A stretch of 64,000 nucleotides of DNA, taken from Hyphomicrobiales bacterium (GTDB lineage Bacteria; Pseudomonadota; Alphaproteobacteria; Rhizobiales; JACESI01). Both the position numbers and the translations under genes were made by a program. Under the pieces are notes generated by a model, which did no database searches, was not told the DNA's origin, and was given only the letters and a program-made list of their open reading frames with translations. How positions within the stretch are numbered: position 1 is the stretch's first letter; every line of letters begins with the position of its first letter. Location of the stretch: assembly GCA_039964305.1 (NCBI GenBank), contig JBDVXS010000103.1:281-64280 (forward strand), read 5' to 3'. This document shows positions 1-64,000 of this stretch, piece after piece.

Positions 1-414
1 CACGGTAATTCGGCCCCGCTGATTGATCGCGCCCATGCGATCCGGCGGGCCGTTTTTATTGATGAGCAGCAAATCACCGAAGAGGAAGAATGGGATGAGC
101 TTGATCAAGAGGCCATCCACTTCGTTGGTTTTGATGCCCGCGAAGATGTTGCAACTGGCCGCATGGTTGTGACAGACGGGATTGCGAAGCTTCAGCGCAT
201 TGCAGTTGTAAAACACGCCCGCGGGCGCAATCTTGGCCTCGATTTAATCAAAGCAATGATGGATGTTGCTGAGAAGGAATGTGCGGCTCACACTTTTAAA
301 TTGAGCGCGCAAACCTATGCCATACCGTTTTATGAGAGGCTTGGATTCGTTGCCTATGGCGAAGACTATGACGACGCTGGTATCCCGCATCGCGATATGA
401 AAAGAGCCATATAA
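1..414 (+). CDS. GNAT family N-acetyltransferase (ElaA/YjcF-like), 5'-truncated by the window edge
   Basis: Frame is open from base 1 (HGNSAPLIDRAHAIRRAVFIDEQQITEEEEWDELD...). Acetyl-CoA motif (ARGRNLG) and C-terminal AQTYAIPFYERLGF...DAGIPH are typical of ElaA/YjcF. Confidence 0.85.
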   Translation, partial: HGNSAPLIDRAHAIRRAVFIDEQQITEEEEWDELDQEAIHFVGFDAREDVATGRMVVTDGIAKLQRIAVVKHARGRNLGLDLIKAMMDVAEKECAAHTFKLSAQTYAIPFYERLGFVAYGEDYDDAGIPHRDMKRAI

Positions 415-585
415 CGGTTGTAAGGGTGAAAATTGTCCCCTTTTCACAGGATTATGATGCGACTTGATAACTAAATCTGCTCTATTTCCTTCTAAACGCA
501 ACTTTTCATTACTATCTGCCTATATAGTGAAATTAATAAAATTCGGCCCTTCTACAGAAGGGCAAAGACATTCAGGAGAAATATT

Positions 586-1611
586 GTGCTGATTAAACGT
601 CGCAAGAGCTGGGAAATTCCAGAAAATCAGGCAACGCCCGAAAGCGCTTATTTAAACCGTCGGCAATTGGTTGCCGCAGGTGGTTTGGCTGCAGGTAGCT
701 TGGTCTTGCCAGAGACAGCGCGCGCGCAGAACACGTTTGAAAGTGTTCTCGGTTCTATCTTCGGCAGTAGCGAAGAAAAGGAACCTGCTGCTAAACAGGT
801 CGACCCAAGCGCTAAGCTTTATCCAGCTAAACGCAACGAGAAGTATAAGCTTGATCGCCCGTTAACCCCGCAAGATGTGAATGAGTCCTACAACAACTTT
901 TACGAGTTCGGTTCTCACAAACGCATTGCACGCGCATCACAAGCTCTCAAAATTCGTCCTTGGACAGTTGTGATTGACGGTATGGTTGATCGTCAGCGTT
1001 TCTTCTCTATCGATGATTTATTGGCCGAAGTGCAGTTGGAAGAGCGTCTTTACCGCCATCGCTGTGTTGAAGCATGGTCTATGACGATACCGTGGTCTGG
1101 CTTCCCAATGTCAGAGATTGTGCGTCTTGCTAATCCGCTTTCTAAAGCAAAATATATCCGCATGGAAACCTTCCACGATCCAGAAATGGCAAGTGGTCAG
1201 CGCGCAACTTTCCAGCCTTGGCCCTATGTTGAAGGCCTCACAATCGCAGAAGCGATGAATGAGCTTACCTTCATGGCAACAGGTGCTTACGGCAAGCCAA
1301 TCGCAAAACAACATGGCGCGCCTTTGCGTCTTGCTGTGCCGTGGAAATATGGCTTCAAGTCAATCAAGTCCATCGTGAAGTTTACGTTCACAGATGTACA
1401 GCCAGTGAGCTTCTGGGAAACTTTGCAAGCACGTGAATATGGCTTCTGGGCCAACGTTAATCCAGATGTGCCTCACGCCCGCTGGAGCCAAGCAAAAGAA
1501 CGTGTGCTTCAAACTGGTGAGTTTGTTCCAACACAACTCTTCAACGGTTATGGTGAGCAAGTGGCTGATCTTTATAAGGACATTCCAAAGAGCGAACGTC
1601 TGTTTACTTAA
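586..1611 (+). CDS. msrP: Protein-methionine-sulfoxide reductase catalytic subunit MsrP (YedY), Tat-exported molybdoenzyme
   Basis: Twin-arginine signal (LNRRQLV). Motifs YNNFYEFG, RHRCVEAWSM (Mo-ligating Cys), GAPLRLAVPWKYGFKSIKSI and EYGFWANVNP. AGGAG RBS before the GTG start. Confidence 0.95.
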   Translation: MLIKRRKSWEIPENQATPESAYLNRRQLVAAGGLAAGSLVLPETARAQNTFESVLGSIFGSSEEKEPAAKQVDPSAKLYPAKRNEKYKLDRPLTPQDVNESYNNFYEFGSHKRIARASQALKIRPWTVVIDGMVDRQRFFSIDDLLAEVQLEERLYRHRCVEAWSMTIPWSGFPMSEIVRLANPLSKAKYIRMETFHDPEMASGQRATFQPWPYVEGLTIAEAMNELTFMATGAYGKPIAKQHGAPLRLAVPWKYGFKSIKSIVKFTFTDVQPVSFWETLQAREYGFWANVNPDVPHARWSQAKERVLQTGEFVPTQLFNGYGEQVADLYKDIPKSERLFT

Positions 1612-1633
1612 ACGCCGCCACAATCAAACAATT

Positions 1634-1660
1634 AAACCGCCCCTTTGTGGGCGGTTTTTT
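1634..1660 (+). terminator. Rho-independent terminator after msrP
   Basis: aaaccgccc-ctttgt-gggcggttt followed by a T-run. Confidence 0.85.
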
Positions 1661-1878
1661 GTTGGGTAAATTCCATTCAAGGACCGCCTTAAAGACATAC
1701 CTAAGCTTTTGTCGGATTTTGAAGGAATTTATAAAGAATATCAACAGCACCCAGAAACGCAAAGAGGTAAGTAATGAGCTTTTAGCTCACCAGAAAAACC
1801 TGCTTATTGCTTTATGTATCTTGTTGGTGCTGCAATTGGTTTCGAAATTTGAGGTTGCGGATCTAACTCTGTTATCGT

Positions 1879-2769
1879 CTAAAACTGCCACTTTTGCGCT
1901 TCTGAAACGAGGAAATCGCGGAAGGCTTGAACGCGGGCGGAGTTGCGTAGGTCTTCTGTGTAGACGAAATAGGTGTCGAAGGACGGCACGCTTTCTTCCA
2001 CAGGCAGCTGCACGAGGCCCGGCTCTTTATCCACCACATAGTCTGGAAGGAGTGCGATGCCAACGCCGCGCTGGGCTGCGTTTTTCATGGCGTATACATT
2101 GTTGACTTCAAGCGTTGACGTGCGTTCTGTTTTGCCACCCATGCCTGCGCGTAAAATCCAGTTCAGTTCTTTGAGATGATCTGGATAATTGCGCCCGAAT
2201 GAGATGATGCGATGATTATCGAGGTCTTTGGTGTCTTTCAACGGGCCGAAGCGCTTTAGATAATCTTGCGAGGCATAAAGGTGAAAATGCACAATGAAGA
2301 GCTTGCGCTGAATGAGGTCTGGCTGGGTTGGCGCATGCAAGCGGATTGCGACATCTGATTCACGCATGTTGAGATCAAGCTCACTGTCTGAGAGCTGCAT
2401 TTGCAATTTGATGTCGGGGTAGAGGTCGGTGAAGTTATTGATACGTGAGGTAAGCCACGTGCTGCCAAGGCCGATTGTCGTATTGACCCGCAACGAACCG
2501 CTTGGCCGTTCCTTGGAGTCTGTCAGCCGCACCATGGCGGCTTCAAGTTTCATCAAAACATCATGGGCTGTTCGATAAAGATCGTCGCCTTGCTCGGTTA
2601 AGATCAAACCGCGGGCATGGCGATGGAAGAGGGTGACGCCCAAATCATATTCAAGCGCACTTACCTGACGGCTAACAGCCGACTGGCTCAGGTTTAATGT
2701 TTCACCTGCATGGGTGAAACTGCCCGCATCTGCTGCGGCGTGAAATATCCTGAGTTTATCCCAATCCAT
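1879..2769 (-). CDS. lsrB: LysR-family transcriptional regulator, LsrB/VtlR type
   Basis: N-terminus MDWDKLRIFHAAADAGSFTHAG, HTH (SQSAVSRQVSALE) and C-terminal WQF. Lies directly downstream of trxB, as in rhizobia and Brucella. Confidence 0.85.
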   Translation of the reverse strand: MDWDKLRIFHAAADAGSFTHAGETLNLSQSAVSRQVSALEYDLGVTLFHRHARGLILTEQGDDLYRTAHDVLMKLEAAMVRLTDSKERPSGSLRVNTTIGLGSTWLTSRINNFTDLYPDIKLQMQLSDSELDLNMRESDVAIRLHAPTQPDLIQRKLFIVHFHLYASQDYLKRFGPLKDTKDLDNHRIISFGRNYPDHLKELNWILRAGMGGKTERTSTLEVNNVYAMKNAAQRGVGIALLPDYVVDKEPGLVQLPVEESVPSFDTYFVYTEDLRNSARVQAFRDFLVSEAQKWQF

Positions 2770-2789
2770 CTATAGGCCCGTCCGTTCGG

Positions 2790-3752
2790 TTACTCGGCAG
2801 CTTGTTTTGCTTGCTCTGCTTCATGCTCGGCAATGTATTTTTCAGCTTCTAGTGCTGCCATGCAGCCCATTCCAGCAGCGGTGACGGCTTGGCGATAAAT
2901 GTCGTCTGTTACATCGCCTGCGGCAAAAACGCCTGGAATATTGGTGGCAGTTGAATCCGGCGCTGTCCACATGTAGCCACTGTCGCGCATTTTAAGCGTG
3001 TATTTGAAAAGTTCCACCGCTGGCGCATGGCCAATCGCGACAAAAACACCGTCAACTTCAAGCGAGGATATTTCGTCGGTCTTGGTGTTCTTTACATTGA
3101 CACCCGTGACAGATGGCATTGGCTTTGTGTCGCCCGTAATTTCGTCAATTGCATGGTCCCAAAGGATTTCAACTTTTGGGTGAGCAAAGAGGCGTTCTTG
3201 CAAAATTTTCTCAGCGCGCAATTCATCGCGACGGTGAATAACGGTCACTTTTTCTGCAAGGTTAGCAAGATAGAGCGCTTCTTCCACAGCCGTGTTGCCG
3301 CCGCCGATGACAGCAACTTTTTTGCCGCGATAAAAGAAGCCGTCGCATGTGGCACAAGCAGAAACGCCAAAACCCATGAAGGTTTGTTCTGACTCTATAC
3401 CAAGCCATTTTGCTTTGGCGCCCGTGCAGATAACCACAGTGTCAGCTGTGTAGACTTCACCACCATCGCCAACGGCTTTGAAAGGGCGGCTTTCAAGGTC
3501 GACGCTTTGAATGGTATCGCTCACGAGTTTGGTGCCAACATTGACCGCTTGGTCGCGCATTTGTTCCATCAGCCATGGGCCTTGGATGGGGTCTGCAAAA
3601 CCTGGGTAGTTTTCCACTTCAGTGGTGATGGTCAATTGTCCGCCTTGTTCAAGGCCTGTTACCAAAACAGGCTCTAGCATGGCGCGGGCTGCGTAAACGG
3701 CTGCGGTATAACCGGCTGGACCGGATCCTATGATCAGGACTTTAGTGTGCAT
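2790..3752 (-). CDS. trxB: Thioredoxin-disulfide reductase
   Basis: GSGPAG FAD motif, CATCDG active site, GGGNTA NADPH motif, GVFAAGDV. Confidence 0.97.
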
Positions 3753-3887
3753 CGATGATGTCCCTAGTAAGTAGCTTGGAAGTTACCCCTGATATTGCCA
3801 TTGAGAGGGTCGGGGTCAAGTAATGAGTTTTCAAACACACGAATCTTTGTGGATCGCCGTTGATAACCCGTCATTCAGTTGAAATAG

Positions 3888-4829
3888 CTATAGCTGAAAC
3901 GCTCGCTTTACAGCTTCGGCAATTGATGGCGTTTCATCAAAGCTTGGCCGCGCACCAACTTGAATGGGCTGGTCGCCTGCTGCGATTAGGTTCTGGTTTT
4001 TGAGTTGGCGAATGGTCCAGCTAAATTTGTCCGGATTGCCGGTCGGCTCAATAACGTGAACAGGAACACTGCTGGCCAGAGCTTCGCCAACCATGTTGTG
4101 ACTATCACCACTCACCAAAATAGCATCAGCCTCAGCCAACATATGAAAATAGGGGTTCACGCCAGAACCATCCCAGATGAAGCTTTCGGGGCAGGGGGTC
4201 GCCTCAATGACTGCTTTTAAGAATGTATCGGATGTTCTGCGAGAAGCGGTAATCATGGCCGCGTTAAAGCCCGTGGTTTCTCGTAGTTTCTTAGTGAAGG
4301 CCGCAATGGCAGTGTCATCATATGTAGCGTGCTTGCTATCGCCGCCCAAAATGACAGCAAGCTTTGGCCCGCTTAAGTTGGAAAGGCGCGGGTCAGGCGT
4401 CTGCTTGCACTGCTCTAGCCTTTCTTGAGAAACCAAATGCGGCGCGGTAAGCGTGGCAATGACATGGTCGCCAGAAAGCTTGTCATGGCTTGGTGCCCAA
4501 ATATGGGCAAAGGCCGAAACATCTCGCCCCGGCTCCTTCATAAACAAAACACGGGTGCGGCCTTTTGATTGGCGATATATGCGTTTTGCGTAGGGGTAGG
4601 ATTGTCGATTGGCCGCAATGACAATAGTCGGCAAGGGGCCTTCGAACTTGGTGAACTCGCGCGGGTCGGCTGGACCCCAAGGCATGAGGACCTTCCAAGG
4701 GTGTCGCGGTGAGACGTCGATTAGGTGGACATTATCGGATAAACGATGAGCAATAGCTTCGCATTGCACAACATCGCCGCGCCTGCCATCGGTGATAATC
4801 CAGATTGATGGCTGCGCGCCGTCTGTCAT
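3888..4829 (-). CDS. ELM1/GtrOC1 family protein (putative nucleotide-sugar-binding/glycosyltransferase-like)
   Basis: IWIITDGRRGD N-terminus, PxHD, LGGDSK, SRRT, NPYFHML and GDSHNMVGEA motifs. Conserved position next to greA in alphaproteobacteria. Confidence 0.85.
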   Translation of the reverse strand: MTDGAQPSIWIITDGRRGDVVQCEAIAHRLSDNVHLIDVSPRHPWKVLMPWGPADPREFTKFEGPLPTIVIAANRQSYPYAKRIYRQSKGRTRVLFMKEPGRDVSAFAHIWAPSHDKLSGDHVIATLTAPHLVSQERLEQCKQTPDPRLSNLSGPKLAVILGGDSKHATYDDTAIAAFTKKLRETTGFNAAMITASRRTSDTFLKAVIEATPCPESFIWDGSGVNPYFHMLAEADAILVSGDSHNMVGEALASSVPVHVIEPTGNPDKFSWTIRQLKNQNLIAAGDQPIQVGARPSFDETPSIAEAVKRAFQL

Positions 4830-4833
4830 GGCA

Positions 4834-5310
4834 CTAGACGTATTTTACGTCCAAAATCTCGTAAGCACGCGTTCCGCTAGGGGCTGCGACTTCGATACTG
4901 TCGCCTTCCTCTTTACCGATCATGGCGCGGGCAATGGGAGACGAGATTGAGATTTTACCGCTCTTAATGTCAGATTCTAAATCGCCGACGATCTGGTAGA
5001 TCTTCTCTTCGTCCGTATCTTCATCGACCATTTTCACCGTCGCGCCAAACTTGATATTGTCGCCAGTCATTTTTGTAGGATCGATTATTTCAGCACGGCC
5101 AAGCTTGTCTTCAAGCTCCATAACACGGCCTTCATTGTGGCTTTGGGCTTCTTTTGCTGCGTGATACTCAGCATTTTCAGAAAGATCGCCATGGGCGCGC
5201 GCTTCTTCGATCTCGCGGATGATTTTACCACGGATATTTTGCTGACGGTCTTTCAACTCATCTTCTAACGCTTTGTAGCCTGTGATGGTCATCGGCACTT
5301 TTTCGACCAT
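4834..5310 (-). CDS. greA: Transcription elongation factor GreA
   Basis: [18 protein letters not shown] motif and [10 protein letters not shown]. Start trimmed to the ATG of MVEKVPMT (158 aa). Confidence 0.97.
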
Positions 5311-5352
5311 GGGAAACCTCTTTAAGTCCTGATCCACATCAATTGTGGACCA

Positions 5353-5390
5353 TAAAAAGCGCGGCTTCAATAAACATTCTGAAGCCGCGC
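5353..5390 (-). terminator. Intrinsic terminator-like hairpin in the greA leader
   Basis: On the minus strand: perfect 11-bp stem gcgcggcttca/tgaagccgcgc, 10-nt loop, then TTTTTA, about 43 nt before the greA ATG. Confidence 0.75.
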
Positions 5391-5408
5391 GGTGCTTGTT
5401 TCACTTTA

Positions 5409-5437
5409 ACTATAAGACGGGTTTGGGTTCTTGTGAA
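5409..5437 (-). promoter_or_regulatory. Putative sigma70 promoter for greA
   Basis: Minus strand TTCACA-N17-TATAGT. Confidence 0.65.
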
Positions 5438-5692
5438 GATAGAGAATTCCAAAACCGCCATCTTCAGTGGTTTGTTATTTATTTCAATTGTTTAGAAGGA
5501 GATGAATACTTTTGATATCACCTAAAAGTTAACTCATATACGGTGAAATACGCTTGTCAGGGTGGCAAATGGCTTTATGTTTGCGATGTAATCTTTTGAT
5601 ATAAATTTTTTATATATGATTATCTGCTCGTTAGTTGCGCGCATCAACTAAATTTTTGGGGCAGTTGAATAGTTTTTGGAGGGAAAATAACT

Positions 5693-6562
5693 ATGACGAC
5701 TAAATTTACTAAATTGATAACTTCAACTACAGCTGCATTGCTGTTCACAAGCCTTGGTACGAGCGTTACTTTGGCTGCTGGTAAGGTTGATGATGGCTAT
5801 ATCGCTAAGCAAAGAAGCACGCTTGCTGAAAGCACAAAAGGTAAAGGCTACGGCCCGCAATCTCCGCGTGATCTAGGCACATTGAAAGGCAGTAATTCAC
5901 GAGCCTTTGGTACTGCGCCTGCACATACAGCGATGAACCTTTGCAACATTCACTTCCATGAAAATGCTGAGCACAAGGGCGGTTCGTTCACTGCCTATGC
6001 AGGCAACGGCAATGGCAAAGGGGCTGGCACTGGTTTCAAATATAATGGAACATTGTCTGATGTAGAGCTTAAGCCTTACGGCAAGAAAGTTGGCGAAGGC
6101 AAATATGGCGACCTTCAACCTGGTGACACGATTGAAGTGCATTATGTTCATACAACGGCAAAAGTTTCCCCTGGTCCAACGCTTGGTTCATGCTTGAGTG
6201 AAGCAATCGGCAACCCGCAATTGCGTGTTGAGACACAGGTTTATGTGATCGTAAATGATGCAAGTGCTGCGAACTTTGTTGATCTTGCAAAAGTTGAAAA
6301 TGTTGACGGCCTTTATCAAGCGCCAAATATCCCAACGGATACAGGCGCACCGATTCAATATACTGGCTCAACAACGGGACCTGGTTACAATGAAAAAGGC
6401 TCTCCATTCCAAGTGAGTTGGAGTGTGCGTCCTGAGATCAAGAAAGTTACAATTGGCAGTCTTGATAGATGGCTAAGTGGCAACCGTTTCGAAGAAACAC
6501 ATGCCCACGGTGTTCGTAACTTGGTGACAAACCCCGATTTGATTTCCGATATTCTCAACTAG
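5693..6562 (+). CDS. Delta-class carbonic anhydrase-like protein, secreted
   Basis: Sec signal peptide. LCNIHFHENAEHKG and GDTIEVHYVHT carry the His triad characteristic of delta-CA (TWCA1-like). Also YTGSTTGP and HAHGVR. GGAGG RBS. Confidence 0.8.
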   Translation: MTTKFTKLITSTTAALLFTSLGTSVTLAAGKVDDGYIAKQRSTLAESTKGKGYGPQSPRDLGTLKGSNSRAFGTAPAHTAMNLCNIHFHENAEHKGGSFTAYAGNGNGKGAGTGFKYNGTLSDVELKPYGKKVGEGKYGDLQPGDTIEVHYVHTTAKVSPGPTLGSCLSEAIGNPQLRVETQVYVIVNDASAANFVDLAKVENVDGLYQAPNIPTDTGAPIQYTGSTTGPGYNEKGSPFQVSWSVRPEIKKVTIGSLDRWLSGNRFEETHAHGVRNLVTNPDLISDILN

Positions 6563-6587
6563 GGTATTTGGGTACAGTGAAGATTTT

Positions 6588-6612
6588 AAAGGCGGCGTAA
6601 GCCGCCTTTTTT
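6588..6612 (+). terminator. Rho-independent terminator after the delta-CA gene (possibly bidirectional)
   Basis: aaaggcggc-gtaa-gccgccttttttt. Confidence 0.85.
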
Positions 6613-6683
6613 ATGCCACTTGGAATGTTAGCGGGTATCGCTTGCAGATCGCTCAGTCGTTTCATCGAAGCTATTCACCCCGA

Positions 6684-7064
6684 CTAAGCATCGTTGCTCT
6701 TCTTGCTCAGATGAAGCAAGGCCAAAGCAATAGCGGATGGTACCAATTGGATAAGGCCGGGTTTAACCGCAACGGTTACAATGGCGCCAATTCCTGCAAT
6801 CGCCACGAAGGCGAGGAAGCATGTTGCAATGTTCTTTTGCCATTTCGCATCTTTAATCAGCAATGCCCACACAAGGCCAATGGCCAAGAACGCATTGTAA
6901 AGGCCTTGGTTCGCGGCCATTTGCACGGTCTGCTCAAATAATTCAGGCGGGAAGGCTTCGAAGACTTTTGGACCACGACTTGTCCATGCAAACATTTCAA
7001 ACCATGCAATATAAAAATGTAGCAATGCGATGAGCGCTACGAGTATGAGTGATATTTTTTTCAT
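6684..7064 (-). CDS. DUF1304-family membrane protein
   Basis: Four hydrophobic segments, LHFYIAWFEMFAW and the signature AANQGLYNAFLA. Confidence 0.85.
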   Translation of the reverse strand: MKKISLILVALIALLHFYIAWFEMFAWTSRGPKVFEAFPPELFEQTVQMAANQGLYNAFLAIGLVWALLIKDAKWQKNIATCFLAFVAIAGIGAIVTVAVKPGLIQLVPSAIALALLHLSKKSNDA

Positions 7065-7348
7065 GTTGGCTCGCTGGTTCTAAAAATATTAGTAAAATGG
7101 CCCGTCATGTTTTGAAGTTTGACGGTGAGGTATACGAAAAGGATCGGTTCATCTTACCGGCACCTTCGCGGTTAACCTGACAGAACACAATGAAAATTGG
7201 AAGACGAGCGATGCTGTGCGGAATTTATTGAGAAGATGATCAAATGTTTTTGCAATGATTTCAACGTTTTTGGGTGAGTGCGTCATTCATGGTGTTTTGA
7301 AGAATCGTTGTTTGCTGTTACACAAGCCTCTTGTGTAAGAGAGAATGT

Positions 7349-8410
7349 ATGACACGCCGAAAATTTCTTAAATTAAGCCTTCTTATTACGACTGCCTCTT
7401 TTGTGGGTGGGGGTGTTTCTACTGCCGTCGCAAAGGTGAAAAATATTTATTATAATGGGGTGCGTACGGACCATTTTGATGGTGTAAAGTTTTTCAATCC
7501 AGCAGGCACTAATCCGAAAGGATTGGGGGGGCTTTTAAGATGGAAATTGGGCAGCCGAGCAGCCAAATGGCCCTCTACTTACCCAAGTCCATTTGCGGGG
7601 ACTAAACCTGAAACCAGCGTCGATAATTTGGCCATCACCATGGTTGGTCATGCGACATTGCTTATTCAAATAAATGGTCTGAACTTCCTGACTGATCCCA
7701 TTTTTACTGAGCGCGCCAGTCCATTTTCTTTTGTCGGACCAAAGCGCATCGCCCCGCCCGGTGTGTCGTTGGAAGATTTGCCGAAGATTGATGGCGTATT
7801 GTTGAGCCATAATCACTATGATCATTTGGATAAAGAGAGCTTGAAGTGGTTGGTTGAAAACCACGACCCGCTCATTATCACCCCATTGGGCAATGATACG
7901 ATCATCCACAAGTCCATTCCCAAGGCCCGTGTGCAAACGGGTGATTGGGGAGATGTGGTGAAATTAGGTAAAGCTAAAATACATTTTGAACCAATGCATC
8001 ACTGGTCAGCGCGTAAAACCAGCGATCGCCGCATGGCCCTTTGGGCAGCGTTCGTTGTTGAAAGCAAGGCTGGCAAAGTTTACTTCGTTGGAGACACAGG
8101 GTTTCACGATGGGATTAATTTTAAAGCCGTTCGCAAGAAGCATGGCGGTTTTAAAGCGTCGATTGTGCCAATCGGTGCATATTCGCCCCGTTGGTTTATG
8201 AAAGATGTGCACCAAAACCCTGAAGAGGCTGTTCAGTCTCATATATTGTGTAACGCAGAAGTTTCTATCGCCCATCATTGGGGCATGTTCCAACTGACGA
8301 ATGAACCGATAGAAGAGCCAATTGAGCGATTGGCTGCGGCAAGGTCTGCGGCAGGTTTGAATGAAACGGCATTCTTGGCGTTAAAGCCTGGTGAAGCGTG
8401 GAACGCTTAA
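7349..8410 (+). CDS. MBL-fold metallohydrolase (NAPE-PLD/RomA-like), Tat-exported
   Basis: TRRKFL Tat motif, GHATLL, LTDPIF, SHNHYDHLD metal motif, HWSAR, GDTG, PIGAYSPRWFM and HHWGMFQL. Confidence 0.9.
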   Translation: MTRRKFLKLSLLITTASFVGGGVSTAVAKVKNIYYNGVRTDHFDGVKFFNPAGTNPKGLGGLLRWKLGSRAAKWPSTYPSPFAGTKPETSVDNLAITMVGHATLLIQINGLNFLTDPIFTERASPFSFVGPKRIAPPGVSLEDLPKIDGVLLSHNHYDHLDKESLKWLVENHDPLIITPLGNDTIIHKSIPKARVQTGDWGDVVKLGKAKIHFEPMHHWSARKTSDRRMALWAAFVVESKAGKVYFVGDTGFHDGINFKAVRKKHGGFKASIVPIGAYSPRWFMKDVHQNPEEAVQSHILCNAEVSIAHHWGMFQLTNEPIEEPIERLAAARSAAGLNETAFLALKPGEAWNA

Positions 8411-8509
8411 AACTTAGGGTCTTCAATCCTAGGGTTTGGACCTAAAGTTATAATCGCGGGAACACATGTTCCCCGCGAAATTGAATTGTGAAGCGCCTTA
8501 GGCGTCTAA

Positions 8510-11500
8510 TTATCCAAAATAATCCTGCAAAGAGCGCACTTCAACATCACCTTGGCTGTAAGCTGCTATGCCTTGGGCTGCAGCATTTGCGCCTGTGACT
8601 GTGGTGTAATACGGCACTTTATTGAGCAGGGCTGCTTGTCTGAGTGAACGACTATCTGAGAGCGCCTTTGAGCCGTCTGTTGTGTTGAACACCAGCTGGA
8701 TTTCGCCATTTTTGATGGCATCCACAACATGTGGGCGGCCTTCGAGCACTTTGTTGATGCGCTCCACTTTGAAGCCTTGCTCTTGCAGATAGCGTTGTGT
8801 GCCACCTGTTGCGACGATTTTAAAGCCAATTTCGCTCAGTATTTTCACACCTTCTAAAACACGCGGTTTATCATCGCTCTTTAAGGAAACGAACACCGTG
8901 CCTGAGGTTGGCACTTTTGTGCCGCCGCCAAGTTGTGATTTTGCAAAGGCGATGCCGAAATTGCGATCTAGGCCCATCACTTCGCCTGTTGAACGCATTT
9001 CTGGTCCAAGCACTGTATCGACGCCTGGGAAGCGGGCGAATGGGAAGACGGCTTCTTTAACAGCGATATGATCAAACTGATGTTCTTTCAAATCAAAGTC
9101 TGCAAGCTTCTCGCCAGCCATAATGCGCGACGCAATCTTTGCGATCGGGTCACCGATAGTTTTGGCAACGAACGGCACGGTACGTGATGCGCGTGGGTTG
9201 ACTTCAATCACGTAGATTTCGTCATCTTTCACTGCATATTGCACATTCATAAGGCCGCCAACTTTAAGCGCTAGCGCCATTGCACGGGTCTGTTCTTTAA
9301 GGCGTGCAATCACGCTGTCTGAAAGGGAGTGTGGTGGCAGCGAACAAGCGCTATCCCCAGAGTGAATACCCGCTTCTTCAATATGCTCCATGATGCCGCA
9401 AACGAAGGTGTCTTCGCCGTCACATAAACAATCAACATCAATTTCAATCGCGTTGGTTAGATAGCCATCAATCAGCACAGGCGCGTCACCAGAAACAATC
9501 ACGGCTTTATTGATGTATCGTTCAAATTGAGTGTCGTCATGTACGATTTCCATGCCGCGCCCACCAAGAACGTAAGACGGGCGGATTACGGCAGGATAAC
9601 CGATGCGGTCGACAATTGCTTTCGCTTCATCACGTGAGCGGGCAATGCCGTTGTTTGGTTGCTTGAGATTGAGATCATTGAGCAACGCTTGGAAACGGTC
9701 ACGGTCTTCAGCCAAGTCAATCGCGTCTGGCGAGGTGCCGAGAATTGGAATGCCCGCATCTTCAAGCGCGTTGGCAAGCTTCAACGGGGTTTGCCCGCCG
9801 AACTGAACGATAACGCCATGCAGCGTGCCGTTCTTCTTTTCTTCGCGCAAAATAGCCAGCACATCTTCTTGTGTTAGCGGCTCAAAATAGAGGCGGTCTG
9901 ATGTGTCATAATCAGTTGAAACCGTTTCAGGGTTACAGTTGACCATGATGGTTTCATACCCTTGGTCAGACAAAGCAAAGGCCGCGTGGCAGCAGCAATA
10001 GTCAAACTCGATACCTTGTCCGATACGGTTCGGGCCACCGCCAAGGATGACAACTTTTTTGCGGTCTGTCGGGTATGATTCAGAGCGCGTTTCACCAACA
10101 AAAGGTGTCTCATAGGTTGAATACATATAAGCCGTTGGCGACGCGAATTCTGCCGCACACGTATCAATGCGCTTATAGACAGGATGCACATTCAAGCCGT
10201 CACGGTGAGCAAGAACGGCTGCTTGGTCTTGGTCTGTCAGTTTCGCAAGGCGAGCATCTGAAAAGCCCATTGCTTTAACAGAGCGCATAGTGTGCTCAGT
10301 TGTTGGCAGGCCGTGCTCGCGGATTTTATTTTCCATGTCCACGATAGTGCGAAGTTGGTCGAGGAACCACGGGTCGATTTTGCAGAAGGAATGGATAAAG
10401 TCATTATCCCAACCAAGGCGCATGGCTTGAGCCACTTGCAACAGGCGGTCGGGTGTTGGTGTGCCAAGGGCTGCACGAATGGCATCTTTTTCTTGGCCGT
10501 CGCTATATCCTTCAATCTCAATATCATCGAGACCATCAAGGCCCGTTTCGAGACCTCGAAGGGCTTTTTGCATGGATTCTGCGAATGTTCTGCCAATCGC
10601 CATCACTTCGCCAACAGACTTCATTGCTGTTGTTAGGTTTGGCGATGCGCCTGCGAATTTTTCAAAGGCAAAGCGCGGAATTTTTGTGACCACATAATCA
10701 ATGCTTGGCTCAAAGGACGCAGGCGTTGCACCGCCTGTAATGTCGTTTTCGAGTTCATCGAGCGTGTAGCCAACCGCAAGGCGGGCGGCGACTTTTGCAA
10801 TTGGGAAGCCCGTTGCTTTTGAGGCCAATGCTGAGGAGCGAGAAACCCGTGGGTTCATCTCGATTACAACCAAGCGACCATCTTCAGGGTTCACCGCGAA
10901 CTGGACGTTTGAACCGCCAGTTTCAACGCCAATCTCACGCAATACCGCAATCGATGCATTCCGCATGATTTGATATTCTTTGTCGGTCAGCGTGAGGGCA
11001 GGGGCAACGGTGATGCTGTCGCCTGTATGCACGCCCATCGGGTCGATGTTTTCGATTGCACAAATAATAATGCAGTTGTCCGCTTTGTCGCGAACCACTT
11101 CCATTTCAAACTCTTTCCAACCAAGAACACTCTCTTCAACCAGAACTTCGTTGGTTGGTGAGGCTTCAATGCCGGACAAAACAATGTCGTATAATTCTTC
11201 AAGCGTGTAAGCGATGCCGCCGCCTTGGCCGCCCATGGTGAAGCTTGGGCGGATAATGGCTGGAAGCCCTGTCGTCTCGCTTGCTTTCAAGGCTTGAAGT
11301 TGTGCGGTGAGGCGGTGCTCTTCACGGCGATGGCGCTCGCCTTCCATCCACTGGGTTTCGAATGTTTCGAGCGCTTCGTTGTTGCCCTGTTTGGCAACGT
11401 CAGCGCGTTTGGCATTATACTCGTCTTCGAAGCGCTTTTTTAGCTCCGTTGTATTCACGAAAGCAGCATGCGGCGTATCGAGGCCAATTTTCTGCATGGC

Positions 11501-11902
11501 GTCGCGGAAGAGGTCGCGGTCTTCGGCTTTATCAATAGCCTCAGCCGTCGCGCCAATCATCTCGACATTGTGCTCTTCTAAGACGCCCATTTTCTTGAGA
11601 GACAACGCACAGTTGAGAGCCGTCTGTCCGCCCATGGTTGGCAGGATGGCATCTGGCTTTTCTTTCTCGATAATCTTCGCCACGATTTCGGGCGTGATCG
11701 GTTCGATATAAGTGGCATCTGCAAGCTCAGGGTCTGTCATGATGGTGGCGGGATTGGAGTTCACCAAAATGATCCGGTAGCCTTCCGCTTTCAGCGACTT
11801 ACAGGCTTGGGTGCCGGAGTAATCGAATTCACAAGCTTGACCAATAACAATGGGTCCAGCCCCGACAATGAGGATGGAGGAAATGTCTGTTCTTCTTGGC
11901 AT
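8510..11902 (-). CDS. carB: Carbamoyl-phosphate synthase large subunit
   Basis: [17 protein letters not shown], two ATP-grasp domains ([10 protein letters not shown] and [10 protein letters not shown]) and C-terminal MGS domain. Confidence 0.98.
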
Positions 11903-12233
11903 AAGGACCTGCTTTTTTTAGTTATACGACAGGGAGGTTCTGCAAAAAACCCGTGACGCTGAGGGCGACCGGGTGACGTGCTATTCAATGTCGTGGCTAA
12001 GGCTTTTCTATAGGCAAATGATTGACTGTTGAAAAGGGCTGATTGACGATTCTAGTGAATAAAGTCGTGAAAAATACATGGTTTTTATCTTGATGCGGGT
12101 CGAAGGTCGGTTTGCTAGGGGACAATGGCCTTTTTTCGACCTCTTTACAGAGGACAAATCAATGGCAGCGCCTTATAAGTAGGGCACTGTAAAGTTGTAA
12201 TTGTATGAAGAATGAACAGGGGAATTCTTAATC

Positions 12234-13145
12234 ATGCGTTGGAAAGGTCGTCGACAAAGTTCGAATGTAGAAGATGTGCGTGGAGGCCGCCGAGGCGGGT
12301 TTCGTGTCCCAACAGGTCGTGGTGGACGCGGGGTTCGTCGTGCTGGTGGTGGTGGCGGAATTGGTCTCATCATTGTTGGCCTGATTGCCTATTTCGTCTT
12401 CGGTATTAATCCGCTGACCTTTTTAGGTGGTGGCGGCGGTGGTCTTGGCGGTTTGACAGGCGGGCAGCAGCAATCGGTTGCCCCACAAAATGGTCGCCCT
12501 GCTAATGATGAAATGAGCCAATTCGTTCGCGTGGTCTTGGCTGATACAGAAGATGCTTGGGAGCAAGTTTTTGCTGAGCGTAATGCTCGCTATCAAAGAC
12601 CCGTCTTGCAGCTGTTCACAGGTCAAACACGTTCAGCGTGTGGTGCAGCCTCTTCTGCTTCTGGGCCGTTTTATTGTCCAGCAGACAGCAAGGTTTATAT
12701 CGACCTTAGTTTTTATGATGAGCTTCGTCGTCGTTTTGAAGCGCCTGGTGATTTTGCGCAAGCCTATGTGTTGGCGCACGAGGTTGGCCACCATGTTCAA
12801 AATTTGATTGGTGTTTTGCCAGAATTCAACAAACGCCGCCGCACAATGAGCAAAGCGCAAGAAAATGCCATGTCTGTTCGTGTCGAGCTACAGGCTGATT
12901 GTTTCGCTGGTATTTGGGCCAACTATGCATCCGGTAAAGGCTATCTTGAAGCAGGCGATATTGGTGAAGCTCTTAATGCTGCCACACAAATTGGTGATGA
13001 TGCGATTCAAAGACGCACGCAAGGTTATGTGGTGCCAGAAAGCTTCAATCACGGCACATCTGCCCAGCGCAAAAGATGGTTTGGTCGTGGTTATCAATCT
13101 GGCAAACTGGAAGCTTGTGATTCGTTTAACGCAACTCAGCTTTAA
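12234..13145 (+). CDS. Neutral zinc metallopeptidase (YpfJ family)
   Basis: MRWKGRRQSSNVED N-terminus, GPFYCPAD, AHEVGHHVQ (HExxH), ELQADCFAG and FNHGTSAQR. Confidence 0.9.
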   Translation: MRWKGRRQSSNVEDVRGGRRGGFRVPTGRGGRGVRRAGGGGGIGLIIVGLIAYFVFGINPLTFLGGGGGGLGGLTGGQQQSVAPQNGRPANDEMSQFVRVVLADTEDAWEQVFAERNARYQRPVLQLFTGQTRSACGAASSASGPFYCPADSKVYIDLSFYDELRRRFEAPGDFAQAYVLAHEVGHHVQNLIGVLPEFNKRRRTMSKAQENAMSVRVELQADCFAGIWANYASGKGYLEAGDIGEALNAATQIGDDAIQRRTQGYVVPESFNHGTSAQRKRWFGRGYQSGKLEACDSFNATQL

Positions 13146-13160
13146 GGTTCTTGCCTCGCA

Positions 13161-13670
13161 ATGTTTGGACGTATTGTCATTCTCATTTTCGGTCTTTTTG
13201 GTGCGTCAGGACTTGCACAAGGACCGGAAATGGCGAGCCAATACGAACAACGCATTGGCGGCGCTCTGGGTGAACTGCAAACGGTGATTGAGCAATTTGA
13301 CAAAGATGTTGCAAAAAACGGTTTAACCCGTGAGACCGCATTGGAAACTTATAGCCAAGCCTCAGCACCATTTTTGAAAGACAGAGGGCGGTCGATGCAG
13401 ATTGCTCTGTCGCGGTTTGACACTTTAACTCACCAAGTGAAGACCTTTAAAACCAGCAACGATCTTTATAAGCCGATTTATCTCTTTGCAGAGGGCGACG
13501 AAAAGGTGATGCAAGGCATGCTGAAAGATTACACCTTCGGCATACCAGCGACCTTGTCTGGTTTCGTCTACGCGGTCTTCGGCTTTTTCTTCGGCGGATT
13601 CTTTGGTTGGGTCATACGCATATTCTCGCCACGGGATGCAGGCCATGGCGATGTTCGTGTAACCAAATAA
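13161..13670 (+). CDS. DUF2937-family protein
   Basis: N-terminal hydrophobic segment, QGPEMASQYEQRIGGALGEL motif and C-terminal TM segment. Confidence 0.75.
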   Translation: MFGRIVILIFGLFGASGLAQGPEMASQYEQRIGGALGELQTVIEQFDKDVAKNGLTRETALETYSQASAPFLKDRGRSMQIALSRFDTLTHQVKTFKTSNDLYKPIYLFAEGDEKVMQGMLKDYTFGIPATLSGFVYAVFGFFFGGFFGWVIRIFSPRDAGHGDVRVTK

Positions 13671-13687
13671 TTTTAGTTGTCAGCCAA

Positions 13688-14887
13688 TTATGCCTGTTCG
13701 TGCTCTGGCAACAGCGCCTCTTGGCGACGGGCGCGCATGAGATTCACAAACCGGCGGAAGAGATAATGGCTATCTTGTGGGCCAGGGGATGCTTCTGGGT
13801 GGTGCTGCACGGAAAACACAGATTTTCCTGTAACGGCCAAACCACAATTGGATTCGTCAAACAGAGAAATATGCGTTTCTTCAACACCATCTGGAAGGCT
13901 TGAACCATCAACCGCAAAGCCGTGGTTCATGGAGACGATTTCAACCTTGCTGGTTGTGTGGTCTTTTACCGGATGGTTTGCGCCGTGATGGCCTTGGTGC
14001 ATTTTCATCGTTTTTGCGCCAAGAGCTAACGCGAGCATTTGGTGGCCGAGACAAATACCAAAAGTTGGAATGTCTGCTGCAACCACTGCTTTGATTGTAT
14101 CAATTGCATAAGCGCCGGTTGCTTCAGGGTCACCGGGGCCATTTGATAAGAACACGCCATCAGGGTTGAGGCTTGTTACATCGCTAGCGCTGGCATTGGC
14201 TGGCAACACTGTTACCTTGCAGCCAAGACCTGCAAGCAGGCGGAGAATGTTGCGCTTCACGCCAAAATCGAGAGCGACCACATGATAGGGAGTTTCAGAA
14301 GCTTTCTTGAAGCCTTCGTTCCAAACCCAAGGAGCTTCTGTCCACTCATATGATTTTTCAGTCGTGACTGTTTTCGCCAAATCCATGCCAACAAGGCCCG
14401 GCCATGCAGCAGCTTTTGCTTTTAGCGCATCAATGTCGAACTTACCGTCTTTATTATAAGCAATCACAGCATTCGGCATGCCGTTTTCGCGGACAAGATT
14501 TGTCAGCGCGCGCGTGTCGATGCCAGCCATGCCGATAATGTTGCGCGCCTTTAACCATTGGTCGAGGTGGCGGGTTGAGCGGTAATTTGAAGGCTCTGTA
14601 ATGTCTGCTTTGATAATGCAACCACGCACGCCATTTAAATCAGCTTCGGCAACTGTTTCCATGTCGTCATCATTCGCGCCAACGTTGCCGATGTGCGGAA
14701 AAGTGAAAGTGACGATTTGTCCAGCGTATGACGGGTCGGTCAGGATTTCTTGGTAGCCGGTGATCGCTGTGTTGAAGCAAACTTCTGCTTCAACCGCGCC
14801 CTCAGCGCCAAGGCCCATGCCTTGAATGACTGTTCCATCGGCAAGAACCAAAACGGCGGTTGGGGTTGGGTCAATCCATGCGCTCAT
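13688..14887 (-). CDS. carA: Carbamoyl-phosphate synthase small subunit
   Basis: EVCFNTAITGYQEILTDPSY, SNGPGDP, FGICLGHQ (catalytic Cys) and QHHPEASPGP. Start set at MSAWIDPTPT. Confidence 0.97.
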   Translation of the reverse strand: MSAWIDPTPTAVLVLADGTVIQGMGLGAEGAVEAEVCFNTAITGYQEILTDPSYAGQIVTFTFPHIGNVGANDDDMETVAEADLNGVRGCIIKADITEPSNYRSTRHLDQWLKARNIIGMAGIDTRALTNLVRENGMPNAVIAYNKDGKFDIDALKAKAAAWPGLVGMDLAKTVTTEKSYEWTEAPWVWNEGFKKASETPYHVVALDFGVKRNILRLLAGLGCKVTVLPANASASDVTSLNPDGVFLSNGPGDPEATGAYAIDTIKAVVAADIPTFGICLGHQMLALALGAKTMKMHQGHHGANHPVKDHTTSKVEIVSMNHGFAVDGSSLPDGVEETHISLFDESNCGLAVTGKSVFSVQHHPEASPGPQDSHYLFRRFVNLMRARRQEALLPEHEQA

Positions 14888-14967
14888 TCTTCTGGCTCCT
14901 TTGTGCTCACCCCGCGCGTCGTTATGTCGGCAGGTGAGATATTTGTCGATTTTCAAAGATTAAAGGG

Positions 14968-14996
14968 GTGATAAGAGAAACGAGCGGCAAGGTCAA
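14968..14996 (-). promoter_or_regulatory. Putative sigma70 promoter for carA
   Basis: Minus strand TTGACC-N17-TATCAC about 80 nt upstream of the ATG. Confidence 0.55.
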
Positions 14997-15123
14997 TATT
15001 TCAACTAAATTTGAAGACCAATAAAAACAATGGTTTAGAAAATTTTATTGTGTTGCCTGTGGATATACGTCTATTTATGATCTGCTCCATCACTCCACTG
15101 TGGCAATTAAAGGCCTTCTCTTA

Positions 15124-15573
15124 ATGCGTGATCAAATTTCTGCGGCTCTTAAAACAGCAATGCATGCTCGCAACAAATGCGAAACCAATACGCTTCGCCT
15201 TATTACGGCTGCGATCAAGGATCGCGATATTATGCAGCGCAAAGGCGGTGACGGGCGCACCTCTGATGAAGAGATTCTTGATGTGTTGGCAAAAATGGTC
15301 AAGCAGCGAGAAGAATCGGCACGCGTTTATGATGGGGCAGGGCGGTTAGAACTTGCTGAACAAGAGCGCGAAGAGATTTCTATCATTCAAGGTTTTTTAC
15401 CAACCCAGCTTGATGAAGAAGCCACAAAAACAGCCTGCCAAAATGCCATTTCTAATTGCGGGGCTGAAGGCTTGCGCGATATGGGTAAAGTGATGGGCGT
15501 GCTTAAGGGCGAATATCCAGGGCAAATGGATTTTGGCAAAGCGTCATGCATTGTGAAAGAACTGCTCGGTTAA
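15124..15573 (+). CDS. GatB/YqeY domain protein
   Basis: LKTAM...TLRLI...KMVKQREES...YDGAGRLELAEQE...FLPTQL...DMGKVM pattern. Lies upstream of dnaG. Confidence 0.92.
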   Translation: MRDQISAALKTAMHARNKCETNTLRLITAAIKDRDIMQRKGGDGRTSDEEILDVLAKMVKQREESARVYDGAGRLELAEQEREEISIIQGFLPTQLDEEATKTACQNAISNCGAEGLRDMGKVMGVLKGEYPGQMDFGKASCIVKELLG

Positions 15574-15612
15574 TTCAGAGCATGGTGAGTGTAGAGTAGT
15601 GGGTGACTGATT

Positions 15613-15972
15613 ATGATTATTGCTGTTGCCCTTTTTCTGATTGCTTTTAGTGCGCTTTGGCAATCGTACCGCGACCCACAGGTTAATCTTTCATTCCTCT
15701 CTGAAAATGCAACCGCGCTGGCGTTCCTTTGTCTCTTCGTGGCGATTGGCGCATTGCTGGTCAACCATTTGCAACACTCAGCCTATGGCGGAACGGACGG
15801 GCTTTATCTGCTTGGTGTGGTTTTTAGTTGGGGCGGACTGATTTTGCTGTGGTTCTTACGCAAACACCCCAAAGACAGAAAGCCACCTGATTTCTTGTTA
15901 ATGCCGCTGGGCCTGATTGATAAGAGCTTGCTGACGATTGCGGGGCTGTGTGTTTTGGCGCTGGTTTGGTGA
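15613..15972 (+). CDS. Hypothetical small membrane protein
   Basis: 119 aa with about four hydrophobic segments, filling the gap between yqeY and dnaG. No family recognised. Confidence 0.55.
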   Translation: MIIAVALFLIAFSALWQSYRDPQVNLSFLSENATALAFLCLFVAIGALLVNHLQHSAYGGTDGLYLLGVVFSWGGLILLWFLRKHPKDRKPPDFLLMPLGLIDKSLLTIAGLCVLALVW

Positions 15973-16067
15973 CGAATTAACGAGATCGTGGTCCTAAATT
16001 ACGTTTGTTCCCGTAATCCACATCAATGGTGCTTGAAACAAAGCTCAATACCTACGATACCTCATTT

Positions 16068-18068
16068 ATGGCCCGCTTTACTCCTCAGATTTTGGATGAA
16101 ATCCGAAACCGATTGACCCTGTCCGACATTGTTGGGCGGCGAGTGACGTATGATAAGCGTAAGAGCCAGCCGCAAAAGGGCGATTTTTGGGCTTGTTGTC
16201 CGTTTCACAATGAAAAAACGCCATCCTTCCACGTGGACGATCGCCGCAATATTTATCATTGCTTCGGCTGTGGTGTGACGGGGGATCATTTTCGGTTTTT
16301 GACCGAGAAAGAAGGCCTGTCTTTTCCTGAAGCGGTGGAACGTCTTGCCGATGAGGCGGGTGTCGCATTACCAAAGCTTGATCCGCGCGAGGTGGAGCGC
16401 GAGAAAAAGCGTGGTTCGCTTTATGATGTTGTGGCGTTTGCCCAGCAGTTCTTTCTTGAACAATTACAAGGCCCGCTTGGTGCGGCGGCGCGTGGGTATC
16501 TGCAACAACGCGGGTTGAGCTTAGAAACGCAACGGCATTTTGGTATCGGTTTTGCGCCGCGTGATCGTTCAGCATTGAAGCAATATTTGGTTTCAAAAGG
16601 CGTTGAGCATGACCAAATGGTAGAGGCGGGCTTGGTTGTTTCTGGTCCTGATGTGCCTGTATCCTATGACAAATTCCGCGACCGCATTATGTTCCCAATT
16701 CTTGATTTGCGCGAGCGGGTAATTGCCTTTGGTGGACGCGCTATGTCTGCGGATAATCCAGCCAAATACATGAACTCGCCTGAGACACCGCTGTTTTCAA
16801 AACGATCCGTTTTATATAATGCCGCGAACGCTAGAAAAGTAGCCTACGACCGTAAAAGGATTGTCGTTGTTGAAGGCTATATGGATGTGATTGCCTTAGC
16901 TCAGGCAGGCATACCAGAGGCGGTCGCACCGCTGGGTACTGCGCTTACGGGCGAGCAATTGCACCTTTTATGGAAAATCGCTGACGAGCCAATCTTATGC
17001 TTTGATGGTGATGAAGCAGGCCAACGGGCGGCGAACCGTTCTGTCGATGTCGCGCTTCCGCTCTTGAAGCCCGGTAAGACGGTGCAGTTTACAATGCTGC
17101 CAGATGGTCAAGACCCTGACGACCTCATCAATGCTGAAGGTGTGGAGGCCGTTGAGGAGTTGTTAAACGACGCGCGCAGTCTTTCAGACCTCATTTGGGT
17201 GCGGGAGGCTGAGAGCGGAACGTTTGATACGCCAGAGCGCAAGGCTGCCTTAGAGGCGCGTTTTTCAGACCTTATTCGGTCCATTGCGGACCAAAATGTT
17301 CGTCGTCATTATGAACAAGCCTTTCGCGATAAAATGCAGTCGTTCTTCTCACCCAATGGTGTTGCTGGTCAATCAGGTGGTGGGTACGCCAATGGCGGGT
17401 ATGGGCAAAACAACTATGGCCGTTCGTACAACAAGGGCGGTGGCGGCTATAATCGAGATTTCTCAAACCGTCGTGGCGGATTTAATGGCGGACGAGGCGG
17501 CGGGCGCAATAATGGCCCCATGATTACAGACCGTCTTAGAAAAAACCCTCTAACGTCTAAGAATTATGGTCGCGGTCAGCCGTTAATCTCGCGTGAGGTG
17601 GTGCTTGTTGCGACCTTGATGAACCACCCCGAATTGCTGAATGATTATTTTGAAAGCTTCTCAGAACTAAGATTCAAAAACGCGGTTCTTGCCAAGTTAC
17701 AGTCAGGTTTATTGAACAGCGTTGCTGTAGGACACGAGTTTTCGGCCTCACAATTGCGGTTATTTTTGGTGCGAGAAGGGCTTGAAGATGAAGTTTTTCG
17801 CATTGAAGCAGCGGTAAATGGCCTCCATATGTGGCAAATCGGTCCAAAAGCGCCAGTTTCTGTGGCAGAAATGGGTTACAAGCAAGCTCAAGCCTTGCAT
17901 CATCGCGCACATACATTACATAAAGAGTTGAAGGCAGCCGAACGCGCTTACGCAAATGACGAAAGCGAATTAAACCTTGAGAGACTGCTAGACGTAAATG
18001 CACAAATTGTCAGTGTCGATGAAGATGATGTCTTACTCGGCAACTTAGAAGATATGCCAAATGGCTAG
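16068..18068 (+). CDS. dnaG: DNA primase
   Basis: Zn-binding CPFHNEKTPSF...CFGC, FRDRIMFPI, KYMNSPET, Toprim VVEGYMDVI, FDGDEAG and DPDD. Confidence 0.97.
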   Translation: MARFTPQILDEIRNRLTLSDIVGRRVTYDKRKSQPQKGDFWACCPFHNEKTPSFHVDDRRNIYHCFGCGVTGDHFRFLTEKEGLSFPEAVERLADEAGVALPKLDPREVEREKKRGSLYDVVAFAQQFFLEQLQGPLGAAARGYLQQRGLSLETQRHFGIGFAPRDRSALKQYLVSKGVEHDQMVEAGLVVSGPDVPVSYDKFRDRIMFPILDLRERVIAFGGRAMSADNPAKYMNSPETPLFSKRSVLYNAANARKVAYDRKRIVVVEGYMDVIALAQAGIPEAVAPLGTALTGEQLHLLWKIADEPILCFDGDEAGQRAANRSVDVALPLLKPGKTVQFTMLPDGQDPDDLINAEGVEAVEELLNDARSLSDLIWVREAESGTFDTPERKAALEARFSDLIRSIADQNVRRHYEQAFRDKMQSFFSPNGVAGQSGGGYANGGYGQNNYGRSYNKGGGGYNRDFSNRRGGFNGGRGGGRNNGPMITDRLRKNPLTSKNYGRGQPLISREVVLVATLMNHPELLNDYFESFSELRFKNAVLAKLQSGLLNSVAVGHEFSASQLRLFLVREGLEDEVFRIEAAVNGLHMWQIGPKAPVSVAEMGYKQAQALHHRAHTLHKELKAAERAYANDESELNLERLLDVNAQIVSVDEDDVLLGNLEDMPNG

Positions 18069-18351
18069 GAGCCACCTTTTTTGAGGGGCTTTTAGTGAGC
18101 ATATTGAAGGGGAATGACACATCTGAGGCCCGTAGACAGCCATTGTTGGAAGCGGAAAGAAAGATTTGAGGTTCGGCACTAAGGTTAATCGACACTTAAC
18201 TCACACCTGATATTTAAGATTCGGACGCTGACGGGCGGGCCGAAGACAGTGATGTTTAAGCCATTAACCAGATGCAGAAGAAACGAGTTGGCGAGGCGGT
18301 TTGATCACCCCCTTGCGGTGGCTTTTAGCCACCAACACCTGGAGAACATGA

Positions 18352-20328
18352 ATGGCAACGAAAGCCACGGAAAAGAAAAGCGCTGGGGATTCTCAAGGCG
18401 AGAATACAGATGGACCGCTTCTTGACCTGACAGACGCCGCCGTCAAAAAGATGATTAAAGTCGCCAAGAAGCGCGGCTTTGTCACTTATGATGAACTTAA
18501 CAACGTAATGCCATCAGACGAAGTGACGTCTGAGCAAATTGAAGACATCATGTCCATGCTGTCTGATATGGGCATTAATGTGGTTGAAGATGATGAAGGC
18601 GAAGAAGAGGGTGAAAGCTCGGGCGGAGAACTTGTAGAAGCAAACAAGTCAACTGCTGTCGCCACCACCGCTAAAAAAGAACCAACCGACCGAACCGATG
18701 ACCCTGTGCGCATGTATTTGCGCGAAATGGGTTCTGTTGAGCTGCTTTCTCGTGAAGGCGAGATTGCGATTGCTAAGCGGATCGAAGCAGGTCGTGAGGC
18801 GATGATTGCAGGGCTTTGCGAAAGCCCTTTGACATTCCAAGCGATTATTATTTGGCGTGATGAGCTGGCAGAAGAGAAAATTCTGTTGCGCGACATTATC
18901 GACCTTGAAGCGACCTATGCTGGCCCTGATGCCAAGCAAGCACCCGCTGCGCCAACTGCTGAAGAGCAGGAAGCGAAAAAAGAAGAAGAAAACCGTCGTC
19001 CTGAAAATGGCGAAGGTACTGAGGGTGACGAAGACGAAGACGATGAGGATTTGGAAAACAATATCTCATTGGCTGCGATGGAAGCTGAGCTTAAGCCTGA
19101 AGTTGTCTCCACCTTTGACCGCATCGCGAACAATTATGCGAAGCTTCGCAAGCTGCAAGATAAGCTTGTTGAAACAACACTTGCCGATGGCGACCAATCA
19201 GGTAGCGACAGCAAGAAGATGAAGGGTTTCCGCGAGGAAATTGAGACGGATGTTAAGTCCTTGTCGCTCAACCAAAACCGGATTGAAGCGCTTGTTGAAC
19301 AGCTTTATGACATCAACAAAAAGCTGATCGGCTATGAAGGCCGTCTTCTAAGGCTGGCTGAATCTTATGGCGTGAAACGCGAACAATTTATCGAGCATTA
19401 TCAGGGGTCAGAACTGAACCCTAACTGGCTTGAAAATGTTGGTGAGCTTACGGGTCGCGGCTGGAAAGAGTTTTCTAACTCGGAAGAAACGCGCGTTTCT
19501 GATTTGCGTGCGGAAATTCAGCACTTGGCCTCTGAAACAGGTCTTGTAACTGGTGAGTTCCGCAACATTGTTCATATGGTGCAAAAAGGCGAGCGCGAAG
19601 CACGCCAAGCGAAGAAAGAGATGGTGGAAGCAAACCTCCGTCTCGTGATTTCGATTGCGAAGAAATACACCAATCGCGGTTTGCAATTCTTGGATCTCAT
19701 TCAAGAAGGCAATATCGGTCTTATGAAAGCGGTTGATAAATTTGAATATCGCCGTGGTTATAAATTCTCGACCTATGCGACATGGTGGATCCGTCAGGCA
19801 ATCACCCGTTCAATCGCTGACCAAGCGCGAACAATTCGTATTCCTGTGCACATGATTGAGACGATCAACAAAATCGTTCGCACAAGCCGTCAAATGCTCC
19901 ACGAGATTGGTCGTGAACCAACGCCGGAAGAGTTATCGAACAAGCTTGCTATGCCGCTTGAAAAAGTGCGCAAGGTTTTGAAAATCGCAAAAGAGCCGAT
20001 TTCCCTCGAAACGCCGATTGGTGACGAGGAAGATTCGCATCTTGGTGATTTCATTGAAGACAAAAATGCGATTTTGCCAATTGATGCCGCCATTCAGGCG
20101 AACTTGCGTGAAACAACGACCCGCGTTTTGGCGTCACTCACCCCGCGTGAGGAACGTGTTTTGCGGATGCGTTTTGGTATCGGCATGAATACCGACCACA
20201 CACTGGAAGAGGTTGGACAACAATTTTCTGTTACACGCGAACGTATTCGTCAGATTGAAGCGAAAGCGTTGCGGAAATTGAAGCACCCAAGCCGGTCGCG
20301 GAAATTGCGTTCTTTCTTGGATAGCTAG
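18352..20328 (+). CDS. rpoD: RNA polymerase sigma factor RpoD (sigma70)
   Basis: Region 1.1, [43 protein letters not shown] and [16 protein letters not shown]. Confidence 0.99.
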
Positions 20329-20353
20329 ACGATTTACATCGTTAGAAAATATC

Positions 20354-20387
20354 ATCCCGCAGGTTCATATAGCCTGCGGGATTTTTT
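20354..20387 (+). terminator. Rho-independent terminator after rpoD
   Basis: atcccgcagg...cctgcgggat followed by a T-run. Confidence 0.85.
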
Positions 20388-20417
20388 GTGGCTTTATGTA
20401 AGATTGGCCGCAAAAGC

Positions 20418-20446
20418 TTGACAGGCATCAAGTAACTGGGTGCAAT
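20418..20446 (+). promoter_or_regulatory. Putative sigma70 promoter
   Basis: TTGACA-N17-TGCAAT upstream of the 20482 ORF. Confidence 0.5.
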
Positions 20447-20481
20447 ATTAAGGGAGCGTTGATGTTTAAAGGATCGATTTC

Positions 20482-20766
20482 ATGTCGTTTTTAAAAAAGC
20501 TGTTTGGTGGCGGGGAAAGTGTGCCAAAGCCAGGAAAACCGTCCGTTTCCATTGATTATAACGGCTATAAAATTACGCCTGCACCGATGAAAGACGGATC
20601 GCAGTTTCGACTTGCGGGCACGATTGCCAAGGAAATTGACGGCGTTGAGAAAAGTCACATGTTGATACGTGCTGATACATACCCAAGCAAAGAGAGTGCG
20701 GAAGAGGCGACGCTTGCAAAGGCACGCCGTGTTATTGATGAACAGGGCGACATGATTTTCGCCTAA
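20482..20766 (+). CDS. HlyU-family (alphaproteobacterial) small protein
   Basis: MSFLKKLFGGG...YNGYKITPAP...GSQFRLAGTIAK...LIRAD...KARRVIDEQG pattern. Confidence 0.8.
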   Translation: MSFLKKLFGGGESVPKPGKPSVSIDYNGYKITPAPMKDGSQFRLAGTIAKEIDGVEKSHMLIRADTYPSKESAEEATLAKARRVIDEQGDMIFA

Positions 20767-20954
20767 TTTTGCGTAATAGGAAAACCTTCATTAAGGTCAA
20801 TTGAGCGAGTTATGTTTTGAAAAGGACAACCTTGTTTTACAAAAAAACTGACTCGTGAGGAAAATTACTGTATGTGTACGCATGGTTGAGGTACGAATTT
20901 AGGCAGTCAGCTGCTTTAGATCGTCAGTCTGCATAGAATATCAAAGGGAGTGAT

Positions 20955-21443
20955 ATGAGCATTGATATTGAAAATTATTTGGACGCTTTCGGAATAGTGG
21001 CGCCATCTATGTTGCAGCAACCACATTTCAGACGAAATTTGGCTCGTATCGTTATGACCATTCATATGATGAAGGCTGATAAGGTTGTAAAACCGTCAGA
21101 GACTTCGTTTTTAGCCAATATGGTTCAAGCAAAATTTGACCTTGATGATGAGACATCTCAGCAATTGGCAGAGGAATTATGCGACGATAGTGCTCTTGCT
21201 CCCGATTTGCCTGCTTTGGTAACTTATATCAAATCGATTTCTACCGTTGTCGAACGCGCTGATTGCGTGCGCGAAATGTGGGAAATTGCAGTGTGTGATG
21301 AAGAATTGCACACGTTAGAAGACAATTTTGCCTACCGTTGTGCCGAGCTTTTGGGTTTGGAAACCAGCGAACTTTCTTGGCTTCAAGAATTAGCCGTTGA
21401 AACACTGCTTGGCGGCGAAGACAAACTTCAACGCTCGCAATAG
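20955..21443 (+). CDS. TerB-family protein
   Basis: MKADKVVKPSE and WEIAVCDEELHTLED repeats of the TerB fold, ending AELLGL. Confidence 0.75.
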   Translation: MSIDIENYLDAFGIVAPSMLQQPHFRRNLARIVMTIHMMKADKVVKPSETSFLANMVQAKFDLDDETSQQLAEELCDDSALAPDLPALVTYIKSISTVVERADCVREMWEIAVCDEELHTLEDNFAYRCAELLGLETSELSWLQELAVETLLGGEDKLQRSQ

Positions 21444-21619
21444 CGTTGGCGCCAAGCTTTAACTGCTTGAAATTTTCAATAACGTTTGTGTCAATATGCA
21501 GACCCCGAAAATAACGCGGGGTTCATGCAGCGTTATTGGTATGTGTAAATGACCGTTACTAAATCATAGTTGTACGCAACGAGCCGTTTCTTCCAGCGGC
21601 AAGATTTAGGAATATAACA

Positions 21620-22150
21620 ATGTCACTTTTTACTTTTGACCACGCTCATAATAATAACATCTCCCTCTCAACTGTTTTAACAACAACACTGCTTGCAGGC
21701 GTTGTCTCCCTCGGCGTTTGGGAAATTTGGTCGAAAGTATTGGCTCCGTTTTATATGGGTGGCGCACTGACGCCTGTTGGTCTGGTGAAATCATCGCTTG
21801 GCATTGGTAAAGAGACATTCGGCGCAATTGGCGCAGCGAGCGCTAACGCGGTCGGTAATGCGGTTGCTAATGGCATTCATTTGGTAACAGGCCTTGTTGC
21901 CTTCCCCCTTGGTTATATGGTGGGCGCACGCCCAATCTCTAACGCCGTATTGCCGAACCTTCCGTGGTGGGCAACAGGTGCTGCTTATGGTGTCGCGCTT
22001 TATATCTTCGCAATGTACATCATGGCGCATTTGTTCGCAGGCTTCCCGCCATTCTTCGGCTTTAATGCGCTGAGCCAAGCAAGCTTAATCGGTCATGTGG
22101 CACTGGGTGTATCCATTGCTGGCGTGGTTGAAAAACGCAGCGAAGGCTAA
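21620..22150 (+). CDS. Hypothetical integral membrane protein
   Basis: 176 aa with 4-5 TM segments and two intramembrane His (GIHLVTG, LIGHVALG). AGGA RBS. Confidence 0.75.
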   Translation: MSLFTFDHAHNNNISLSTVLTTTLLAGVVSLGVWEIWSKVLAPFYMGGALTPVGLVKSSLGIGKETFGAIGAASANAVGNAVANGIHLVTGLVAFPLGYMVGARPISNAVLPNLPWWATGAAYGVALYIFAMYIMAHLFAGFPPFFGFNALSQASLIGHVALGVSIAGVVEKRSEG

Positions 22151-22209
22151 CCCTCCCTCTCCTCCCAAAGAGACAAAACCTCCCTCCAAAACTTTGTTTC
22201 TTTCCTGTC

Positions 22210-22240
22210 AAAAACCTCGGCTCTTGAGCTGGGGTTTTTG
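22210..22240 (+). terminator. Rho-independent terminator
   Basis: aaaaacctcggct-cttg-agctggggttttt. Confidence 0.7.
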
Positions 22241-22354
22241 CGTTTTGGGGTGGGTGAGGGGTGAACTATGTGTACGGGATTGATTAAAAAAACGGAGCGA
22301 CTTGTTTAAAATTCGCAGACTGCCTAGGTTTAATATAAGTAAAAAGGGCAGGGC

Positions 22355-24010
22355 ATGGATGTTTTAGAAATAAAAACGCGAGAAGAGCTTGAGGCGTGGT
22401 TTGAACAGCGTCCACCTGCTGTTGCACAAGTGGTTGCCGCTCGCGCTGCTTTGAGGTCGCTTCCTTATATTGTTGAAGCGAAAAACGATGAAAATTTTGA
22501 AAGCAGAGTACTTTTACCAGTTCTTAGGGCTGTAACAATACCTTGGGCTGCTTTGAGGTATCCAACCCACAATATTTATTTTTTGGCTGCGAAAGCCGCA
22601 TACTTCAACGCTTCTGGGCTTGCCGAGCGTACGGCGACCCATGCAGCTTTTGCTACTGGAGCGGATGTCGTCATCAGTGATGCCGCTGCCCATGCGGTCA
22701 ATTTTTCCTATGCAGCAACTCTTATCGATGCTTTTTGGAACGAAAGTTTGCAGGACTGTGCTTTTCTTGAAGGTGCCATTGAGCAAGGTGATGAGATTGA
22801 ACACGCCGCCCGCGACCTTGCAGGGGAGCCCTCATGGCGCACTCAACCAATGCCTGCGGAGGCCCTTGAGCGTTGGGGGGAGTTGAAGGGCTCTCTGTCG
22901 AATGCAGGAGACAAATGGCATGTGTGGCGTGATTGGTATCAGGCGCGGCTTGACGGCGGTAAGACGATTGATGTGCCGAATGATCTGCTGGAAGACTTAG
23001 ATGTTCGCATCGCGACCTTGGATGAGGAGCTTTGGAAGCAAGGGCCCGCTGAGGTGAATGCGAAAATTCAAGAGTTGATGGATGGGACTCTGGAAGTATT
23101 AGCGCTGAGCTTATCTGACGATATACCACCGCAAGAACCTGCCAGCATCAAACCTGAATGGCGGGGAGACTTCTTAACGCTACCCAATACTAAGGCACAA
23201 GATGACTTGTCTGGAGCCTCGATTGAAGCAGCTTTTGGTTCGCTAATTGATCAAGTTGAAGACGTTATCCAAGGTATTTCGAGTGAATCTAACATTGATC
23301 CCCGAGTGTTGAAGTACCTCGAAAAACTTCGTGATAAAATTCCAACTGAAGTTCCCAATGAGCGAACTTTGTTTTCACTTGGTCATGATCAGGAAAAACT
23401 GGGTCATTTGGTGAATTCACAATTAGAGGAATGGTCAGCAGACGTTGCCGCTGGGATGCATAGCTTGCATCTCCAATTTGAGCGAACGATTGATAAGTTT
23501 CCAGAATGGCGAGCATTTAAAGCATCACATGGTCGGGATGCATTTTCAGAAGATGAAATCAAAGAAATCTCGATTATTGCCGAGAATGTAGTGGATCAAT
23601 TGGAGCCGCTTGTAGAACAAGGTGCGGTTGATTCAGAGATTGTTTCGGCTTTGCGCGGTTTTGCGAATGTCTTGGTAAGCGATTTCACGCCAGAGGAAAT
23701 CTTAGTCAGTAATGATTTATTGGCTGCAGATGTCTTGGAGGTGGTAAACAATATCCTCAAATCTCTTGCGAGTTGGGCATTGGAAAAATCAAAAATACTT
23801 ATAAAGAGTTTGGACAAGGGAGTTGATAAAGTTGCTGAGCAAGTTGGCCATGATGCAACAGTTGGTCTCTATAATCTGGTCAAAAATTTGTTGAAGGTAT
23901 CTGTTTATGGCGCGAGTGGTGTAACAATGGTTACAGTTCCTATAGTGAAACTATTCCCTAAAACCTTTGAGTGGCTGCAACCTGTTTTGAAGTCTCTACT
24001 TGGTATTTGA
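22355..24010 (+). CDS. Hypothetical protein (Ala-rich N-terminus, Trp-rich WHVWRDWYQARLDG motif, helical C-terminus)
   Basis: 551-aa ORF with a plausible RBS. No characterised family recognised. Confidence 0.75.
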   Translation: MDVLEIKTREELEAWFEQRPPAVAQVVAARAALRSLPYIVEAKNDENFESRVLLPVLRAVTIPWAALRYPTHNIYFLAAKAAYFNASGLAERTATHAAFATGADVVISDAAAHAVNFSYAATLIDAFWNESLQDCAFLEGAIEQGDEIEHAARDLAGEPSWRTQPMPAEALERWGELKGSLSNAGDKWHVWRDWYQARLDGGKTIDVPNDLLEDLDVRIATLDEELWKQGPAEVNAKIQELMDGTLEVLALSLSDDIPPQEPASIKPEWRGDFLTLPNTKAQDDLSGASIEAAFGSLIDQVEDVIQGISSESNIDPRVLKYLEKLRDKIPTEVPNERTLFSLGHDQEKLGHLVNSQLEEWSADVAAGMHSLHLQFERTIDKFPEWRAFKASHGRDAFSEDEIKEISIIAENVVDQLEPLVEQGAVDSEIVSALRGFANVLVSDFTPEEILVSNDLLAADVLEVVNNILKSLASWALEKSKILIKSLDKGVDKVAEQVGHDATVGLYNLVKNLLKVSVYGASGVTMVTVPIVKLFPKTFEWLQPVLKSLLGI

Positions 24011-24037
24011 GTTGTATTCTCACTATCTAAAAACGCT

Positions 24038-24931
24038 CTACCCCCGTCGCCCCTTTTCCACCGCATCCAGAATAAACTTCGGCAAAGCAAAACTCGCGGC
24101 GTGCACGTCAGGGGTATAATACTTCGTTTCAAAGCCAGCCGCTGCAAACCGTTCTTGCAACGTTTCCACGCTCACCCGTCGTAGGCCTTCATCATCACTT
24201 GCCCAGCCCAGTGCGATGTGGCCGCCGATATACGTTGGCACGGCGGCGATGTAGGCGTAGGCGTCTTGGAACAAGTTTGAGAAGTGGCGCACAGAGCTTA
24301 CCAGTTCGTCTTCTTGCAAAAATGGCACGCCGTTTTGAGTGACCAGAATGCCGCCATCTGTGAGGCATTTTTTGCAATTGGTGTAGAACTCTTTGGTAAA
24401 GAGCACGGCACCTGGGCCAACAGGGTCGGTTGAATCGATAATCACCACATCAAAGCGGTCGCTCGTTTCGCCCACATAGGCCGCGCCATCGGCGATCACC
24501 AAATCAAAGCGCGGATCGTCAAACACAGGCGCATTGAACTCGCTGAAATGTTCTTTGGAAAAATCGACGACGGATTGATCGATTTCTACTTGGGTGAGGC
24601 ACTCGACGCCCTTGTGCTTCAACACCTCTTCCGCCAAGCCACAATCACCGCCGCCGATGATCAAAACACGTTTCGCCTTGCCATGAGCAAACAGCGGCAC
24701 GTGGCTCATCATCTCGTGATAAATGAACTCGTCTTTGGTGGTGACTTGTGTTGCGCCATCCAGCATCAACACTTTGCCAAACAGTGGGTTTTCAATAAGC
24801 GTGAGGTGCCATTCTTCGGTTTTTTGCTCGTATAAAACGCGGTCCATTTTGAAAGAAAACTGGATGCCGTCGTGCAATGTTTCGCTTACCCAGCCGTCAT
24901 TTAAGGAGGGCGTGTTTGACGTGTCAGTCAT
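24038..24931 (-). CDS. speE: Polyamine aminopropyltransferase (spermidine synthase)
   Basis: LDGATQVT, DEFIYHEM, LIIGGGDCG, VEID and DVVIIDSTDPVGP. Confidence 0.95.
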   Translation of the reverse strand: MTDTSNTPSLNDGWVSETLHDGIQFSFKMDRVLYEQKTEEWHLTLIENPLFGKVLMLDGATQVTTKDEFIYHEMMSHVPLFAHGKAKRVLIIGGGDCGLAEEVLKHKGVECLTQVEIDQSVVDFSKEHFSEFNAPVFDDPRFDLVIADGAAYVGETSDRFDVVIIDSTDPVGPGAVLFTKEFYTNCKKCLTDGGILVTQNGVPFLQEDELVSSVRHFSNLFQDAYAYIAAVPTYIGGHIALGWASDDEGLRRVSVETLQERFAAAGFETKYYTPDVHAASFALPKFILDAVEKGRRG

Positions 24932-24936
24932 GTTGT

Positions 24937-25344
24937 TTAGCTCACTTTGTCGCCGCGTTTGAGGTTTGTCACTTCCACCTTATTCGCTTTAAAAGCGTCG
25001 GCGAGAATATCAATGCATTTTTCTGGTTCGGTATCGCCGCACATAAAGACATCAAAGGCTGCGAAGCCTGCCTCTGGCCATGTGTGAACGGAAATATGGC
25101 TCTCCGCCAAAACCGCCACGCCGCTTACGCCTGTGGGTTCAAAGGGGTGCAAATGGATATGCAATAAAGTCGCCCCAGAGGCTTCAATACAGGCGCGCAT
25201 CGTGCGCTCAATATGGGCTTGATCATCCAATTGCTGCGCATCGTAAAGATCAATAATGAGATGCGCACCCGCGAAGGTTACGCCACCTTTGGTGACGAAA
25301 TGATCTAGATTATTTTTCAAAAAACACCCACGTTTACAGGACAC
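24937..25344 (-). CDS. speD: S-adenosylmethionine decarboxylase proenzyme (start uncertain; TTG at 25320 is an alternative)
   Basis: GAHLIIDL, GVSGVAVLAESHISVHTWPE (E-S pyruvoyl cleavage site) and DVFMCG. Adjacent to speE. Confidence 0.93.
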   Translation of the reverse strand: MSCKRGCFLKNNLDHFVTKGGVTFAGAHLIIDLYDAQQLDDQAHIERTMRACIEASGATLLHIHLHPFEPTGVSGVAVLAESHISVHTWPEAGFAAFDVFMCGDTEPEKCIDILADAFKANKVEVTNLKRGDKVS

Positions 25345-25433
25345 TCGAATATGCCCGAAACTTGTATTGTTTTATCGGTTATAAAGCTAGCTGAAAGCGC
25401 AGGTGGAGCGATGAAATATTTTTGTATTTAGTT

Positions 25434-26189
25434 TTACTGCACCAATTCCCACGTCATGTTTACGCGAACGGAAATTGATGCTTCGCCACCTGATACGGGT
25501 GCAAGGGCCGCTTCTGCAATGGGGAGGGCTTTTGCGACACCTTTGAATTGGGGAGGTCGGCGGCCAGCGCCGCCTTCTGAAATTCCGAGCACTTTGCCAA
25601 GTGATGCGCCAGCGGCTTTTGTGTAAATCTCTGCCTTGCGTCTTGCATCAGCAACAGCCTTCACCCGTGCTTTATCCATCAATTGTTCTCGGTTTGAAAC
25701 ATCAAAACGGATATTGCCGAGCGAGTTGGAGCCGAACTTGACGACTTCGCTGATTATCTTGCCTGTGTTTTCAAGTTCAACAATTTTCACCGTTACGGTG
25801 TTGTTCACTTCGTAAGCCACAATACGCGGTGGGCGGCGCTCATCGCCTGATGATGCGCGGTGATGCACATAGCGTGGCTGGACGGAAAAGTTCGAGGTTT
25901 GGATATGTTTGCGCTCAATGCCGGCCTCTTCTAAAACGTCAAACACATGGGCCATGCTGTTGGAATTTTTACTGAGAGCTTCCTCAGCCGTTTCACCCTC
26001 GCTGATGATGCCTGTTGAAATATAGGCAATGTCCGGCTCTGTCACGATGGTGCCAGTCCCAAGGATAGAAAACCTTGGTATGGGTTTGTCGTGGGCGTGC
26101 GCGCCCGTTAGACTGAGGCCTGTTAGAGCGAGTGATGTGATGATGGTGAGTGCTGATAAAAAAGAACTTTTGAAAGGTCGAAATTTCAT
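25434..26189 (-). CDS. SIMPL/DUF541 periplasmic protein
   Basis: Signal peptide, EPDIAYIS, IQTSNFSVQPRY, AVADARRKAEIY and LGKVLGISE. Confidence 0.9.
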   Translation of the reverse strand: MKFRPFKSSFLSALTIITSLALTGLSLTGAHAHDKPIPRFSILGTGTIVTEPDIAYISTGIISEGETAEEALSKNSNSMAHVFDVLEEAGIERKHIQTSNFSVQPRYVHHRASSGDERRPPRIVAYEVNNTVTVKIVELENTGKIISEVVKFGSNSLGNIRFDVSNREQLMDKARVKAVADARRKAEIYTKAAGASLGKVLGISEGGAGRRPPQFKGVAKALPIAEAALAPVSGGEASISVRVNMTWELVQ

Positions 26190-26365
26190 AATTGTTTCCC
26201 TGTTTAATATAGGAGGAATGCCAGCGCTTCGTGGCAAGAGTTTGACCGTGCATTACTATAAAAATCTAGCCTCTTTTGTTCGCATGGCATATTGTTCCGT
26301 GAATAAGGTCTTGTATCGTGCGTTCTGCGTGATATAGCGACATTAGCCAATTCGTTGGCTTGGTA

Positions 26366-26442
26366 GGGCGTGTAGCTCAGTTGGTTAGAGCCGACCGCTC
26401 ATAACGGTCTGGTCGGGGGTTCAAGTCCCTCCGCGCCTACCA
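26366..26442 (+). tRNA. tRNA with CAT anticodon, most likely tRNA-Ile2 (lysidine-modified); elongator Met is less likely
   Basis: Full cloverleaf: GGGCGTG acceptor, D-arm TAGCTCAGTTGGTTAGAGC, anticodon loop CTCATAA, GGTTCAAGTCC T-arm and encoded CCA. Lacks initiator features (C1:A72 mismatch, three consecutive G-C pairs in the anticodon stem). Confidence 0.93.
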
Positions 26443-26776
26443 CTTTAAAAACTAAACTCTGTTTTATCTGACTATCCTCAATCGATGCCATCCTAATTTC
26501 TCACGTTCCTTGGCCGTTACGGTGATGCAAGCATCATCTATTCGAAGGTGGTGCGGCGATAACCCTGAAAACACGTCAGCTGGGTGATCCAAAAACGGGA
26601 AGCCGTTCATAAGGACGATGTGGATTAGGAAGTAAAGTTGGAGGTGTAGGAGCCGTATTATAATCTTCACAGACCATACGGTGCATTCAATGGAAAAAAT
26701 TTATGACGCTCTCAAAGGAAAGCTTAAAGAACTAAAAATAATGTTTTGCCGATAACAGCGTTTGATAAGTAAAGGT

Positions 26777-27580
26777 CTATAATTCAGCGCCAAGCCGAAA
26801 CGAAATTTTCTTCGATATATCCTTGATGTTTTGAATAACCGTTGCTTCACCAATTTCTTCAATGGCATCTGTTGATAGGCTCACGGCAACGCCGGCAATT
26901 GGCTTGTTATTAGAGTTCAGTACAGTGACCCCATAACAGACCATACCCAGTTTGACCTGTTCACAATCAACTGAATGACCTTGAGCGCGAATGACGGCTA
27001 ATTCATCAATCAATGTATCCAGATCTTGAACGCTGTTGTCGGTAAGAGGTTTGGGGAAAGTCGTCCCGATGAGACGGCGCACGTCGCTTTCGGACATATA
27101 ACTCAAAAAAGATTTGCCAGTTGCAGTGAACACGGCAGGCAATCTCATCCCTATCCGAAAATCATAACCCACTGACAATTCCGAGTTCCGTGCCGCGATA
27201 TAAACGACTTCACTGCCCTCTAAGACGGACAACGTAATTGTAGCACCTGGTAAGCTACTACCTTCGTCCCAGATTGTGGCGAACTCTGTTGCGACGTCAG
27301 ATTCATAGGTGAACCGATTCGCCCATCGCATAATGTGAGGCCCTAATTGATAGGTCTGATCAGGCTTCTTTAGCAGCAGGTTTAGTTCAGTCAACGTTAC
27401 GCAAATTCCGTGGACGCTGCTCTTCGCAATTCCAATTTCCTCTGCAATTTCAGTGATATTGAGAGTTTTTTGTGACTTTGCAACAATGTCTAAAACGTTT
27501 GCGCCTTTAACAAGTGCTGGTACCAGTTTTGGTTTTTTATCTGGTTCCTGCACGCCCATTTTTCTCTTTATCCGATCCAC
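26777..27580 (-). CDS. attJ: IclR-family regulator, BlcR/AttJ-like (alternative start ATG 27559)
   Basis: VPALVKG...IAKSSVHG HTH, LGPHIMRWAN, EGSEVVYIAARNS and FRIGMRLPAVFTATGK closely parallel Agrobacterium BlcR as recalled. Divergent from an attM-like gene. Confidence 0.8.
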   Translation of the reverse strand: MDRIKRKMGVQEPDKKPKLVPALVKGANVLDIVAKSQKTLNITEIAEEIGIAKSSVHGICVTLTELNLLLKKPDQTYQLGPHIMRWANRFTYESDVATEFATIWDEGSSLPGATITLSVLEGSEVVYIAARNSELSVGYDFRIGMRLPAVFTATGKSFLSYMSESDVRRLIGTTFPKPLTDNSVQDLDTLIDELAVIRAQGHSVDCEQVKLGMVCYGVTVLNSNNKPIAGVAVSLSTDAIEEIGEATVIQNIKDISKKISFRLGAEL

Positions 27581-27644
27581 AAATTTTCTCTTTTTATGTC
27601 AGGTGATTGAAACTGGTTTTATCTCTATTTTTTAAAAACTGAGC

Positions 27645-27706
27645 TTGACTCTAACTCCCATAATGATCAGTATTCGACATATTGTAAAGCGTTCAATATA
27701 TGGAAC
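27645..27706 (+). promoter_or_regulatory. Putative operon promoter with IclR operator(s)
   Basis: TTGACT-N17-CAGTAT (27645-27673), followed by TTCGACATATTGTAA and the near-palindrome GTTCAATATATGGAAC (27691-27706). Confidence 0.55.
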
Positions 27707-27841
27707 AATTGTTTGGAGGAGAGCAGGCGTTGCAAACAAACAAAGATTTGAATCCTGCTTTGGTGGGCGGTAGCCTATGCTTAGTGGGTGCTGAGCTATT
27801 CAATTTCACTCTTCCAAGCGCAGCAGGAACTGGGACAGACG

Positions 27842-28225
27842 ATGACTGTTAGTGACTGGGCCGTAAAATTCAGTGAAGCCTCTGATCAAAATAAAACGAT
27901 CGCCGCCATGGCGCGTTATTTCACCTGCACCTACATGCTCGATATGGAGCACGAAAAGGTCATTGTCGAAATGATCGATGGTAAAGTCTACCGTATGAAC
28001 ATAACGCCCGGTGGCATGGATGCTTACGATTTTGCGCTACGCGCCAGTGCGCAAACATGGCGCGAATTTGCCCAGGCAGTTCCCAAGCCAATGTTCCATG
28101 GGATCTGGTCAGCGAGTTTTCGCAAAGATTTGACGATTGAAGGGAATACGCTTGTTCTTATGCAGAACCTGCGCAATTTCACGGTGCAGTTTGAACTGCT
28201 TCGCAAGGTAGGGGTGCCGGTATGA
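27842..28225 (+). CDS. Hypothetical protein, probable SCP2 (sterol carrier)-like fold
   Basis: 127 aa. The pattern YDFALRASAQTWREF...LTIEGNTLVLMQNL resembles SCP2-like domains. Confidence 0.55.
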   Translation: MTVSDWAVKFSEASDQNKTIAAMARYFTCTYMLDMEHEKVIVEMIDGKVYRMNITPGGMDAYDFALRASAQTWREFAQAVPKPMFHGIWSASFRKDLTIEGNTLVLMQNLRNFTVQFELLRKVGVPV

Positions 28226-28265
28226 CGTCAACCAATACTCTGATTAGTAAGGCAGTCTTAGCAAC

Positions 28266-29120
28266 ATGGTAAAACACTCACCAGTAACTGGACGGTATGT
28301 AACATTCGATGTCGATGGGTGTGAATACAAAGTTTTCTATCTTCAAAATGGTAGCGGAACACCGTTAGTCTGTCAGCACACTGCAGGTTGTCATAACCAT
28401 CAATGGCGAGACCTGCTCGAAGATGAAGAATTCACATCGCGCTACAACGTCATCGCCTATGACCTACCTCGACACGGCAAATCCGATCCGCCCCACAACA
28501 AGAAATGGTGGGAAGAGGAATATCGTTTAACAGCCGATCATTTTGTCAATTTCATTGTGAAGCTTTGTGACGCATTGGAACTCGACAATCCAATTTTCAT
28601 GGGTTCCTCGTTTGGGGGCAATGTAGCGCTTCAACTTGCGCTAAGACATCCAGATCGTTTTAGAGCTGTCATTCCAGTTGAAGCTGCCTCGCATGCTCCT
28701 GGTTTCTTCCTTGATCTATGGAGACATCCCCATGCAAACGCTGCACAAGTTTGTGCCAGTGGTGTTTGGGATCTCATGGCCCCTCAGAGTCCTGAAAAGG
28801 ATCGTTGGCTCACTTGGCATTATTATACCCAAGGGTCAGAGGCGTTTAAGGGCGACCTTTATTTTTACTCCGTTGACCACAACATCACGGATCAACTTTC
28901 CCAGATCGATACCAAAAGGTGTCCCGTCATTATGATGACAGGCACTTACGATTATTTGACGCCGCCTGAAGCGACTGAAGAAACGGCTCGGAATATTCCT
29001 GGTGGCATCTACATTGAAATGGAAGATATCGGGCACTTCCCGATGAGCGAAAACCATGCATTGTTTAGAGAGTATCTGCGCGAAGCCCTGAGAATTATTG
29101 AAGATCGCACTGATGCCTGA
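28266..29120 (+). CDS. Alpha/beta-fold hydrolase
   Basis: YDLPRHGKS, nucleophile elbow GSSFGG, acid (GTYD) and catalytic His in IGHFPMSEN. Confidence 0.9.
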   Translation: MVKHSPVTGRYVTFDVDGCEYKVFYLQNGSGTPLVCQHTAGCHNHQWRDLLEDEEFTSRYNVIAYDLPRHGKSDPPHNKKWWEEEYRLTADHFVNFIVKLCDALELDNPIFMGSSFGGNVALQLALRHPDRFRAVIPVEAASHAPGFFLDLWRHPHANAAQVCASGVWDLMAPQSPEKDRWLTWHYYTQGSEAFKGDLYFYSVDHNITDQLSQIDTKRCPVIMMTGTYDYLTPPEATEETARNIPGGIYIEMEDIGHFPMSENHALFREYLREALRIIEDRTDA

Positions 29121-29153
29121 TTACTTGGTAACTGAATATAATAAGAAAGCTTG

Positions 29154-30083
29154 ATGATGAAGATTCTTGAATTTAATGACCAAGGCCTACAAGTAGAGCG
29201 TGATTCAAACGCTGTGCGGCATATGGGTTCAAGTAGCCACCTAGCGCCTGCGCCTAATATCCGTGCTCGGACCCAACCGACATCAAACTCACCTTCTGAT
29301 ATTCAGTTGTTCATGTTCCAAACAGGAACACTTCGAACCAAAACTAAATATATCAAAATGAACCAAGGAGAGGAAGATTTCGAAATTCCAGTGCCGTGGT
29401 TCTTGATCAAGCACCCAAAGGGTAACGTTGTTATCGACGGTGGAAACGCTGTTGAGACTGCAATGGACAAACGCGGTCACTGGGGAGCTGTTGTTGATGC
29501 TTATGACCCAGTCATGAATGTCAAAGACAATTGCGTTGATCAATGTCGTTCAGTTGGTGTTGAGCCTGAAGATGTGAGCTATGTGATGCAATCGCATTTG
29601 CATCTCGATCATTCCGGTGCCATTGGCCGTTTTCGTAAGGCACAGCATATCGTTCAAAGAATTGAATATGATTATGCGTTTAACCCAGACTGGTTTTCTG
29701 CGGGTGCGTATATAAGAGCTGACTTTGATCGTCCGGGTCTTGATTGGAAGTTCTTGGGTGGTGAGTATACTGATAATTATGATCTCTATGGTGATGGCAC
29801 CATACGAATGATTTTCACGCCGGGTCATTCGCCTGGTCATCAGTCCTTTTTGATCACCCTTCCCAATACAGGGCCCGTGCTGCTTACGATTGATGCTGCC
29901 TACACCCTTGATCACTGGGAAGACAAAGCTCTTCCAGGTCTTGTATGTTCATCGGTAGATGCGGCTCGTTCTGTCGCAAAATTGCATAAAATTGCACAAG
30001 ATACCGGGGCTTTAGTCGTTACTGGCCATGATCCAGTGCATTGGAACACGTTTAGAAAAGCTCCACACAGTTTCTACGATTAA
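29154..30083 (+). CDS. attM: N-acyl-homoserine lactone/gamma-butyrolactone lactonase, AttM (BlcC) type (start uncertain)
   Basis: SHLHLDHSG (HxHxDH), TPGHSPGHQS, LTIDAAYTLDHW and TGHDP. N-terminal IKMNQG...EIPVPWFLI...VIDGGNA...RGHWG follows Agrobacterium AttM as recalled. Confidence 0.9.
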   Translation: MMKILEFNDQGLQVERDSNAVRHMGSSSHLAPAPNIRARTQPTSNSPSDIQLFMFQTGTLRTKTKYIKMNQGEEDFEIPVPWFLIKHPKGNVVIDGGNAVETAMDKRGHWGAVVDAYDPVMNVKDNCVDQCRSVGVEPEDVSYVMQSHLHLDHSGAIGRFRKAQHIVQRIEYDYAFNPDWFSAGAYIRADFDRPGLDWKFLGGEYTDNYDLYGDGTIRMIFTPGHSPGHQSFLITLPNTGPVLLTIDAAYTLDHWEDKALPGLVCSSVDAARSVAKLHKIAQDTGALVVTGHDPVHWNTFRKAPHSFYD

Positions 30084-30182
30084 GACCCTAAAGTGAGCCG
30101 GAGGAGCCTGGCTTGTGAAGCCTGTGCCGTAAATGGCGCAAGAAATACCAACCTAAAATTGACTAAAACTGAGGAGGAAGTA

Positions 30183-31352
30183 ATGAGAATTTTAAGAAAA
30201 TTAACGATGGCATTGAGCGGGTTAGCTCTGTGCGCGACTGGCGCGATAGCAGGAGGATTGGACGATATTGATCCAGAGGTGCGTGAGCGTCTTTATAATC
30301 CAGAAATGCTTGACCCAGCTCAGCCGATTGAAGCGAGCATTTACAAGGATTTTGTGGCTAAGAATCCGCCACCTTGGAAAATTGGATATGCAAGCTCATA
30401 TGCTGGCAACACTTGGCGTGCAGGTGCGATGTCGCAATTGCAAGACGTGATCATTCCTAAATGGAAAAAATTGGGCTTGATCTCTGAAGTTGTTGTGACC
30501 CAGTCAAACCTTAAAGATGCAACACAAATCCAACAAATGCGTCAACTTGTTGATCAAGGTGTCGATGCCGTCATCGTATGTTGCTCAAACCCAACTGCGC
30601 TCAACCAGACTGTTAAATATGCTTACGACAAGGGTGTTCCAACATTCTCACTCACTGGCTATTTGACATCAGAATATGCGGTTAATTCATCTGTAAACTA
30701 TCAGCTTGCAGGATTTGAAATCGGCAAATGGATGGCGAAGGAAATTGGCGGTAAAGGTAATGTGCTTGTTGTAGAGGGCATTCCTGGAACATCTGCTTCC
30801 GATAGTCAGGATCGCGGTGTTAAGGCTGGTCTGGCAACAGCAGAAGGCATTAATGTTGTTGGTTCAATCGCTGGCATGTGGACCGATCAGGTCGCTCAAG
30901 GTGAAGTGCAAAAATGGCTTTCAACACACCCAGGAAAACTAGACGGCGTTGTGGTTCAATCTGCCGCTGAAATGGGTGTATTGCGCGCGCTTGCTCAATC
31001 CGGTCGTGCTGACGTTCCAGTTGCAATCGGTGGTGAACTCGGTGCGTTGTGCCATTGGCGCAAAAACCCAGATTACATTTCTAGTGCGATCCAAACATGG
31101 CCGCCACAAGATGAGATGGAACTAATCTGGGACATCATGATGCGTACTTTGCAGGGTCAAGGTCCTAAAGTTCAATCTATCATGGTTGATCCTGTGACCG
31201 TAACTTTTGAAGATCTGAAAAATGTTATGGATGAAAGCTGCGATCCAAACACACCTAACTGGCTTCCAGTTGGTAAAGATCGTTGGGGTAGCTCTGCTTT
31301 CCTAGATGGCTTCTTCTACAAGCCTGCTGATCCAACAAAATACAAACGCTAA
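30183..31352 (+). CDS. ABC transporter periplasmic substrate-binding protein (sugar/CUT2 type)
   Basis: Signal peptide, QIQQMRQLVDQGVDAVIV and GKGNVLVVEGIPGTSAS. Strong GAGGAGG RBS. Confidence 0.9.
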   Translation: MRILRKLTMALSGLALCATGAIAGGLDDIDPEVRERLYNPEMLDPAQPIEASIYKDFVAKNPPPWKIGYASSYAGNTWRAGAMSQLQDVIIPKWKKLGLISEVVVTQSNLKDATQIQQMRQLVDQGVDAVIVCCSNPTALNQTVKYAYDKGVPTFSLTGYLTSEYAVNSSVNYQLAGFEIGKWMAKEIGGKGNVLVVEGIPGTSASDSQDRGVKAGLATAEGINVVGSIAGMWTDQVAQGEVQKWLSTHPGKLDGVVVQSAAEMGVLRALAQSGRADVPVAIGGELGALCHWRKNPDYISSAIQTWPPQDEMELIWDIMMRTLQGQGPKVQSIMVDPVTVTFEDLKNVMDESCDPNTPNWLPVGKDRWGSSAFLDGFFYKPADPTKYKR

Positions 31353-31363
31353 GTAAACGAAAA

Positions 31364-31390
31364 CCGGGCTGCCTGTGATGGGCAGTCCGG
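31364..31390 (+). other. Intercistronic stem-loop without a U-tract
   Basis: ccgggctgcct-gtgat-gggcagtccgg between the SBP and ATPase genes, a typical position for an mRNA-stabilising hairpin. Confidence 0.55.
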
Positions 31391-31408
31391 ATCGTATAAG
31401 GGTAAGTT

Positions 31409-33175
31409 TTGTCGCAATCTCAACCATCTCAGCCAGCTACATCCGTCGCGCAGAACACGATTTCTGTGGTCGATGTATACAAATTTTTTGGGCCGACACG
31501 CGCGCTCAATGGCTGTAGCTTCTCTGCACGGATGGGCGAAATACATGCCATCGTCGGCGGTAATGGTTGTGGTAAAAGCACAATGGCTAAGATCGTCTCT
31601 GGCGTATTACCCATTGATAAAGGACAAGTCTCCATCTTAGGAGAAACACCATCGACACCGGGTGAATCCCGAGCGATTGGTATCTCAACAGTTTACCAGG
31701 AAGTTCTTGTTGCCGACGAAAGTACAGTTGTCGATAACCTCTTCATGGGAACAGATGATCTGTTTTCTTCGACTTTACCATTCAATGAAAAAGTCCAGCG
31801 CGCTGCTAAAATGATGCGCGAATTGGCAGGGGAAGAAGTCGACCCCCATGCACTCGTAGGCACATTGCCACTTGGCATTAAACAATGGATTACTATCGGG
31901 CGAGGGCTCCTTCAAGTCCCCCGAATTCTCATTCTTGATGAATCATCAGCCGCTTTGGATTTTGATAGCACTGAACGGCTTTTTGATAAGATGCGAGAAC
32001 TAAGAGACGGTGGCACAACTGTTCTCATTGTGACGCACAGAATTGCAGAACTCATCCGCATATCAGACCGAGCGACCGTCCTGAGAGATGGCAAAGATGT
32101 TGGTGTTCTGGAGAAGGAAGAGATTACTGAAAAGAATTTGCTCGCTTTGATGACAGGCGAAGACCAAGACGACAATCATGCTGAATTTAAGGCCCCCATT
32201 CCAGTCGATGACAGCGTTGTCATGCAGGCTCACGGCCTTCAAATTTGGCCAGATGCTGAAAGCGTAGACTTCGAACTTCTAAAAGGTGAGATCGTAGGGA
32301 TCGCTGGTCTTGATGGCCAAGGACAAGATGAATTTGTGCGGGTTCTGGCTGGTGTGCAACTGGCAGAAAAAGGGCTTGTTTATTCATCCGACAATGCGGG
32401 GGTGTTTCATCCTATCCAGTCTCTTCGCGAAGCTGTGAAAGCTAAAATTGCCTATGTTTCTGGAGATCGGAAACGGGAAGGTATTTTCGCTTCACTAAGC
32501 ATCTTTGAAAACATGTCTATGCCACTTTATCGCGAGAAAACACGTGGTGGTTTTTTCGGGTTCATTGATTGGGTAAGCCTGAAAACAATTTTCACACGAG
32601 AGACTGAAAACTTACTTATTAAGTTTGGCCTTGCTGATGACAAGATCACGTCTCTTTCGGGTGGTAATCAGCAGAAAGTGCTTATTGGTCGTGGCTTCGC
32701 CATGCGACCTGATATTATCGTCTTGAATGACCCCGCGCGGGGCATCGATGTGGGGGCGAAGACTGAACTCTACAAACACCTAAGGACGTTTGCCGAATCT
32801 GGAAAATCTGTGATTTATTTATCTTCCGAATTGGAAGAATTTATCGGCTTCGCCACCCGCGTTATCGTTTTTCGAAACGGCAGTCCCTTTGATGCCTTTG
32901 CGGGGGAACAGGTTGAACAAAAACGTATTCTTGAAGCCATGTTCGGTCAAACAGATCGTCTTGGATTAAAGGGGCTTTCTTCTGAAGCCCTACAGCCGAA
33001 CTCGAGTGAAAACCCTCCTTTGCAGCCTCAAGATATTGAGAGCACAGACGTATCAAATCCAGATCAAGACAACGTTGTTTCATTTGCTACAGATGATACT
33101 GCAGCCACTAAACGACTAGACATCAAGATTGTCGAATTCGATGCTCACAAAAACAAAAAACGGTCAGCGCTATGA
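31409..33175 (+). CDS. Sugar-type ABC transporter ATP-binding protein (two fused NBDs)
   Basis: GGNGCGKS Walker A, LILDE, GDRKREG, LSGGNQQKV and DPARGIDVGAK. Confidence 0.92.
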   Translation: MSQSQPSQPATSVAQNTISVVDVYKFFGPTRALNGCSFSARMGEIHAIVGGNGCGKSTMAKIVSGVLPIDKGQVSILGETPSTPGESRAIGISTVYQEVLVADESTVVDNLFMGTDDLFSSTLPFNEKVQRAAKMMRELAGEEVDPHALVGTLPLGIKQWITIGRGLLQVPRILILDESSAALDFDSTERLFDKMRELRDGGTTVLIVTHRIAELIRISDRATVLRDGKDVGVLEKEEITEKNLLALMTGEDQDDNHAEFKAPIPVDDSVVMQAHGLQIWPDAESVDFELLKGEIVGIAGLDGQGQDEFVRVLAGVQLAEKGLVYSSDNAGVFHPIQSLREAVKAKIAYVSGDRKREGIFASLSIFENMSMPLYREKTRGGFFGFIDWVSLKTIFTRETENLLIKFGLADDKITSLSGGNQQKVLIGRGFAMRPDIIVLNDPARGIDVGAKTELYKHLRTFAESGKSVIYLSSELEEFIGFATRVIVFRNGSPFDAFAGEQVEQKRILEAMFGQTDRLGLKGLSSEALQPNSSENPPLQPQDIESTDVSNPDQDNVVSFATDDTAATKRLDIKIVEFDAHKNKKRSAL

Positions 33176-34584
33176 CCGATGTGACAGCAAGCACAATTCC
33201 AACTCAAGCTGAAAATGATGAAGTTAGCTCTGGCAGCGGAACAACGCCTTATTTGTTGATGCCAATTACCGTTCTGTTTGTGCTTTTGATCATTGCAGTC
33301 ATCAGATCTCCATCTCTCATGACAAGCTCAGGAATTGGCGCTGCAATTATTGTTTCAGCCCCTCTCATTCTTGCAACCTATGCTCTTATGACAAGCGTAA
33401 CGGCAGGCCGGGGCACTGTGGATTTAGCCATTGGCCCTCTAATCGGCTTCATCAATGTTTCTGTTATCCAGCTTACTGCCGCCGAGGTGATAGGGTCTCC
33501 AATCTCTGTTTTCATTTTTGCGATTGGCCTTGGCATTGCTTATCAAGTCTTGATGGCTGCGATTGTGATTTATGTACGGGTCCAACCAATAATCGTATCG
33601 CTCAGTGGCTTTCTAGCGCTATCAGGCATAAACCTTGTCATTCTGCCCCGACCTGGAGGCCTTGCACCTGAATGGATGCAAAGCTGGGGTGCAGGCATTG
33701 ATATTATTTCGCCTGTTTTGGTGATCCTTGTGGTGGCAACACTTGCATGGTTGCTTTTCACACAAACAGCTTTCTACACTCATTTGAGACTGATGGGATC
33801 AGATGAGAGGGCGGCCTATACCAGTGGCGTTCCAATCACGACCGTTCGTTTTGGCGCCCATGCGATTGCAGGCGTATTCGCCGGATTGTCAGCCATTACG
33901 TATACGGCTTTGATTAGCTCAGGAGATCCCAGCCAAGGAACGACCTACACACTCATTGCTGTAACAGCACTCGTACTAGGCGGCACTTCGCTCGCGGGCG
34001 GACGCGGCACGGTTATGGGGTCTTTATTTGGTGCGCTTAATCTATATTTGATTACCTATGTGCTTGCGACATTCAACTTTGGCGCTGTTCAAAGCTTTGT
34101 AACTGACCTTGCTTACGGCACAATCTTGGTTGTCTCTTTGCTGCTAACAATCGCTCTGCCGTTCATCCAACGGCACATCCGAAACTTCTCACCGTTACTC
34201 TATTTTGTTGTGCTGTCAGTTGTTGTCTTCGGTGTTATTTTGCATACGACATTTGATTACACGGCATTAGAGGCAGCGACAGATACGGCGAAGCAAGCAC
34301 TCCCTGCAATCAATTTTGCAGCGCCCCTTGAAGTGGTGCAACTGAGTGACAGTGACATTGAGTATAGCTCATTTGCACAACCGCTCATCTATGCAGCAAT
34401 TCTAATTATTGCGCTGCCAATTTTGTTGCGGGTGATTTTTTCGAACTCAGATTTTCGCAACATTGGACTTCTGGTCGCAATCTTCGTCACATCCATGCTG
34501 TTGATGTCAGGTTATTTTTTGACCCAAAATTCTGCTTCCTCCCAAGCACCATCCCTCCCAAGCTCCAATTCGGGAGCAAGCTAA
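33172..34584 (+). CDS. ABC transporter permease (RbsC-like) with C-terminal membrane extension
   Basis: VDLAIG, GSDERAAYTSGV and LVLGGTSLAGGRG. ATGA overlap with the ATPase gene. Confidence 0.88.
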   Translation: MTDVTASTIPTQAENDEVSSGSGTTPYLLMPITVLFVLLIIAVIRSPSLMTSSGIGAAIIVSAPLILATYALMTSVTAGRGTVDLAIGPLIGFINVSVIQLTAAEVIGSPISVFIFAIGLGIAYQVLMAAIVIYVRVQPIIVSLSGFLALSGINLVILPRPGGLAPEWMQSWGAGIDIISPVLVILVVATLAWLLFTQTAFYTHLRLMGSDERAAYTSGVPITTVRFGAHAIAGVFAGLSAITYTALISSGDPSQGTTYTLIAVTALVLGGTSLAGGRGTVMGSLFGALNLYLITYVLATFNFGAVQSFVTDLAYGTILVVSLLLTIALPFIQRHIRNFSPLLYFVVLSVVVFGVILHTTFDYTALEAATDTAKQALPAINFAAPLEVVQLSDSDIEYSSFAQPLIYAAILIIALPILLRVIFSNSDFRNIGLLVAIFVTSMLLMSGYFLTQNSASSQAPSLPSSNSGAS

Positions 34585-35964
34585 TTGAGTAATTCTGCAT
34601 CAACACATAAAACGGGCACTTTGCTAACACGCCTTATTGGTTTGGTTTTGGCACTAGGCATAACGGCGATCGGTGTGGTGGTTGGCTTGGTTCAAGGACA
34701 GCCTATCCAGCAAGTCATTTTGTTTGCTGTCGCAACCCTTGCTGGTTCGGCTTGGGCTTGGCAGTTTTTTGTCAAACAGTTTGATAGTCATGGCGACGAA
34801 AATCAGGAAACTGAGGGGCCAGGTGAACTTTACCAAGCATGGTTGAAGTATCGCTTAGGGTTTTTTGGATTTTTGATCTTAGCATTGTTATTTGTGACGC
34901 TTTCTCTGACCGTGGAAGGTTTCTTCAATATTTGGAACGTGATTTCAGCTCTCATCTTGTTGCTGATCATTGTTTTGACGATGACGGTTGGGAAATTTGT
35001 TTCTGAAAACAAAAGCGCATTTATCGGCTTGATGGTGTTGATCGGTCTGTTTTCAATTGGAGCGATGAACATCGAAGGGTTTTCATCAACTAACAATATC
35101 AAATCGATGTTGCTCTTTGCGTCATTTCTTGGCTTGGCATGTATCGGTCAAACACTTGTATCGCTGGTTGGTGGTCTCGATCTTTCAATCCCATTCGTTA
35201 TTGGTTCAGCCAATGTGGGGATGTTGTATCTCATCAGCCTCGGCGTTCCACCGTGGTTAGCACTCGTAATCACGTTGTTCGTTGGAATGCTTATTGGCTT
35301 GATAAATGGTTTTCTTAGCTTCCGCCTTCAGGGCCAAGCGCTCATTATGACGCTGGGAACTGGGTTCGCAGTTTCTGGGGGCATCCAAATAATCACGTCG
35401 ATTGGAACGGCCTATGGCGGCAATGTTTTTGCTACAGTTCCAAGCTGGCTTAGCAACTTAGCAGCCTTAAATGGATCATTTTTTGGAATTCCCATTCCAC
35501 CAGTAATCGCCATTTGGATCATCATCGCGGTAGTGCTGATCGTTGGTATGCGGCATACCGTTTTTGGCCGCTATCTATATGCACTCGGTGTAAACCGTAC
35601 GTCTGCAAAACGCGTGTCGATTTCAGAACGCATCTATTGGGTTTCCGTCTACACGCTCAGCGGATTTTTCTCAGCGCTAACGGGCATCTTTCTCCTTGGT
35701 TGGAGCGGCGGCGGTTTCATTGGCGTTGGGGATAGTTATTTGTTTATGACCCTTGCTGCCGTGGTTGTTGGTGGGACGTCCTTATTAGGTGGCATCGGTG
35801 GATACGGCTTCACTGTGATTGGCGTTTTGGTTCTTCAAGTCCTGACATCATTTTTGGTCGGCATCGGACTGAACCACGAATGGCAGCAATTTATCTTCGG
35901 ATTACTAATCCTCCCAATGGTCGCACTTTATGCGCGTTCCCCGCACATCAGAACCCAAATTTAG
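34585..35964 (+). CDS. ABC transporter permease (RbsC-like) with N-terminal membrane extension
   Basis: GQTLVSLVGGLDLS, FGRYLYALGVN and AAVVVGGTSLLGGIG. Confidence 0.88.
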   Translation: MSNSASTHKTGTLLTRLIGLVLALGITAIGVVVGLVQGQPIQQVILFAVATLAGSAWAWQFFVKQFDSHGDENQETEGPGELYQAWLKYRLGFFGFLILALLFVTLSLTVEGFFNIWNVISALILLLIIVLTMTVGKFVSENKSAFIGLMVLIGLFSIGAMNIEGFSSTNNIKSMLLFASFLGLACIGQTLVSLVGGLDLSIPFVIGSANVGMLYLISLGVPPWLALVITLFVGMLIGLINGFLSFRLQGQALIMTLGTGFAVSGGIQIITSIGTAYGGNVFATVPSWLSNLAALNGSFFGIPIPPVIAIWIIIAVVLIVGMRHTVFGRYLYALGVNRTSAKRVSISERIYWVSVYTLSGFFSALTGIFLLGWSGGGFIGVGDSYLFMTLAAVVVGGTSLLGGIGGYGFTVIGVLVLQVLTSFLVGIGLNHEWQQFIFGLLILPMVALYARSPHIRTQI

Positions 35965-36016
35965 AAAGCGACAAGCAATTGACACAAGAACAAGCCAAAT
36001 CAAGACAGGGGAAAAA

Positions 36017-36724
36017 ATGACCCATCCGGTTATGCAAACAATAGATCTTACAGGTGCGAGTTACTCTGCAGCCCTGTTGGGAATGGTAGCAACAACTGTA
36101 TTGCTTCTCATCGGCTCCGCTTGGGTGCGTGGTGGTTGGAAATTACCGGTCACTCTATGCGGTCTGGCAACTCTTGTTGGGGTGTTCGCACTCTATGAAT
36201 CGAAAGCTGTTTGGCTTTCAAGTTCACAGGTTCCACTGGTCTATCACTATGTAGGCTGGATCATATCCATGCCCCTACAGGTTATCGCACTCTTCTTCTT
36301 TGCCCGTCAGATGGGGCCAGTATCTTCTGCCCTGTTTTGGCGCTTATTGGTTGTCACTGTTTTGATGGTGCTGTTTCGTTATTTGGGAGAAGCTGGGTTC
36401 GTTCACGCAACGTTGGCATTCCTTATCGGCATTGTTTTCTGGCTATACATTCTCGGCGAGATATTTTTCGGACAAATGGAAGAGGCTGTAACAAAAAGCC
36501 TCAACGCGCCAGTACAGCGTGGGTATTTCTGGCTGCGGTTGATTGTGACTGTTGGTTGGGCCGTTTACCCATTGGCCAATTTCATCATCAGTTTTAGTGG
36601 TCATGTTGATACTGGCGGCATGAGCGTCGCTTACAACCTGACAGAATTTTTAAACAGAATAACGTTCGGGATCATCATTCTCTCAACGGCTGTTTTAGCC
36701 TCGAAAGGATCATCCGATGAATAA
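36017..36724 (+). CDS. Proteorhodopsin-family (type 1) opsin lacking the retinal-binding lysine
   Basis: 235 aa with seven hydrophobic helices co-linear with proteorhodopsin (PR): WKLPVTLCGL, PLVYHYVGWIISMPLQ (PR: PTVFRYIDWLLTVPL), YLGEAG, GWAVYP and YNLTEFLNRITFG (PR: YNLADFVNKILFG). Confidence 0.88.
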   Translation: MTHPVMQTIDLTGASYSAALLGMVATTVLLLIGSAWVRGGWKLPVTLCGLATLVGVFALYESKAVWLSSSQVPLVYHYVGWIISMPLQVIALFFFARQMGPVSSALFWRLLVVTVLMVLFRYLGEAGFVHATLAFLIGIVFWLYILGEIFFGQMEEAVTKSLNAPVQRGYFWLRLIVTVGWAVYPLANFIISFSGHVDTGGMSVAYNLTEFLNRITFGIIILSTAVLASKGSSDE

Positions 36725-36784
36725 TCTAATTCTTCTCAACCTCGAGCAAATCAATACACTGCCCTCTAATATGGAGTTACCAAA

Positions 36785-38482
36785 ATGAACGGTGCCAATA
36801 TCATTGCAATTATTATTCTGGCGGCGATCGTTATTGCGGTTCTTGCCTACCTTCTTCACTGGCTGTACCGCCACTCAACAAAGGATGTATCCTTTGTGCG
36901 AACCGGTTTTCTTGGTGAAAAAATCGTCATGGGTGGTGGCGCGTTAGTCCTACCAATCGTCCACGACCTTACCGAAGTAAACATGAATACACTGCGTCTG
37001 GAAGTAACAAGATCGCGGCAGAAATCATTGATTACTAAGGATCGGATGCGTATCGAGTTGGAAGTTGAATTCTACGTGCGTGTGATACCGACAATTGAAG
37101 CTGTCTCAACAGCCGCACGTACCCTTGGCAATAGAACAACAAATCCAGAAAGCTTGCGCGATCTCATTCAAGGCCGCTTTGTCGATGCTATGGGCGCCGT
37201 TGCTGCGTCGATGGCTATGGAGGAAATACACGAGAACCGGTCTGCCTTTATCAAGAAAATTAAAGAGGAAGTGGCCGACAACCTCACGCTCAATGGGCTT
37301 GAACTAGAAACCATCTCTCTAACAACATTGGATCAAGCTGATATTTCGCTTTTCAATCCTTCAAATGCGTTTGACGCGGAAGGTCTTACACGTCTGACAG
37401 AAGAGATCGAGAAGCGTAAGAAAAAGCGTAATGACATTGAACAAGATACGATGATCGCGGTTCGCAAGAAGAACCTTGAAGCTGAGAAGATGGCTTTGGA
37501 TATCGAACGGGAAAGTGAATACGCGAAATTGGCCGAAGATAGCGAAGTGGCCATTCGTAGAGCTGAGCAAAAAGCTGAAGTAGAGCTCATGAACGCGGCA
37601 AAAGAACGCGAAATTGAAATTGCCCGTTTGAAGGAACGCGAAGAGGTGGAAACCAGCCGCATCCAAATGGAGCAATCACTTGAAACAATCGAAATCAAGC
37701 GACAGGAAAATCTGGCGCTAGAGGAACAAGCACGCGAAATTGCAATTTCAGAAAAATCTAAAAAACGTTCCCTTGCACAATCTGAAGCGGAAAAAGCCCG
37801 TGGTAAAATGCTGGAAGAGAGCGAGAAGGCGCAAACAGTGCGTGATACCGAAATTGCAAATCGACGCAAACAGGTTGAGCTGATCGAAGCTGCAAAAGAA
37901 GCCGAACGCGGTGCAATTGTTACCAAGGTGAATGCTGAGGCTGAAAAAACCGCAGCCAAAGATCTGGCTGAAGCGGATGGAATTGCCGTTAAAGCTCTCA
38001 AAGAACGCCTTGCAATTGAAGCCGACGGGAAACGGGCGCTCAATGAAGCTGAAAACCTGCGCACGGACGCTAGTCGCAAATCTGCTCTCCATCAAAAATT
38101 GGTCGAGAACCTTCCTGAAATCATCCGCGAGAGCGTCAAACCAATGGAGAATATCGATGAAATCAAAATTCTTCATGTTGAAGGCCTTCCAGGTTTAGCA
38201 GCAGGCAATTCAGATGGCTCTTCAGCTGGTGATGGGCAAGGCAAATCAGGTGATGGAAACCTTGCCGATCAAGTCGTGAATTCCGCATTGCGATATCGCT
38301 CGCAGGCTCCCTTTGTCGATACATTGCTAGGAGAGATCGGAATGAGCGGAGAAAACGTGCATCGTATGGAAGGTCTGCAAGACTTGTCTAAGATCGTTTA
38401 CACCGAGCCTGGCGCTGCTGAAACATCCAGTAAGCCCAAAGCTGCTTCGCCCAAAACAGCGGCAACAAAGCCCAAAAAATAA
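36785..38482 (+). CDS. Flotillin/SPFH-family protein (YqiK-like)
   Basis: N-terminal TM, FVRTG...GGALVLPIVH, LITKDRMR SPFH core, FNPSNAFDAEGLT, long AEA-rich coiled coil, and C-terminal LPEIIRESVKPMENIDEIKIL and SALRYRSQAP. Confidence 0.92.
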   Translation: MNGANIIAIIILAAIVIAVLAYLLHWLYRHSTKDVSFVRTGFLGEKIVMGGGALVLPIVHDLTEVNMNTLRLEVTRSRQKSLITKDRMRIELEVEFYVRVIPTIEAVSTAARTLGNRTTNPESLRDLIQGRFVDAMGAVAASMAMEEIHENRSAFIKKIKEEVADNLTLNGLELETISLTTLDQADISLFNPSNAFDAEGLTRLTEEIEKRKKKRNDIEQDTMIAVRKKNLEAEKMALDIERESEYAKLAEDSEVAIRRAEQKAEVELMNAAKEREIEIARLKEREEVETSRIQMEQSLETIEIKRQENLALEEQAREIAISEKSKKRSLAQSEAEKARGKMLEESEKAQTVRDTEIANRRKQVELIEAAKEAERGAIVTKVNAEAEKTAAKDLAEADGIAVKALKERLAIEADGKRALNEAENLRTDASRKSALHQKLVENLPEIIRESVKPMENIDEIKILHVEGLPGLAAGNSDGSSAGDGQGKSGDGNLADQVVNSALRYRSQAPFVDTLLGEIGMSGENVHRMEGLQDLSKIVYTEPGAAETSSKPKAASPKTAATKPKK

Positions 38483-38547
38483 GAACGCAGTCAGTGATAG
38501 CTTTGGCGCTATCACGCCAGTCTTGATAGAATTTAAAGGAGGCTTTC

Positions 38548-38973
38548 TTGAGCCTTACAACAAAGATTGAACGAGAAGTTGTCGTGATTAGCAGCTGGAC
38601 TGTGTTCGGAATTTTAGGACTTGGCTTCCTTCTTGAAGGTGGTGTCCGTGATAACTTCTTGATCGGTGTTTTTGGAATAGGTGTCTTGGTGGTGGGCTTC
38701 TTGTGCCACCTTGTCGCGAATTATGTTTTTAAGCAGAGCTTTTCCAAGGGTGAAGTGGCGCTGGGTTTAGGCGTGTTTGTTACGTCAACAATTGTATTCA
38801 TTGTTGGTTGGCTTGCGGGTTCGCTCTCTGAAACAAGTTTTTTCATTGGGTTGACCGCACTCTCAATTATCGTTGCTGGGTTCATTGTTAATCTGACCAC
38901 CCGGTATGGGGTTAGTGGTGCGTTTCATAAATTCGACGTCTCTGCAAAGTCTCATTCGAGGCATCGAAAATGA
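38548..38973 (+). CDS. Small integral membrane protein (about 4 TM)
   Basis: AAGGAGG RBS before TTG, four hydrophobic segments and ATGA overlap with the symporter gene. Confidence 0.75.
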   Translation: MSLTTKIEREVVVISSWTVFGILGLGFLLEGGVRDNFLIGVFGIGVLVVGFLCHLVANYVFKQSFSKGEVALGLGVFVTSTIVFIVGWLAGSLSETSFFIGLTALSIIVAGFIVNLTTRYGVSGAFHKFDVSAKSHSRHRK

Positions 38974-40925
38974 GCCTGCTTGATCCTGTAATATGGCTAT
39001 TTCTTCTCTTGTTGTTTTATGGATTGATTTCTCTTTATTGGGCCCGATCAGCGTCCCTTTACAATCAATCAGAAGCTGATTTTTTCACAGCAGGCGGATC
39101 TCTTGCACCTTGGATGATGGCGCTTGGCCTTACAGGGGCCAGTATTTCTGCATGGATCATGCTGGGCTTTCCAAAGGCCATCGCCAATCAAGGTCTAGGT
39201 TTTGCAGTTCTTGCCCTTGCCGGAGTCGTCATCCCCCTGACAGGCGTGCTCTTCTTAAAGCCGCAATGGGCCATCGCCAAACGTCATGGGTATTCTAGTC
39301 AGGGTGAGATGTTGAATGCCTATTTCGGCGGCAAAGCAATCGGCATTCTTTCTGCAGGGGTTGCGTTGTTGATTGCTATCGGGTTCTCAGGAATCCAACT
39401 TCGTGCTGTCTCTCAATTGCTGGCTAACCTCTCTGGCAGTGCAGATCTATTTCCTCAATATGTCTTGGGAATAGCGTTTCTGGTTGCGGCCTACCTTATC
39501 ATCGGTGGGATGAGAGCTGTTGGATACCTCGGCGTATTGCAGACCGTTTTAATTGGCCTCACTCTAGCTGGATTAGGGCTTTTTGTTCTCATCACGCAGG
39601 GCGGGTTAGAACCAATCAGCCAAGCGTTAGGTGTTCTTGCTCAAAATCCAGATTCAATTTCTAAGGGATTGTTTGAGATTGCTGGGGTCATCCAATTTAC
39701 TGCCGGACATGGGGTTGACGATTCAATAACAAGTCAGTGGACCGCGATGATGATATTCAGCACCGCGCTTGCATTGATGGGTATCCAAGCAAGTCCAATG
39801 ATCACCCAATTGGTCATTGCTACACGCAATTCAAAAGGAATTGCAGCTGGACAGACATGGGTATTTGCAGGCTTTTTTGGCGCTCTTTTGGTCGGAGCCG
39901 TTGTTTTAATTGGTGTCACGGGAATTGGAAAAGGCGGAAATCCAATTGCGGACCTACTGGCAATCCTCTCAGAAAGTTCTCCTTGGTTCATGGCCATTGG
40001 TGCACTGGGATTTCTCGCCGCATTGCAACTCGTGATGGGTTTGAGTGTTCTCACCGCTGCAAACGCTGTGATCAAAGATGTCTACAAACCGTTTTTCCAT
40101 AAAGGCCTTTCAAGCAAGGACGAGTTGTTATTTGCCAGAGTCCTAATGGGACTTCTTATTCTCGCTGCAGCCTTGTTGGCTCTCCTAGGGCCATTTGTCC
40201 TGTCAGCGCTCAGTTCTGTAGCCCTACCAGCAGCCTTCCAATTATGGCCAGCCTTACTCGGTTTATGTTGGGTTAAATTTATAACAAGACAAGCTGTCTT
40301 AGCGGGCGCGGTGCTCGGACTGTTTGCTGTTTTTGTTACGGATACAGTCGGCATTCGCATGTTAGAATTCGTAGGCCTTGATTTGCCTTGGGGGCGGTGG
40401 CCTTGGACTATCCATTCTGCTGGATGGGGTATCTTCTTCAATGTGTTGGCTGTTCTTGTAATCTCCGCCATCACACAAGGGCGAGGGCATGCAAATATTG
40501 CTCCAGATATACGCAGCTTTTTGCGAACTTACATGAAACCTAAAGTTCAAAGCCGTGCACTAAAGCCTACTGCTTGGTCTGCGGTTCTTGCTTGGTTTTT
40601 CTTGGCTATTGGTCCCGGTGCTGTTCTTGGTAACACCGCATTCGGCAAGCCTTCTGAAGGCTTTGAAGTATGGATGATTGGCGTTCCATCTATTTGGGCG
40701 TGGACAATTCTATTTTGGGTTTTGGGTGTGTTTCTGGTTTGGTTCCTTTCATACAAAATGGAACTTGCATCAGAATCTGACGTTCAATTTACCCCAATCG
40801 AAGCCCTTCCCACGGCCACTATTCGAGACACTAAAATTCAAAAAGAAGAAGTGTTGCGTTTGGCATGGACGATTTCTGCAATCGCAACAATCATAACATT
40901 AACAACCTGGACATTTGGCTCGTGA
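38970..40925 (+). CDS. Sodium:solute symporter (SSS) family transporter
   Basis: DFFTAGGSL...ASISAWIMLGFP, YLIIGGMRAVGYLGVLQ and more than 13 TM segments. Confidence 0.82.
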   Translation: MSLLDPVIWLFLLLLFYGLISLYWARSASLYNQSEADFFTAGGSLAPWMMALGLTGASISAWIMLGFPKAIANQGLGFAVLALAGVVIPLTGVLFLKPQWAIAKRHGYSSQGEMLNAYFGGKAIGILSAGVALLIAIGFSGIQLRAVSQLLANLSGSADLFPQYVLGIAFLVAAYLIIGGMRAVGYLGVLQTVLIGLTLAGLGLFVLITQGGLEPISQALGVLAQNPDSISKGLFEIAGVIQFTAGHGVDDSITSQWTAMMIFSTALALMGIQASPMITQLVIATRNSKGIAAGQTWVFAGFFGALLVGAVVLIGVTGIGKGGNPIADLLAILSESSPWFMAIGALGFLAALQLVMGLSVLTAANAVIKDVYKPFFHKGLSSKDELLFARVLMGLLILAAALLALLGPFVLSALSSVALPAAFQLWPALLGLCWVKFITRQAVLAGAVLGLFAVFVTDTVGIRMLEFVGLDLPWGRWPWTIHSAGWGIFFNVLAVLVISAITQGRGHANIAPDIRSFLRTYMKPKVQSRALKPTAWSAVLAWFFLAIGPGAVLGNTAFGKPSEGFEVWMIGVPSIWAWTILFWVLGVFLVWFLSYKMELASESDVQFTPIEALPTATIRDTKIQKEEVLRLAWTISAIATIITLTTWTFGS

Positions 40926-40942
40926 GCCAAGAAAGAGACCCT

Positions 40943-42100
40943 ATGCCCCCCTTTATTTTCAATACAACAGCCAGCGTTAGATTTGGCGCAGGTTTGATGT
41001 CGCAGCTTGGCGAAATGGTAAAGGCCAGTATTGGGACACGTATTTTGCTGGTGACAGACCCTGGCATGATGACAACTGGTATTGTCGACAAAGCTTTGGA
41101 CATATTAAAAGCCGCTGGTGTTGATGTGGCGTTGTTCAAAGATGTTGAATCTGATCCCTCAGAGCAAGTCGTGCTCGCATGCGCCCAAGCGGCCATCGAC
41201 CATGGATCACAGGGGGTCGTTGGACTTGGTGGTGGATCATCCTTGGATGTTGCGAAACTGGCGGCCTTGCTTGCAACGGGCAATGAAAAGCTTACGGATG
41301 CTTATGGTGTCGGCAATGCAAAGGGACCACGCTTGCCGTTAATTCTTGTGCCAACAACCTCTGGTACAGGCTCGGAAGTGACGCCTATTTCGATTGTTAC
41401 CACGGGCACCAATGAAAAAATGGGTGTCGTCTCACCCGTGATTATTCCAGATATAGCCTTGCTTGACCCAGAACTAACTTTGGGACTGCCATCACACATC
41501 ACAGCGGCAACAGGCATTGATGCCATGGTACATGCGATTGAGGCCTACGCCTCTGCTAGTGCCAACAATAATCCAATCTCTCGCATGTTGGCAGAAAAAG
41601 CACTTCAGTTGATGGGGCCTTCGCTTTTGGCGGTTGTTAATGATGGATCGGCTATTGAAAGCCGTTCCGCTATGTTGTTGGGATCAATGTTGGCAGGCCA
41701 AGCGTTTGCCAACTCACCGGTCGCGGCCGTTCATGCATTAGCCTATCCACTTGGTGGCCATTTCCATATTCCGCATGGGCTTTCTAATGCTCTCGTGTTG
41801 CCCCACGTTTTGCGCTTCAATTGCGTAGTCGCTCCGCAACCTTATGCGGAATTGGCACCGTTTGCTTTTCCTGAATTGGCAAAATTAGAGGGCCAAGAAC
41901 GCGCAAGCGCCTTTTGCGATTCTTTGGCTGACCTCTCGCAAAAATGTGGCCTTCAGCAAAGTCTCAAAGAAATGGGCATCCCAAGAGAAACCCTTCCCAA
42001 GCTTGCAAGCGATGCGATGAACCAAACGCGTCTTCTCGTAAACAATCCGCGTGAAGTTAAACTAGCCGACGCATTGGCAATCTATGAAGCTGCCTACTAA
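40943..42100 (+). CDS. attL: Iron-containing alcohol dehydrogenase, AttL/BlcB (4-hydroxybutyrate dehydrogenase)-like
   Basis: GLGGGSSLD, PTTSGTGSEVT, GIDAMVHAIE, AFANSPVAAVHALAYPLGGHFHIPHGLSN and QTRLLVNNP. Confidence 0.82.
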   Translation: MPPFIFNTTASVRFGAGLMSQLGEMVKASIGTRILLVTDPGMMTTGIVDKALDILKAAGVDVALFKDVESDPSEQVVLACAQAAIDHGSQGVVGLGGGSSLDVAKLAALLATGNEKLTDAYGVGNAKGPRLPLILVPTTSGTGSEVTPISIVTTGTNEKMGVVSPVIIPDIALLDPELTLGLPSHITAATGIDAMVHAIEAYASASANNNPISRMLAEKALQLMGPSLLAVVNDGSAIESRSAMLLGSMLAGQAFANSPVAAVHALAYPLGGHFHIPHGLSNALVLPHVLRFNCVVAPQPYAELAPFAFPELAKLEGQERASAFCDSLADLSQKCGLQQSLKEMGIPRETLPKLASDAMNQTRLLVNNPREVKLADALAIYEAAY

Positions 42101-42113
42101 TTCAGGCCCTATG

Positions 42114-42140
42114 AAAGAGCGTTAAATGCCGCTCTTTTTT
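42114..42140 (+). terminator. Rho-independent terminator closing the accessory operon
   Basis: aaagagcg-ttaaatgc-cgctcttttttt. Confidence 0.8.
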
Positions 42141-42360
42141 ACTAATCGTTTTTAAGAGGAAGGTGGAGGCTGTCGCTGAAACGCGGGTCGCCTTGTGCTA
42201 GTTCTATTTTCCTCCACGAGACGATCTTCCCAAAATTGAGTGGTTCCTCATGACTATGGTACACCTATAAGATATCGTGTTGATCAGGTGTTGGGGCATC
42301 TTCATGGGTGAAGGTAATCACGCCACCACGATACGTCTATTGATAGGGGAGTGAGGCTAC

Positions 42361-43212
42361 ATGGTTGAACGAATGGTGAGGCCACGGCGTAGTTTTATTT
42401 TTGCACCGGGCCTAAAGCCTGCCATGTTCCCAAAAGCACTGGCGAGTGGTGCGGATATCGTTTGCGTGGAGCTTGAAGATGGTGTTGCACCAAAAGACAA
42501 GGCAACCGCCCGCGCCAATGTGATGGCAATGTTTGCTGAGCCGCAAGCGGATGATGGGGTGGAGCGGATTGTTCGCATTAATTGTGTTAAGGATGAGTTT
42601 GGCAAAGCGGATCTTGAAGCGATTATAAAGACCGACACACCGCCGCCCGCCTTAATGCTACCTAAAGTAAAGTCGCCAGATGAAGTGGTGGCTGTTGATC
42701 AAATGCTCACCGAGCGCGGGCATGATTGCCGTCTACAAATCATCATAGAGACCAACGAGGGGCTGGAAGCTGCTGTTGCTATTGCCAATTCAAGTAAGCG
42801 GATTGATGCGCTTTTGTTTGGTGGGGTCGATATGGCAGCGGATCTTCGGTGCGCTCAAACATGGGATGCTTTGTTATACGCCCGCGCGCGCACCGTTCAT
42901 GCTGCGGCCTCTGCCGGTATTGATGTGATCGATGTGCCGCATCTGGATCTTGATGATCGTGAGGGCATGATCGAGGCGGCAAAGCGGGCAAAGGAACTTG
43001 GGTTTTCTGGTAAAGGCTCAATCCACCCCAAGCAGATCGCAGATCTCAACGCTGTCTTCACGCCGAGTGAAGCTGAAATCGCACGTGCAAAGCAGATCGT
43101 TCAAGCCTTTGATGGGGCTGATACGGCGCTGGTTGTGATTGATGGAAAGCTAATTGAAAAGCCCGTTTTGCGCGAAATGCGCAGAGTTTTGGCTATTTCC
43201 GAAAAATTTTGA
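42361..43212 (+). CDS. CitE/HpcH-family CoA-ester lyase
   Basis: RRSFIFAPG, ELEDGVAP, VRIN, LPKV, IIET, GKGSIHPKQI and VFTPSEAEI. Confidence 0.9.
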   Translation: MVERMVRPRRSFIFAPGLKPAMFPKALASGADIVCVELEDGVAPKDKATARANVMAMFAEPQADDGVERIVRINCVKDEFGKADLEAIIKTDTPPPALMLPKVKSPDEVVAVDQMLTERGHDCRLQIIIETNEGLEAAVAIANSSKRIDALLFGGVDMAADLRCAQTWDALLYARARTVHAAASAGIDVIDVPHLDLDDREGMIEAAKRAKELGFSGKGSIHPKQIADLNAVFTPSEAEIARAKQIVQAFDGADTALVVIDGKLIEKPVLREMRRVLAISEKF

Positions 43213-43451
43213 CGCTGACAGAAATTGTTCTTGGTGACAGTTCTCGATGGTGCGTTGATATGAGGTTTTCAAGAGGTACTTGATATAAACTATTGAACTT
43301 AAGAATAAATCTAGGATGTAGTCAGTATTTTTTAAATACTGGCAAGTTTGACGCCTAATAGTTGGTATTGAGTTTTTCAATGAATTAGGGGTTTGTTAGC
43401 CATCTTGATGCTATTTTCTTGGGAGCTGGGTTTTTTGTGGGTGTATTGAGT

Positions 43452-46400
43452 ATGAAACTGGTTCCTGAAAACGGACTGAATCCGACCGCGCTTGAGAAAG
43501 AGTTGAACGGGCAAGTTGAAACGCAATTTGCACAATTGGATGCACCCACTTCACAACGTGAGGTGCCCAATGAAACTGAACTTGATCCTGAAATAACTCC
43601 TTTCAATGTAATCCCTGAGGATTTCGTGCCAGCCCGTGATGGCGGCGTTGATGGTCGCGGTGCCTTTGGTGGTAACCGACTTCTCAGTGTTATTAAAAGA
43701 GCATTGGCAGATGATTTAGATCTCCCGCAAGCGCTTGGTAATGAGCGCAACATTTTTCAAAGTACTGCTGACACAATTGAAGCAAACCGCTTCACTCCTT
43801 TTTACGAGGGGAGTGCAACGGGCTTCTCTACGGGTAATTTCTTGTCGTCCGTTTCTAATTTTGGACTGACGGGGCCATTCTCGTCCATTGCTTTTGCACC
43901 ACCACACCTAGCACCGTTGCTTGATGAGAGCATTGAGCGTTTGATCCAATTTGATCCGTTTGATGATCTGCAGCCAATTGATCGTTCCAATAATGTTGAG
44001 ACGATAAGGTTGGATGCCGAAATTACAGAAACCTATGCTTGGCCTGAGGACAATGTTTTAATAGCGTCGCTGTTTGCTGAGGACGTGACGGATTTTAACC
44101 CGACGATCATAACGGAACCTTTGAACGGCACGATAGTATTCAAAGCCGATGGCAGTTTTTCCTTTACGCCAGATACAGATTATTCAGGCATTCAAACTGT
44201 CGTTATTCAGTTTATAGATCCTAACAACGGTAGTGTCCGTATTGAGACCATCACGATTGATGTGACCCCTGTGTTAGATGCACCTGTGCTTTTGGATGGG
44301 GCAACAACTGTCAATGAAGACAATACGATACCTCTTGGGCAAGATATCGACATTACGATAGACGATGCCACCGATGGCTCGCAAACCTTGGAAATTACAC
44401 TGGCGGGAATACCAGCTGGAGTTGTTGTTACAGCAACGACTTTCGGTGATGTAACGCTCGTTCAACAGCCTGACGGCAGCTATGTATTGTCAGGTGGAAC
44501 GCCCGCTGATGTGCTTGCTGTCCTTGATACGCTCGTGTTGGATGCACCAGAACACAATGCTGATGATTTTGTGGTCACAGTCAGCGCAACAGCGACAGAA
44601 GAAGATGGGACGACTGAGACTGTTACAGCTGAACACAGCGTAACAATTGTCGATGTTGCAGACCAACCAACCGTGGTTGGCGGCGCGTTTGAGACGGACG
44701 AAGATGTTCCCGTTCTCCTAGAGGGCCTTGATGGTGGTCTGGTTGATGGTGATGGTTCTGAGGTATTGAGCTTTACCCTGTCTGATGTGCCTGCTGGTGC
44801 CAATTTTAATGGTGCTGGAACGTTTGATGCGACAACTGGTCTTTGGACCTTTACGGCTGCTGAAATTGAGGCTGGACTAACGTTTGTTCCGCCACCAGAA
44901 GAAGACGGCACATTTGTCTTTACGATTACAGCGATTGCGACTGAAAGTGAGAACGGTGATCAAGCCTCCGTGTCTGCGCCTGTAACTGTCGTTATTGCGC
45001 CTGTTGTGGATCCGGTGATTGCGTTAAACGCACAAAGCAGCGGGCCAGAAGACGAGCCAATCGCACTTGGTAGTGATATCGATTTTACGTTGGACGATCC
45101 TACTGGCGAACAAAGTCTTGAAGTGGAATTGGACGGTATTCCGCCACTTGCAACAATTGATTTTACAGCTGTTCCAGGTGTTAGCGTCGTTGATAACCGT
45201 GCAACTGGCGGTACGCTGGTTATTTCCGGTGCAAATTCAAACGATGTACAGGCTTTGCTTGAAACATTGACGGTGACGCCCGAATTGCACAACGCGGATG
45301 ATTTTAATGTTGATGTGACGCTGACAACAACAGAAGCGGGTGAACCGCCGCAATCTGTATCTGTTACACAAACTGTGGTGGTGACACCCGTTGTCGACGC
45401 CCCAACAGTATCTCCCGATGTTACCTTCAATACCGACGAAGATACCGCCGTCACTTTGACTGGTCTTGGTGGTGCGCTGGTCGATCAAGATGGTTCAGAG
45501 ACGCTTTCGTTTGAATTGACCAATGTGCCTGAGGGTGCTTCGTTTGGCGGGGCGGGGACACTTGATCCTGATACAGGTGTTTGGACCTTCACACCGGCTG
45601 AGATTGCTGCTGGTATCACCTTTGAGCCGCCAGAACATTTGGATGGCACATTCGAATTTGAATTCATCGCAGTCTCAACGGAGACGGAAACAGGTGAACA
45701 GGCGCGAACAGCATCAACAGTAACAATTGTCGTTGAAGCGGAAGCTGATGCGCCAGTGGTTTCTGGAAGTTCGTCGATCAATGAAGACAGCACCCTGCCG
45801 CTTGGTGACGACATTAACATTGCTCTTGTGGACCAAGATGGGTCAGAGACACTCGGTGTGACCATTTCGGGTTTCCCGTTTGCGGATGTTGATCAAATCA
45901 ATTTCACGAATGTGGGCGGCGCTGTTGCTACTTATGATCCGGCAACGGGAACGCTTACTATTTCAGGCGGTACGGCCCAAGATGTACTCGATACACTTGC
46001 AACGGTTACAGGCACGCCAACTGAACATGATGACCAAGATTTCGACCTAACGATTAGCGCAACCACGACTGATTCAGATGGTTCAACGGCGACGACGAAC
46101 CATACTCATCCTGTAACAGTAACAGCGGTTGCTGATGGTGTAACGATTGCGGGTAGCTCAACAGGTTTAGAAGATACACCGATTGTTGTCGGTGCTAATA
46201 TTGGCCTTACCGTGATCGATGCTGATGGCACTGAACATATTACAGGTGTTACCATTGGCAGCATCCCGACAGGTCCTAATGCGCCTGAAAGTGTAACGCT
46301 TGATGGTAGTGAACCAGCGACTGTTTCATTCAACTATGATGCGGCAACAGGTGAAGTGACGATCACGTCGAGCAATTCTGACTTGGCTGCAGCCGATGCG

Positions 46401-49400
46401 GAGATCCGCGCAGCACTGGCAACGCTGACGATTACACCTAATGAAGATAGTGACGAAGACTTCACGCTCGATGTTGCTGTTGATGTGCTGGATAATGATG
46501 GTTCAACGACCACCAGTAATGGCACGCATGAGGTGACGGTCACAGCGGTTGTTGATGGTGTAACGATCACAGGTTCGTCTACAGGTACTGAAGATACGCC
46601 GATTACCATTGGTGCCGATATTGGTATTGCCGAGATTGATGCAGATGGTTCAGAACATGTCACAGGTGTGACAATTACGGATATTCCGACAGGTCCTAAT
46701 GCGCCTGAAAGTGTAACGCTTGATGGTAGTGAACCAGCGACTGTTTCATTCAGCTATGATGCAGCAACAGGTGAAGTGACGATCACGTCGAGCAATCCTG
46801 ACTTGGCTGCAGCCGATGCGGAAATCCGCGCTGCACTAGCAACATTGACGATTACACCGAATGAGCACAGCGACGATGACTTCACGCTTAATGTTGCCGT
46901 TGATGTAACCGATAATGACGGTTCAACCACCACCAACAATGCGTCCCATGCAGTAACAGTAACAGCGGTTGCTGATGCGCCAACTGCCAATGCAGATGTA
47001 GCAATAACAACGAATGAAGATGCCGATATTGCGATACCGGGCATTGGTGCGGCTGCAAGTCTGGATGCTGATGGTTCTGAAACGCTGACTTTTGTTGTGT
47101 CGGGCGTACCTGCAGGGGCGAGCTTTGCCACGGGTACTGACAATGGCGATGGTACCTTTACGTTTACTGCAGCCGAGCTTGCTGCTGATCCGGTGTTCAC
47201 ACCGCCAGCGGGCTTTTCTGGTCAAATCGACTTGACCCTCACAGCACGTTCCACAGAAGCGCGCGACAATGGCGACGGGCTGAACTTTGAAGAAGATAGT
47301 CACGACATCACTATCATAGTGAACCCAGTCGTTGATCCTGCGACATTTGGTGGCTCGGGCTCTGAAATTGTCAATGAAGACACTGAGATTAACATTGGCC
47401 AAAACATCGATATCATGATCGATGATGCGACAGATGGCTCAACGGATGCTGATATTACCTTTAGCGGTATTCCTGCTGACGCGACGATAAACTTTGATGC
47501 CTTTGCTGGCATCAACGTAATCGACACACGTGCGACTGATGGCAATATTACCTTTGATATTCCAAGCGGATCGTCGGCGTTGGTTCAAGATTTACTTGAT
47601 CTGATTGATACGTTTACGGTGACACCAGCGGAAGACGCGGATGCAAATTTCACTGTTGGTGTGGAAGTAACCATCAATGAAATTGGTTCCGGTCTTGCGC
47701 CTGAAACGACAACCTTTGATCATGCTGTGACAGTGCAAGCGGTTGCGGATGCGCCGACTGTTTCTGGCTCTGGTGGCGATGTAGAAGATGCCACAACGCC
47801 AATTAGCGTACCGATTACCGTTGGACTTACTGATACGGATGGGTCTGAGGAAATCACTGAGGTGGTGATTGGTGATATTCCAGACGCTGCAACATTTGCG
47901 TTTACTGATCCGCTGCCTGCCGGTGTCACAATTGGTACTGTAACAGCAGCTGGCATCGAAACGGTGACAGTTACGATCGATCCAGATGTGTTCACTGGTG
48001 GCGTTGCTGGTTTGAATGACTTCTTAGCAACAGCAACGATTATACCGCCAGCCAGTTCTGGTGATGACATTAATTTGTCGGTAGCGGCAACATCCACTGA
48101 AACGACGCCAACAGAACCCGGCGATGTAAGTGGTGGTATTGCTGTTCCAACAGCAACGACGACTTCAACTGTGGTTGTCGATATTGTACCGGTTGCCGAT
48201 GTGCCCAATGTTGTGGCACCTGATGACCGAGTTATCGATGAAGATGCAACGATCACGTTGACGGGACAGTCGGGCAGCTTGAACGATAATGATGGTTCTG
48301 AAACGCTGACCTACCAGATTACAGCAAACAGCTTGCCGGCTGGTGTTAATCTTGCTGATTTGAACTTTACGACGGCCAGTGGCGATCCAATTCCATTTGC
48401 TAACGGTGCGTTCCAGTTGACGGCAACGCAACTAGCGGGCCTTCAATTTGCACCGGCTGAAAATGCTGATGGTGTGTTTGATTTACGGATCACAGCCACT
48501 GCAACAGATGCAGCAACGGATGATCCAGAAACAACGGCGACAGCGTTCGATGATTTTGTCATCACAGTTGCGCCAGTTGTGGATGCACCACTTGTTTCAG
48601 GCTCAACCACAGTCAATGAAGATGTTGGTGGCACAGGGGTTGTCAACTTCGGTACAAACATCAATGTTAGACTTGATGATGATGATGGCAGTGAGGCTAT
48701 TTCATCTGTTACCTTGTCAAACTTTGCTGGACCAGCAGGAACAATTTCGTTTGATGCTTCTGACCCGAACATCACAATTGATACGTCGACACCTGGTTCA
48801 TTTGTTATCACATCAAGCCGCACAGGTGCAGATGGTGAAGCGGATATTCAAGCAGCCATTGATAGCTTTGAGCTAACGCTTGAGACCCATAACGATGCGA
48901 ATATTACCTTTGATGTGACAGCGGTTAGTACGCAACTTTCCGATAACACGACGGCTTCAGCAGGCCCGACCAGCCATTTGATCCGTGTACGGGCGGTGGC
49001 AGATGCTCCAACCGCAACGGCCAACGATGTTTCTGGTTTAGAGGACACACCGATCGCGCTTAATCTATCAGCGGTAGATTCTGCTGATAGTGATGGCTCA
49101 GAAACTTTGTCTGCGCGCATATCCGGCTTTCCAGATGGATCATCAATCACCTCAACACTCGGCACCTTGCCTGGAAATGGCAATATATCATCCGCCAATA
49201 ATGTGTTCACGGTGACAGCAGATACAACGGCTGATCTCAATGTGATCCTTGCATCTTTGCAAGTCAATCTCACTGAAAATTTCCCAACTCCATCCGCTAG
49301 TAGCTTTACCGGCACACTAGAAGTGATTTCAACAGAAGCGGCCACAGGCATTGAAGTTGCCGTTGCGCAAGCGGTTGATACAACAACATTTACAGTTGAT

Positions 49401-52400
49401 GTGGAAGCGGTTGTCGATGGCGCGGCTTTATCGGTAACAGATGCTACTGGCGAAAATGTTGGTTTTGAAGATACCCCAATTCGCTTGTTGATTAACCCGC
49501 AGCTAGCCGATGATGATGGCTCCGAGGTGATCACTAGCCTCGAGATTACAGGTGTTCCAGCTGGCGCAAGTATTATCGATTCCAATGGTGTTGCTATCGG
49601 TACACCTGTCGATAACGGCGATGGTACTTTCACCTATACCTTCAGTGAAGCTGAGGCTGCGATTATTTTTGGACAGGTGCCGCCTGCAATTTTCGTCTTA
49701 CCACCTTTAAATTCGAATGAGGATTTCACCCTCGGTGTTTCTGTAACCGTTGCAGAAGACTTGCCTGGTAATGCTGGTGATGGTGATAGTGTCACGGCAG
49801 GGCCCGTGCCGTTAAATGTTGTTGTCACAGGTGTTGCTGATCCGATTATAGCGCCGACACTTGAGGTAACTGGTGTTGAAGACCAGCCTATTACACTTGG
49901 TGCGCAGATATCTGCATCTTTAAGTGGCTTGTTGGTGGATACGGACGGTTCTGAAACCACATCTTTGGTTGTGTCTGGTTTGCCTGCTGGTTTCATCCCT
50001 GCTGTCGGTACATTGATTGGTCCTGGTGTTTATTCAATTCCGTTTGCTGATCTGGCAGGCTTTACACTGCCCTCAGACCCAGATTTTTCTGGCGATTATT
50101 TGACTGATGTTTTGCCGGGGCTTGAACTATCAATCGTTGTTCAAGAAGACGACGGTAATCAGGCCGTTACGGTGTTAGATGATATCAGTATTAATGTCTT
50201 GCCAGTGGTTGATGGCGCGAACTTGAACCGGGCAATTGATGTGACGGAAGACACATCAATATCATTGGCCAATGCGGACAATATCACTTTGCGTGATAAT
50301 GATGGCAGTGAAGAACTCATCAATATCACATTTGACCTGAATTCATTGATTGCTGATGCTGGCATTCAAGGTCGTTTGAATGAACTGGAAGTCGGAAATG
50401 CTGGAAACTCAGATATTGATTTCTTCATCGACACTTACATCAATGGCACATTCACTAATAATGGTGATGGCACAATTACTGTTCTTGCAGCCGACGTGGA
50501 TGGCGTTTCATTTGCGACCGAACCGTTTTTAGATAGCAACCGAGATTTTAGTATTCCAATCACGGGCTCGTTTGAAGACACGGACGGCACGAATATAGTA
50601 ACGGGAACAAGCTCTGGCACGTTCAGCATCAATCTAATTGGTGATGCAGATGTACCAACGGCTGTTGCTGAAGATGCGTCTGGCGTGGCTCGGACCCCGA
50701 TTGCGCTTAACTTGTCAGGTGAAATAACAGATCGCGATACTGAATTGGGTGAGGCGCGCTCTGAATCGATCGATTACATCATTAGTGTTGATGACAATCC
50801 AGGAAATTTGCTGTTCACCTTTACAGATGCAGCAGGCAACCTTATCGGCACGCCACTATCACCGACTGTCTATTCGATTTCAGAAGCGGAATTGCCGAAC
50901 CTACATTTGCTTGCAAATGGGGGAGCGGTTGATAGCGATCTTTCTTTCACATTGACGTCAATCTCGCGAGAAAATGACGGCGATTTGGAAACATTCTCAG
51001 CGCCTGCAAGTTTTGTGGTGACCGTAGCACCAGACCCAGATGGTCTCATGGGCGATGGTGACCCACCCGCTGCCCCAAGTCTGGGACTCAATTCAGCCCT
51101 GTCTGGTACGGAAGATGCTGGCATCAATCTTGATTTAAGCGTCACGACAGAACCGGGCACGCAAACGGGTGTCGTATTCTCTAATATTCCGGCAGGCGTG
51201 ATTGTCACTGGTGCTCTATTCGACCCAGGCACTGGTAACTACTTCGCGTCCGCTGATGATGTGAACAATGGGCTTGTGTCTTTCAGCGTCGATCCAGATG
51301 GGCCGCTTGAACATAGTGATACGGATATTGAAATCACGGTAGAAGCGATATCAACCAATGCGAATTTGCAGTCAACGTCATCGGGTGAAAGTGCATTTAT
51401 AATTCCTGTCACGGCTGTTGCTGATGAGGCGAACATTTCTATTGGTAATACCAGTGGTGATGAGGATACAGAGCTGGCGTTGGGGCTTTCGATCGGGCTG
51501 GAAGATAATGACGGCTCAGAGACTATCGATGGTAATGTGACCATCGTGGTGCCAGATACGGTGACGCTCAACAATGCAGGTGCAGGTGTCACATCAGGTG
51601 GCTTCACCACTTATACGGTTCCTGCGGCCAGCCTTGGTGCTGTGACCCTTGACCCTAGTTCAAATGCAGATGGTAGTTTTGATCTTACTGTGCGCGCAAC
51701 GACGATAGAGGCAAGCAATGGCGATAGCCTAGAGACGGTTGAGACCTTCTCAATAAGTATTGAGGCGGAAGCCGATGATCCAATAGCAACCGCTAATGAC
51801 AGTTTTGGTGATGAAGACACACCGATTGCATTGACTGGGCTTTCTGCTGCTTTGTCCGATACTGATGGATCTGAAATCTTATCAGTTACAATTAGTGGTC
51901 TACCTGACGACACGTTGCTTTCTGCGGGAACAAATAATGGGGACGGTTCTTTCACTATTAATGCTGCAGATCTTGCAACCTTGACGCTGACCCCACCACG
52001 AAATTTTGCAGGTGTTTTAGCGCTTAGTCTCAACGCATTCGCTTTGGATGCTGATGGATCACTTGCTGAAGTAAACGTTCCTTTTGATGTAACAGTCAAT
52101 GCAATCGTTGATTCAATCGGCATCACGCCAGTACCTGTAAGCGGAGATGAAGATACGGCCGTAACGCTCAATTTGGACATTCGCCAAGAAGATGAGAATG
52201 AGCAAGTTGAATTGGTCTTCACCAATGTAACGGATGGCGTAATCATTAGTACTGGCGGTAGCCTTGTGGATAATGGTGGCGGTCAGTTTACCTTCCTTGG
52301 TACAGCTGCGGAAGCTGCAACATTGAGCTTTGATCCTGCAGAGAACTTCTCAGGGGATGTGAGCTTTGATGTGGATGCAACATCTGTTGAAACGGATGCG

Positions 52401-53192
52401 GCTGTGCAGCGAAGTGCGACTGTTTCTTCAACGGTGGATGTCACCATTGATGCCGTTGTTGATACCGTCACGCTTGATCCAGCTGATGCGCAAGTTCTTG
52501 CTGGTGGGGTTGTTGATGTCGATTTTGGTGCCGAATTGGAAGATGCTGATGAAACCGTTGAGCTGGTCATTACAGGCGTTGCTAATGGAGCGTTGACCGC
52601 TGGTTCTGGAACGCTGACTGATGATGGTGGCGGACAGTTCACTTTTACAGGCACACAAGAAGAAGCCGATACACTTCAATTCGATCCGGTTGATACTTTT
52701 GATGGGGATGTGATCTTAAGCATTGCAGCAACGCCAATTGATGATGGGAATCGTGGCACAACAGTCAATGATACCATCACAATTTCTGTCGAGGCTTCTT
52801 CGTCTGATCTAACAGGTGATGCAAACGCTAATGTGCTGACAGGCGATGCGGCAGATAACGCCATTACAGGCGGTCAGGGCGCTGATGTTCTGACTGGTGG
52901 TGGGGGTGCTGACACCTTCGTTTATGAACTTGCTGATAATGACGGCAATGTCGATACCATTACCGATTTTAGTGTTGGAGATAATGATGCCCTTGATCTT
53001 TCCGCATTGATAGATCCGCAGGGTGACCCAATTGAGGACTTCTTGTCGCTGACAGATAATGGAACCGACACAACAGTATCGATCGATGCTGATGGGACCG
53101 GTGGGGGAGCAGCAGTCGATCTCGTTGTTTTAGAAGGTGTGAGTGGGAGTGATCTCACGACACTAGTCAACAACGGTAATATTGTCGTTTAA
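43452..53192 (+). CDS. Giant T1SS-secreted RTX adhesin with tandem cadherin/Ig-like repeats (~3246 aa)
   Basis: More than 20 repeats of 110-140 aa with EDTPI/DxDGSE/VxAVAD motifs, RTX nonapeptides GGQGADVLTGGGGADTF and a C-terminal DTITDF...LDLS T1SS target domain. Adjacent to TolC/ABC/HlyD genes. Confidence 0.92.
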   Translation: MKLVPENGLNPTALEKELNGQVETQFAQLDAPTSQREVPNETELDPEITPFNVIPEDFVPARDGGVDGRGAFGGNRLLSVIKRALADDLDLPQALGNERNIFQSTADTIEANRFTPFYEGSATGFSTGNFLSSVSNFGLTGPFSSIAFAPPHLAPLLDESIERLIQFDPFDDLQPIDRSNNVETIRLDAEITETYAWPEDNVLIASLFAEDVTDFNPTIITEPLNGTIVFKADGSFSFTPDTDYSGIQTVVIQFIDPNNGSVRIETITIDVTPVLDAPVLLDGATTVNEDNTIPLGQDIDITIDDATDGSQTLEITLAGIPAGVVVTATTFGDVTLVQQPDGSYVLSGGTPADVLAVLDTLVLDAPEHNADDFVVTVSATATEEDGTTETVTAEHSVTIVDVADQPTVVGGAFETDEDVPVLLEGLDGGLVDGDGSEVLSFTLSDVPAGANFNGAGTFDATTGLWTFTAAEIEAGLTFVPPPEEDGTFVFTITAIATESENGDQASVSAPVTVVIAPVVDPVIALNAQSSGPEDEPIALGSDIDFTLDDPTGEQSLEVELDGIPPLATIDFTAVPGVSVVDNRATGGTLVISGANSNDVQALLETLTVTPELHNADDFNVDVTLTTTEAGEPPQSVSVTQTVVVTPVVDAPTVSPDVTFNTDEDTAVTLTGLGGALVDQDGSETLSFELTNVPEGASFGGAGTLDPDTGVWTFTPAEIAAGITFEPPEHLDGTFEFEFIAVSTETETGEQARTASTVTIVVEAEADAPVVSGSSSINEDSTLPLGDDINIALVDQDGSETLGVTISGFPFADVDQINFTNVGGAVATYDPATGTLTISGGTAQDVLDTLATVTGTPTEHDDQDFDLTISATTTDSDGSTATTNHTHPVTVTAVADGVTIAGSSTGLEDTPIVVGANIGLTVIDADGTEHITGVTIGSIPTGPNAPESVTLDGSEPATVSFNYDAATGEVTITSSNSDLAAADAEIRAALATLTITPNEDSDEDFTLDVAVDVLDNDGSTTTSNGTHEVTVTAVVDGVTITGSSTGTEDTPITIGADIGIAEIDADGSEHVTGVTITDIPTGPNAPESVTLDGSEPATVSFSYDAATGEVTITSSNPDLAAADAEIRAALATLTITPNEHSDDDFTLNVAVDVTDNDGSTTTNNASHAVTVTAVADAPTANADVAITTNEDADIAIPGIGAAASLDADGSETLTFVVSGVPAGASFATGTDNGDGTFTFTAAELAADPVFTPPAGFSGQIDLTLTARSTEARDNGDGLNFEEDSHDITIIVNPVVDPATFGGSGSEIVNEDTEINIGQNIDIMIDDATDGSTDADITFSGIPADATINFDAFAGINVIDTRATDGNITFDIPSGSSALVQDLLDLIDTFTVTPAEDADANFTVGVEVTINEIGSGLAPETTTFDHAVTVQAVADAPTVSGSGGDVEDATTPISVPITVGLTDTDGSEEITEVVIGDIPDAATFAFTDPLPAGVTIGTVTAAGIETVTVTIDPDVFTGGVAGLNDFLATATIIPPASSGDDINLSVAATSTETTPTEPGDVSGGIAVPTATTTSTVVVDIVPVADVPNVVAPDDRVIDEDATITLTGQSGSLNDNDGSETLTYQITANSLPAGVNLADLNFTTASGDPIPFANGAFQLTATQLAGLQFAPAENADGVFDLRITATATDAATDDPETTATAFDDFVITVAPVVDAPLVSGSTTVNEDVGGTGVVNFGTNINVRLDDDDGSEAISSVTLSNFAGPAGTISFDASDPNITIDTSTPGSFVITSSRTGADGEADIQAAIDSFELTLETHNDANITFDVTAVSTQLSDNTTASAGPTSHLIRVRAVADAPTATANDVSGLEDTPIALNLSAVDSADSDGSETLSARISGFPDGSSITSTLGTLPGNGNISSANNVFTVTADTTADLNVILASLQVNLTENFPTPSASSFTGTLEVISTEAATGIEVAVAQAVDTTTFTVDVEAVVDGAALSVTDATGENVGFEDTPIRLLINPQLADDDGSEVITSLEITGVPAGASIIDSNGVAIGTPVDNGDGTFTYTFSEAEAAIIFGQVPPAIFVLPPLNSNEDFTLGVSVTVAEDLPGNAGDGDSVTAGPVPLNVVVTGVADPIIAPTLEVTGVEDQPITLGAQISASLSGLLVDTDGSETTSLVVSGLPAGFIPAVGTLIGPGVYSIPFADLAGFTLPSDPDFSGDYLTDVLPGLELSIVVQEDDGNQAVTVLDDISINVLPVVDGANLNRAIDVTEDTSISLANADNITLRDNDGSEELINITFDLNSLIADAGIQGRLNELEVGNAGNSDIDFFIDTYINGTFTNNGDGTITVLAADVDGVSFATEPFLDSNRDFSIPITGSFEDTDGTNIVTGTSSGTFSINLIGDADVPTAVAEDASGVARTPIALNLSGEITDRDTELGEARSESIDYIISVDDNPGNLLFTFTDAAGNLIGTPLSPTVYSISEAELPNLHLLANGGAVDSDLSFTLTSISRENDGDLETFSAPASFVVTVAPDPDGLMGDGDPPAAPSLGLNSALSGTEDAGINLDLSVTTEPGTQTGVVFSNIPAGVIVTGALFDPGTGNYFASADDVNNGLVSFSVDPDGPLEHSDTDIEITVEAISTNANLQSTSSGESAFIIPVTAVADEANISIGNTSGDEDTELALGLSIGLEDNDGSETIDGNVTIVVPDTVTLNNAGAGVTSGGFTTYTVPAASLGAVTLDPSSNADGSFDLTVRATTIEASNGDSLETVETFSISIEAEADDPIATANDSFGDEDTPIALTGLSAALSDTDGSEILSVTISGLPDDTLLSAGTNNGDGSFTINAADLATLTLTPPRNFAGVLALSLNAFALDADGSLAEVNVPFDVTVNAIVDSIGITPVPVSGDEDTAVTLNLDIRQEDENEQVELVFTNVTDGVIISTGGSLVDNGGGQFTFLGTAAEAATLSFDPAENFSGDVSFDVDATSVETDAAVQRSATVSSTVDVTIDAVVDTVTLDPADAQVLAGGVVDVDFGAELEDADETVELVITGVANGALTAGSGTLTDDGGGQFTFTGTQEEADTLQFDPVDTFDGDVILSIAATPIDDGNRGTTVNDTITISVEASSSDLTGDANANVLTGDAADNAITGGQGADVLTGGGGADTFVYELADNDGNVDTITDFSVGDNDALDLSALIDPQGDPIEDFLSLTDNGTDTTVSIDADGTGGGAAVDLVVLEGVSGSDLTTLVNNGNIVV
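46113..46952 (+). repeat. Tandem 420-bp (140-aa) duplication inside the adhesin
   Basis: 46266-46439 and 46686-46859 are nearly identical at the DNA level. Unit boundaries at 46113, 46533 and 46953. Confidence 0.9.
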
Positions 53193-53331
53193 CAGAAGTA
53201 ACGATCAAAAATAACGGTGTATTACACATTGTTGCTGTAGTAAAAATTCAAAAAATATGTAAATTGACGTGGTATTTCTCTTTCTTATTCAGAGAATATG
53301 ATTCTTGTCGTGGGCGACCTAGAATAGGTGT

Positions 53332-54693
53332 GTGGCTATGTTACGGGTGAGCAAAATTGTTGGGCTTGTTTTAAGCTCTGCGTTTTTTATGGGGAGTCAT
53401 GCCGCTCAAGCTGAGAGCTTGCGGGATGTGGTGAGAGAAGTTCTGACCGATAACCCAGAAATTGTAGGCCTTGCTCTCAACCGAGCAGCCATTGAACAAG
53501 AAGAACGCCAAGCTAAAGGGCTCAAACGTCCAAATGTTGAACTTTTTGGCGGTGTTGGTGTTGGTCGTGATGATCGTAATTTTGTCCGCGATGGTGCCCG
53601 TGTTCAAGGTGATGTGGGCGTTTCACTGACGCAAAAGCTGTTTGATGGCTTTGAATCCAAAAACCGCGTTATTCGCCAAAAAGCACGCGGCGCATCGGCT
53701 AGAAGTCGTGTGAAAGATGCCTCCAACATTGTATCGCTGCAGGTTGTGCGCGCGTTTTTAGAAGCACGTCGTGCGCATTCTATTGCTGCATTGGCCCGCC
53801 AAAATGTGAGTGCGCATAAGCGCATCGTTGGTCAAGTTCGCCAAAGCGCGAATGCCGGTCGCGGAACGAACACGCAAGTGCAGCAGGCTTTGGCTCAGCT
53901 TGAACAAGCTCGCATTGATCTTGAAAGTGCTGAACTTCAAATTTTAGATGCTCGCACAGCGTTTTTTGCCGTTGTTGGTCGTGCGCCTGGCAAGTTGCAT
54001 AAGGTGAGGGTGCCATCTACCCATTTCCCACATTCTGTAAAGGATGCGGTAGCGCTTGCGACATCACAATCACCGGCTGTGCAAGCGCGTGTGTTTGACG
54101 CTGATGCAGCACTTTCTGCTGTTAAAGTTGCCAAAGCAGATCGTTTGCCAAAAGTGGACCTTGAGGCTTCAGTCTTTGAAACCTTTAACGAAACACCAGG
54201 TTCAAGTGGTCCTGACTTTGATGCGCAGGCTCTGGTTCGTTTGCGCTATAAACTCTACGGTGGTGGGATCAATCGTTCGCGCAGACGTGAGGCTGAAATT
54301 CGGGCTGCGGAAGCGCGTAACGAGGTCGAAATAACCAAACGCACCATTGCCCGCGATGTTCGCCTTGCTTATGGCCAAACCACAACAGCAAAACGACGCG
54401 TCGCACTGATGCGCAGTAAAGCGAGCCGTGCGAGCCGTATCTTGCCAGATTATGTGGCGCAGTTTGATGCTGGTCGTCGATCTTTGCTTGATGTGTTGGA
54501 TATTCAAAACGACATCTTCGTCAACCGTTCCGCTGCAACATCGGAAGAATTTACCGCGAAGTTCAATCGCTTCCGTATTCTGGCGTTGAGTGGCAAGTTG
54601 GTCCAATCGCTTGGTGTGCAATTGCCAAAGCCTGCAACACAAACCTTCCATTTGACTGTAGAAGACGTAGATGCTTGGGAAAGTCTGAGATAG
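53332..54693 (+). CDS. TolC-family outer membrane protein (LapE-like)
   Basis: Signal peptide, LTQKLFDGF, LPKVDLEAS and QFDAGRRSLLDVLD. Confidence 0.92.
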   Translation: MAMLRVSKIVGLVLSSAFFMGSHAAQAESLRDVVREVLTDNPEIVGLALNRAAIEQEERQAKGLKRPNVELFGGVGVGRDDRNFVRDGARVQGDVGVSLTQKLFDGFESKNRVIRQKARGASARSRVKDASNIVSLQVVRAFLEARRAHSIAALARQNVSAHKRIVGQVRQSANAGRGTNTQVQQALAQLEQARIDLESAELQILDARTAFFAVVGRAPGKLHKVRVPSTHFPHSVKDAVALATSQSPAVQARVFDADAALSAVKVAKADRLPKVDLEASVFETFNETPGSSGPDFDAQALVRLRYKLYGGGINRSRRREAEIRAAEARNEVEITKRTIARDVRLAYGQTTTAKRRVALMRSKASRASRILPDYVAQFDAGRRSLLDVLDIQNDIFVNRSAATSEEFTAKFNRFRILALSGKLVQSLGVQLPKPATQTFHLTVEDVDAWESLR

Positions 54694-54781
54694 TCTCTAA
54701 GTTTTATTCCATTTTACATGAGTAAATTCCGTTAGGGTAAGTAAACTCTTAACCGCTCTGCGCTATCTTAATCTTGAGTTT

Positions 54782-57085
54782 TTGCAGCAAGCGGTGATTA
54801 CCTTGGGTCAAGATATCGAGAGTCTGAAAGAGCAGGTTGGTGCTTTTGCAAAGGAACATGGCACTGGCACCCAAAAGCGGGACGCTAAAGCAGATTTGAA
54901 TCCCAAACCTCTCGCGCGTGCATTGTCTTATATTTGCGAGCGCTTTGATCATCCCGTTTCTGCTTATGCAATTGAGCACACCACGGTTTTTGCAGACAAT
55001 AAAACTGACATTAAAACGCTGCCTGTTATCGGCAATGCGATTGGTCTTGATGTTACGCCATTTTCAGGGCGCCTAAAACGCCTCAGTAATGCTCATTTAC
55101 CAGCCGTTGCAAAGACAACCGGTGGCTATGCGGTCATTACATCTGTTGATACAGAGCGAGGCGTTAAGGGCAAAGTTTTGACCCTTAGTCTGTTTACAGA
55201 AAACGCTGACGATGATGCTCAAGATCAAACGATGCCGCTGAATGAATTCATCAGCCAAAAGTCTTCGTTGATGACCTGCAAACGCGATAATGAGACTGAA
55301 AAAGACGCACCAGTTTCTGTTCGCGGTTTCTTTTCGTCGCCAATTTTCTCGTCAGAAGCGCTGTTTGCCACAATCGCAATTAATGTGATTGGCTTGGCGA
55401 TCCCGCTCTTTACGATGAATGTCTATGACAAAGTGTTGCCGAATTTTTCCATTGATACGCTGACAGTTTTGGCGCTTGGCGTTTGTCTTGCCGCTTTGTT
55501 TGATTTTCTCTTGCGCTTGTTACGCACCCACATTGTCGATGCAACGTCGCGGCGGATTGATGTGTTGTTTTTAAACCGCATCTTTACGCGCTATCTTGCA
55601 ACGGCCCTGTCAAAAGAACGACGCATGGTTGGAAGTGATGCCAATGCCTTTCGCGATACGGATGTGATACGGGAATTTCATTCCTCCGCATCGCTCGCAA
55701 TTTTCGGCGACCTACCGTTCATCTTCCTGTTTGTAGGCGTCATTGCTTATATTGGTGGGCCGCTGGTTTTTGTTACGGTTGCAGCCATTGTTTTGATGTT
55801 GCTGGTCGGCTTATTGGTGCAGCGTCCGCTCGCAAAAATCACCGAAGAGGCCTACCAAAATACGGCGAACCGCAACACGGTTTTGATCGAAACAATCTCT
55901 GGCATCGAGACCTTGAAAGCGATGGGCCTTGAACGCAAGGCAGCGCAAAAATGGGAAAAGGCGGCTGGTGCGCAAATTCGTTCGGGCGTGAAAAGTCGCG
56001 CTTATACTAATTTTGCCATGAGTTTCATGATCTTCGCGCAATCACTTGCAACGGTCGCACTTGTGGTTATGGCGGTTCACCTCATTATTGCTGGTACAAT
56101 TTCAGCTGGTGCCATGCTTGCCTGTATGATTATTCAAGGCCGCGCCATGGGCCCTGTGAGCCAGATGTCTGGTTTGATCTTACGGCTTTACCAAGTAAAG
56201 GCGGCAGAACGCGCATTGGCAGAAATGCAATCGCGTCCGCTTGAACGCCGTGAGACGAGCCGGTTTATCAAACATCCGAAGATTGAAGGCGAGGTGGCTT
56301 ATGAAAATGTCTTCTTTACCTATGATGATGAAAGCAAAGTTCCAGCGTTAAAGGATGTTTCGCTCTCTATTCGCAAGGGTGAGAAAATTGCGGTGATTGG
56401 ACATTCTGGTTCTGGCAAAACAACTTTGTTGAAATTGCTCGCCAAATTATACACGCCAGATTCAGGCCGCATTTTTCTTGATGGTATTGGTTTATCAGCT
56501 CTCGACCCTTCTGAAGTTCGCCGCCACATTGGCTGGGCAGGCACTGATGCGACCTTGTTTGCTGGTACAATCCGCGAAAACCTCGTTGGGCATATGACGT
56601 CACTGACAGATGATGACTTGGTTGAGGCGGTTCGAACATCGGGTGCTTTAAGCTGGATTAACAGCCAATCGCATGGCTTTGACACGCTGCTGACAGAAGG
56701 CGGAACCAACCTTTCTTCGGGCCAACGACAAACTTTGGTTTTAGCCCGCGCCATTATTTCTAAGCCACCCCTTCTGCTGCTTGATGAGCCGACCAGTAAT
56801 ATGGATGGCCGTTTGGAACGCATGGTGATTGATGGGTTCGAGAAAGCCAACCGTGATCATACGTTGCTTGTGGTCACCCATAGACCAAGCACTTTCGATA
56901 TGGTCGACCGCATTATCGTTATGGATAAAGGTGCCGTTTTATTTGATGGGCCGAAAGACAAAGTTTTGGCTCGTCTGTCTGAAGGCAAAACGCCGGACCG
57001 CAAGGTAAAGATCCAAAAAGCACGAACCTCAAAGGTTAAAACCGCTCGGGTTACATCGCGTAAAAGGGTAGGGGGTGCTGCATGA
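54782..57085 (+). CDS. Type I secretion system ABC transporter (LssB/LapB type; start uncertain)
   Basis: C39-like N-domain, PLFTMNVYDKVLP, DLPF, GHSGSGKT, LSSGQRQ and LLLDEPTS. Confidence 0.93.
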   Translation: MQQAVITLGQDIESLKEQVGAFAKEHGTGTQKRDAKADLNPKPLARALSYICERFDHPVSAYAIEHTTVFADNKTDIKTLPVIGNAIGLDVTPFSGRLKRLSNAHLPAVAKTTGGYAVITSVDTERGVKGKVLTLSLFTENADDDAQDQTMPLNEFISQKSSLMTCKRDNETEKDAPVSVRGFFSSPIFSSEALFATIAINVIGLAIPLFTMNVYDKVLPNFSIDTLTVLALGVCLAALFDFLLRLLRTHIVDATSRRIDVLFLNRIFTRYLATALSKERRMVGSDANAFRDTDVIREFHSSASLAIFGDLPFIFLFVGVIAYIGGPLVFVTVAAIVLMLLVGLLVQRPLAKITEEAYQNTANRNTVLIETISGIETLKAMGLERKAAQKWEKAAGAQIRSGVKSRAYTNFAMSFMIFAQSLATVALVVMAVHLIIAGTISAGAMLACMIIQGRAMGPVSQMSGLILRLYQVKAAERALAEMQSRPLERRETSRFIKHPKIEGEVAYENVFFTYDDESKVPALKDVSLSIRKGEKIAVIGHSGSGKTTLLKLLAKLYTPDSGRIFLDGIGLSALDPSEVRRHIGWAGTDATLFAGTIRENLVGHMTSLTDDDLVEAVRTSGALSWINSQSHGFDTLLTEGGTNLSSGQRQTLVLARAIISKPPLLLLDEPTSNMDGRLERMVIDGFEKANRDHTLLVVTHRPSTFDMVDRIIVMDKGAVLFDGPKDKVLARLSEGKTPDRKVKIQKARTSKVKTARVTSRKRVGGAA

Positions 57086-58401
57086 AAATTGCTATGAAAT
57101 CCAGAGAAACATTGACGTCAGAAAGTGCTGACCTGCTTGAAGCGCCAAAGTTTTCATTGCGATTGCTTCAATTGGCACTCGGATCGCTTGTTGGCTTGTC
57201 TGTGACATGGGCTGCCTTTGCCAATGTTGAACAATCAACCCGTGCTGATGGCCATGTTATTCCCGCTGGTAAAGTGCAAGTGGTGCAAAACCTTGAGGGT
57301 GGCATTATCGGTGCTATCCATGTGCGCGATGGCGATAAGATTGCCGCTGGCGAGCCGCTTGTTGAAATTAGCACGGCACAGGTTTCGTCTTCGCTTAAGG
57401 AAGCGGAAGAAAAGATTGTTGCTTACGAAAGTACCATCGTTCGCCTAGAGGCTGAGCGTGACAATGTTGTGCCTGAGTTCGGTGCTGAGTTCATCACCAA
57501 ACATCCAACCGCTGTCAAAGGGCAAATTGCACTTCATGCAGCAAGGCGAGATTCAAAGGCTGCGTTTTTAGCAGAACAAGATTCTGAAATTGCACAGCGT
57601 AAACATGAAATTTCTGAGCAGCAATCAAAAGCAAAGTCTGCAAAGAACCGCTTGGCGCTTGCAGAGCGCGAGCGCAATATCATCGCGCCGCTTGTTAAAA
57701 GAGGGGCCGCTCCTCGGTTGGAGTTACTGACCCTTGAGCGACAAATCACTGAGATCAAAGAAACAGTATCAACCGCTGAAAATGCTGTCCCGCGTTTGAT
57801 GGCAGCGATCCAAAGTCACGAAGAGATTAAAGCGCGAGAACTTGGCAGGTTGCGCGGTGAGGTGCTTGGCGAACTCAATGAAACCCGTACAGCCCTTTCA
57901 GCCCTCAAAGAAGCGATTAAAGGGACGCAAGATCAACTAACCCGCGCCGTTGTTCGTGCCCCTGTTGCTGGCACGGTGAAATCGATCAACGTCAACACAT
58001 TGGGGCAGGTTGTCGCATCTGGTATGGACATTGTTGAGATTATTCCAGCAGACGATTCCTTGCTGATTGAAGGTCGTGTGTTGCCTCAAGATATCGCATT
58101 TTTGCGCCCTGATCTTGAAACCAATATCCGTATGACCGCCTATGACTTCTCAATTTATGGCAGTCTAAAAGGGAAGCTTGAAGCGATTTCGGCTGATAGT
58201 ATTGAAGATGAGAAAGGTAATCGGTTTTACCACATCAAAGTGCGTGCTGATAAAAATGCCTTGCAACGTGACGGCGAAACTTTTCCGATTATACCAGGCA
58301 TGACAGCCGAAATTAACATTGTAACGGGTGAGAGAACGGTGCTTGAGTACCTGATGAAGCCAGTTGCAAAAACGTTGTCGAACTCATTACATGAGCGTTG
58401 A
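57082..58401 (+). CDS. HlyD-family type I secretion membrane fusion protein
   Basis: VQVVQNLEGGI, VRAPVAGTV, AYDFSIYG, PGMTAEINIVTGERTVLEYL and final ER. ATGA overlap. Confidence 0.95.
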   Translation: MKIAMKSRETLTSESADLLEAPKFSLRLLQLALGSLVGLSVTWAAFANVEQSTRADGHVIPAGKVQVVQNLEGGIIGAIHVRDGDKIAAGEPLVEISTAQVSSSLKEAEEKIVAYESTIVRLEAERDNVVPEFGAEFITKHPTAVKGQIALHAARRDSKAAFLAEQDSEIAQRKHEISEQQSKAKSAKNRLALAERERNIIAPLVKRGAAPRLELLTLERQITEIKETVSTAENAVPRLMAAIQSHEEIKARELGRLRGEVLGELNETRTALSALKEAIKGTQDQLTRAVVRAPVAGTVKSINVNTLGQVVASGMDIVEIIPADDSLLIEGRVLPQDIAFLRPDLETNIRMTAYDFSIYGSLKGKLEAISADSIEDEKGNRFYHIKVRADKNALQRDGETFPIIPGMTAEINIVTGERTVLEYLMKPVAKTLSNSLHER

Positions 58402-58502
58402 GCCTTATAAGGTTGGACTACGGAATATATTTCGCTATAAGTGCAATCCTTCGAAATAACGGCATCTTCAGTCGTTTTGGATGCATTAAAGGGTGAAGTC
58501 TT

Positions 58503-58937
58503 TTGGCACAGGCAGATCAAGAATTCGACTACCTATTGGACGAACAAGTCGGCTTCCTTCTTCGGCAGGTCAATCAAAGACATTTGTCTATTTTCACAAA
58601 TTCCATCAAAGATTTAACACCCACCCAATTCGCGACGCTTGCGAAAATGCGGGAGATTGGTGCGGTCTCGCAAAATGATCTTGGGCGTCAAACTGCGATG
58701 GACGCGGCAACCATGAAGGGTGTGGTTGATCGTTTGAGTAAACGCGGCCTTGTGTGTACAAAGCCCGACCCAAGCGACCAACGCCGTATTTTGGTAGAGC
58801 TGGAGCCTTTAGCTTATAGCCTGCTTGATGAAATGCTTGAACGGGCGCATAAGATCAGTGACGAAACCCTAGCGCCGTTGAAAAAAGCTGAGCAAAAACA
58901 GCTTATCAATCTTTTGAAAAAAGTCCTTGATCGCTAA
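58503..58937 (+). CDS. MarR-family transcriptional regulator
   Basis: QVGFLLRQ, LTPTQF, SQNDLGRQTAMDAATMKGVVDRL and DPSDQRR. Confidence 0.9.
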   Translation: MAQADQEFDYLLDEQVGFLLRQVNQRHLSIFTNSIKDLTPTQFATLAKMREIGAVSQNDLGRQTAMDAATMKGVVDRLSKRGLVCTKPDPSDQRRILVELEPLAYSLLDEMLERAHKISDETLAPLKKAEQKQLINLLKKVLDR

Positions 58938-59021
58938 TCCCTGTTTTTTGAGCGGGCCTGACGTAATTTTCTTGCATGAATTCCTTTTCCACTGTTCAAT
59001 TTGACCAAGGGGAGATGAGCC

Positions 59022-59648
59022 ATGGCTGAAAAACAACAAGGGTTTTTGGGAACTGCGTATGATCATTCAAGCGTTACTGAAACCTACAACATGTATGAAG
59101 CATGGGCGGATACTTATGATAGTGAGCTTGTAGAAAACGGCTATCAGCAGCCCATCCGCTGTGCTCATGCGTTGAAGACGATTATGCCTGAAGCATCCAG
59201 CATTTTGGATATTGGATGCGGTACTGGCCTTAGTGGTGATGCGCTAAAGAAGGCTGGATTTTCTAATATTGATGGCTGCGATTTTTCTCCTGCTATGCTG
59301 GAAAAAGCCAAGCACACGAATGCGTACAACCGCCTGTTCCAAGCAGACCTCAACAAACCGCCGCTTAGTGTTGCTGACCGCGCTTATGATGCGGTGACGG
59401 TTGTTGGCGTGTTTTCCATGCAGCATGTGAAGGTTGAGGCAATGGATGACCTTTTGCGCACGGTTAGACCTGGTGGTGCGATGGTGATCGGCCTTAATGA
59501 CAAGTTTTATCGCCAAGGAAATTTATGCGCTAAATTAGACGCTCTTGCGGTGCTGGGGCGTATCAGTCAAATCGGTCACGAGCACGGGGAGCATATCCCA
59601 GATATTGGCCTGACGGGCTGGGTGATTTCGCTCAAAATTTTGGGCTAG
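59022..59648 (+). CDS. Class I SAM-dependent methyltransferase
   Basis: YEAWADTYD, ILDIGCGTGLSG and DFSPAML. Confidence 0.9.
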   Translation: MAEKQQGFLGTAYDHSSVTETYNMYEAWADTYDSELVENGYQQPIRCAHALKTIMPEASSILDIGCGTGLSGDALKKAGFSNIDGCDFSPAMLEKAKHTNAYNRLFQADLNKPPLSVADRAYDAVTVVGVFSMQHVKVEAMDDLLRTVRPGGAMVIGLNDKFYRQGNLCAKLDALAVLGRISQIGHEHGEHIPDIGLTGWVISLKILG

Positions 59649-60067
59649 TCGCTCGTGGCTTTGTTCCATTTGTAATAGCCTAGTGTGTAATAAAGATATT
59701 CCGACGCCGTGCCGCTTTCGATCATAAGGCGATTGATTTCGCGGCCGTCTCTCAGATAACACCGCGCGACGATGCGCTCATAATGATCCGTATCGATCCG
59801 CACGCATTGCACTGCTTTTTTTAAAGACAAACGGGTGAGGGCGTTCGTTGCTTCGCGATACCCAGTCTCCTCTTTTTCTGGTGCGTCGACACCCCATAGG
59901 CGGATCGGTTTTTTAGTGCTGCTTAAAAACAAGCTATCGCCATCAACAACGTGGCGCACTGTTCCGTTCAACTCACCAATTTCTTTGGGTGTTATCCCAC
60001 GTAGAAACAGGCCAACGAAGACGGTGACGAGGATAAGGAAGCTAAACAGTTTGAGTTGTCGGCGCAT
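59645..60067 (-). CDS. Thermonuclease (SNase) family protein
   Basis: N-terminal TM, VVDGDSL, IRLWGVDAPE and DHYERIVARC. Confidence 0.88.
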   Translation of the reverse strand: MRRQLKLFSFLILVTVFVGLFLRGITPKEIGELNGTVRHVVDGDSLFLSSTKKPIRLWGVDAPEKEETGYREATNALTRLSLKKAVQCVRIDTDHYERIVARCYLRDGREINRLMIESGTASEYLYYTLGYYKWNKATSD

Positions 60068-60114
60068 TGGTGCTGGTTAGAGGATTCTCGCGCTTTTTAC
60101 GACAGGTTGAATGC

Positions 60115-61467
60115 TTATTTGTGATTGCCCGCCATTAGTTTCTCGTCAAACGGGCAGGTGGTGATGTTCACGGGGCCGTCTTCTGTGACGATTACTTGGT
60201 CTTCTAGTTTGATACCATTTTTGCCGCCAACTTCGCCCAGATACACTTCGACGCAAAAACACATGCCGGGTTGAACTTCATAATTAAAGCCATCTGCAAT
60301 GTAGTCTTCTGGGTAGCCAATGCTTGGGAATTCATCGCATAGGCCAACGCCGTGCATTTTGACGCCGTAGCGTTGCTCGACAAACCGTTCTGGCAGCATG
60401 TGGCCTTTGAAGGTGAGGTCTTTGAACGATGCGCCGGGCTGTAAAAGTTCGACGTTGGTGGTGATGTGTTCATGGGCAATTGCGTGCAGGTCGCATTGTT
60501 CTTTGCTTGGCAGATCGTCGCCGCAATACCACGTGCGGGAGATGTCGCAGCAAAAACCGTAGGGGCCAACAAGGTCGGTATCAAAGCCCAGCAGCTCGCC
60601 AGATTCAATGCGACGTGGGCCTGCTTCCTGCATCCAAGGGTTCGTGCGTGGGCCTGAGTTTAGGATGCGCGTCTCAATCCATTCGCCACCCCGCGCGATA
60701 TTCTCCGCATGTAATATTGACCAAAGCTCAACCTCCGCAATGCCGGGCTTTAGCGCTTTTCGCATTTCAGCAACGGCAATTTCGCATGTGGCGGAGGCGC
60801 ATTTCATGGCCTTGATTTCTTCTGGTGTTTTGATGAGGCGCGCTTGTTCGCAAACCATGCCACCGTTCATAATTTCAAGGCCTTCAGCTTCAAGCGCATG
60901 AATGCCTTCAGCCTCCCAACGGTCTAAAGCGAGGCGCTTGTTATCGCCGCAATGAGTGCGCATGAGGTCGGTGACACTGCCAGCAAACTCTTTCGCGATC
61001 CGCTCGCTTGCATCACCTGCCACGAAGTAGAATATGCCAGCGCCGTGGCGGATCTCTTTGATGAGGGGTAGGTGGGCGGAGAGGTGATCGCAGCCATGAA
61101 AGTCCCATAACACCACATGGCCATCTGCTGTCACAAAAGCAGCGCGGGCAGGGTTGTGCATGATCCATACGTGCATATTGGAGCTATCGGTTGCATAGCG
61201 AATGTTGAGCGGATCAAAAAGCAGTGCCGCGCCATAGTCATGTTTTTTGAGTTCAGCACAAAGGCGGTCGAGCCGCGCTTGCCGCATGGTATCAAGGTGC
61301 GGCGCTTCGAGGCCCAGCGCTTCCCATTCTTGAAACGCCACGTCTGTTGGGCCAATTTCGATACGGTTCTTGTCGTCAGGGGTGCCATCTGGCTTTAGAG
61401 GCGCGGTGGGTCGGCGCCGCGACGGGTCAATCTTGCGGTTTGAGATCGAATAAGGATTATCTATCAT
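60115..61467 (-). CDS. dddP: M24-family metalloenzyme, DddP-type DMSP lyase
   Basis: DddP-like N-extension RKIDPSR...RIEIGPT, FDPLNIRYATDS and GGEWIETR. Metal ligands in FDTD, DISRT, MHGVGLCDE, CVE and KLEDQV. Confidence 0.8.
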   Translation of the reverse strand: MIDNPYSISNRKIDPSRRRPTAPLKPDGTPDDKNRIEIGPTDVAFQEWEALGLEAPHLDTMRQARLDRLCAELKKHDYGAALLFDPLNIRYATDSSNMHVWIMHNPARAAFVTADGHVVLWDFHGCDHLSAHLPLIKEIRHGAGIFYFVAGDASERIAKEFAGSVTDLMRTHCGDNKRLALDRWEAEGIHALEAEGLEIMNGGMVCEQARLIKTPEEIKAMKCASATCEIAVAEMRKALKPGIAEVELWSILHAENIARGGEWIETRILNSGPRTNPWMQEAGPRRIESGELLGFDTDLVGPYGFCCDISRTWYCGDDLPSKEQCDLHAIAHEHITTNVELLQPGASFKDLTFKGHMLPERFVEQRYGVKMHGVGLCDEFPSIGYPEDYIADGFNYEVQPGMCFCVEVYLGEVGGKNGIKLEDQVIVTEDGPVNITTCPFDEKLMAGNHK

Positions 61468-61577
61468 CAAAGTACCCTTTGTTTGTTTTAAAAGGATGCG
61501 TTGGAACCGTGTTTTTTAATTGTCGAAAGCCGACATTTTACTTGGGGCAATGCGGCGTTTGATCTGCTGTGCACTGC

Positions 61578-62435
61578 TTATTTTATGGCGCCAAGAGCTT
61601 TCAACTCATTCCACGCCCGCACGATATATTGGGTTTTGAATTGGTGGCCACCCGTGTGCAGGCAGAGTTCTAGGGCTTTTCCGTCTTTGTTTTGTGATCG
61701 TTGGCATTTGAGGTCGAAGGGTTCAGAGCGCTCTTCGCCTTCATAGCCGCCTTGCTTTGTGTACATTTCAAGCACTTCAAAGACATCGCCTTGGCTCGTG
61801 TTTCGGATGTGGCGACCTTTTAGGGGGACGATTTTGTCCGCTGTGCCGTGGTAGTGAAATACGTGAGTGGCTGGCGTGTCGCAGCTGGTGGGTGTCGGCG
61901 ACCAAAACGTGCCGGCCATAGGTGCAAAGCCTGCGAAACTTTCGCTGCGCTCACAGGCAAGCGTCCACGTCATCATGCCGCCTGCTGAAAAGCCAGTCAT
62001 CATCAGGTTGGATGTCTTGATTGGGAAACGCTCGCTCGCGTCTTTGATGACGGCATCGAAATATTCTGGTTCTTTTTGCTCTGCAACAGGTGTTTCGCTG
62101 GGCGCATTGGCGAGCAACCAATCATCACCGCCTGATTTGACAGCTATAAGGGCGAGGCCGAGGTCTGAGACGGCTTTGCCAAGGGACTTGTTACGCATGG
62201 CGCCAGCCGCCGAGCCTTTGTAGCCATGGGCATAGACAATCGCGCCAACAGGCGTTTTGCCATCGTGGCCTTCTGGCATGCGAATGCGGTAATGGCGGTT
62301 TTCTAAAATGTCACAGTTGGTATCAGCGCCACAGGCATGAGCGAGTTTTGGTTGAAAGCTCAACCCTGCCACTAATGTTGTGGCGATAATGGCGAGGCCA
62401 GCCATGCTCGTTGTTAATTTCTGACCATATGACAT
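61578..62435 (-). CDS. Secreted esterase, PHB-depolymerase/LpqC family alpha/beta hydrolase
   Basis: Signal peptide, AHGYKGS, TGFSAGGMM (GxSxG), HGTADKIVP and GGH. Confidence 0.85.
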   Translation of the reverse strand: MSYGQKLTTSMAGLAIIATTLVAGLSFQPKLAHACGADTNCDILENRHYRIRMPEGHDGKTPVGAIVYAHGYKGSAAGAMRNKSLGKAVSDLGLALIAVKSGGDDWLLANAPSETPVAEQKEPEYFDAVIKDASERFPIKTSNLMMTGFSAGGMMTWTLACERSESFAGFAPMAGTFWSPTPTSCDTPATHVFHYHGTADKIVPLKGRHIRNTSQGDVFEVLEMYTKQGGYEGEERSEPFDLKCQRSQNKDGKALELCLHTGGHQFKTQYIVRAWNELKALGAIK

Positions 62436-62592
62436 GGCTCACGTCTCCCTATTTGCCTGTCTATACATGCAGCAATGGATGGAAATTTCCACCTCAAAAT
62501 GGCGTTACTCAACCACGTACTCACGACAACGCTTGCGCCGCCGTCTTTAACCCCCTAAATAGGCAGCAAATCTAAGCAAAGCGGGAACTTTT

Positions 62593-64000
62593 ATGGCACG
62601 CGAATTTATCTACTTTATGCAAGGTCTGTCGAAAGCCTATACAGGCGGCAAAAAGGTTTTGGATAACATCCACCTTTCATTCTACCCTGATGCGAAAATC
62701 GGCGTTCTTGGCCCCAACGGTTCTGGTAAATCGACATTGCTGAAAATCATGGCGGGTCTTGAAAAAGATTTCACCGGTGAAGCATGGGTCGCAAAAGGTG
62801 CGACTGTTGGCTATCTGCCGCAGGAACCGCAGCTTGACGAGAGCAAAGACGTTAAAGGCAATGTCATGGAAGGCGTTGCCAAACAGCAAGCCATTCTGGA
62901 CCGCTATAACGAACTGATGATGAATTATTCTGATGAGACAGCGGACGAAGGTGCTGCCCTTCAAGATCAGATCGATGCCGAAAACCTTTGGGATTTGGAC
63001 AGCAAAGTCGAAATGGCGATGGATGCGCTTCGTTGTCCGCCGTCTGATAGTTCTGTTGAACATCTTTCTGGTGGTGAGAAGCGTCGTGTTGCGCTTTGTA
63101 AGCTTTTGCTTGAAGAGCCTGATCTTCTGCTCCTCGATGAGCCTACCAACCACCTTGATGCGGAAACTGTTGCTTGGCTCGAAAAGCACCTGCGTGAATT
63201 TAAAGGCGCTGTGTTGATCATCACCCACGACCGTTACTTCCTCGATAATGTAACGGGTTGGATTTTGGAACTCGACCGTGGCACGGGCATTCCTTATGAG
63301 GGCAATTATTCGGCTTATCTTGAAGCTAAGGCGAAACGTCTTAAGCAAGAAGGTCGCGAAGACGAAGCCCGCCAAAAAGCATTGGACCGCGAACGCGAAT
63401 GGATGGGGGCAAGTCCGAAAGCCCGCCAAGCAAAATCGAAAGCGCGTATCAAAGCCTATGATGAATTGCTTAAACGCAACGAGGATCGTTCACCGGATAA
63501 AGCGCAGATCGTTATTCCAGCTGGCCCGCGTCTCGGCGATGTTGTGATTGACGCAGAAAACATCAAGAAGGGTTACGATGATCGTCTGCTTATCGGTGAT
63601 CTTTCGTTCAAACTACCACCGGGTGGTATCGTCGGTGTTATCGGTCCCAATGGTGCTGGTAAATCGACATTGTTCAAAATGATCACAGAGCAAGAAACGC
63701 CAGATGGTGGTTCAATCCGTTTGGGTGAAACCGTTAAACTTGGTTATGTGGACCAAAGCCGCGACGATATGGATTCGAAGAAAACCGTTTGGGAAGAAAT
63801 TTCCGAAGGTAATGACATTATCACGCTGGGCAAACGCGAAGTGAATTCGCGCGCATATTGTTCAAGCTTCAACTTCAAGGGCGGCGATCAGCAGCAACCT
63901 GTTGGCACGCTTTCAGGTGGTCAGCGTAACCGTGTGCACCTTGCCAAGATGTTGAAATCTGGCTCGAATGTCATCCTGCTCGATGAGCCGACCAATGACC
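62593..64000 (+). CDS. ettA: Energy-dependent translational throttle protein EttA (ABC-F), truncated by the window end
   Basis: Translated by hand: [16 protein letters not shown]...[49 protein letters not shown], second GPNGAGKS and [13 protein letters not shown]. No stop before the edge. Confidence 0.95.

Follow-up and report, generated by a model that had tools for sequence, protein, structure and literature searches.

Gene clusters with flotillin-associated rhodopsins (FARs, FArhodopsins) were described from Pelagibacterales, HIMB59 and Pseudothioglobus by Haro-Moreno et al. 2023 (PMC10308929). An ABC importer and an SSS symporter form the core of the clusters in all three taxa, and Table S2 of that paper gives FAR, flotillin, SCP2, hydrolase, AttM-type lactonase, Fe-ADH, SSS and four ABC genes for SAR11 and HIMB59. 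Proteorhodopsin was present in every marine FAR genome studied there, and a proteorhodopsin paralogue could not be tested for the freshwater lysine-less FARs. The structure of PsFAR (PDB 9R21, 10.1101/2025.04.29.651185) has no retinal bound, its pocket being occupied by side chains. The function of FARs was left open in both published papers, and a link to proteorhodopsin was proposed in both. The other closely related system is blcR-blcABC (attJ-attKLM) of Agrobacterium fabrum C58, with a divergent BlcR-type repressor and a tandem inverted-repeat operator. Here, a FAR locus with features of both systems was analysed in a Hyphomicrobiales bacterium, in a stretch of 64,000 nucleotides of contig JBDVXS010000103.1 (the window), to which all coordinates refer.

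Results

Gene organization of the locus

The locus (positions 26777-42140) consisted of 13 genes with all reading frames intact, an IclR gene and, divergent from it, 12 co-oriented genes from the SCP2-like gene to the Fe-ADH gene (Table 1). The initial annotation had counted 11 genes divergent from IclR; their co-orientation held and the number was corrected to 12, and all the genes that it named were found. The short gaps and the two ATGA overlaps that it had described were recovered with intergenic distances of -4 to 99 nt, the overlaps lying at ATPase/permease 1 and 4-TM/SSS and the gap between permease 1 and permease 2 being 0 nt. Its end-of-operon terminator was confirmed as a hairpin with a U-run, which was not among the sites of a pattern scan for terminators. 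In comparison with shuffles, the terminator scan gave 26 sites (19.8 expected, not above shuffles) and the sigma-70 scan gave 15 sites (22.1 expected, not enriched).

Table 1. Predicted features of the FAR locus and their positions in the window
Position	Strand	Feature	Remarks
26366..26442	+	tRNA-Met beside the locus	possible integration site
26777..27580	-	BlcR-like IclR repressor	Pfam IclR_C + HTH; start uncertain by a few codons
27645..27706	+	predicted promoter and tandem operator	-35 TTGACT at 27645
27842..28225	+	SCP2-fold protein	likely hydrolase partner, candidate tag dock
28266..29120	+	alpha/beta hydrolase	predicted Ser115, Asp229, His257
29157..30083	+	AttM/BlcC-family lactonase	N-terminal extension of ~50 aa opening with tag MKILEFND
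30183..31352	+	CUT2-type periplasmic binding protein (SBP)	
31364-31390		stable hairpin 3' of the SBP gene	
31409..33175	+	ABC ATPase	variable C-terminal tail ending in tag IKIVEFD (33122-33142)
33172..34584	+	ABC permease 1	C-terminal extension of ~3 predicted helices
34585..35964	+	ABC permease 2	N-terminal membrane extension of ~135 aa
36017..36724	+	lysine-less FAR	top PDB matches PsFAR
36785..38482	+	flotillin	SPFH + Flot domains
38548..38973	+	4-TM protein of no known family	coupled to the symporter gene
38970..40925	+	sodium:solute symporter family protein (SSS)	
40943..42100	+	Fe-containing alcohol dehydrogenase (Fe-ADH), BlcB-like	predicted 4-hydroxybutyrate dehydrogenase
42113..42140	+	predicted intrinsic terminator	-11 kcal/mol, z -2.1

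Gene order was identical at 9 of the 13 genome loci compared; the other four comprised two without IclR, SCP2 and hydrolase genes, one rearranged locus and one ended by a contig edge. Because the order recurs at 9/13 loci, the arrangement is not due to chance, and since the whole stretch is also covered unbroken by one contig of a related strain, a chimeric assembly was ruled out. In their plasmid records, the cultured strains Martelella sp. AD-3, Hoeflea sp. IMCC20628 and Pararhizobium gei ZFJT.2T carry the whole operon unbroken. FAR was present in one of five other genomes of the genus. Three RNA runs yielded 0 reads on the locus and are no test of its expression.

Repressor and operator

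The IclR protein was 40% identical to BlcR of C58, and its top PDB match was also BlcR (3mq0, E 2e-53). The BlcR residues Y133, F147, T158, D210 and C220, which we take to be the SSA pocket of BlcR, were conserved in 45/45 IclR homologues; similar pocket residues and palindromes may be widespread in IclR proteins. The predicted operator contained two inverted repeats of the form GTTC-N8-GAAC (IR1, 27672-27687; IR2, 27691-27706) separated by 3 bp. The blcR-blcA gap of C58, the tandem site of which is presumably bound by BlcR, had the same 16+3+16 layout with equal spacing and -35 offset. When a matrix built from nine relatives was scanned over 6,647,848 genome positions, the window operator ranked first with 27.6 bits, the next independent site scoring 19.3; the C58 site scored 21.1 with the same matrix, and in 30 of 31 held-out loci the top site lay between IclR and SCP2. 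The repressor and the operator predicted by sequence are thus those of the blcR-blcABC type. The linkage of the opsin-flotillin pair to blc-type genes recurred elsewhere and no second operator was found inside the operon, both as expected from the earlier reading of a single IclR-controlled unit. The IclR protein would cover the promoter by binding the tandem operator, until succinic semialdehyde or a closely related metabolite releases it.

Catabolic genes

No Pfam family matched the SCP2-like protein, the fold of which was assigned by AlphaFold and Foldseek (TM 0.73 to 2cx7); it weakly matched the N-terminus of longer rhizobial hydrolases (E about 1e-4). The hydrolase was 73% and 61% identical to proteins of Rhodococcus and Peribacillus, respectively, located in SCP2-hydrolase-aldehyde dehydrogenase units, and the aldehyde dehydrogenase of these units was annotated as SSADH in two of the three records examined. 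The lactonase scored 439.9 bits with NF045700 (cut-off 390), contained the motif HLHLDH and was 64% identical to BlcC of C58. The Fe-ADH was 53% identical to BlcB and fell under every equivalog cut-off, including that of 4-hydroxybutyrate dehydrogenase; a paralogue at 67% was located on contig C139. SSADH (blcA) was absent from the window's locus, and a 59% homologue was located on contig C85, with no top-ranking operator in the matrix scan of the genome. Of the 23 close loci, 17 had an SSADH (55-60% to BlcA, above the TIGR01780 cut-off) adjoining the operon. These identities and the conserved operator bear out the link to blc that had been proposed. AttM was found in 9/17 FAR genomes (absent from 8/17) and also in 13 genomes without FAR. 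Neither the PDB matches of the hydrolase and SBP nor the NCBIfam scans of the neighbours gave the name of a compound. Judged by their families, the lactonase would form 4-hydroxybutyrate, the Fe-ADH succinic semialdehyde and SSADH succinate; the SSADH for the last step would be encoded within the operon in most relatives and on contig C85 in the window genome.

FAR, flotillin and transporters

In the opsin, the Schiff-base Lys (K213), the counter-ion (D79) and the ring-site residue (E120) were replaced by R214, G80 and R121, respectively, in agreement with the earlier description of an opsin without the retinal Lys. PsFAR was its top PDB match by sequence and by fold (TM 0.93). The opsin fell inside the FAR clade, 42 flotillin-cluster entries forming one side of a branch (95/89), and its gene preceded that of flotillin by 60 nt. 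The separate clade in the proteorhodopsin family, the adjacent flotillin and the absence of the Schiff-base Lys are those of FArhodopsins. FAR lay directly upstream of flotillin in 17/17 and 54/54 relatives, and both genes came after permease 2 in 54/54 metagenome loci that had 3 kb or more of downstream sequence (among the best 80 of 395).

SBP orthologues with at least 62% identity occurred in exactly the 17 FAR genomes among 401; PDB matches of SBP were distant sugar-binding proteins only. Permease extensions were present in 31/31 and 32/32 FAR loci and in 0/5 FAR-less sister systems, the metagenome loci being the best 80 of 395, a selection that favours extended permeases. The extensions were poorly conserved in sequence and may share one gain with FAR, so that their co-occurrence does not represent many independent events. 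Two FAR-less sister importers were flanked by hydrolase and SSADH, and the rhizobial-plasmid region of the sister importers may contain the teu bean-exudate genes. When FAR was paired with permease 2, the permease 1 extension and the flotillin N-terminus, complex prediction scored 0.00 with controls not folded, which counts neither for nor against contact.

Among the 32 long metagenome loci (from the best 80 of 395), SSS was found in 32, the 4-TM gene in 23 and a DMFase-like gene in only 7. The 4-TM protein had 0 Pfam or NCBIfam matches and its top Atlas clusters were unnamed; its sole named Atlas match, DUF6773 (0.88), is a lead only. Importer, FAR, flotillin and SSS were the constant part of the clusters and the blc genes were swappable, which inverts the earlier framing of a lactone operon with an added opsin module. 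In a divergent FAR clade, IclR, AttM, ADH and the operator were all absent within 20 kb, and the lactone job therefore cannot be the general job of FARs.

Shared peptide tag

The C-terminal tail of the ATPase and the N-terminus of the lactonase shared a K-I-V-E-F-D-type peptide. The tag was found in 44/48 AttM entries and 58/82 ATPases, and in 0/21 non-FAR AttM and 0/5 FAR-less ATPases. In the ATPase, it was present at 47/48 loci with a close SCP2, at 0/9 with a divergent SCP2 and at 0/7 without SCP2: the tag disappears where the SCP2/hydrolase pair is lost. Mimicry of the flotillin C-terminal strand was considered and found unsupported, as the pattern occurred in 0/101 flotillins and the tag tracks SCP2 rather than flotillin.

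Other rhodopsins in the carrier genomes

The window genome (98.55% complete) had one PF01036 match, and a co-resident proton-pumping proteorhodopsin, as published for marine FArhodopsins, was not found in it. FAR was the sole type-1 rhodopsin in 28 of the 29 carrier genomes, a completeness figure being absent for 13 of the 29. Blh was found in 2/29 carriers and in 5/7 pump-rhodopsin controls. A heliorhodopsin search, run without a responding control, gave 0/29 carriers.

Discussion

On balance, we read the FAR cluster as a single predicted operon headed by a BlcR-like repressor. It probably imports a small butyrolactone-type compound and degrades it to succinic semialdehyde, with FAR and flotillin probably assisting the ABC importer in the membrane independently of light. 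We infer the substrate and the protein contacts of this import-catabolism model: the CUT2 importer and the SSS symporter would bring in the substrate or the ring-opened acid, and FAR and flotillin would organise the importer, perhaps via the extra helices of the permeases. Through the tag that they have in common, the ATPase and the lactonase would dock on the SCP2/hydrolase complex; hydrolysis would then take place at the importer and trap a leaky neutral ring as a charged acid. The light independence of the opsin, already suggested in the initial annotation, is supported by the lysine loss, the sole-rhodopsin genomes, the rare Blh and the retinal-free PsFAR. As the lysine-less opsin and the flotillin are joined to a sugar-type importer and to predicted lactone-degrading enzymes, in carriers mostly without another rhodopsin, FARs likely serve nutrient uptake and not light capture.

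A more far-reaching version, which we regard as speculative, is that FAR clusters are a membrane-anchored import-and-trap machine, in which the retinal-free rhodopsin and a flotillin cage grip the extra helices of the importer, the tag gathers the hydrolases via SCP2/hydrolase, and the ring-opening enzyme is interchangeable (a lactonase here, a hydantoinase elsewhere). If true, a rhodopsin would have been turned into a transporter subunit, both in cultured Hyphomicrobiales and in abundant marine bacteria. Tethering catabolic enzymes to an ABC importer by a common tag would be unusual.

It is unlikely that FAR and flotillin are co-regulated without contact with the importer and protect or order the membrane during the handling of membrane-active lactones. 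The effect of flotillins on membrane organisation (PMC10308929, discussion) and the low sequence conservation of the permease extensions fit such a role; the two-way match of FAR with one importer subfamily, the restriction of the extensions to FAR-linked permeases and the variability of the enzymes argue for the importer accessory instead.

Binding of a small carboxylate (4-hydroxybutyrate, succinic semialdehyde or an acyl product) in the former retinal pocket, gating the importer or the symporter, has a slightly lower chance again. Close homologues retain Arg121 (120/120), Arg214 (111/120) and Gly for the counter-ion Asp (119/120), and, according to PMC11322631, retinal-free proteoopsin binds decanoate via the same Lys position. 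However, residue 214 varies between K, R, L, Q and T among FARs with a common importer, the PsFAR pocket is filled by side chains, and the operon has no transducer gene.

We give the same low chance to N-acyl homoserine lactones (AHLs) as the true substrates, with the operon scavenging or quenching quorum signals and SCP2 carrying the acyl chain. The AttM-family score above the cut-off and the SCP2 fold are consistent with this, but ADH and SSADH accompany the operon, and accompany SCP2/hydrolase elsewhere, and AHL breakdown is not known to need either of them. According to PMC3907764, BlcC opens OC8HSL, yet it allows growth on GBL and not on OC8HSL. The published idea that, in dim light, FAR acts within flotillin rafts to modulate a proteorhodopsin pump of the same cell draws on the proteorhodopsin of all the marine FAR genomes of PMC10308929, to which G312 (FAR, two further rhodopsins and Blh) can be added, but it is most improbable here and already contradicted as a general rule, being undercut by the 28/29 carriers without a second type-1 rhodopsin, including G054 with a Lys-retaining FAR, and by carriers from oil-polluted soil and a plant-associated source.

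No published description was found of the sole-rhodopsin status of FAR and the operon in cultured strains, of a BlcR-like repressor with an Agrobacterium-blc-like tandem operator on a FAR operon, of the exact FAR-importer match (17/17 among 401 genomes) with extra-helix permeases, or of the shared tag and its loss with the SCP2/hydrolase pair. The window variant has no proteorhodopsin partner, offers an operator with a candidate inducer, and is carried intact on plasmids by cultured strains, which makes the role of a retinal-free rhodopsin experimentally testable.

Comparison with known systems

The locus resembles blcR-blcABC of C58 in the divergent IclR, the lactonase, the Fe-ADH, the tandem-operator layout and, in relatives, the SSADH; it differs in ten additional genes, including two importers, in the lack of blcA, and in the tagged N-terminal extension of the lactonase, which BlcC of C58 does not have. 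The FAR-less sister CUT2 importers of rhizobial plasmids (SBP 48-56%, permeases 52-61%) are often near the same hydrolase family and SSADH and, unlike the window operon, have no FAR, flotillin, permease extensions or ATPase tag. With the published FAR clusters, the locus shares the ABC importer and SSS, FAR immediately before flotillin, the same fold, and Arg, which is among the named lysine substitutions. The combination, initially called undescribed, is already known: matched by eye, 11 of the 13 genes have counterparts in Table S2 of PMC10308929. A DMFase-like gene belongs to all three published marine clusters; none was found in the locus, and PF20254 gave 0 matches in the genome in a search whose positive control was absent. 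Unlike the published marine FAR hosts, the window genome has no proteorhodopsin and no Blh, and its locus has no oxoprolinase-like genes. The window operon is a single co-oriented unit, its IclR, operator and 4-TM gene lie outside Table S2, and its taxonomic order, Hyphomicrobiales, has cultured carriers, whereas the published FAR hosts are all uncultured.

Organization of the operon and assignment of the opsin

The operon was found to consist of a divergent IclR gene and 12 co-oriented genes with intergenic gaps from -4 to 99 nt; the arrangement was as described in the initial annotation, except that 11 co-oriented genes had been counted there. An alpha/beta hydrolase, a CUT2 binding protein, an ATPase, two permeases, Bac_rhodopsin, flotillin, an SSS symporter and Fe-ADH were identified by using Pfam and NCBIfam. 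The AttM lactonase call exceeded the NCBIfam family cut-off, the 127-aa protein was assigned an SCP2 fold, and no family was obtained for the 4-TM protein from Pfam/NCBIfam or the Atlas clusters. The locus looks accessory, because a tRNA-Met adjoins it and, of five further genomes from the genus, one had flotillin-associated rhodopsin (FAR).

Coordinates of the operon and of accompanying features (window positions unless a locus or genome is named)
Feature	Position	Strand
IclR gene	26777-27580	minus
12 co-oriented genes	27842-42100
Hairpin with U-run, closing the operon	42113-42140
CitE/RipC-like lyase	42361-43212
Acidic repeat protein, 3257 aa	43419-53192
Stand-alone regulator, SCP2, hydrolase and aldehyde dehydrogenase units	L107:13373-17451; L108:7531-12516; L218:4367-8402
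Probable SCP2-hydrolase fusion	L105:15196-16428; L106:13858-15087
Locus with Lys-retaining PsFAR-like gene (L061)	G054:C1:779650-799649
G312, FAR genome with two further rhodopsins and blh	G312:C1:2302745-2315308
Second flotillin and the genes after it	G000:C37:11-6889

The lyase gene lies past the terminator, a position not kept in close relatives, and a distant homologue (27-30%) was observed close to two loci of a divergent FAR clade. The acidic protein, whose end has glycine repeats of RTX-like type as judged by eye, is probably a secreted adhesin. The second flotillin (951 aa, 48% alike) is followed by two apparent polyketide-cyclase-like proteins and molybdo-hydroxylase subunits, labelled by eye.

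The best solved relative of the opsin, both by sequence and by fold (TM 0.93), was PsFAR, which binds no retinal according to the available part of its preprint (10.1101/2025.04.29.651185). In a tree of 50 hand-picked rows, the opsin was placed within the FAR clade (95/89), inside a lysine-less subclade (100/100).

Association of FAR with the ABC importer

A rhodopsin match was obtained in 33 of 401 genomes of the order, and in 17 of the 30 loci examined (four weak matches left out) the rhodopsin gene was preceded by permease 2 and followed by flotillin. Binding-protein orthologues of at least 62% identity occurred in exactly the 17 FAR genomes of the 401, and the next tier (48-56%) in 8 genomes, all without FAR. 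Among the best 80 of 395 metagenome relatives, permease 2 was followed by FAR and flotillin in all 54 loci having 3 kb or more of downstream sequence. In the 32 long loci of these best 80 of 395, FAR, flotillin and SSS were present in 32/32, as were the four ABC genes, and an AttM-like gene was present in 26/32, some just 28-34% alike. SCP2 and hydrolase were found in 26/32, ADH in 24/32, the 4-TM gene in 23/32, IclR in 22/32, succinic semialdehyde dehydrogenase (SSADH) in 13/32 and a DMFase-like gene in 7/32. AttM is separable from FAR: it was carried by 22 of the 401 genomes, 9 with FAR, and was lacking from 8 FAR genomes. IclR, AttM and ADH were not found within 20 kb in the divergent FAR clade.

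Permease 1 measured 447-737 aa in 31/31 FAR loci versus 322-329 aa in five FAR-less sisters (CUT2 importers of rhizobial plasmids), and permease 2 carried an N-terminal extension in 32/32 FAR loci, homology of the five sisters beginning at residue 136-140. This co-occurrence of FAR and permease extensions may trace to one gain.

We favour, with moderate confidence, a reading in which a butyrolactone-type compound would be broken down, coupled to the importer, to succinic semialdehyde under BlcR-type control, and in which FAR and flotillin would serve as light-independent accessories of the ABC importer. That they protect the membrane without touching the importer is unlikely. That the opsin binds a carboxylate is doubtful, though consistent with the invariant Arg121 and with a decanoate precedent in the available part of PMC11322631.

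A peptide tag shared by the ATPase and the lactonase

The lactonase frame starts about 50 codons 5' of the catalytic core and opens with MKILEFND, and the ATPase closes with a variable tail that carries IKIVEFD; RefSeq attM starts in relatives are placed further downstream. The tag pattern, derived from these same proteins, was matched by 44/48 AttM entries and 58/82 ATPases of 101 FAR loci (duplicates included), by one hydantoinase B frame and one distant-lactonase frame, and by none of the remaining cluster genes of these loci; it was found in 0/21 non-FAR AttM and 0/5 FAR-less ATPases. Genome-wide, 7 matches per 1.13 million residues were obtained, 2 of them from this operon. The four AttM entries without the tag represent two genomes counted twice, in both of which the ATPase tag is missing and SCP2, hydrolase and IclR are absent genome-wide. 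Truncated operons starting at attM were observed in L001/L064 and L002/L065, in which neither tag is left and the operator has been lost along with IclR, SCP2 and hydrolase; a transposase fragment lies upstream in L064.

In a second count (slightly looser pattern, listed duplicates removed, 11 short loci left unclassified), the ATPase tag was present in 47/48 loci with close SCP2, 0/9 with divergent SCP2 and 0/7 full loci without SCP2. Because the tag tracks close SCP2, the data point to SCP2/hydrolase as its putative dock; Rhodococcus SCP2/hydrolase units, which have no adjoining importer, count against this. In the loci with divergent SCP2, and in the divergent FAR clade (L057-L060, L062, L063, L018, L170, L188), the ATPase 3' end carries, instead of the tag, an in-frame fused domain, presumably YbhB/PEBP-like by its motifs. 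Four tag copies were seen on a single ATPase tail (L149, L160, L164, L166 and L172), which suggests multivalent docking.

In L061 (genome G054), L101 and L102, a Lys-retaining PsFAR-like gene is the sole type-1 rhodopsin of a 5.3-Mb genome. It is accompanied by genes for hydantoinase A/B, PxpA and a DMFase-like protein; the ATPase and hydantoinase B, as well as a small protein, carry tag-like peptides.

Predicted operator and likely end product

Upstream of the SCP2 gene, a -35 box is followed by two 16-bp palindromes spaced 3 bp (predicted operator); the window holds a single copy of the core palindrome. With a matrix built on 9 relatives, this operator topped 6,647,848 genome positions, the blcR-blcA site of Agrobacterium fabrum C58 scored higher than every other site of the window genome, and the top-scoring site lay between IclR and SCP2 in 30/31 held-out loci. 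Five BlcR residues, which we take to form the succinic semialdehyde pocket, were conserved in 45/45 homologues.

SSADH adjoins the operon in 17/23 close loci, units of SCP2, hydrolase and aldehyde dehydrogenase occur in Rhodococcus and Peribacillus, and two FAR-less sister importers are flanked by hydrolase and SSADH; from these neighbours and the predicted BlcR-type control, the end product is likely succinic semialdehyde. AHL scavenging by the operon is unlikely. The stand-alone units of L107, L108 and L218, on Rhodococcus and Peribacillus plasmids, offer an easy system for discovery of the hydrolase substrate. The probable fusions of L105 and L106, on plasmids of bean-nodulating rhizobia, lie in a region that may include the teu locus, among sister ABC genes and genes for an LLM monooxygenase and a flavin reductase.

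Rhodopsin complement and cultured carriers

The published hypothesis that FAR tunes a proteorhodopsin resident in the same cell (PMC10308929, available part) is very improbable here, with a single PF01036 match in the window genome (98.55% complete) and in 13/13 genomes with related loci (completeness not given), and one rhodopsin only in 14/15 FAR genomes of the order sample (G050, a duplicate of G013, counted once). The exception, G312, was the sole FAR genome with two further rhodopsins, plus blh; Blh was found in 2/29 FAR genomes versus 5/7 pump-rhodopsin controls. The available part of the PsFAR preprint (10.1101/2025.04.29.651185) calls every FAR producer uncultivated. FAR also occurs in cultured strains, among them Hoeflea sp. 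IMCC20628, Martelella sp. AD-3, M. lutilitoris, Pararhizobium gei, Shinella sp. PSBB067 and Lichenifustis flavocetrariae, the last being the one covered by the genome-wide search. The main value of the results is that the FAR question becomes testable in culture. Plasmid record CP070278.1, labelled Dysgonomonadaceae, differs in length by at most 5 bases from the M. lutilitoris plasmid, gave identical match scores, and is probably that plasmid under a different label.

Comparison with known systems

In a literature search limited to non-subscription journals, no report was found, among the papers listed, on FAR without proteorhodopsin, on BlcR-type control, on the permease extensions or on the tag. 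The FAR cluster, with Arg named among the lysine substitutions, is described in the available part of PMC10308929, where Table S2 (SAR11, HIMB59) holds counterparts of 11/13 operon genes by eye, lactonase included; the combination had been taken as undescribed in the initial annotation, which was wrong. IclR and the 4-TM gene of the operon are absent from that table as available, and the freshwater contexts of Fig. 3B and Table S4 in that paper may contain further counterparts. Relative to C58, with the blc pathway as given in the available part of PMC3907764, identity was 40% for IclR to BlcR, 64% for AttM to BlcC and 53% for ADH to BlcB; the counterpart of BlcA (SSADH) is missing from the operon, with a 59% homologue on contig C85 of the same genome, and the layout of the predicted operator is that of the C58 blcR-blcA gap.

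Follow-up and report, generated by a model that had tools for sequence, protein, structure and literature searches.

The window, i.e. the whole stretch of 64,000 nucleotides analysed here from a Hyphomicrobiales bacterium (assembly GCA_039964305.1, contig JBDVXS010000103.1), carries the gene of a flotillin-associated rhodopsin (FArhodopsin, FAR) within a 13-gene cassette. The gene order is IclR regulator, SCP2-like protein, hydrolase, AttM lactonase, ABC importer (four genes), opsin, flotillin, small membrane protein, symporter and iron-containing alcohol dehydrogenase (Fe-ADH). Positions of genes and of the opsin residues discussed are in Table 1.

Table 1. Genes of the cassette and selected sites of the opsin, with positions in the window
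Feature	Position	Strand	Basis
IclR-family regulator, divergent, BlcR-like	26777..27580	-	PF01614; best PDB match BlcR 3MQ0, E=1.7e-53
SCP2-like small protein, counterpart of SAR11 FAR-cluster gene cds04	27788..28225	+	Atlas look-alikes named SCP2; by-eye match to sequence in Table S2 of PMC10308929
Alpha/beta hydrolase, cassette marker	28266..29120	+	PF00561
AttM/BlcC-family lactonase, true start probably later	29151..30083	+	NF045700, 439.9 bits, cut-off 390
Sugar-type ABC importer, four genes	30093..35964	+	PF13407, PF00005, PF02653 twice
Importer binding protein	30093..31352	+	Pfam
Importer ATPase	31409..33175	+	Pfam
Importer permeases	33172..34584, 34585..35964	+	Pfam
Lys-less FArhodopsin, 235 aa, seven transmembrane helices	36017..36724	+	PF01036, 9R21 alignment, AlphaFold2, Foldseek
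Helix C: H77, G80, S84, M85, Q88, A91 replacing R-D-T-V-(L/Q)-E	36245..36289	+	Alignment
Arg121, helix D, PsFAR E120/proteorhodopsin Gly position (beta-ionone site)	36377..36379	+	9R21 alignment
Glu125, possible i+4 partner of Arg121	36389..36391	+	Acid in 118/119 among the matches listed
Glu210 (PsFAR D209 counterion), likely ion-pair partner of Arg214	36644..36646	+	Acid kept with Arg214 among the listed homologues
Arg214, codon AGA, at Schiff-base Lys site (PsFAR K213)	36656..36658	+	9R21 alignment
Flotillin (Band_7 + Flot), 60 bases 3′ of opsin	36785..38482	+	PF15975, PF01145
Small hydrophobic protein overlapping symporter start	38548..38973	+	Conserved position
Sodium:solute symporter	38970..40925	+	PF00474, E=1e-16
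Iron-containing alcohol dehydrogenase, likely start 40943; candidate 4-hydroxybutyrate dehydrogenase	40865..42100	+	PF00465

A Pfam search gave no match for the SCP2-like open reading frame, and no family was found for the small hydrophobic protein in Pfam, NCBIfam or Atlas; from its position, the latter is possibly the small subunit of the symporter. The Fe-ADH falls under every named NCBIfam cut-off, and comparison of the importer binding protein and the hydrolase with the PDB returned distant matches only. The ABC importer genes are counterparts of those marked for 'All' FAR clusters in Table S2 of PMC10308929. Pfam detected no transducer or kinase gene in the cassette, and no NfeD-like partner among the cassette reading frames scanned. 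Promoter-like sites in the window number 14 (23 expected) and terminator-like sites 26 (19 +/- 5 expected), counts that are not informative. Four RNA runs contributed 0 reads, which says nothing on expression.

A CitE/HpcH-type lyase gene (PF03328, 42361-43212), not seen in the related loci compared, lies 260 bases after the Fe-ADH gene, where many relatives have SSADH. Farther along, at 43419-58401, there is a repeat protein of 3257 aa that is rich in Asp/Thr and has Gly/Asp repeats towards its C-terminus. The reading frames after it are, by eye, TolC-, ABC- and HlyD-like; together these are presumably a type I-secreted giant adhesin system. A second, longer flotillin, 48% identical to that of the cassette, is found on another contig of the genome (G000:C37:2-2863). 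No rhodopsin accompanies it, the contig start hides its upstream region, and by eye the reading frames that follow resemble cyclase-fold proteins and a molybdenum hydroxylase cluster.

The opsin reading frame is intact and full length, as a sequence-only reading of this DNA had stated, and the ribosome-binding site (AGGGG, 36007-36011) is five bases 5′ of the ATG. A Pfam search, a check which that reading had proposed, matched the protein to PF01036 well above the cut-off (E=2.8e-19; 69.9 bits, cut-off 24.6). The best PDB sequence match is PsFAR (9R21, E=2e-48), with proteorhodopsins (PRs) next. The AlphaFold2 model (pLDDT 87.7) has seven membrane helices, and Foldseek ranks 9R23/9R21 at the top (TM 0.94), with PsPR at 0.89 and green PR at 0.86; 8CNK is the fourth fold match.

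Helix C reads HYVGWIISMPLQVIA and helix G NLTEFLNR. The alignment with 9R21 is without gaps, has an offset of 1 and agrees with the residue numbering of the structure paper. Sites correspond, opsin to PsFAR, as A58=F57 (the His site of PR), H77=R76, G80=D79, S84=T83, M85=H84, Q88=Q87, A91=M90, R121=E120, E210=D209 and R214=K213. The alignment bears out every residue call of the sequence-only reading, i.e. Arg encoded by AGA at the Schiff-base site, G-S-A in helix C, His at the R94 site, Ala at the His75 site and Glu at the D227 site. Arg121 was absent from its remarks. Features of a proton-pumping PR are missing, with R214 in place of the Schiff-base Lys, G-S-A in place of DTE, A58 in place of His, and no blh in the genome. 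From the loss of the Lys and the pump residues, the protein would neither bind retinal covalently nor pump protons, in keeping with the earlier prediction.

Assignment to the FArhodopsins is based on several properties. The type-1 rhodopsin fold is nearest to PR/FAR (PF01036; 9R21 at the top by both sequence and fold), the flotillin gene is directly 3′ on the same strand after a 60-base gap, and genes for an ABC importer, a symporter, an SCP2-like protein and a hydrolase are close by. On the tree the opsin is on the FAR side, away from the DTE proteorhodopsins, and it shares motifs with rows in Table S4 of Haro-Moreno 2023 (PMC10308929). The genome contains no PR paralogue; the published account states such a paralogue for marine FARs but not for Lys-less ones, and it is hence not defining for this branch. 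Failure to bind retinal, a pentameric state and co-transcription with flotillin, all of them bench properties, also count among the traits of the family. The structure paper states that all FARs have an aromatic residue at the PsFAR H84 position, where this opsin has Met85; the Arg-branch rows shown in Table S4 also have Met there, and therefore the published family includes such members. The opsin does not belong with Rh-noK, as it is related to PR/FAR by sequence and fold and is the single rhodopsin gene in its genome. It is a flotillin-associated rhodopsin of an Arg branch that is already present in the published supplement.

As AGA is one base from the Lys codon AAA, Arg214 could in principle reflect a sequencing error or a decaying proteorhodopsin. 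The codon is without difference in Logan contigs of three sequencing runs from three studies (X2, X5 and X8, of which X2 is perhaps the source study); a contig of a fourth run, a macroalgae metagenome, covers 615 bases of the opsin gene with five differences and ends 5′ of the Arg214 codon. CGN codons specify Arg214 in 19 of 21 distinct Arg-type genome loci. Among strain differences in the opsin gene 19 of 22 are synonymous, and dN/dS is 0.010-0.156 in 14 of the 15 pairs, one pair being saturated. These values are as low as those of the cassette enzymes; in seven pairs the opsin never exceeds 0.08, and in two of these it is the lowest of the 13 cassette genes. The opsin gene is under strong purifying selection, which supports the selected function that the sequence-only reading had assumed. 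Codon coverage, CGN usage, the synonymous bias and dN/dS of at most 0.16 refute error and decay, and we give them practically no weight.

A protein search found 559 relatives, of which 120 were listed, and 119 were analysed with the query left out. Position 214 among these listed matches is Arg in 110, Leu in six, and Gln, Ser and Cys in one each; none has Lys. By contrast with this variation, Arg121 is present in 119/119 of the listed homologues. It is also found in all 26 scorable Lys-less metagenome matches and in all 29 Lys-less genome loci, and by eye in all 30 rows compared from Table S4 of Haro-Moreno 2023. Among the matches listed, an acid at 210, four residues before 214, is found in 110/110 rows with Arg214 and in three of the nine non-Arg rows; five of the six losses of this acid share one Ala/Leu pattern and probably have one origin. 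That the acid tracks Arg214 fits a putative internal ion pair. Position 125 is acidic in 118/119 of the listed matches; FARs that lack Arg121 have Ala, Ser or Thr there, and proteorhodopsins, too, have Glu. Counts for helix C in the same 119 listed matches are H77 112, G80 118, S84 117, M85 104 (with I in seven, L in five and F in one at this position), Q88 102 and A91 117. The pocket wall (W81, M117, W142, W181, Y184 and P185) is invariant in all 119 matches listed, which fits a kept fold. Sister Lys-less branches from metagenomes have L, Q, V or E at 214 with flanking genes alike.

A tree of 53 rows, from which the trait columns had been removed, splits the PR rows from all FAR rows at 100/100 and places the opsin with the FARs; the sequence-only reading had called for such a phylogeny. 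The Arg121 group forms one side of a 100/100 branch. On this tree a single change each accounts for Arg121 and for the loss of Lys, but the Arg and non-Arg states of position 214 require six. A grouping of all Arg214 rows as one clade is rejected (p-AU 3e-29); the losses of Arg214 are independent. The sequence-only reading had proposed that Arg214 mimics the protonated Schiff base and holds an anionic ligand. Since Arg214 is replaced independently by L, Q, S or C in nine of the 119 listed homologues, the part that concerns this residue is weakened; the ligand itself is weighed below, and for any such model Arg121 would be the better candidate. That Arg121 is older than the loss of Lys is only suggested, by one row (L061) that has both.

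This FAR (L061, G553:C8), which keeps the Lys, and three others that have Arg121 with Gln at the Lys site (L138, L140 and L141) may be intermediate stages on the way out of retinal chemistry; some of the four keep an acid at the D97 site. Two long-branch rhodopsins (P0176 and P0227) keep the Lys, but their D97/T101 sites read Glu-Ala.

Linkage of the opsin to its neighbours is stable. The cassette order is the same in nine of 13 genome loci compared; of the other four, two are without the first three genes, one is rearranged and without the Fe-ADH, and one is cut short. The order also recurs on three plasmids, and FARs of the Arg branch are found on plasmids of Martelella sp. AD-3, M. lutilitoris, Hoeflea sp. 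IMCC20628 and Pararhizobium gei. A survey of 401 genomes of the window's order gave 30 with a match: 10 Arg-type, eight Leu-type and one Lys-type FAR, and 11 of PR type. All 19 FAR loci have a flotillin 3′ and an ABC permease 5′, as opposed to 0/11 PR-type loci. Close homologues of the hydrolase (at least 82% identity) are present in 11 of the 401 genomes, all FAR-bearing; weaker ones (39-46%) occur in 32 more, of which 24 have no FAR. From 555 metagenome loci 80 were kept, 27 of them Lys-less, and a flotillin follows the opsin in all 26 of the Lys-less loci with room to tell. Hosts of the Arg branch are alphaproteobacterial genomes of 2.6-7.5 Mb plus plasmids, and Arg-type hosts include soil strains and a plant strain. 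The opsin gene is present in only one of five other genomes of the genus; the cassette is therefore patchy and probably mobile. A sample of 401 genomes of the phylum has FARs only in the present genome and in G380, a result that says nothing on other classes.

The gene content points to catabolism of a lactone. An AttM/BlcC lactonase is combined with a BlcR-type repressor, as in the BlcR-blcABC system; of the 4-hydroxybutyrate dehydrogenase and SSADH that belong to that operon, the Fe-ADH lies under the named cut-offs, and SSADH is found above cut-off after the Fe-ADH in nine of 29 loci examined and within 6 kb in nine of 27 Lys-less metagenome loci. The window has no SSADH adjacent to the cassette, and the copy of this genome is on another contig. 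In Agrobacterium the route is described as running from butyrolactone to 4-hydroxybutyrate, succinic semialdehyde and succinate (PMC3907764). By its genes, the cassette is likely one of BlcR/AttM-type lactone import and catabolism: a lactone or ester would be imported, AttM would open the lactone, the Fe-ADH and SSADH would lead to succinate, and the BlcR-like repressor would control the process. The cassette is predicted to make C4 carboxylates. Three Leu-type FAR cassettes (L094, L095 and L104) continue with CoA-transferase, acyl-CoA dehydrogenase and PrpD-like genes in place of Fe-ADH/SSADH, which suggests a different substrate.

The opsin is the only rhodopsin of a genome that is 98.55% complete, as found by a genome search and an unfiltered six-frame HMM search. 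A genome-wide search revealed no blh, which extends to the whole genome the absence that the sequence-only reading had noted in the window; no full-length lycopene cyclase and no RPE65-type oxygenase were found in the genome either. Heliorhodopsin had no matches in this genome, in a search where no positive control matched. All 22 Arg-type genomes (this one, 12 and nine others) have a single PF01036 gene, a count that draws in part on a set of 13 genomes for which completeness is not given and that does not take in the chromosomes of the plasmid-bearing strains. blh was present in none of nine Arg-type genomes as against seven of 11 PR-type genomes, and in one of 12 further Arg-type genomes (G012), as a partial match at a contig edge. 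Three squalene/phytoene-synthase-type genes occur in the genome, an adjacent pair (G000:C108:20530-22199), which may serve hopanoid synthesis, and a separate one (C56:24828-25589). Lys-bearing FARs in 3-5 Mb alphaproteobacterial genomes can also be without a second rhodopsin (L045 in G056, L062 in G725 and L065 in G477). In two of these (L062 and L065) the E120 site is Ala, the conserved Trp of helix E is replaced by Gly, and the H84 site is Val or Ala; their pocket may therefore be open.

We put at about even the chances that the protein is a light-blind, self-plugged opsin and the putative membrane partner of the adjacent flotillin for the cassette transporters. PsFAR is reported to bind no retinal even with its Lys, as H84 and E120 fill the pocket (bioRxiv 10.1101/2025.04.29.651185). 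By analogy with the PsFAR structure, Arg121 would fill the beta-ionone site as E120 does, Arg214 would fill the Schiff-base site paired with Glu210, and the changes of Asp to Gly80 and of Arg to His77 would make room, so that the empty retinal pocket would be plugged by the protein itself. In the simplest reading, Arg214 may replace the Schiff base as the counter-charge of Glu210. According to PMC2636767, the usual operon companion of a prokaryotic flotillin is an NfeD-like protein; as no such gene was found among the cassette reading frames scanned, the opsin may take this partner slot. It may bind flotillin and help place or stabilise the cassette transporters. The membership in the FAR family, the loss of the Lys, Asp, Thr, Glu and His residues, the selection, the status as sole rhodopsin and the fixed linkage to flotillin, ABC importer and symporter favour this proposal. 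Against it, those who solved the PsFAR structure noted nothing in it that was obviously adapted to bind flotillin (bioRxiv 10.1101/2025.04.29.651185).

Two other explanations keep a role for light, and both are very improbable. According to the published FAR hypothesis, the protein would form mixed oligomers with a true proteorhodopsin and modulate it in dim light. The marine FARs of SAR11, HIMB59 and Pseudothioglobus, as described, always occur with a PR paralogue; two rhodopsins are present in G699 and G793, and G012 has the partial blh. The Leu-type FAR genome G324 (L047, L097) goes against the pattern of sole rhodopsins, since its chromosome carries blh and two more rhodopsin genes at other places. 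PF01036 recovers two rhodopsins in G699 and three in G324, which served as controls, yet every one of the 22 Arg-type genomes is without a second match and, with the small genomes G699 and G793 set aside, so are 33 of the 34 FAR genomes searched in this way; soil and plant strains are among the hosts. The hypothesis is thus largely refuted for the Arg branch. A photoreceptor that holds retinal non-covalently, or some other chromophore, would account for the aromatic cage residues being invariant among the matches listed. It has to reckon with the missing Lys, with a genome that lacks a retinal pathway, and with Arg at the beta-ionone site, where in the published PsFAR structure a Glu already helps to block retinal.

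A chemical role is easier to entertain. The former retinal pocket might bind a small carboxylate (4-hydroxybutyrate, succinate or a fatty acid) via Arg121 and Arg214, the opsin being a ligand-gated regulator or accessory subunit of the cassette transporters. There is a precedent, as retinal-free green proteorhodopsin is described with decanoate bound at this place and salt-bridged to the Schiff-base Lys (PMC11322631; 8CNK). In addition, the site is less negative now that the D97-equivalent acid is gone and two Arg have been added, C4 carboxylates are the predicted products of the cassette, and the centre of the pocket is Met rather than His or Phe. Met85 (104/119 among the matches listed) is smaller than the His or Phe described for marine FARs, and a cavity may therefore remain; the invariant Arg121 would suit a bound ligand no less than a plug. 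On the other side are the repeated loss of Arg214, the L, Q, V or E at this site in sister branches with the same flanking genes, and the acid four residues from each Arg, although for Arg121 the pairing is weak evidence because Glu125 is also found in proteorhodopsins. Moreover, neither a transducer nor a kinase gene was detected in the cassette, which already includes a soluble regulator, the IclR protein. Because the decanoate precedent is real and Met85 may leave room, we consider carboxylate binding unlikely but well worth keeping in mind. Somewhat less probable is the wider notion that the Arg121-branch FARs are opsins repurposed from light to chemistry, as carboxylate-binding membrane proteins that control lactone or hydroxy-acid uptake in a flotillin domain. 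If true, the role of retinal-less opsins becomes testable by genetics, in culturable rhizobial and marine strains and without a retinal system. A light-independent role in lipid handling, as scramblase or organiser of microdomain lipids together with flotillin and the SCP2-like protein, has clearly lower odds again. The presence of these two genes in the cassette, the three squalene/phytoene-synthase-type genes and the light-independent scramblase activity reported for a proteorhodopsin (PMC10730872) speak for it, but no specific sequence feature points to it, and it explains neither why Arg121 is invariant nor why the opsin is strictly linked to one catabolic cassette.

The FArhodopsin family and its Lys-to-Arg branch are already published (PMC10308929). 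In the literature searched, no prior report was found of an Arg-type FAR as the only rhodopsin, of a FAR in a conserved 13-gene BlcR/AttM-type cassette that is also on plasmids of named strains, or of Arg121 as an invariant residue; Fig. S5 of the structure preprint, an alignment, may bear on the last. According to the structure paper, all FAR producers are uncultivated (bioRxiv 10.1101/2025.04.29.651185). With the Arg branch on plasmids of named strains, one tight cassette and a guessable pathway, knock-out and ligand tests become practical. As no proteorhodopsin accompanies this branch in the genomes searched, it argues against the dim-light hypothesis for these proteins. The gene thus gives a handle on the question of FAR function, and Arg121 is the residue to study.

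Among known systems close to the opsin are the Lys-less freshwater FArhodopsins, in which Q, T, L or R is reported to replace the Lys and a flotillin gene adjoins (Haro-Moreno 2023, PMC10308929). Three rows of its Table S4 (Tobar13m-C806, 3300037189-C1948575 and 3300032296-C687603) show the same helix C motifs (HYVGW, SMPLQ), the helix D Arg and NR in helix G. The Arg-branch rows are given there as 'freshwater unknown taxon' contigs for which the paralogue status is not determinable, whereas the Arg branch described here is alphaproteobacterial and has a sole rhodopsin.

The Rh-noK, as the FAR papers describe them, are also microbial opsins without the retinal Lys, but they are xanthorhodopsin-related, their genes lie in tandem with that of a working pump, and they can pump again once the Lys is restored; the present opsin is PR-related, has no second rhodopsin beside it in the genome, and has lost the acceptor and donor acids as well. 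Retinal-free green proteorhodopsin with decanoate (8CNK, PMC11322631) has the same fold, and its structure shows that a carboxylate can lodge at the Schiff-base residue when the pocket is empty; in that protein, however, the two pocket ends are still Lys and Gly, and the ligand is described as a retinal placeholder. PsFAR of Pseudothioglobus (9R21, 9R23) resembles the opsin in the link to flotillin, the lack of a proton donor and a charged residue in the beta-ionone site. In the published description it keeps K213, D79, R76 and T83, its pocket is blocked by H84 together with E120, and a PR paralogue accompanies it, whereas the opsin here has R214, G80, H77, S84, M85 and R121, and no PR.

Two known gene clusters resemble the cassette. 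Agrobacterium blcR-blcABC (attJ-attKLM) shares the BlcR-like IclR regulator, the AttM-family lactonase and the Fe-ADH, and SSADH in many relatives; the cassette has in addition two transporters, the hydrolase, SCP2, opsin and flotillin, and its Fe-ADH is only a candidate BlcB orthologue, the SSADH of this genome being on another contig. The SAR11/HIMB59 FAR cluster, as given in Table S2 of PMC10308929, has in common the SCP2-like protein, the alpha/beta hydrolase, an AHL-lactonase-type enzyme, the Fe-ADH, the symporter and the ABC importer. The window cassette lacks the dimethylformamidase-like, PxpA-like and biotin-carboxylase genes of the loci L102 and L103; relative to the SAR11/HIMB59 cluster it has the BlcR-like IclR regulator and, in many relatives, SSADH.

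Follow-up and report, generated by a model that had tools for sequence, protein, structure and literature searches.

The window, a 64,000-nucleotide stretch of contig JBDVXS010000103.1 (assembly GCA_039964305.1, Hyphomicrobiales bacterium), was found to contain a mobile catabolic island in which an opsin gene lies between ABC importer genes and the gene of a YqiK-like flotillin (Table 1). The host genome, G000, is that of an alphaproteobacterium (3.3 Mb, 48.5% GC, 98.55% complete, 163 contigs), and the nearest named homologues were mostly from Rhizobiales and Rhodobacterales. An earlier note, made from the sequence alone, had described the host as Rhizobiales-like and non-streamlined, which was a fair inference.

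Table 1. Island of the window, its genes and the adjacent tRNA gene
Feature	Position	Strand	Remarks
tRNA-Met	26366..26442	+	ARAGORN; island starts just behind
FAR island, ~15.9 kb	26447..42339	.	mobile
IclR-family regulator, divergent	26777..27580	-	Pfam IclR_C, HTH_IclR; BlcR/AttJ-like position
Small protein (SCP2-like)	27788..28225	+	no Pfam match; SAR11 orthologue 64-68% identical
Alpha/beta hydrolase	28266..29120	+	80-81% identical to SAR11 FAR-cluster gene
AttM/BlcC-family metallo-lactonase	29151..30083	+	NCBIfam NF045700 439.9 bits (cut-off 390); PDB 9kho E 1.7e-114
ABC importer substrate-binding protein, sugar/AI-2 type fold	30093..31352	+	Pfam Peripla_BP_4
ABC importer ATPase	31409..33175	+	domain search
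ABC permease 1	33172..34584	+	Pfam BPD_transp_2
ABC permease 2, directly upstream of opsin	34585..35964	+	in 41/41 related loci
Lysine-less FArhodopsin	36017..36724	+	235 aa; Pfam Bac_rhodopsin (PF01036) E 2.8e-19
YqiK-like flotillin (SPFH2), opsin-linked clade	36785..38482	+	565 aa; Band_7 and Flot domains
Conserved four-helix (4-TM) membrane protein, no known family	38548..38973	+	141 aa; stop overlaps symporter start
Sodium:solute symporter	38970..40925	+	Pfam SSF; in 40/41 related loci
Iron-type alcohol dehydrogenase	40865..42100	+	start probably 40943; AttL/BlcB-like role inferred

The joint of the empty site (position 26446 followed directly by 42340) was present in one contig of sequencing run X5, and the empty site was also found in G003 and G004. 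In G003, which belongs to the same genus, a copy of the island was located at a different site and showed 95% DNA identity, compared to 84-86% for core genes. No rhodopsin was found in four of the five other members of the host genus, and no integrase was recognised within the island. A promoter and terminator scan gave sites no more than in shuffled sequences (14 vs. 22 and 26 vs. 19.5), and two RNA runs, which yielded just 3 and 1 poor reads, all close to the tRNA, are mute on expression.

Putative lactone genes of the island

BlcR is a regulator of the IclR type and BlcB an iron-type alcohol dehydrogenase. The AttM lactonase was present at an identity of at least 65% in 26 of 41 related loci and was absent within the fetched stretch in nine; two annotated loci of the latter kind carried LysR regulators and CoA-transferase-like and acyl-CoA dehydrogenase-like genes instead. 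The lactonase is outside the fixed core of the cluster, so that the actual substrate may be a different one. The iron-type alcohol dehydrogenase scored 244.9 of 500 bits for 4-hydroxybutyrate dehydrogenase, and no equivalog reached its cut-off. A succinate-semialdehyde dehydrogenase (SSADH) gene, missing from the island of the window, was found at an identity of at least 60% in 13/41 loci, and that of the host is located on contig C85. Because SSADH lies outside the island, the island is considered blc-like and was not filed as blcABC. Judged by its genes, it is likely to serve the uptake and, probably, the breakdown of lactones. The suggestion that the catabolic context offers a clue to function was borne out. 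With its IclR regulator, AttM lactonase and iron-type alcohol dehydrogenase, the island resembles Agrobacterium blcRABC.

The small protein next to the regulator is called SCP2-like here after its SAR11 orthologue, to which Table S2 of PMC10308929 gives the label of an SCP2 sterol-binding fold. The orthologue sits behind the flotillin in SAR11 loci, and the gene was present in 35 of the 41 related loci.

The opsin and its family

The opsin start at 36017 was favoured over an in-frame ATG at 35930, which overlaps the permease gene, because opsin homologues are mostly 231-237 aa long. The protein has the seven-helix fold of the proteorhodopsin family (Pfam match; model pLDDT 90), and PsFAR of Pseudothioglobus (9r21) was its best PDB match in sequence (E 2.3e-48) as well as in structure (TM 0.94, rmsd 1.5 A, 35% identity). 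Compared to PsFAR, the Schiff-base lysine K213 is replaced by arginine (R214), and further substitutions are D79 to G80, R76 to H77, T83 to S84, H84 to M85, E120 to R121 and D209 to E210. In bacteriorhodopsin numbering, Lys216, Arg82 and DTE, the latter being the motif of proton-pumping proteorhodopsin, are absent, with Arg, His and G-S-A in their places. Since the lysine is missing, it follows that the opsin is predicted not to bind retinal. The arginine at the position of the retinal lysine and the loss of the pump residues had passed unmentioned in the earlier note.

Among 119 close homologues, none had lysine at this helix G position and 110 had arginine, the counter-ion Asp was replaced by Gly in 118, and Arg121 was invariant, as it was in all 45 rows of the lysine-less clade in the opsin tree. 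These exchanges, together with Met85 at the site where FARs are described to have a plug (aromatic or His), would fit a chemical sensor or small-anion conduit. The ligand of its cationic pocket would be a carboxylate produced by the pathway, be it 4-hydroxybutyrate, an acyl-homoserine or a fatty acid, and the opsin would gate either the transporters or the assembly of the flotillin; a retinal-free proteoopsin has been described to bind decanoate in the same pocket through the lysine (PMC11322631). We regard such a role as rather unlikely: Arg214 is dispensable across the lysine-less clade (Leu 11/45, Gln 3/45, Glu 1/45), the arginines may simply plug the pocket like H84 and E120 in PsFAR, and the island yielded no recognisable transducer gene.

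Compared to the copy in G003, the opsin gene differed by 23 silent codons and one replacing codon, which was the lowest share of replacements among 13 island genes, and 35 columns were invariant across the 119 homologues. The opsin is under purifying selection. The loss of all photochemical residues and the patchy, mobile nature of the island might suggest a decaying passenger, but decay is contradicted by the codon counts, and the invariant columns and the retention of the opsin by every related cluster also speak against it, which makes this explanation exceedingly improbable. No opsin relative was found in viral contigs.

The window opsin is a FArhodopsin and belongs to the lysine-less branch of this already described family. 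Its residues, its tree branch and the match to PsFAR thus agree with the membership of flotillin-associated rhodopsins proposed in the earlier note. In the opsin tree, which was computed by a quick method, carries a long-branch warning and is without PsFAR, 52 flotillin-adjacent opsins including five SAR11 FARs shared one branch (SH-aLRT 98). The flotillin also clustered with SAR11 FAR flotillins (99/97), and genes of the opsin cluster matched those of the published SAR11 FAR cluster (ABC importer, SSF, hydrolase, SCP2-like), the context genes of which are listed in Table S2 of Haro-Moreno et al. (2023; PMC10308929). Lysine-less "freshwater" FArhodopsins with Gln, Thr, Leu or Arg instead of Lys were described in the same study, on short contigs of unknown taxa for which the presence of a pump rhodopsin in the host was undecidable, and all marine FARs were said to keep the lysine. 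In the accessible part of its Table S4, most rows carry the same helix-D Arg as the window opsin. Thus, the family, its lysine-less form and the cluster genes are already in print. The gain of the pocket arginine is added here, and the supplement of the bioRxiv structure paper (FAR alignment, Fig. S5) may discuss this arginine. The main text of PMC10308929 mentions neither lactonase, butyrolactone nor YqiJ, and NfeD in one reference title only. In the open-access library searched, nothing was found on rhodopsin, flotillin and lactonase together and, from 2023, nothing on the FAR cluster, rhodopsin and Rhizobiales.

Haro-Moreno et al. (2023) hypothesized a dim-light role for the opsin, which would tune a proton-pumping proteorhodopsin or assist it, and a pump paralogue was always found in marine SAR11, HIMB59 and Pseudothioglobus hosts (PMC10308929), but that marine screen chose genomes with two rhodopsins. 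The host genome G000 gave one rhodopsin match, with no second rhodopsin and no blh; for lycopene cyclase, a weak test, no full-length gene and only short N-terminal FAD-motif matches were found. Within a sample of 301 genomes of the order, neither another rhodopsin nor blh was found in 13 of the 14 FAR carriers (the host and 13 others). The remaining carrier, G646, contains two more rhodopsins and blh, as a helper role would have it, but this one co-occurrence is about what chance predicts (0.7 expected, with a non-FAR rhodopsin in 16/301 genomes). Among 39 genomes picked by their opsin, none had a non-FAR rhodopsin and two had blh, and the lysine-keeping, PsFAR-like opsin of G054 (a single contig) stands alone without a partner rhodopsin. 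The lack of a pump rhodopsin and blh in most carriers of the order argues against a dim-light helper role as the general function of FARs; this idea is already contradicted for the lysine-less clade and we consider it very unlikely.

According to the accessible text of the structure paper, all known FAR hosts are uncultivated (bioRxiv 10.1101/2025.04.29.651185). Cultured carriers of the cluster were found here, e.g., Roseovarius litoreus DSM 28249, Rhizobium aquaticum DSM 29780 and Tistlia consotensis USBA 355, and the presence of the cluster in cultured, non-streamlined strains makes deletion and pull-down tests possible.

The flotillin and its neighbours

The flotillin ATG follows the opsin end after exactly 60 nt on the same strand, a spacing from which co-transcription of the two genes is predicted. 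The flotillin was found directly behind the opsin in all 41 related loci, so the adjacency is not due to chance, and it was kept even in the rearranged clusters of SAR11 and G054. The earlier note had correctly read the order of opsin, 60-nt gap, flotillin and 4-TM gene, and it had recognised no NfeD/YqiJ-type OB-fold gene, which also held: YqiJ_OB gave no match in the whole host genome (E. coli as positive control), a profile from 16 YqiJ proteins gave none in the window or the host genome, and the one NfeD match in the host genome was on a different contig from the window.

The 4-TM protein was rejected as an NfeD or YqiJ homologue, as its model (pLDDT 90.6) showed four helices and no strand, without the C-terminal five-stranded OB fold, and the YqiJ profile gave no match. 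The gene was present in 40 of the 41 related loci. Its family (40 members) matched no Pfam family, NfeD and YqiJ included, no solved relative was found, and matches in the Atlas were unnamed clusters only. Foldseek gave no match to the model at E 0.001, and the only fold matches were generic helix pairs with Z under 9.

The opsin had also been said to occupy the slot normally held by NfeD/YqiJ, and this is true by position only. YqiJ was confirmed directly upstream in 16 of 16 candidates among related flotillins, and close relatives with this arrangement showed 50-54% identity in the SPFH part. In the flotillin tree, which is without an outgroup root, the opsin-linked flotillins formed one clade (99/97), separate from the YqiJ-linked flotillins (96/95). 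The flotillins of the clade sister to the opsin-linked ones are preceded by a gene for a soluble TIM-barrel protein and have neither YqiJ nor an opsin (97/92), and YqiJ was therefore most likely lost from this flotillin lineage before the arrival of the opsin. Direct replacement of YqiJ by the opsin is not supported. A functional replacement, in which the opsin would act as an NfeD-type partner does for YqiK or FloT, is likewise improbable, given this sister clade, the two flotillins of G000 in the absence of YqiJ, the lack of an OB fold in the opsin and the 17 genomes with SPFH2 but no NfeD2 reported in PMC2636767. It would account for the shared position before the flotillin, the similar length (214-259 aa in the 16 YqiJ proteins) and the finding that both genes occurred together in no flotillin locus examined, and SPFH2 flotillins are described as usually sharing an operon with an NfeD-type gene (PMC2636767).

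Congruence of the opsin and flotillin trees, which had been proposed as a check, was shown not to be flotillin-specific: opsin distances correlated with those of the flotillin at r 0.93, compared to 0.95 for a permease and 0.94 for the ATPase, and the partial r was 0.11 for the flotillin and 0.36 for permease 2 and the hydrolase.

Proposed function and comparison with known systems

We consider it reasonably probable that the lysine-less FAR functions independently of light, as a partner of the flotillin in the membrane, and that the flotillin brings together the ABC importer and the sodium symporter of the predicted lactone island. The IclR regulator would activate a single transcript that begins with the SCP2-like gene and ends with that of the iron-type alcohol dehydrogenase, and the ABC importer and the symporter would import the lactone or its open acid. 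As in Agrobacterium blcABC, the AttM lactonase would open the ring, the alcohol dehydrogenase would oxidise the 4-hydroxy acid and SSADH would feed succinate to the TCA cycle. The opsin, possibly a pentamer by analogy to PsFAR, would be the in-membrane anchor or client of the flotillin. The former retinal pocket, predicted to be filled by R121 and R214, may hold a carboxylate, and the opsin likely joined a flotillin lineage that was already YqiJ-less. We infer both the opsin-flotillin binding and the substrate of the island. In the accessible text of Kovalev et al., the PsFAR surface is described as having no obvious flotillin adaptation (bioRxiv 10.1101/2025.04.29.651185).

By analogy, the opsin might instead be a light-independent phospholipid scramblase or membrane conditioner inside the flotillin domain. 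A proteorhodopsin is reported to scramble liposome lipids and to help E. coli in the dark (PMC10730872), and the frequent SCP2-like lipid-carrier gene is compatible with this, but such a role would leave the conserved, rebuilt inner pocket and the fixed association with a single ABC importer unexplained, and we give it a low probability. A further, unlikely reading is that lysine-less FARs are chemical receptors that, with the clade-specific 4-TM protein, report a product of lactone breakdown to a flotillin cage assembling or gating the importers; the loss of lysine and counter-ion and the gain of the invariant pocket arginine would then have formed a carboxylate site. If true, FARs would be chemosensory transport regulators without a link to light, SAR11 included. 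FArhodopsins are present in some of the most abundant ocean bacteria, and as to their function, the locus points to solute uptake, with lactones as the first substrate candidate.

Like the window opsin, the freshwater FArhodopsins are encoded by a proteorhodopsin-family gene directly before a flotillin gene. SCP2-like, alpha/beta hydrolase, ABC importer, SSF, iron-type alcohol dehydrogenase and lactonase genes are shared with the published FAR cluster. Compared to PMC10308929, the hosts found here have genomes of 2.6-9 Mb. Most of them are Alphaproteobacteria and most are without another rhodopsin; marine MAGs as well as cultured strains are among them. In comparison with the SAR11 cluster, the island of the window is without DMFase and oxoprolinase and gains the 4-TM and IclR genes. 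The marine, lysine-keeping FArhodopsins show a DTT, DTL or DNI motif and, at PsFAR position 84, a plug residue that is either His or aromatic, whereas the window opsin has G-S-A with Arg214, and Met85. PsFAR has the fold and the flotillin neighbour in common with the window opsin and is free of retinal, as is predicted for the latter, but it keeps K213, D79 and R76, and H84 and E120 block its pocket; with R214, G80, H77, M85 and R121, an acidic pocket has thus become a basic one. A pump paralogue is present in the host of PsFAR, whereas none was found in the host of the window.

The chemistry of gamma-butyrolactone breakdown by blcABC is described in PMC5924552. The Agrobacterium blcR-blcABC (attJ-attKLM) system shares with the island a regulator, an AttM-family lactonase and an alcohol dehydrogenase (PMC5924552). 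The island, for which a lactone-degrading activity is predicted, additionally encodes an ABC importer, a symporter, a hydrolase, the SCP2-like protein, the opsin, the flotillin and the 4-TM protein, and SSADH is encoded outside it in the host genome. The NfeD2-SPFH2 operons yqiJ-yqiK of E. coli and yuaF-floT of B. subtilis (PMC2636767) likewise have a membrane-protein gene directly upstream of the flotillin gene. Unlike these, the window flotillin is without an OB-fold partner and is part of a branch that is without YqiJ and occurs in operons for transport and catabolism.

Opsin family and pocket residues

The closest solved relative of the window opsin by sequence was the flotillin-associated rhodopsin (FAR) of Pseudothioglobus (PsFAR, PDB 9r21; E 2.3e-48), ahead of proteorhodopsins, and the opsin model matched the PsFAR fold with a TM of 0.94. 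Alignment to PsFAR showed Arg214 at the position of the retinal lysine, Gly80 at the counter-ion position and His77 where PsFAR has the helix C arginine, while the PsFAR pocket plugs His84 and Glu120 corresponded to Met85 and Arg121. Since the Schiff base needs the missing lysine, the window opsin cannot be a light-driven pump; a pump identity was rejected for this reason, and the marine lysine-keeping FAR type because Arg214 replaces the lysine.

When the window protein was aligned with 118 of 120 listed homologues (an identical entry and one fragment were left out), lysine was found at the retinal position in none of the 119 rows, Arg at position 214 in 110 and Arg121 in all. A quick tree of 88 opsins drawn from fetched loci (13 loci omitted as duplicates or short contigs) placed 52 flotillin-adjacent opsins, including five SAR11 FARs, on one branch (SH-aLRT 98); within it, 45 lysine-less opsins formed a branch (100), the tool warning of long branches meeting. 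All 45 contained Arg121, and their lysine position was occupied by Arg (30), Leu (11), Gln (3) or Glu (1). Judged by its sequence, the window opsin belongs to this lysine-less FArhodopsin branch. Compared with the copy in the same-genus genome G003, it showed 23 silent codons and one replacing codon, so it is not decaying, and the view that it is a relic is hardly credible.

Features of the window
Feature	Position	Strand	Description
Delta-class carbonic anhydrase	5693-6562		Pfam CA_like, E 2e-78
One-strand gene run	27788 to 42100		Behind divergent IclR
Opsin	36017-36724	+	235 aa; Pfam Bac_rhodopsin match
Flotillin	start 36785	+	565 aa; Band_7 and Flot; 60 nt past opsin end
Four-helix membrane protein (4-TM) gene	38548-38973		141 aa; overlaps start of sodium:solute symporter
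Putative adhesin set	43419-58401		Cadherin/Ig-repeat protein (3257 aa), then outer-membrane efflux protein, ABC exporter, HlyD

A lysine-keeping, PsFAR-like opsin with His84, Glu120 and a D-T-L motif was found in G054 (L085 / L107-L108; G054:C1:787999-788631), a single-contig genome of 5.3 Mb from the same order, accompanied by a flotillin and FAR-cluster genes; several flotillin-type genes are present in this genome. Another lysine-keeping opsin on the FAR branch (L084 / L109; G021:C362:3386-4024), on a 4-kb contig, adjoins a flotillin frame of only ~150 codons. Two distinct FAR clusters were found in each of G088 (L037/L029) and G090 (L038/L031); the lysine position holds Gln in one cluster and Leu in the other. 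A 40%-identical opsin relative on an 872-bp contig titled Paenibacillus (L059, STGF01000099.1) is likely contamination and was excluded from the tree.

Gene content and the missing pump partner

The run comprises genes for an SCP2-like protein, alpha/beta hydrolase, metallo-lactonase (exceeding the AttM cut-off), binding protein, ATPase and two permeases, followed by opsin, flotillin, 4-TM protein, symporter and iron-type alcohol dehydrogenase (Fe-ADH). A scan of species genomes with the opsin gave at least 599 matches; the best 80, which were kept, comprised 41 FAR loci, 38 SAR11 pump proteorhodopsins and one short contig. Among these 41 FAR loci, flotillin and permease 2 were present in all, the 4-TM gene and the symporter in 40 each (with one interrupted by a contig end), the hydrolase in 36, and the SCP2-like and binding proteins in 35 each. 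A close lactonase was found in 26 and a distant one in three, three loci being cut and nine having none; succinate-semialdehyde dehydrogenase (SSADH) was found in 13, and in the host genome lies elsewhere. With transport genes constant and enzymes variable, the opsin is linked to uptake more closely than to the lactonase. In L014, L019 and L027, a zinc-type alcohol dehydrogenase stands in place of Fe-ADH behind the symporter, which suggests that this step matters more than the particular gene.

The host genome (3.33 Mb, 98.55% complete, 163 contigs) contained one rhodopsin match, and the retinal-making enzyme gene blh was not found in it by a search that recovered blh in pump-bearing G100 and G009. 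Of 39 FAR-locus genomes of unstated completeness, from the same 80 top matches (of at least 599), 37 had one rhodopsin and two had two FARs, with blh matches in two (one partial, one with a stop); G054 had neither a rhodopsin match besides its FAR nor blh. In an order sample of 301 genomes, which partly overlaps the 39 and includes non-independent kin, rhodopsins were found in 29, of which 14 were flotillin-adjacent (12 by fetched loci or window, two by coordinates). Neither a second rhodopsin nor blh was found in 13 of these 14 carriers, which makes a role of the opsin as pump helper highly improbable; G646 had both. Non-FAR rhodopsins occurred in 16 of the 301, so that 0.7 overlaps with FARs are expected by chance, and one was observed. 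Haro-Moreno et al. (PMC10308929) suggested that under dim light FARs complement the pump; they were unable to test this for hosts of lysine-less FARs. For the lysine-less FAR clade this idea does not hold.

Flotillin, 4-TM protein and the YqiJ position

The earlier note described the arrangement correctly (opsin, 60-nt gap, flotillin, then a 4-TM protein) and recognised no NfeD/YqiJ gene at the locus. For YqiJ this extends to the whole host genome, where neither YqiJ_OB (E. coli control positive) nor a profile built from 16 YqiJ proteins gave a match; its sole NfeD match is on a contig other than that of the window. The 4-TM protein, considered there as a possible NfeD homologue, is not a hidden NfeD, since its model is all helix and family, structure and fold searches found no known family.

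The opsin had also been placed in the slot of NfeD/YqiJ. Searching the 301 genomes with the SPFH portion of the second flotillin from the host gave matches in 85, and in 70 of 122 listed flotillin places (the top 30 in returned order and 40 chosen further down) three genes recurred upstream: YqiJ (Pfam confirmed all 16 candidates, and a profile a short 17th), a PEP-hydrolase-like TIM barrel, and opsin. In midpoint-rooted trees (quick, 87 rows; careful, 41 of those), all opsin-linked flotillins, SAR11 included, formed one group (99/97), TIM-barrel-linked flotillins were its sister (97/92), and all YqiJ-linked rows lay beyond another branch (96/95). YqiJ was found in no opsin-linked locus and in none of four TIM-class stretches of 19 kb. 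If YqiJ linkage is ancestral, as argued in PMC2636767, YqiJ was gone before the opsin came. The shared upstream position stands, but direct replacement is unsupported, and with a YqiJ-less sister group a true functional replacement of YqiJ is improbable.

Opsin distances correlated with those of flotillin (r 0.93), permease 2 (0.95) and ATPase (0.94), with a partial r of 0.11 for flotillin, so the congruence proposed as a check did not single out flotillin. Opsin-flotillin adjacency was constant where the remaining cluster genes were rearranged; it is adjacency, not tree congruence, that marks flotillin as special to the opsin.

Every locus in which the 4-TM gene was seen has a lysine-less opsin (40 of the 41 loci among the 80 top matches of at least 599, plus G016 and G050), and the gene was found neither in the G054 cluster nor behind flotillin in SAR11 loci; it may thus have been acquired on the same branch as Arg121. 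The host's second flotillin (L104, G000:C37:2-2866; 950 aa), at a contig start, is followed by genes labelled from translations as two SRPBCC-like proteins, a molybdenum hydroxylase set, a MoxR-like ATPase, an amidohydrolase and another lactonase-like protein. Its relatives, a YqiJ-less class common in the order, come after an ABC transporter, UPF0261 and the PEP-hydrolase-like TIM barrel.

Building on the observed family, residues, context, selection and missing pump partner of the opsin, we consider it on balance probable that it acts as a light-independent flotillin partner within a scaffold serving the two importers of the island. The opsin would bind flotillin in the membrane, the pair would serve both importers, and lactones would likely be the first substrate taken up. 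A carboxylate sensor or conduit, for which PMC11322631 offers a precedent in decanoate bound to a retinal-free proteoopsin, is rather unlikely, and a lipid scramblase is quite doubtful. Our search of an open literature library found no paper in which FARs are linked to lactone breakdown or to Rhizobiales-type hosts lacking a pump. Because cultured carriers exist and a candidate substrate can be named, the function of FARs, so far an open question, becomes testable.

Island mobility and comparison with known systems

The gene block, about 15.9 kb long, forms an island that has been mobile recently. A tRNA-Met immediately precedes its start, the empty insertion site is present in G003 and G004, and one contig of sequencing run X5 joins 26446 to 42340. 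G003 carries a copy at a different place with 95% DNA identity, although its core genes are only 84-86% alike to those of the host; the rhodopsin match was absent from four of five other genus members. Directly after the island and a CitE-like gene follows a predicted type I secreted giant adhesin system. Delta-class carbonic anhydrases are mainly known from marine algae. A macroalgae metagenome (run X8) gave 12 short contigs on window 26000-43500, eight at >=99% identity, covering 15 of 30 bins at a depth of ~2; this single study gives a weak hint of an algal-surface habitat.

The island's AttM-type lactonase, IclR, Fe-ADH and, in some loci, SSADH are similar to blcRABC of Agrobacterium, which according to PMC5924552 degrades gamma-butyrolactone, with 4-hydroxybutyrate and succinic semialdehyde as intermediates, and cleaves AHLs as well. 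In predicted function the island resembles blcRABC, yet it is not classed as such. The SAR11 FAR cluster (PMC10308929, Table S2) contains the same hydrolase, SCP2-like, lactonase, Fe-ADH, symporter and ABC genes, and its hydrolase is 80-81% identical to that of the island.
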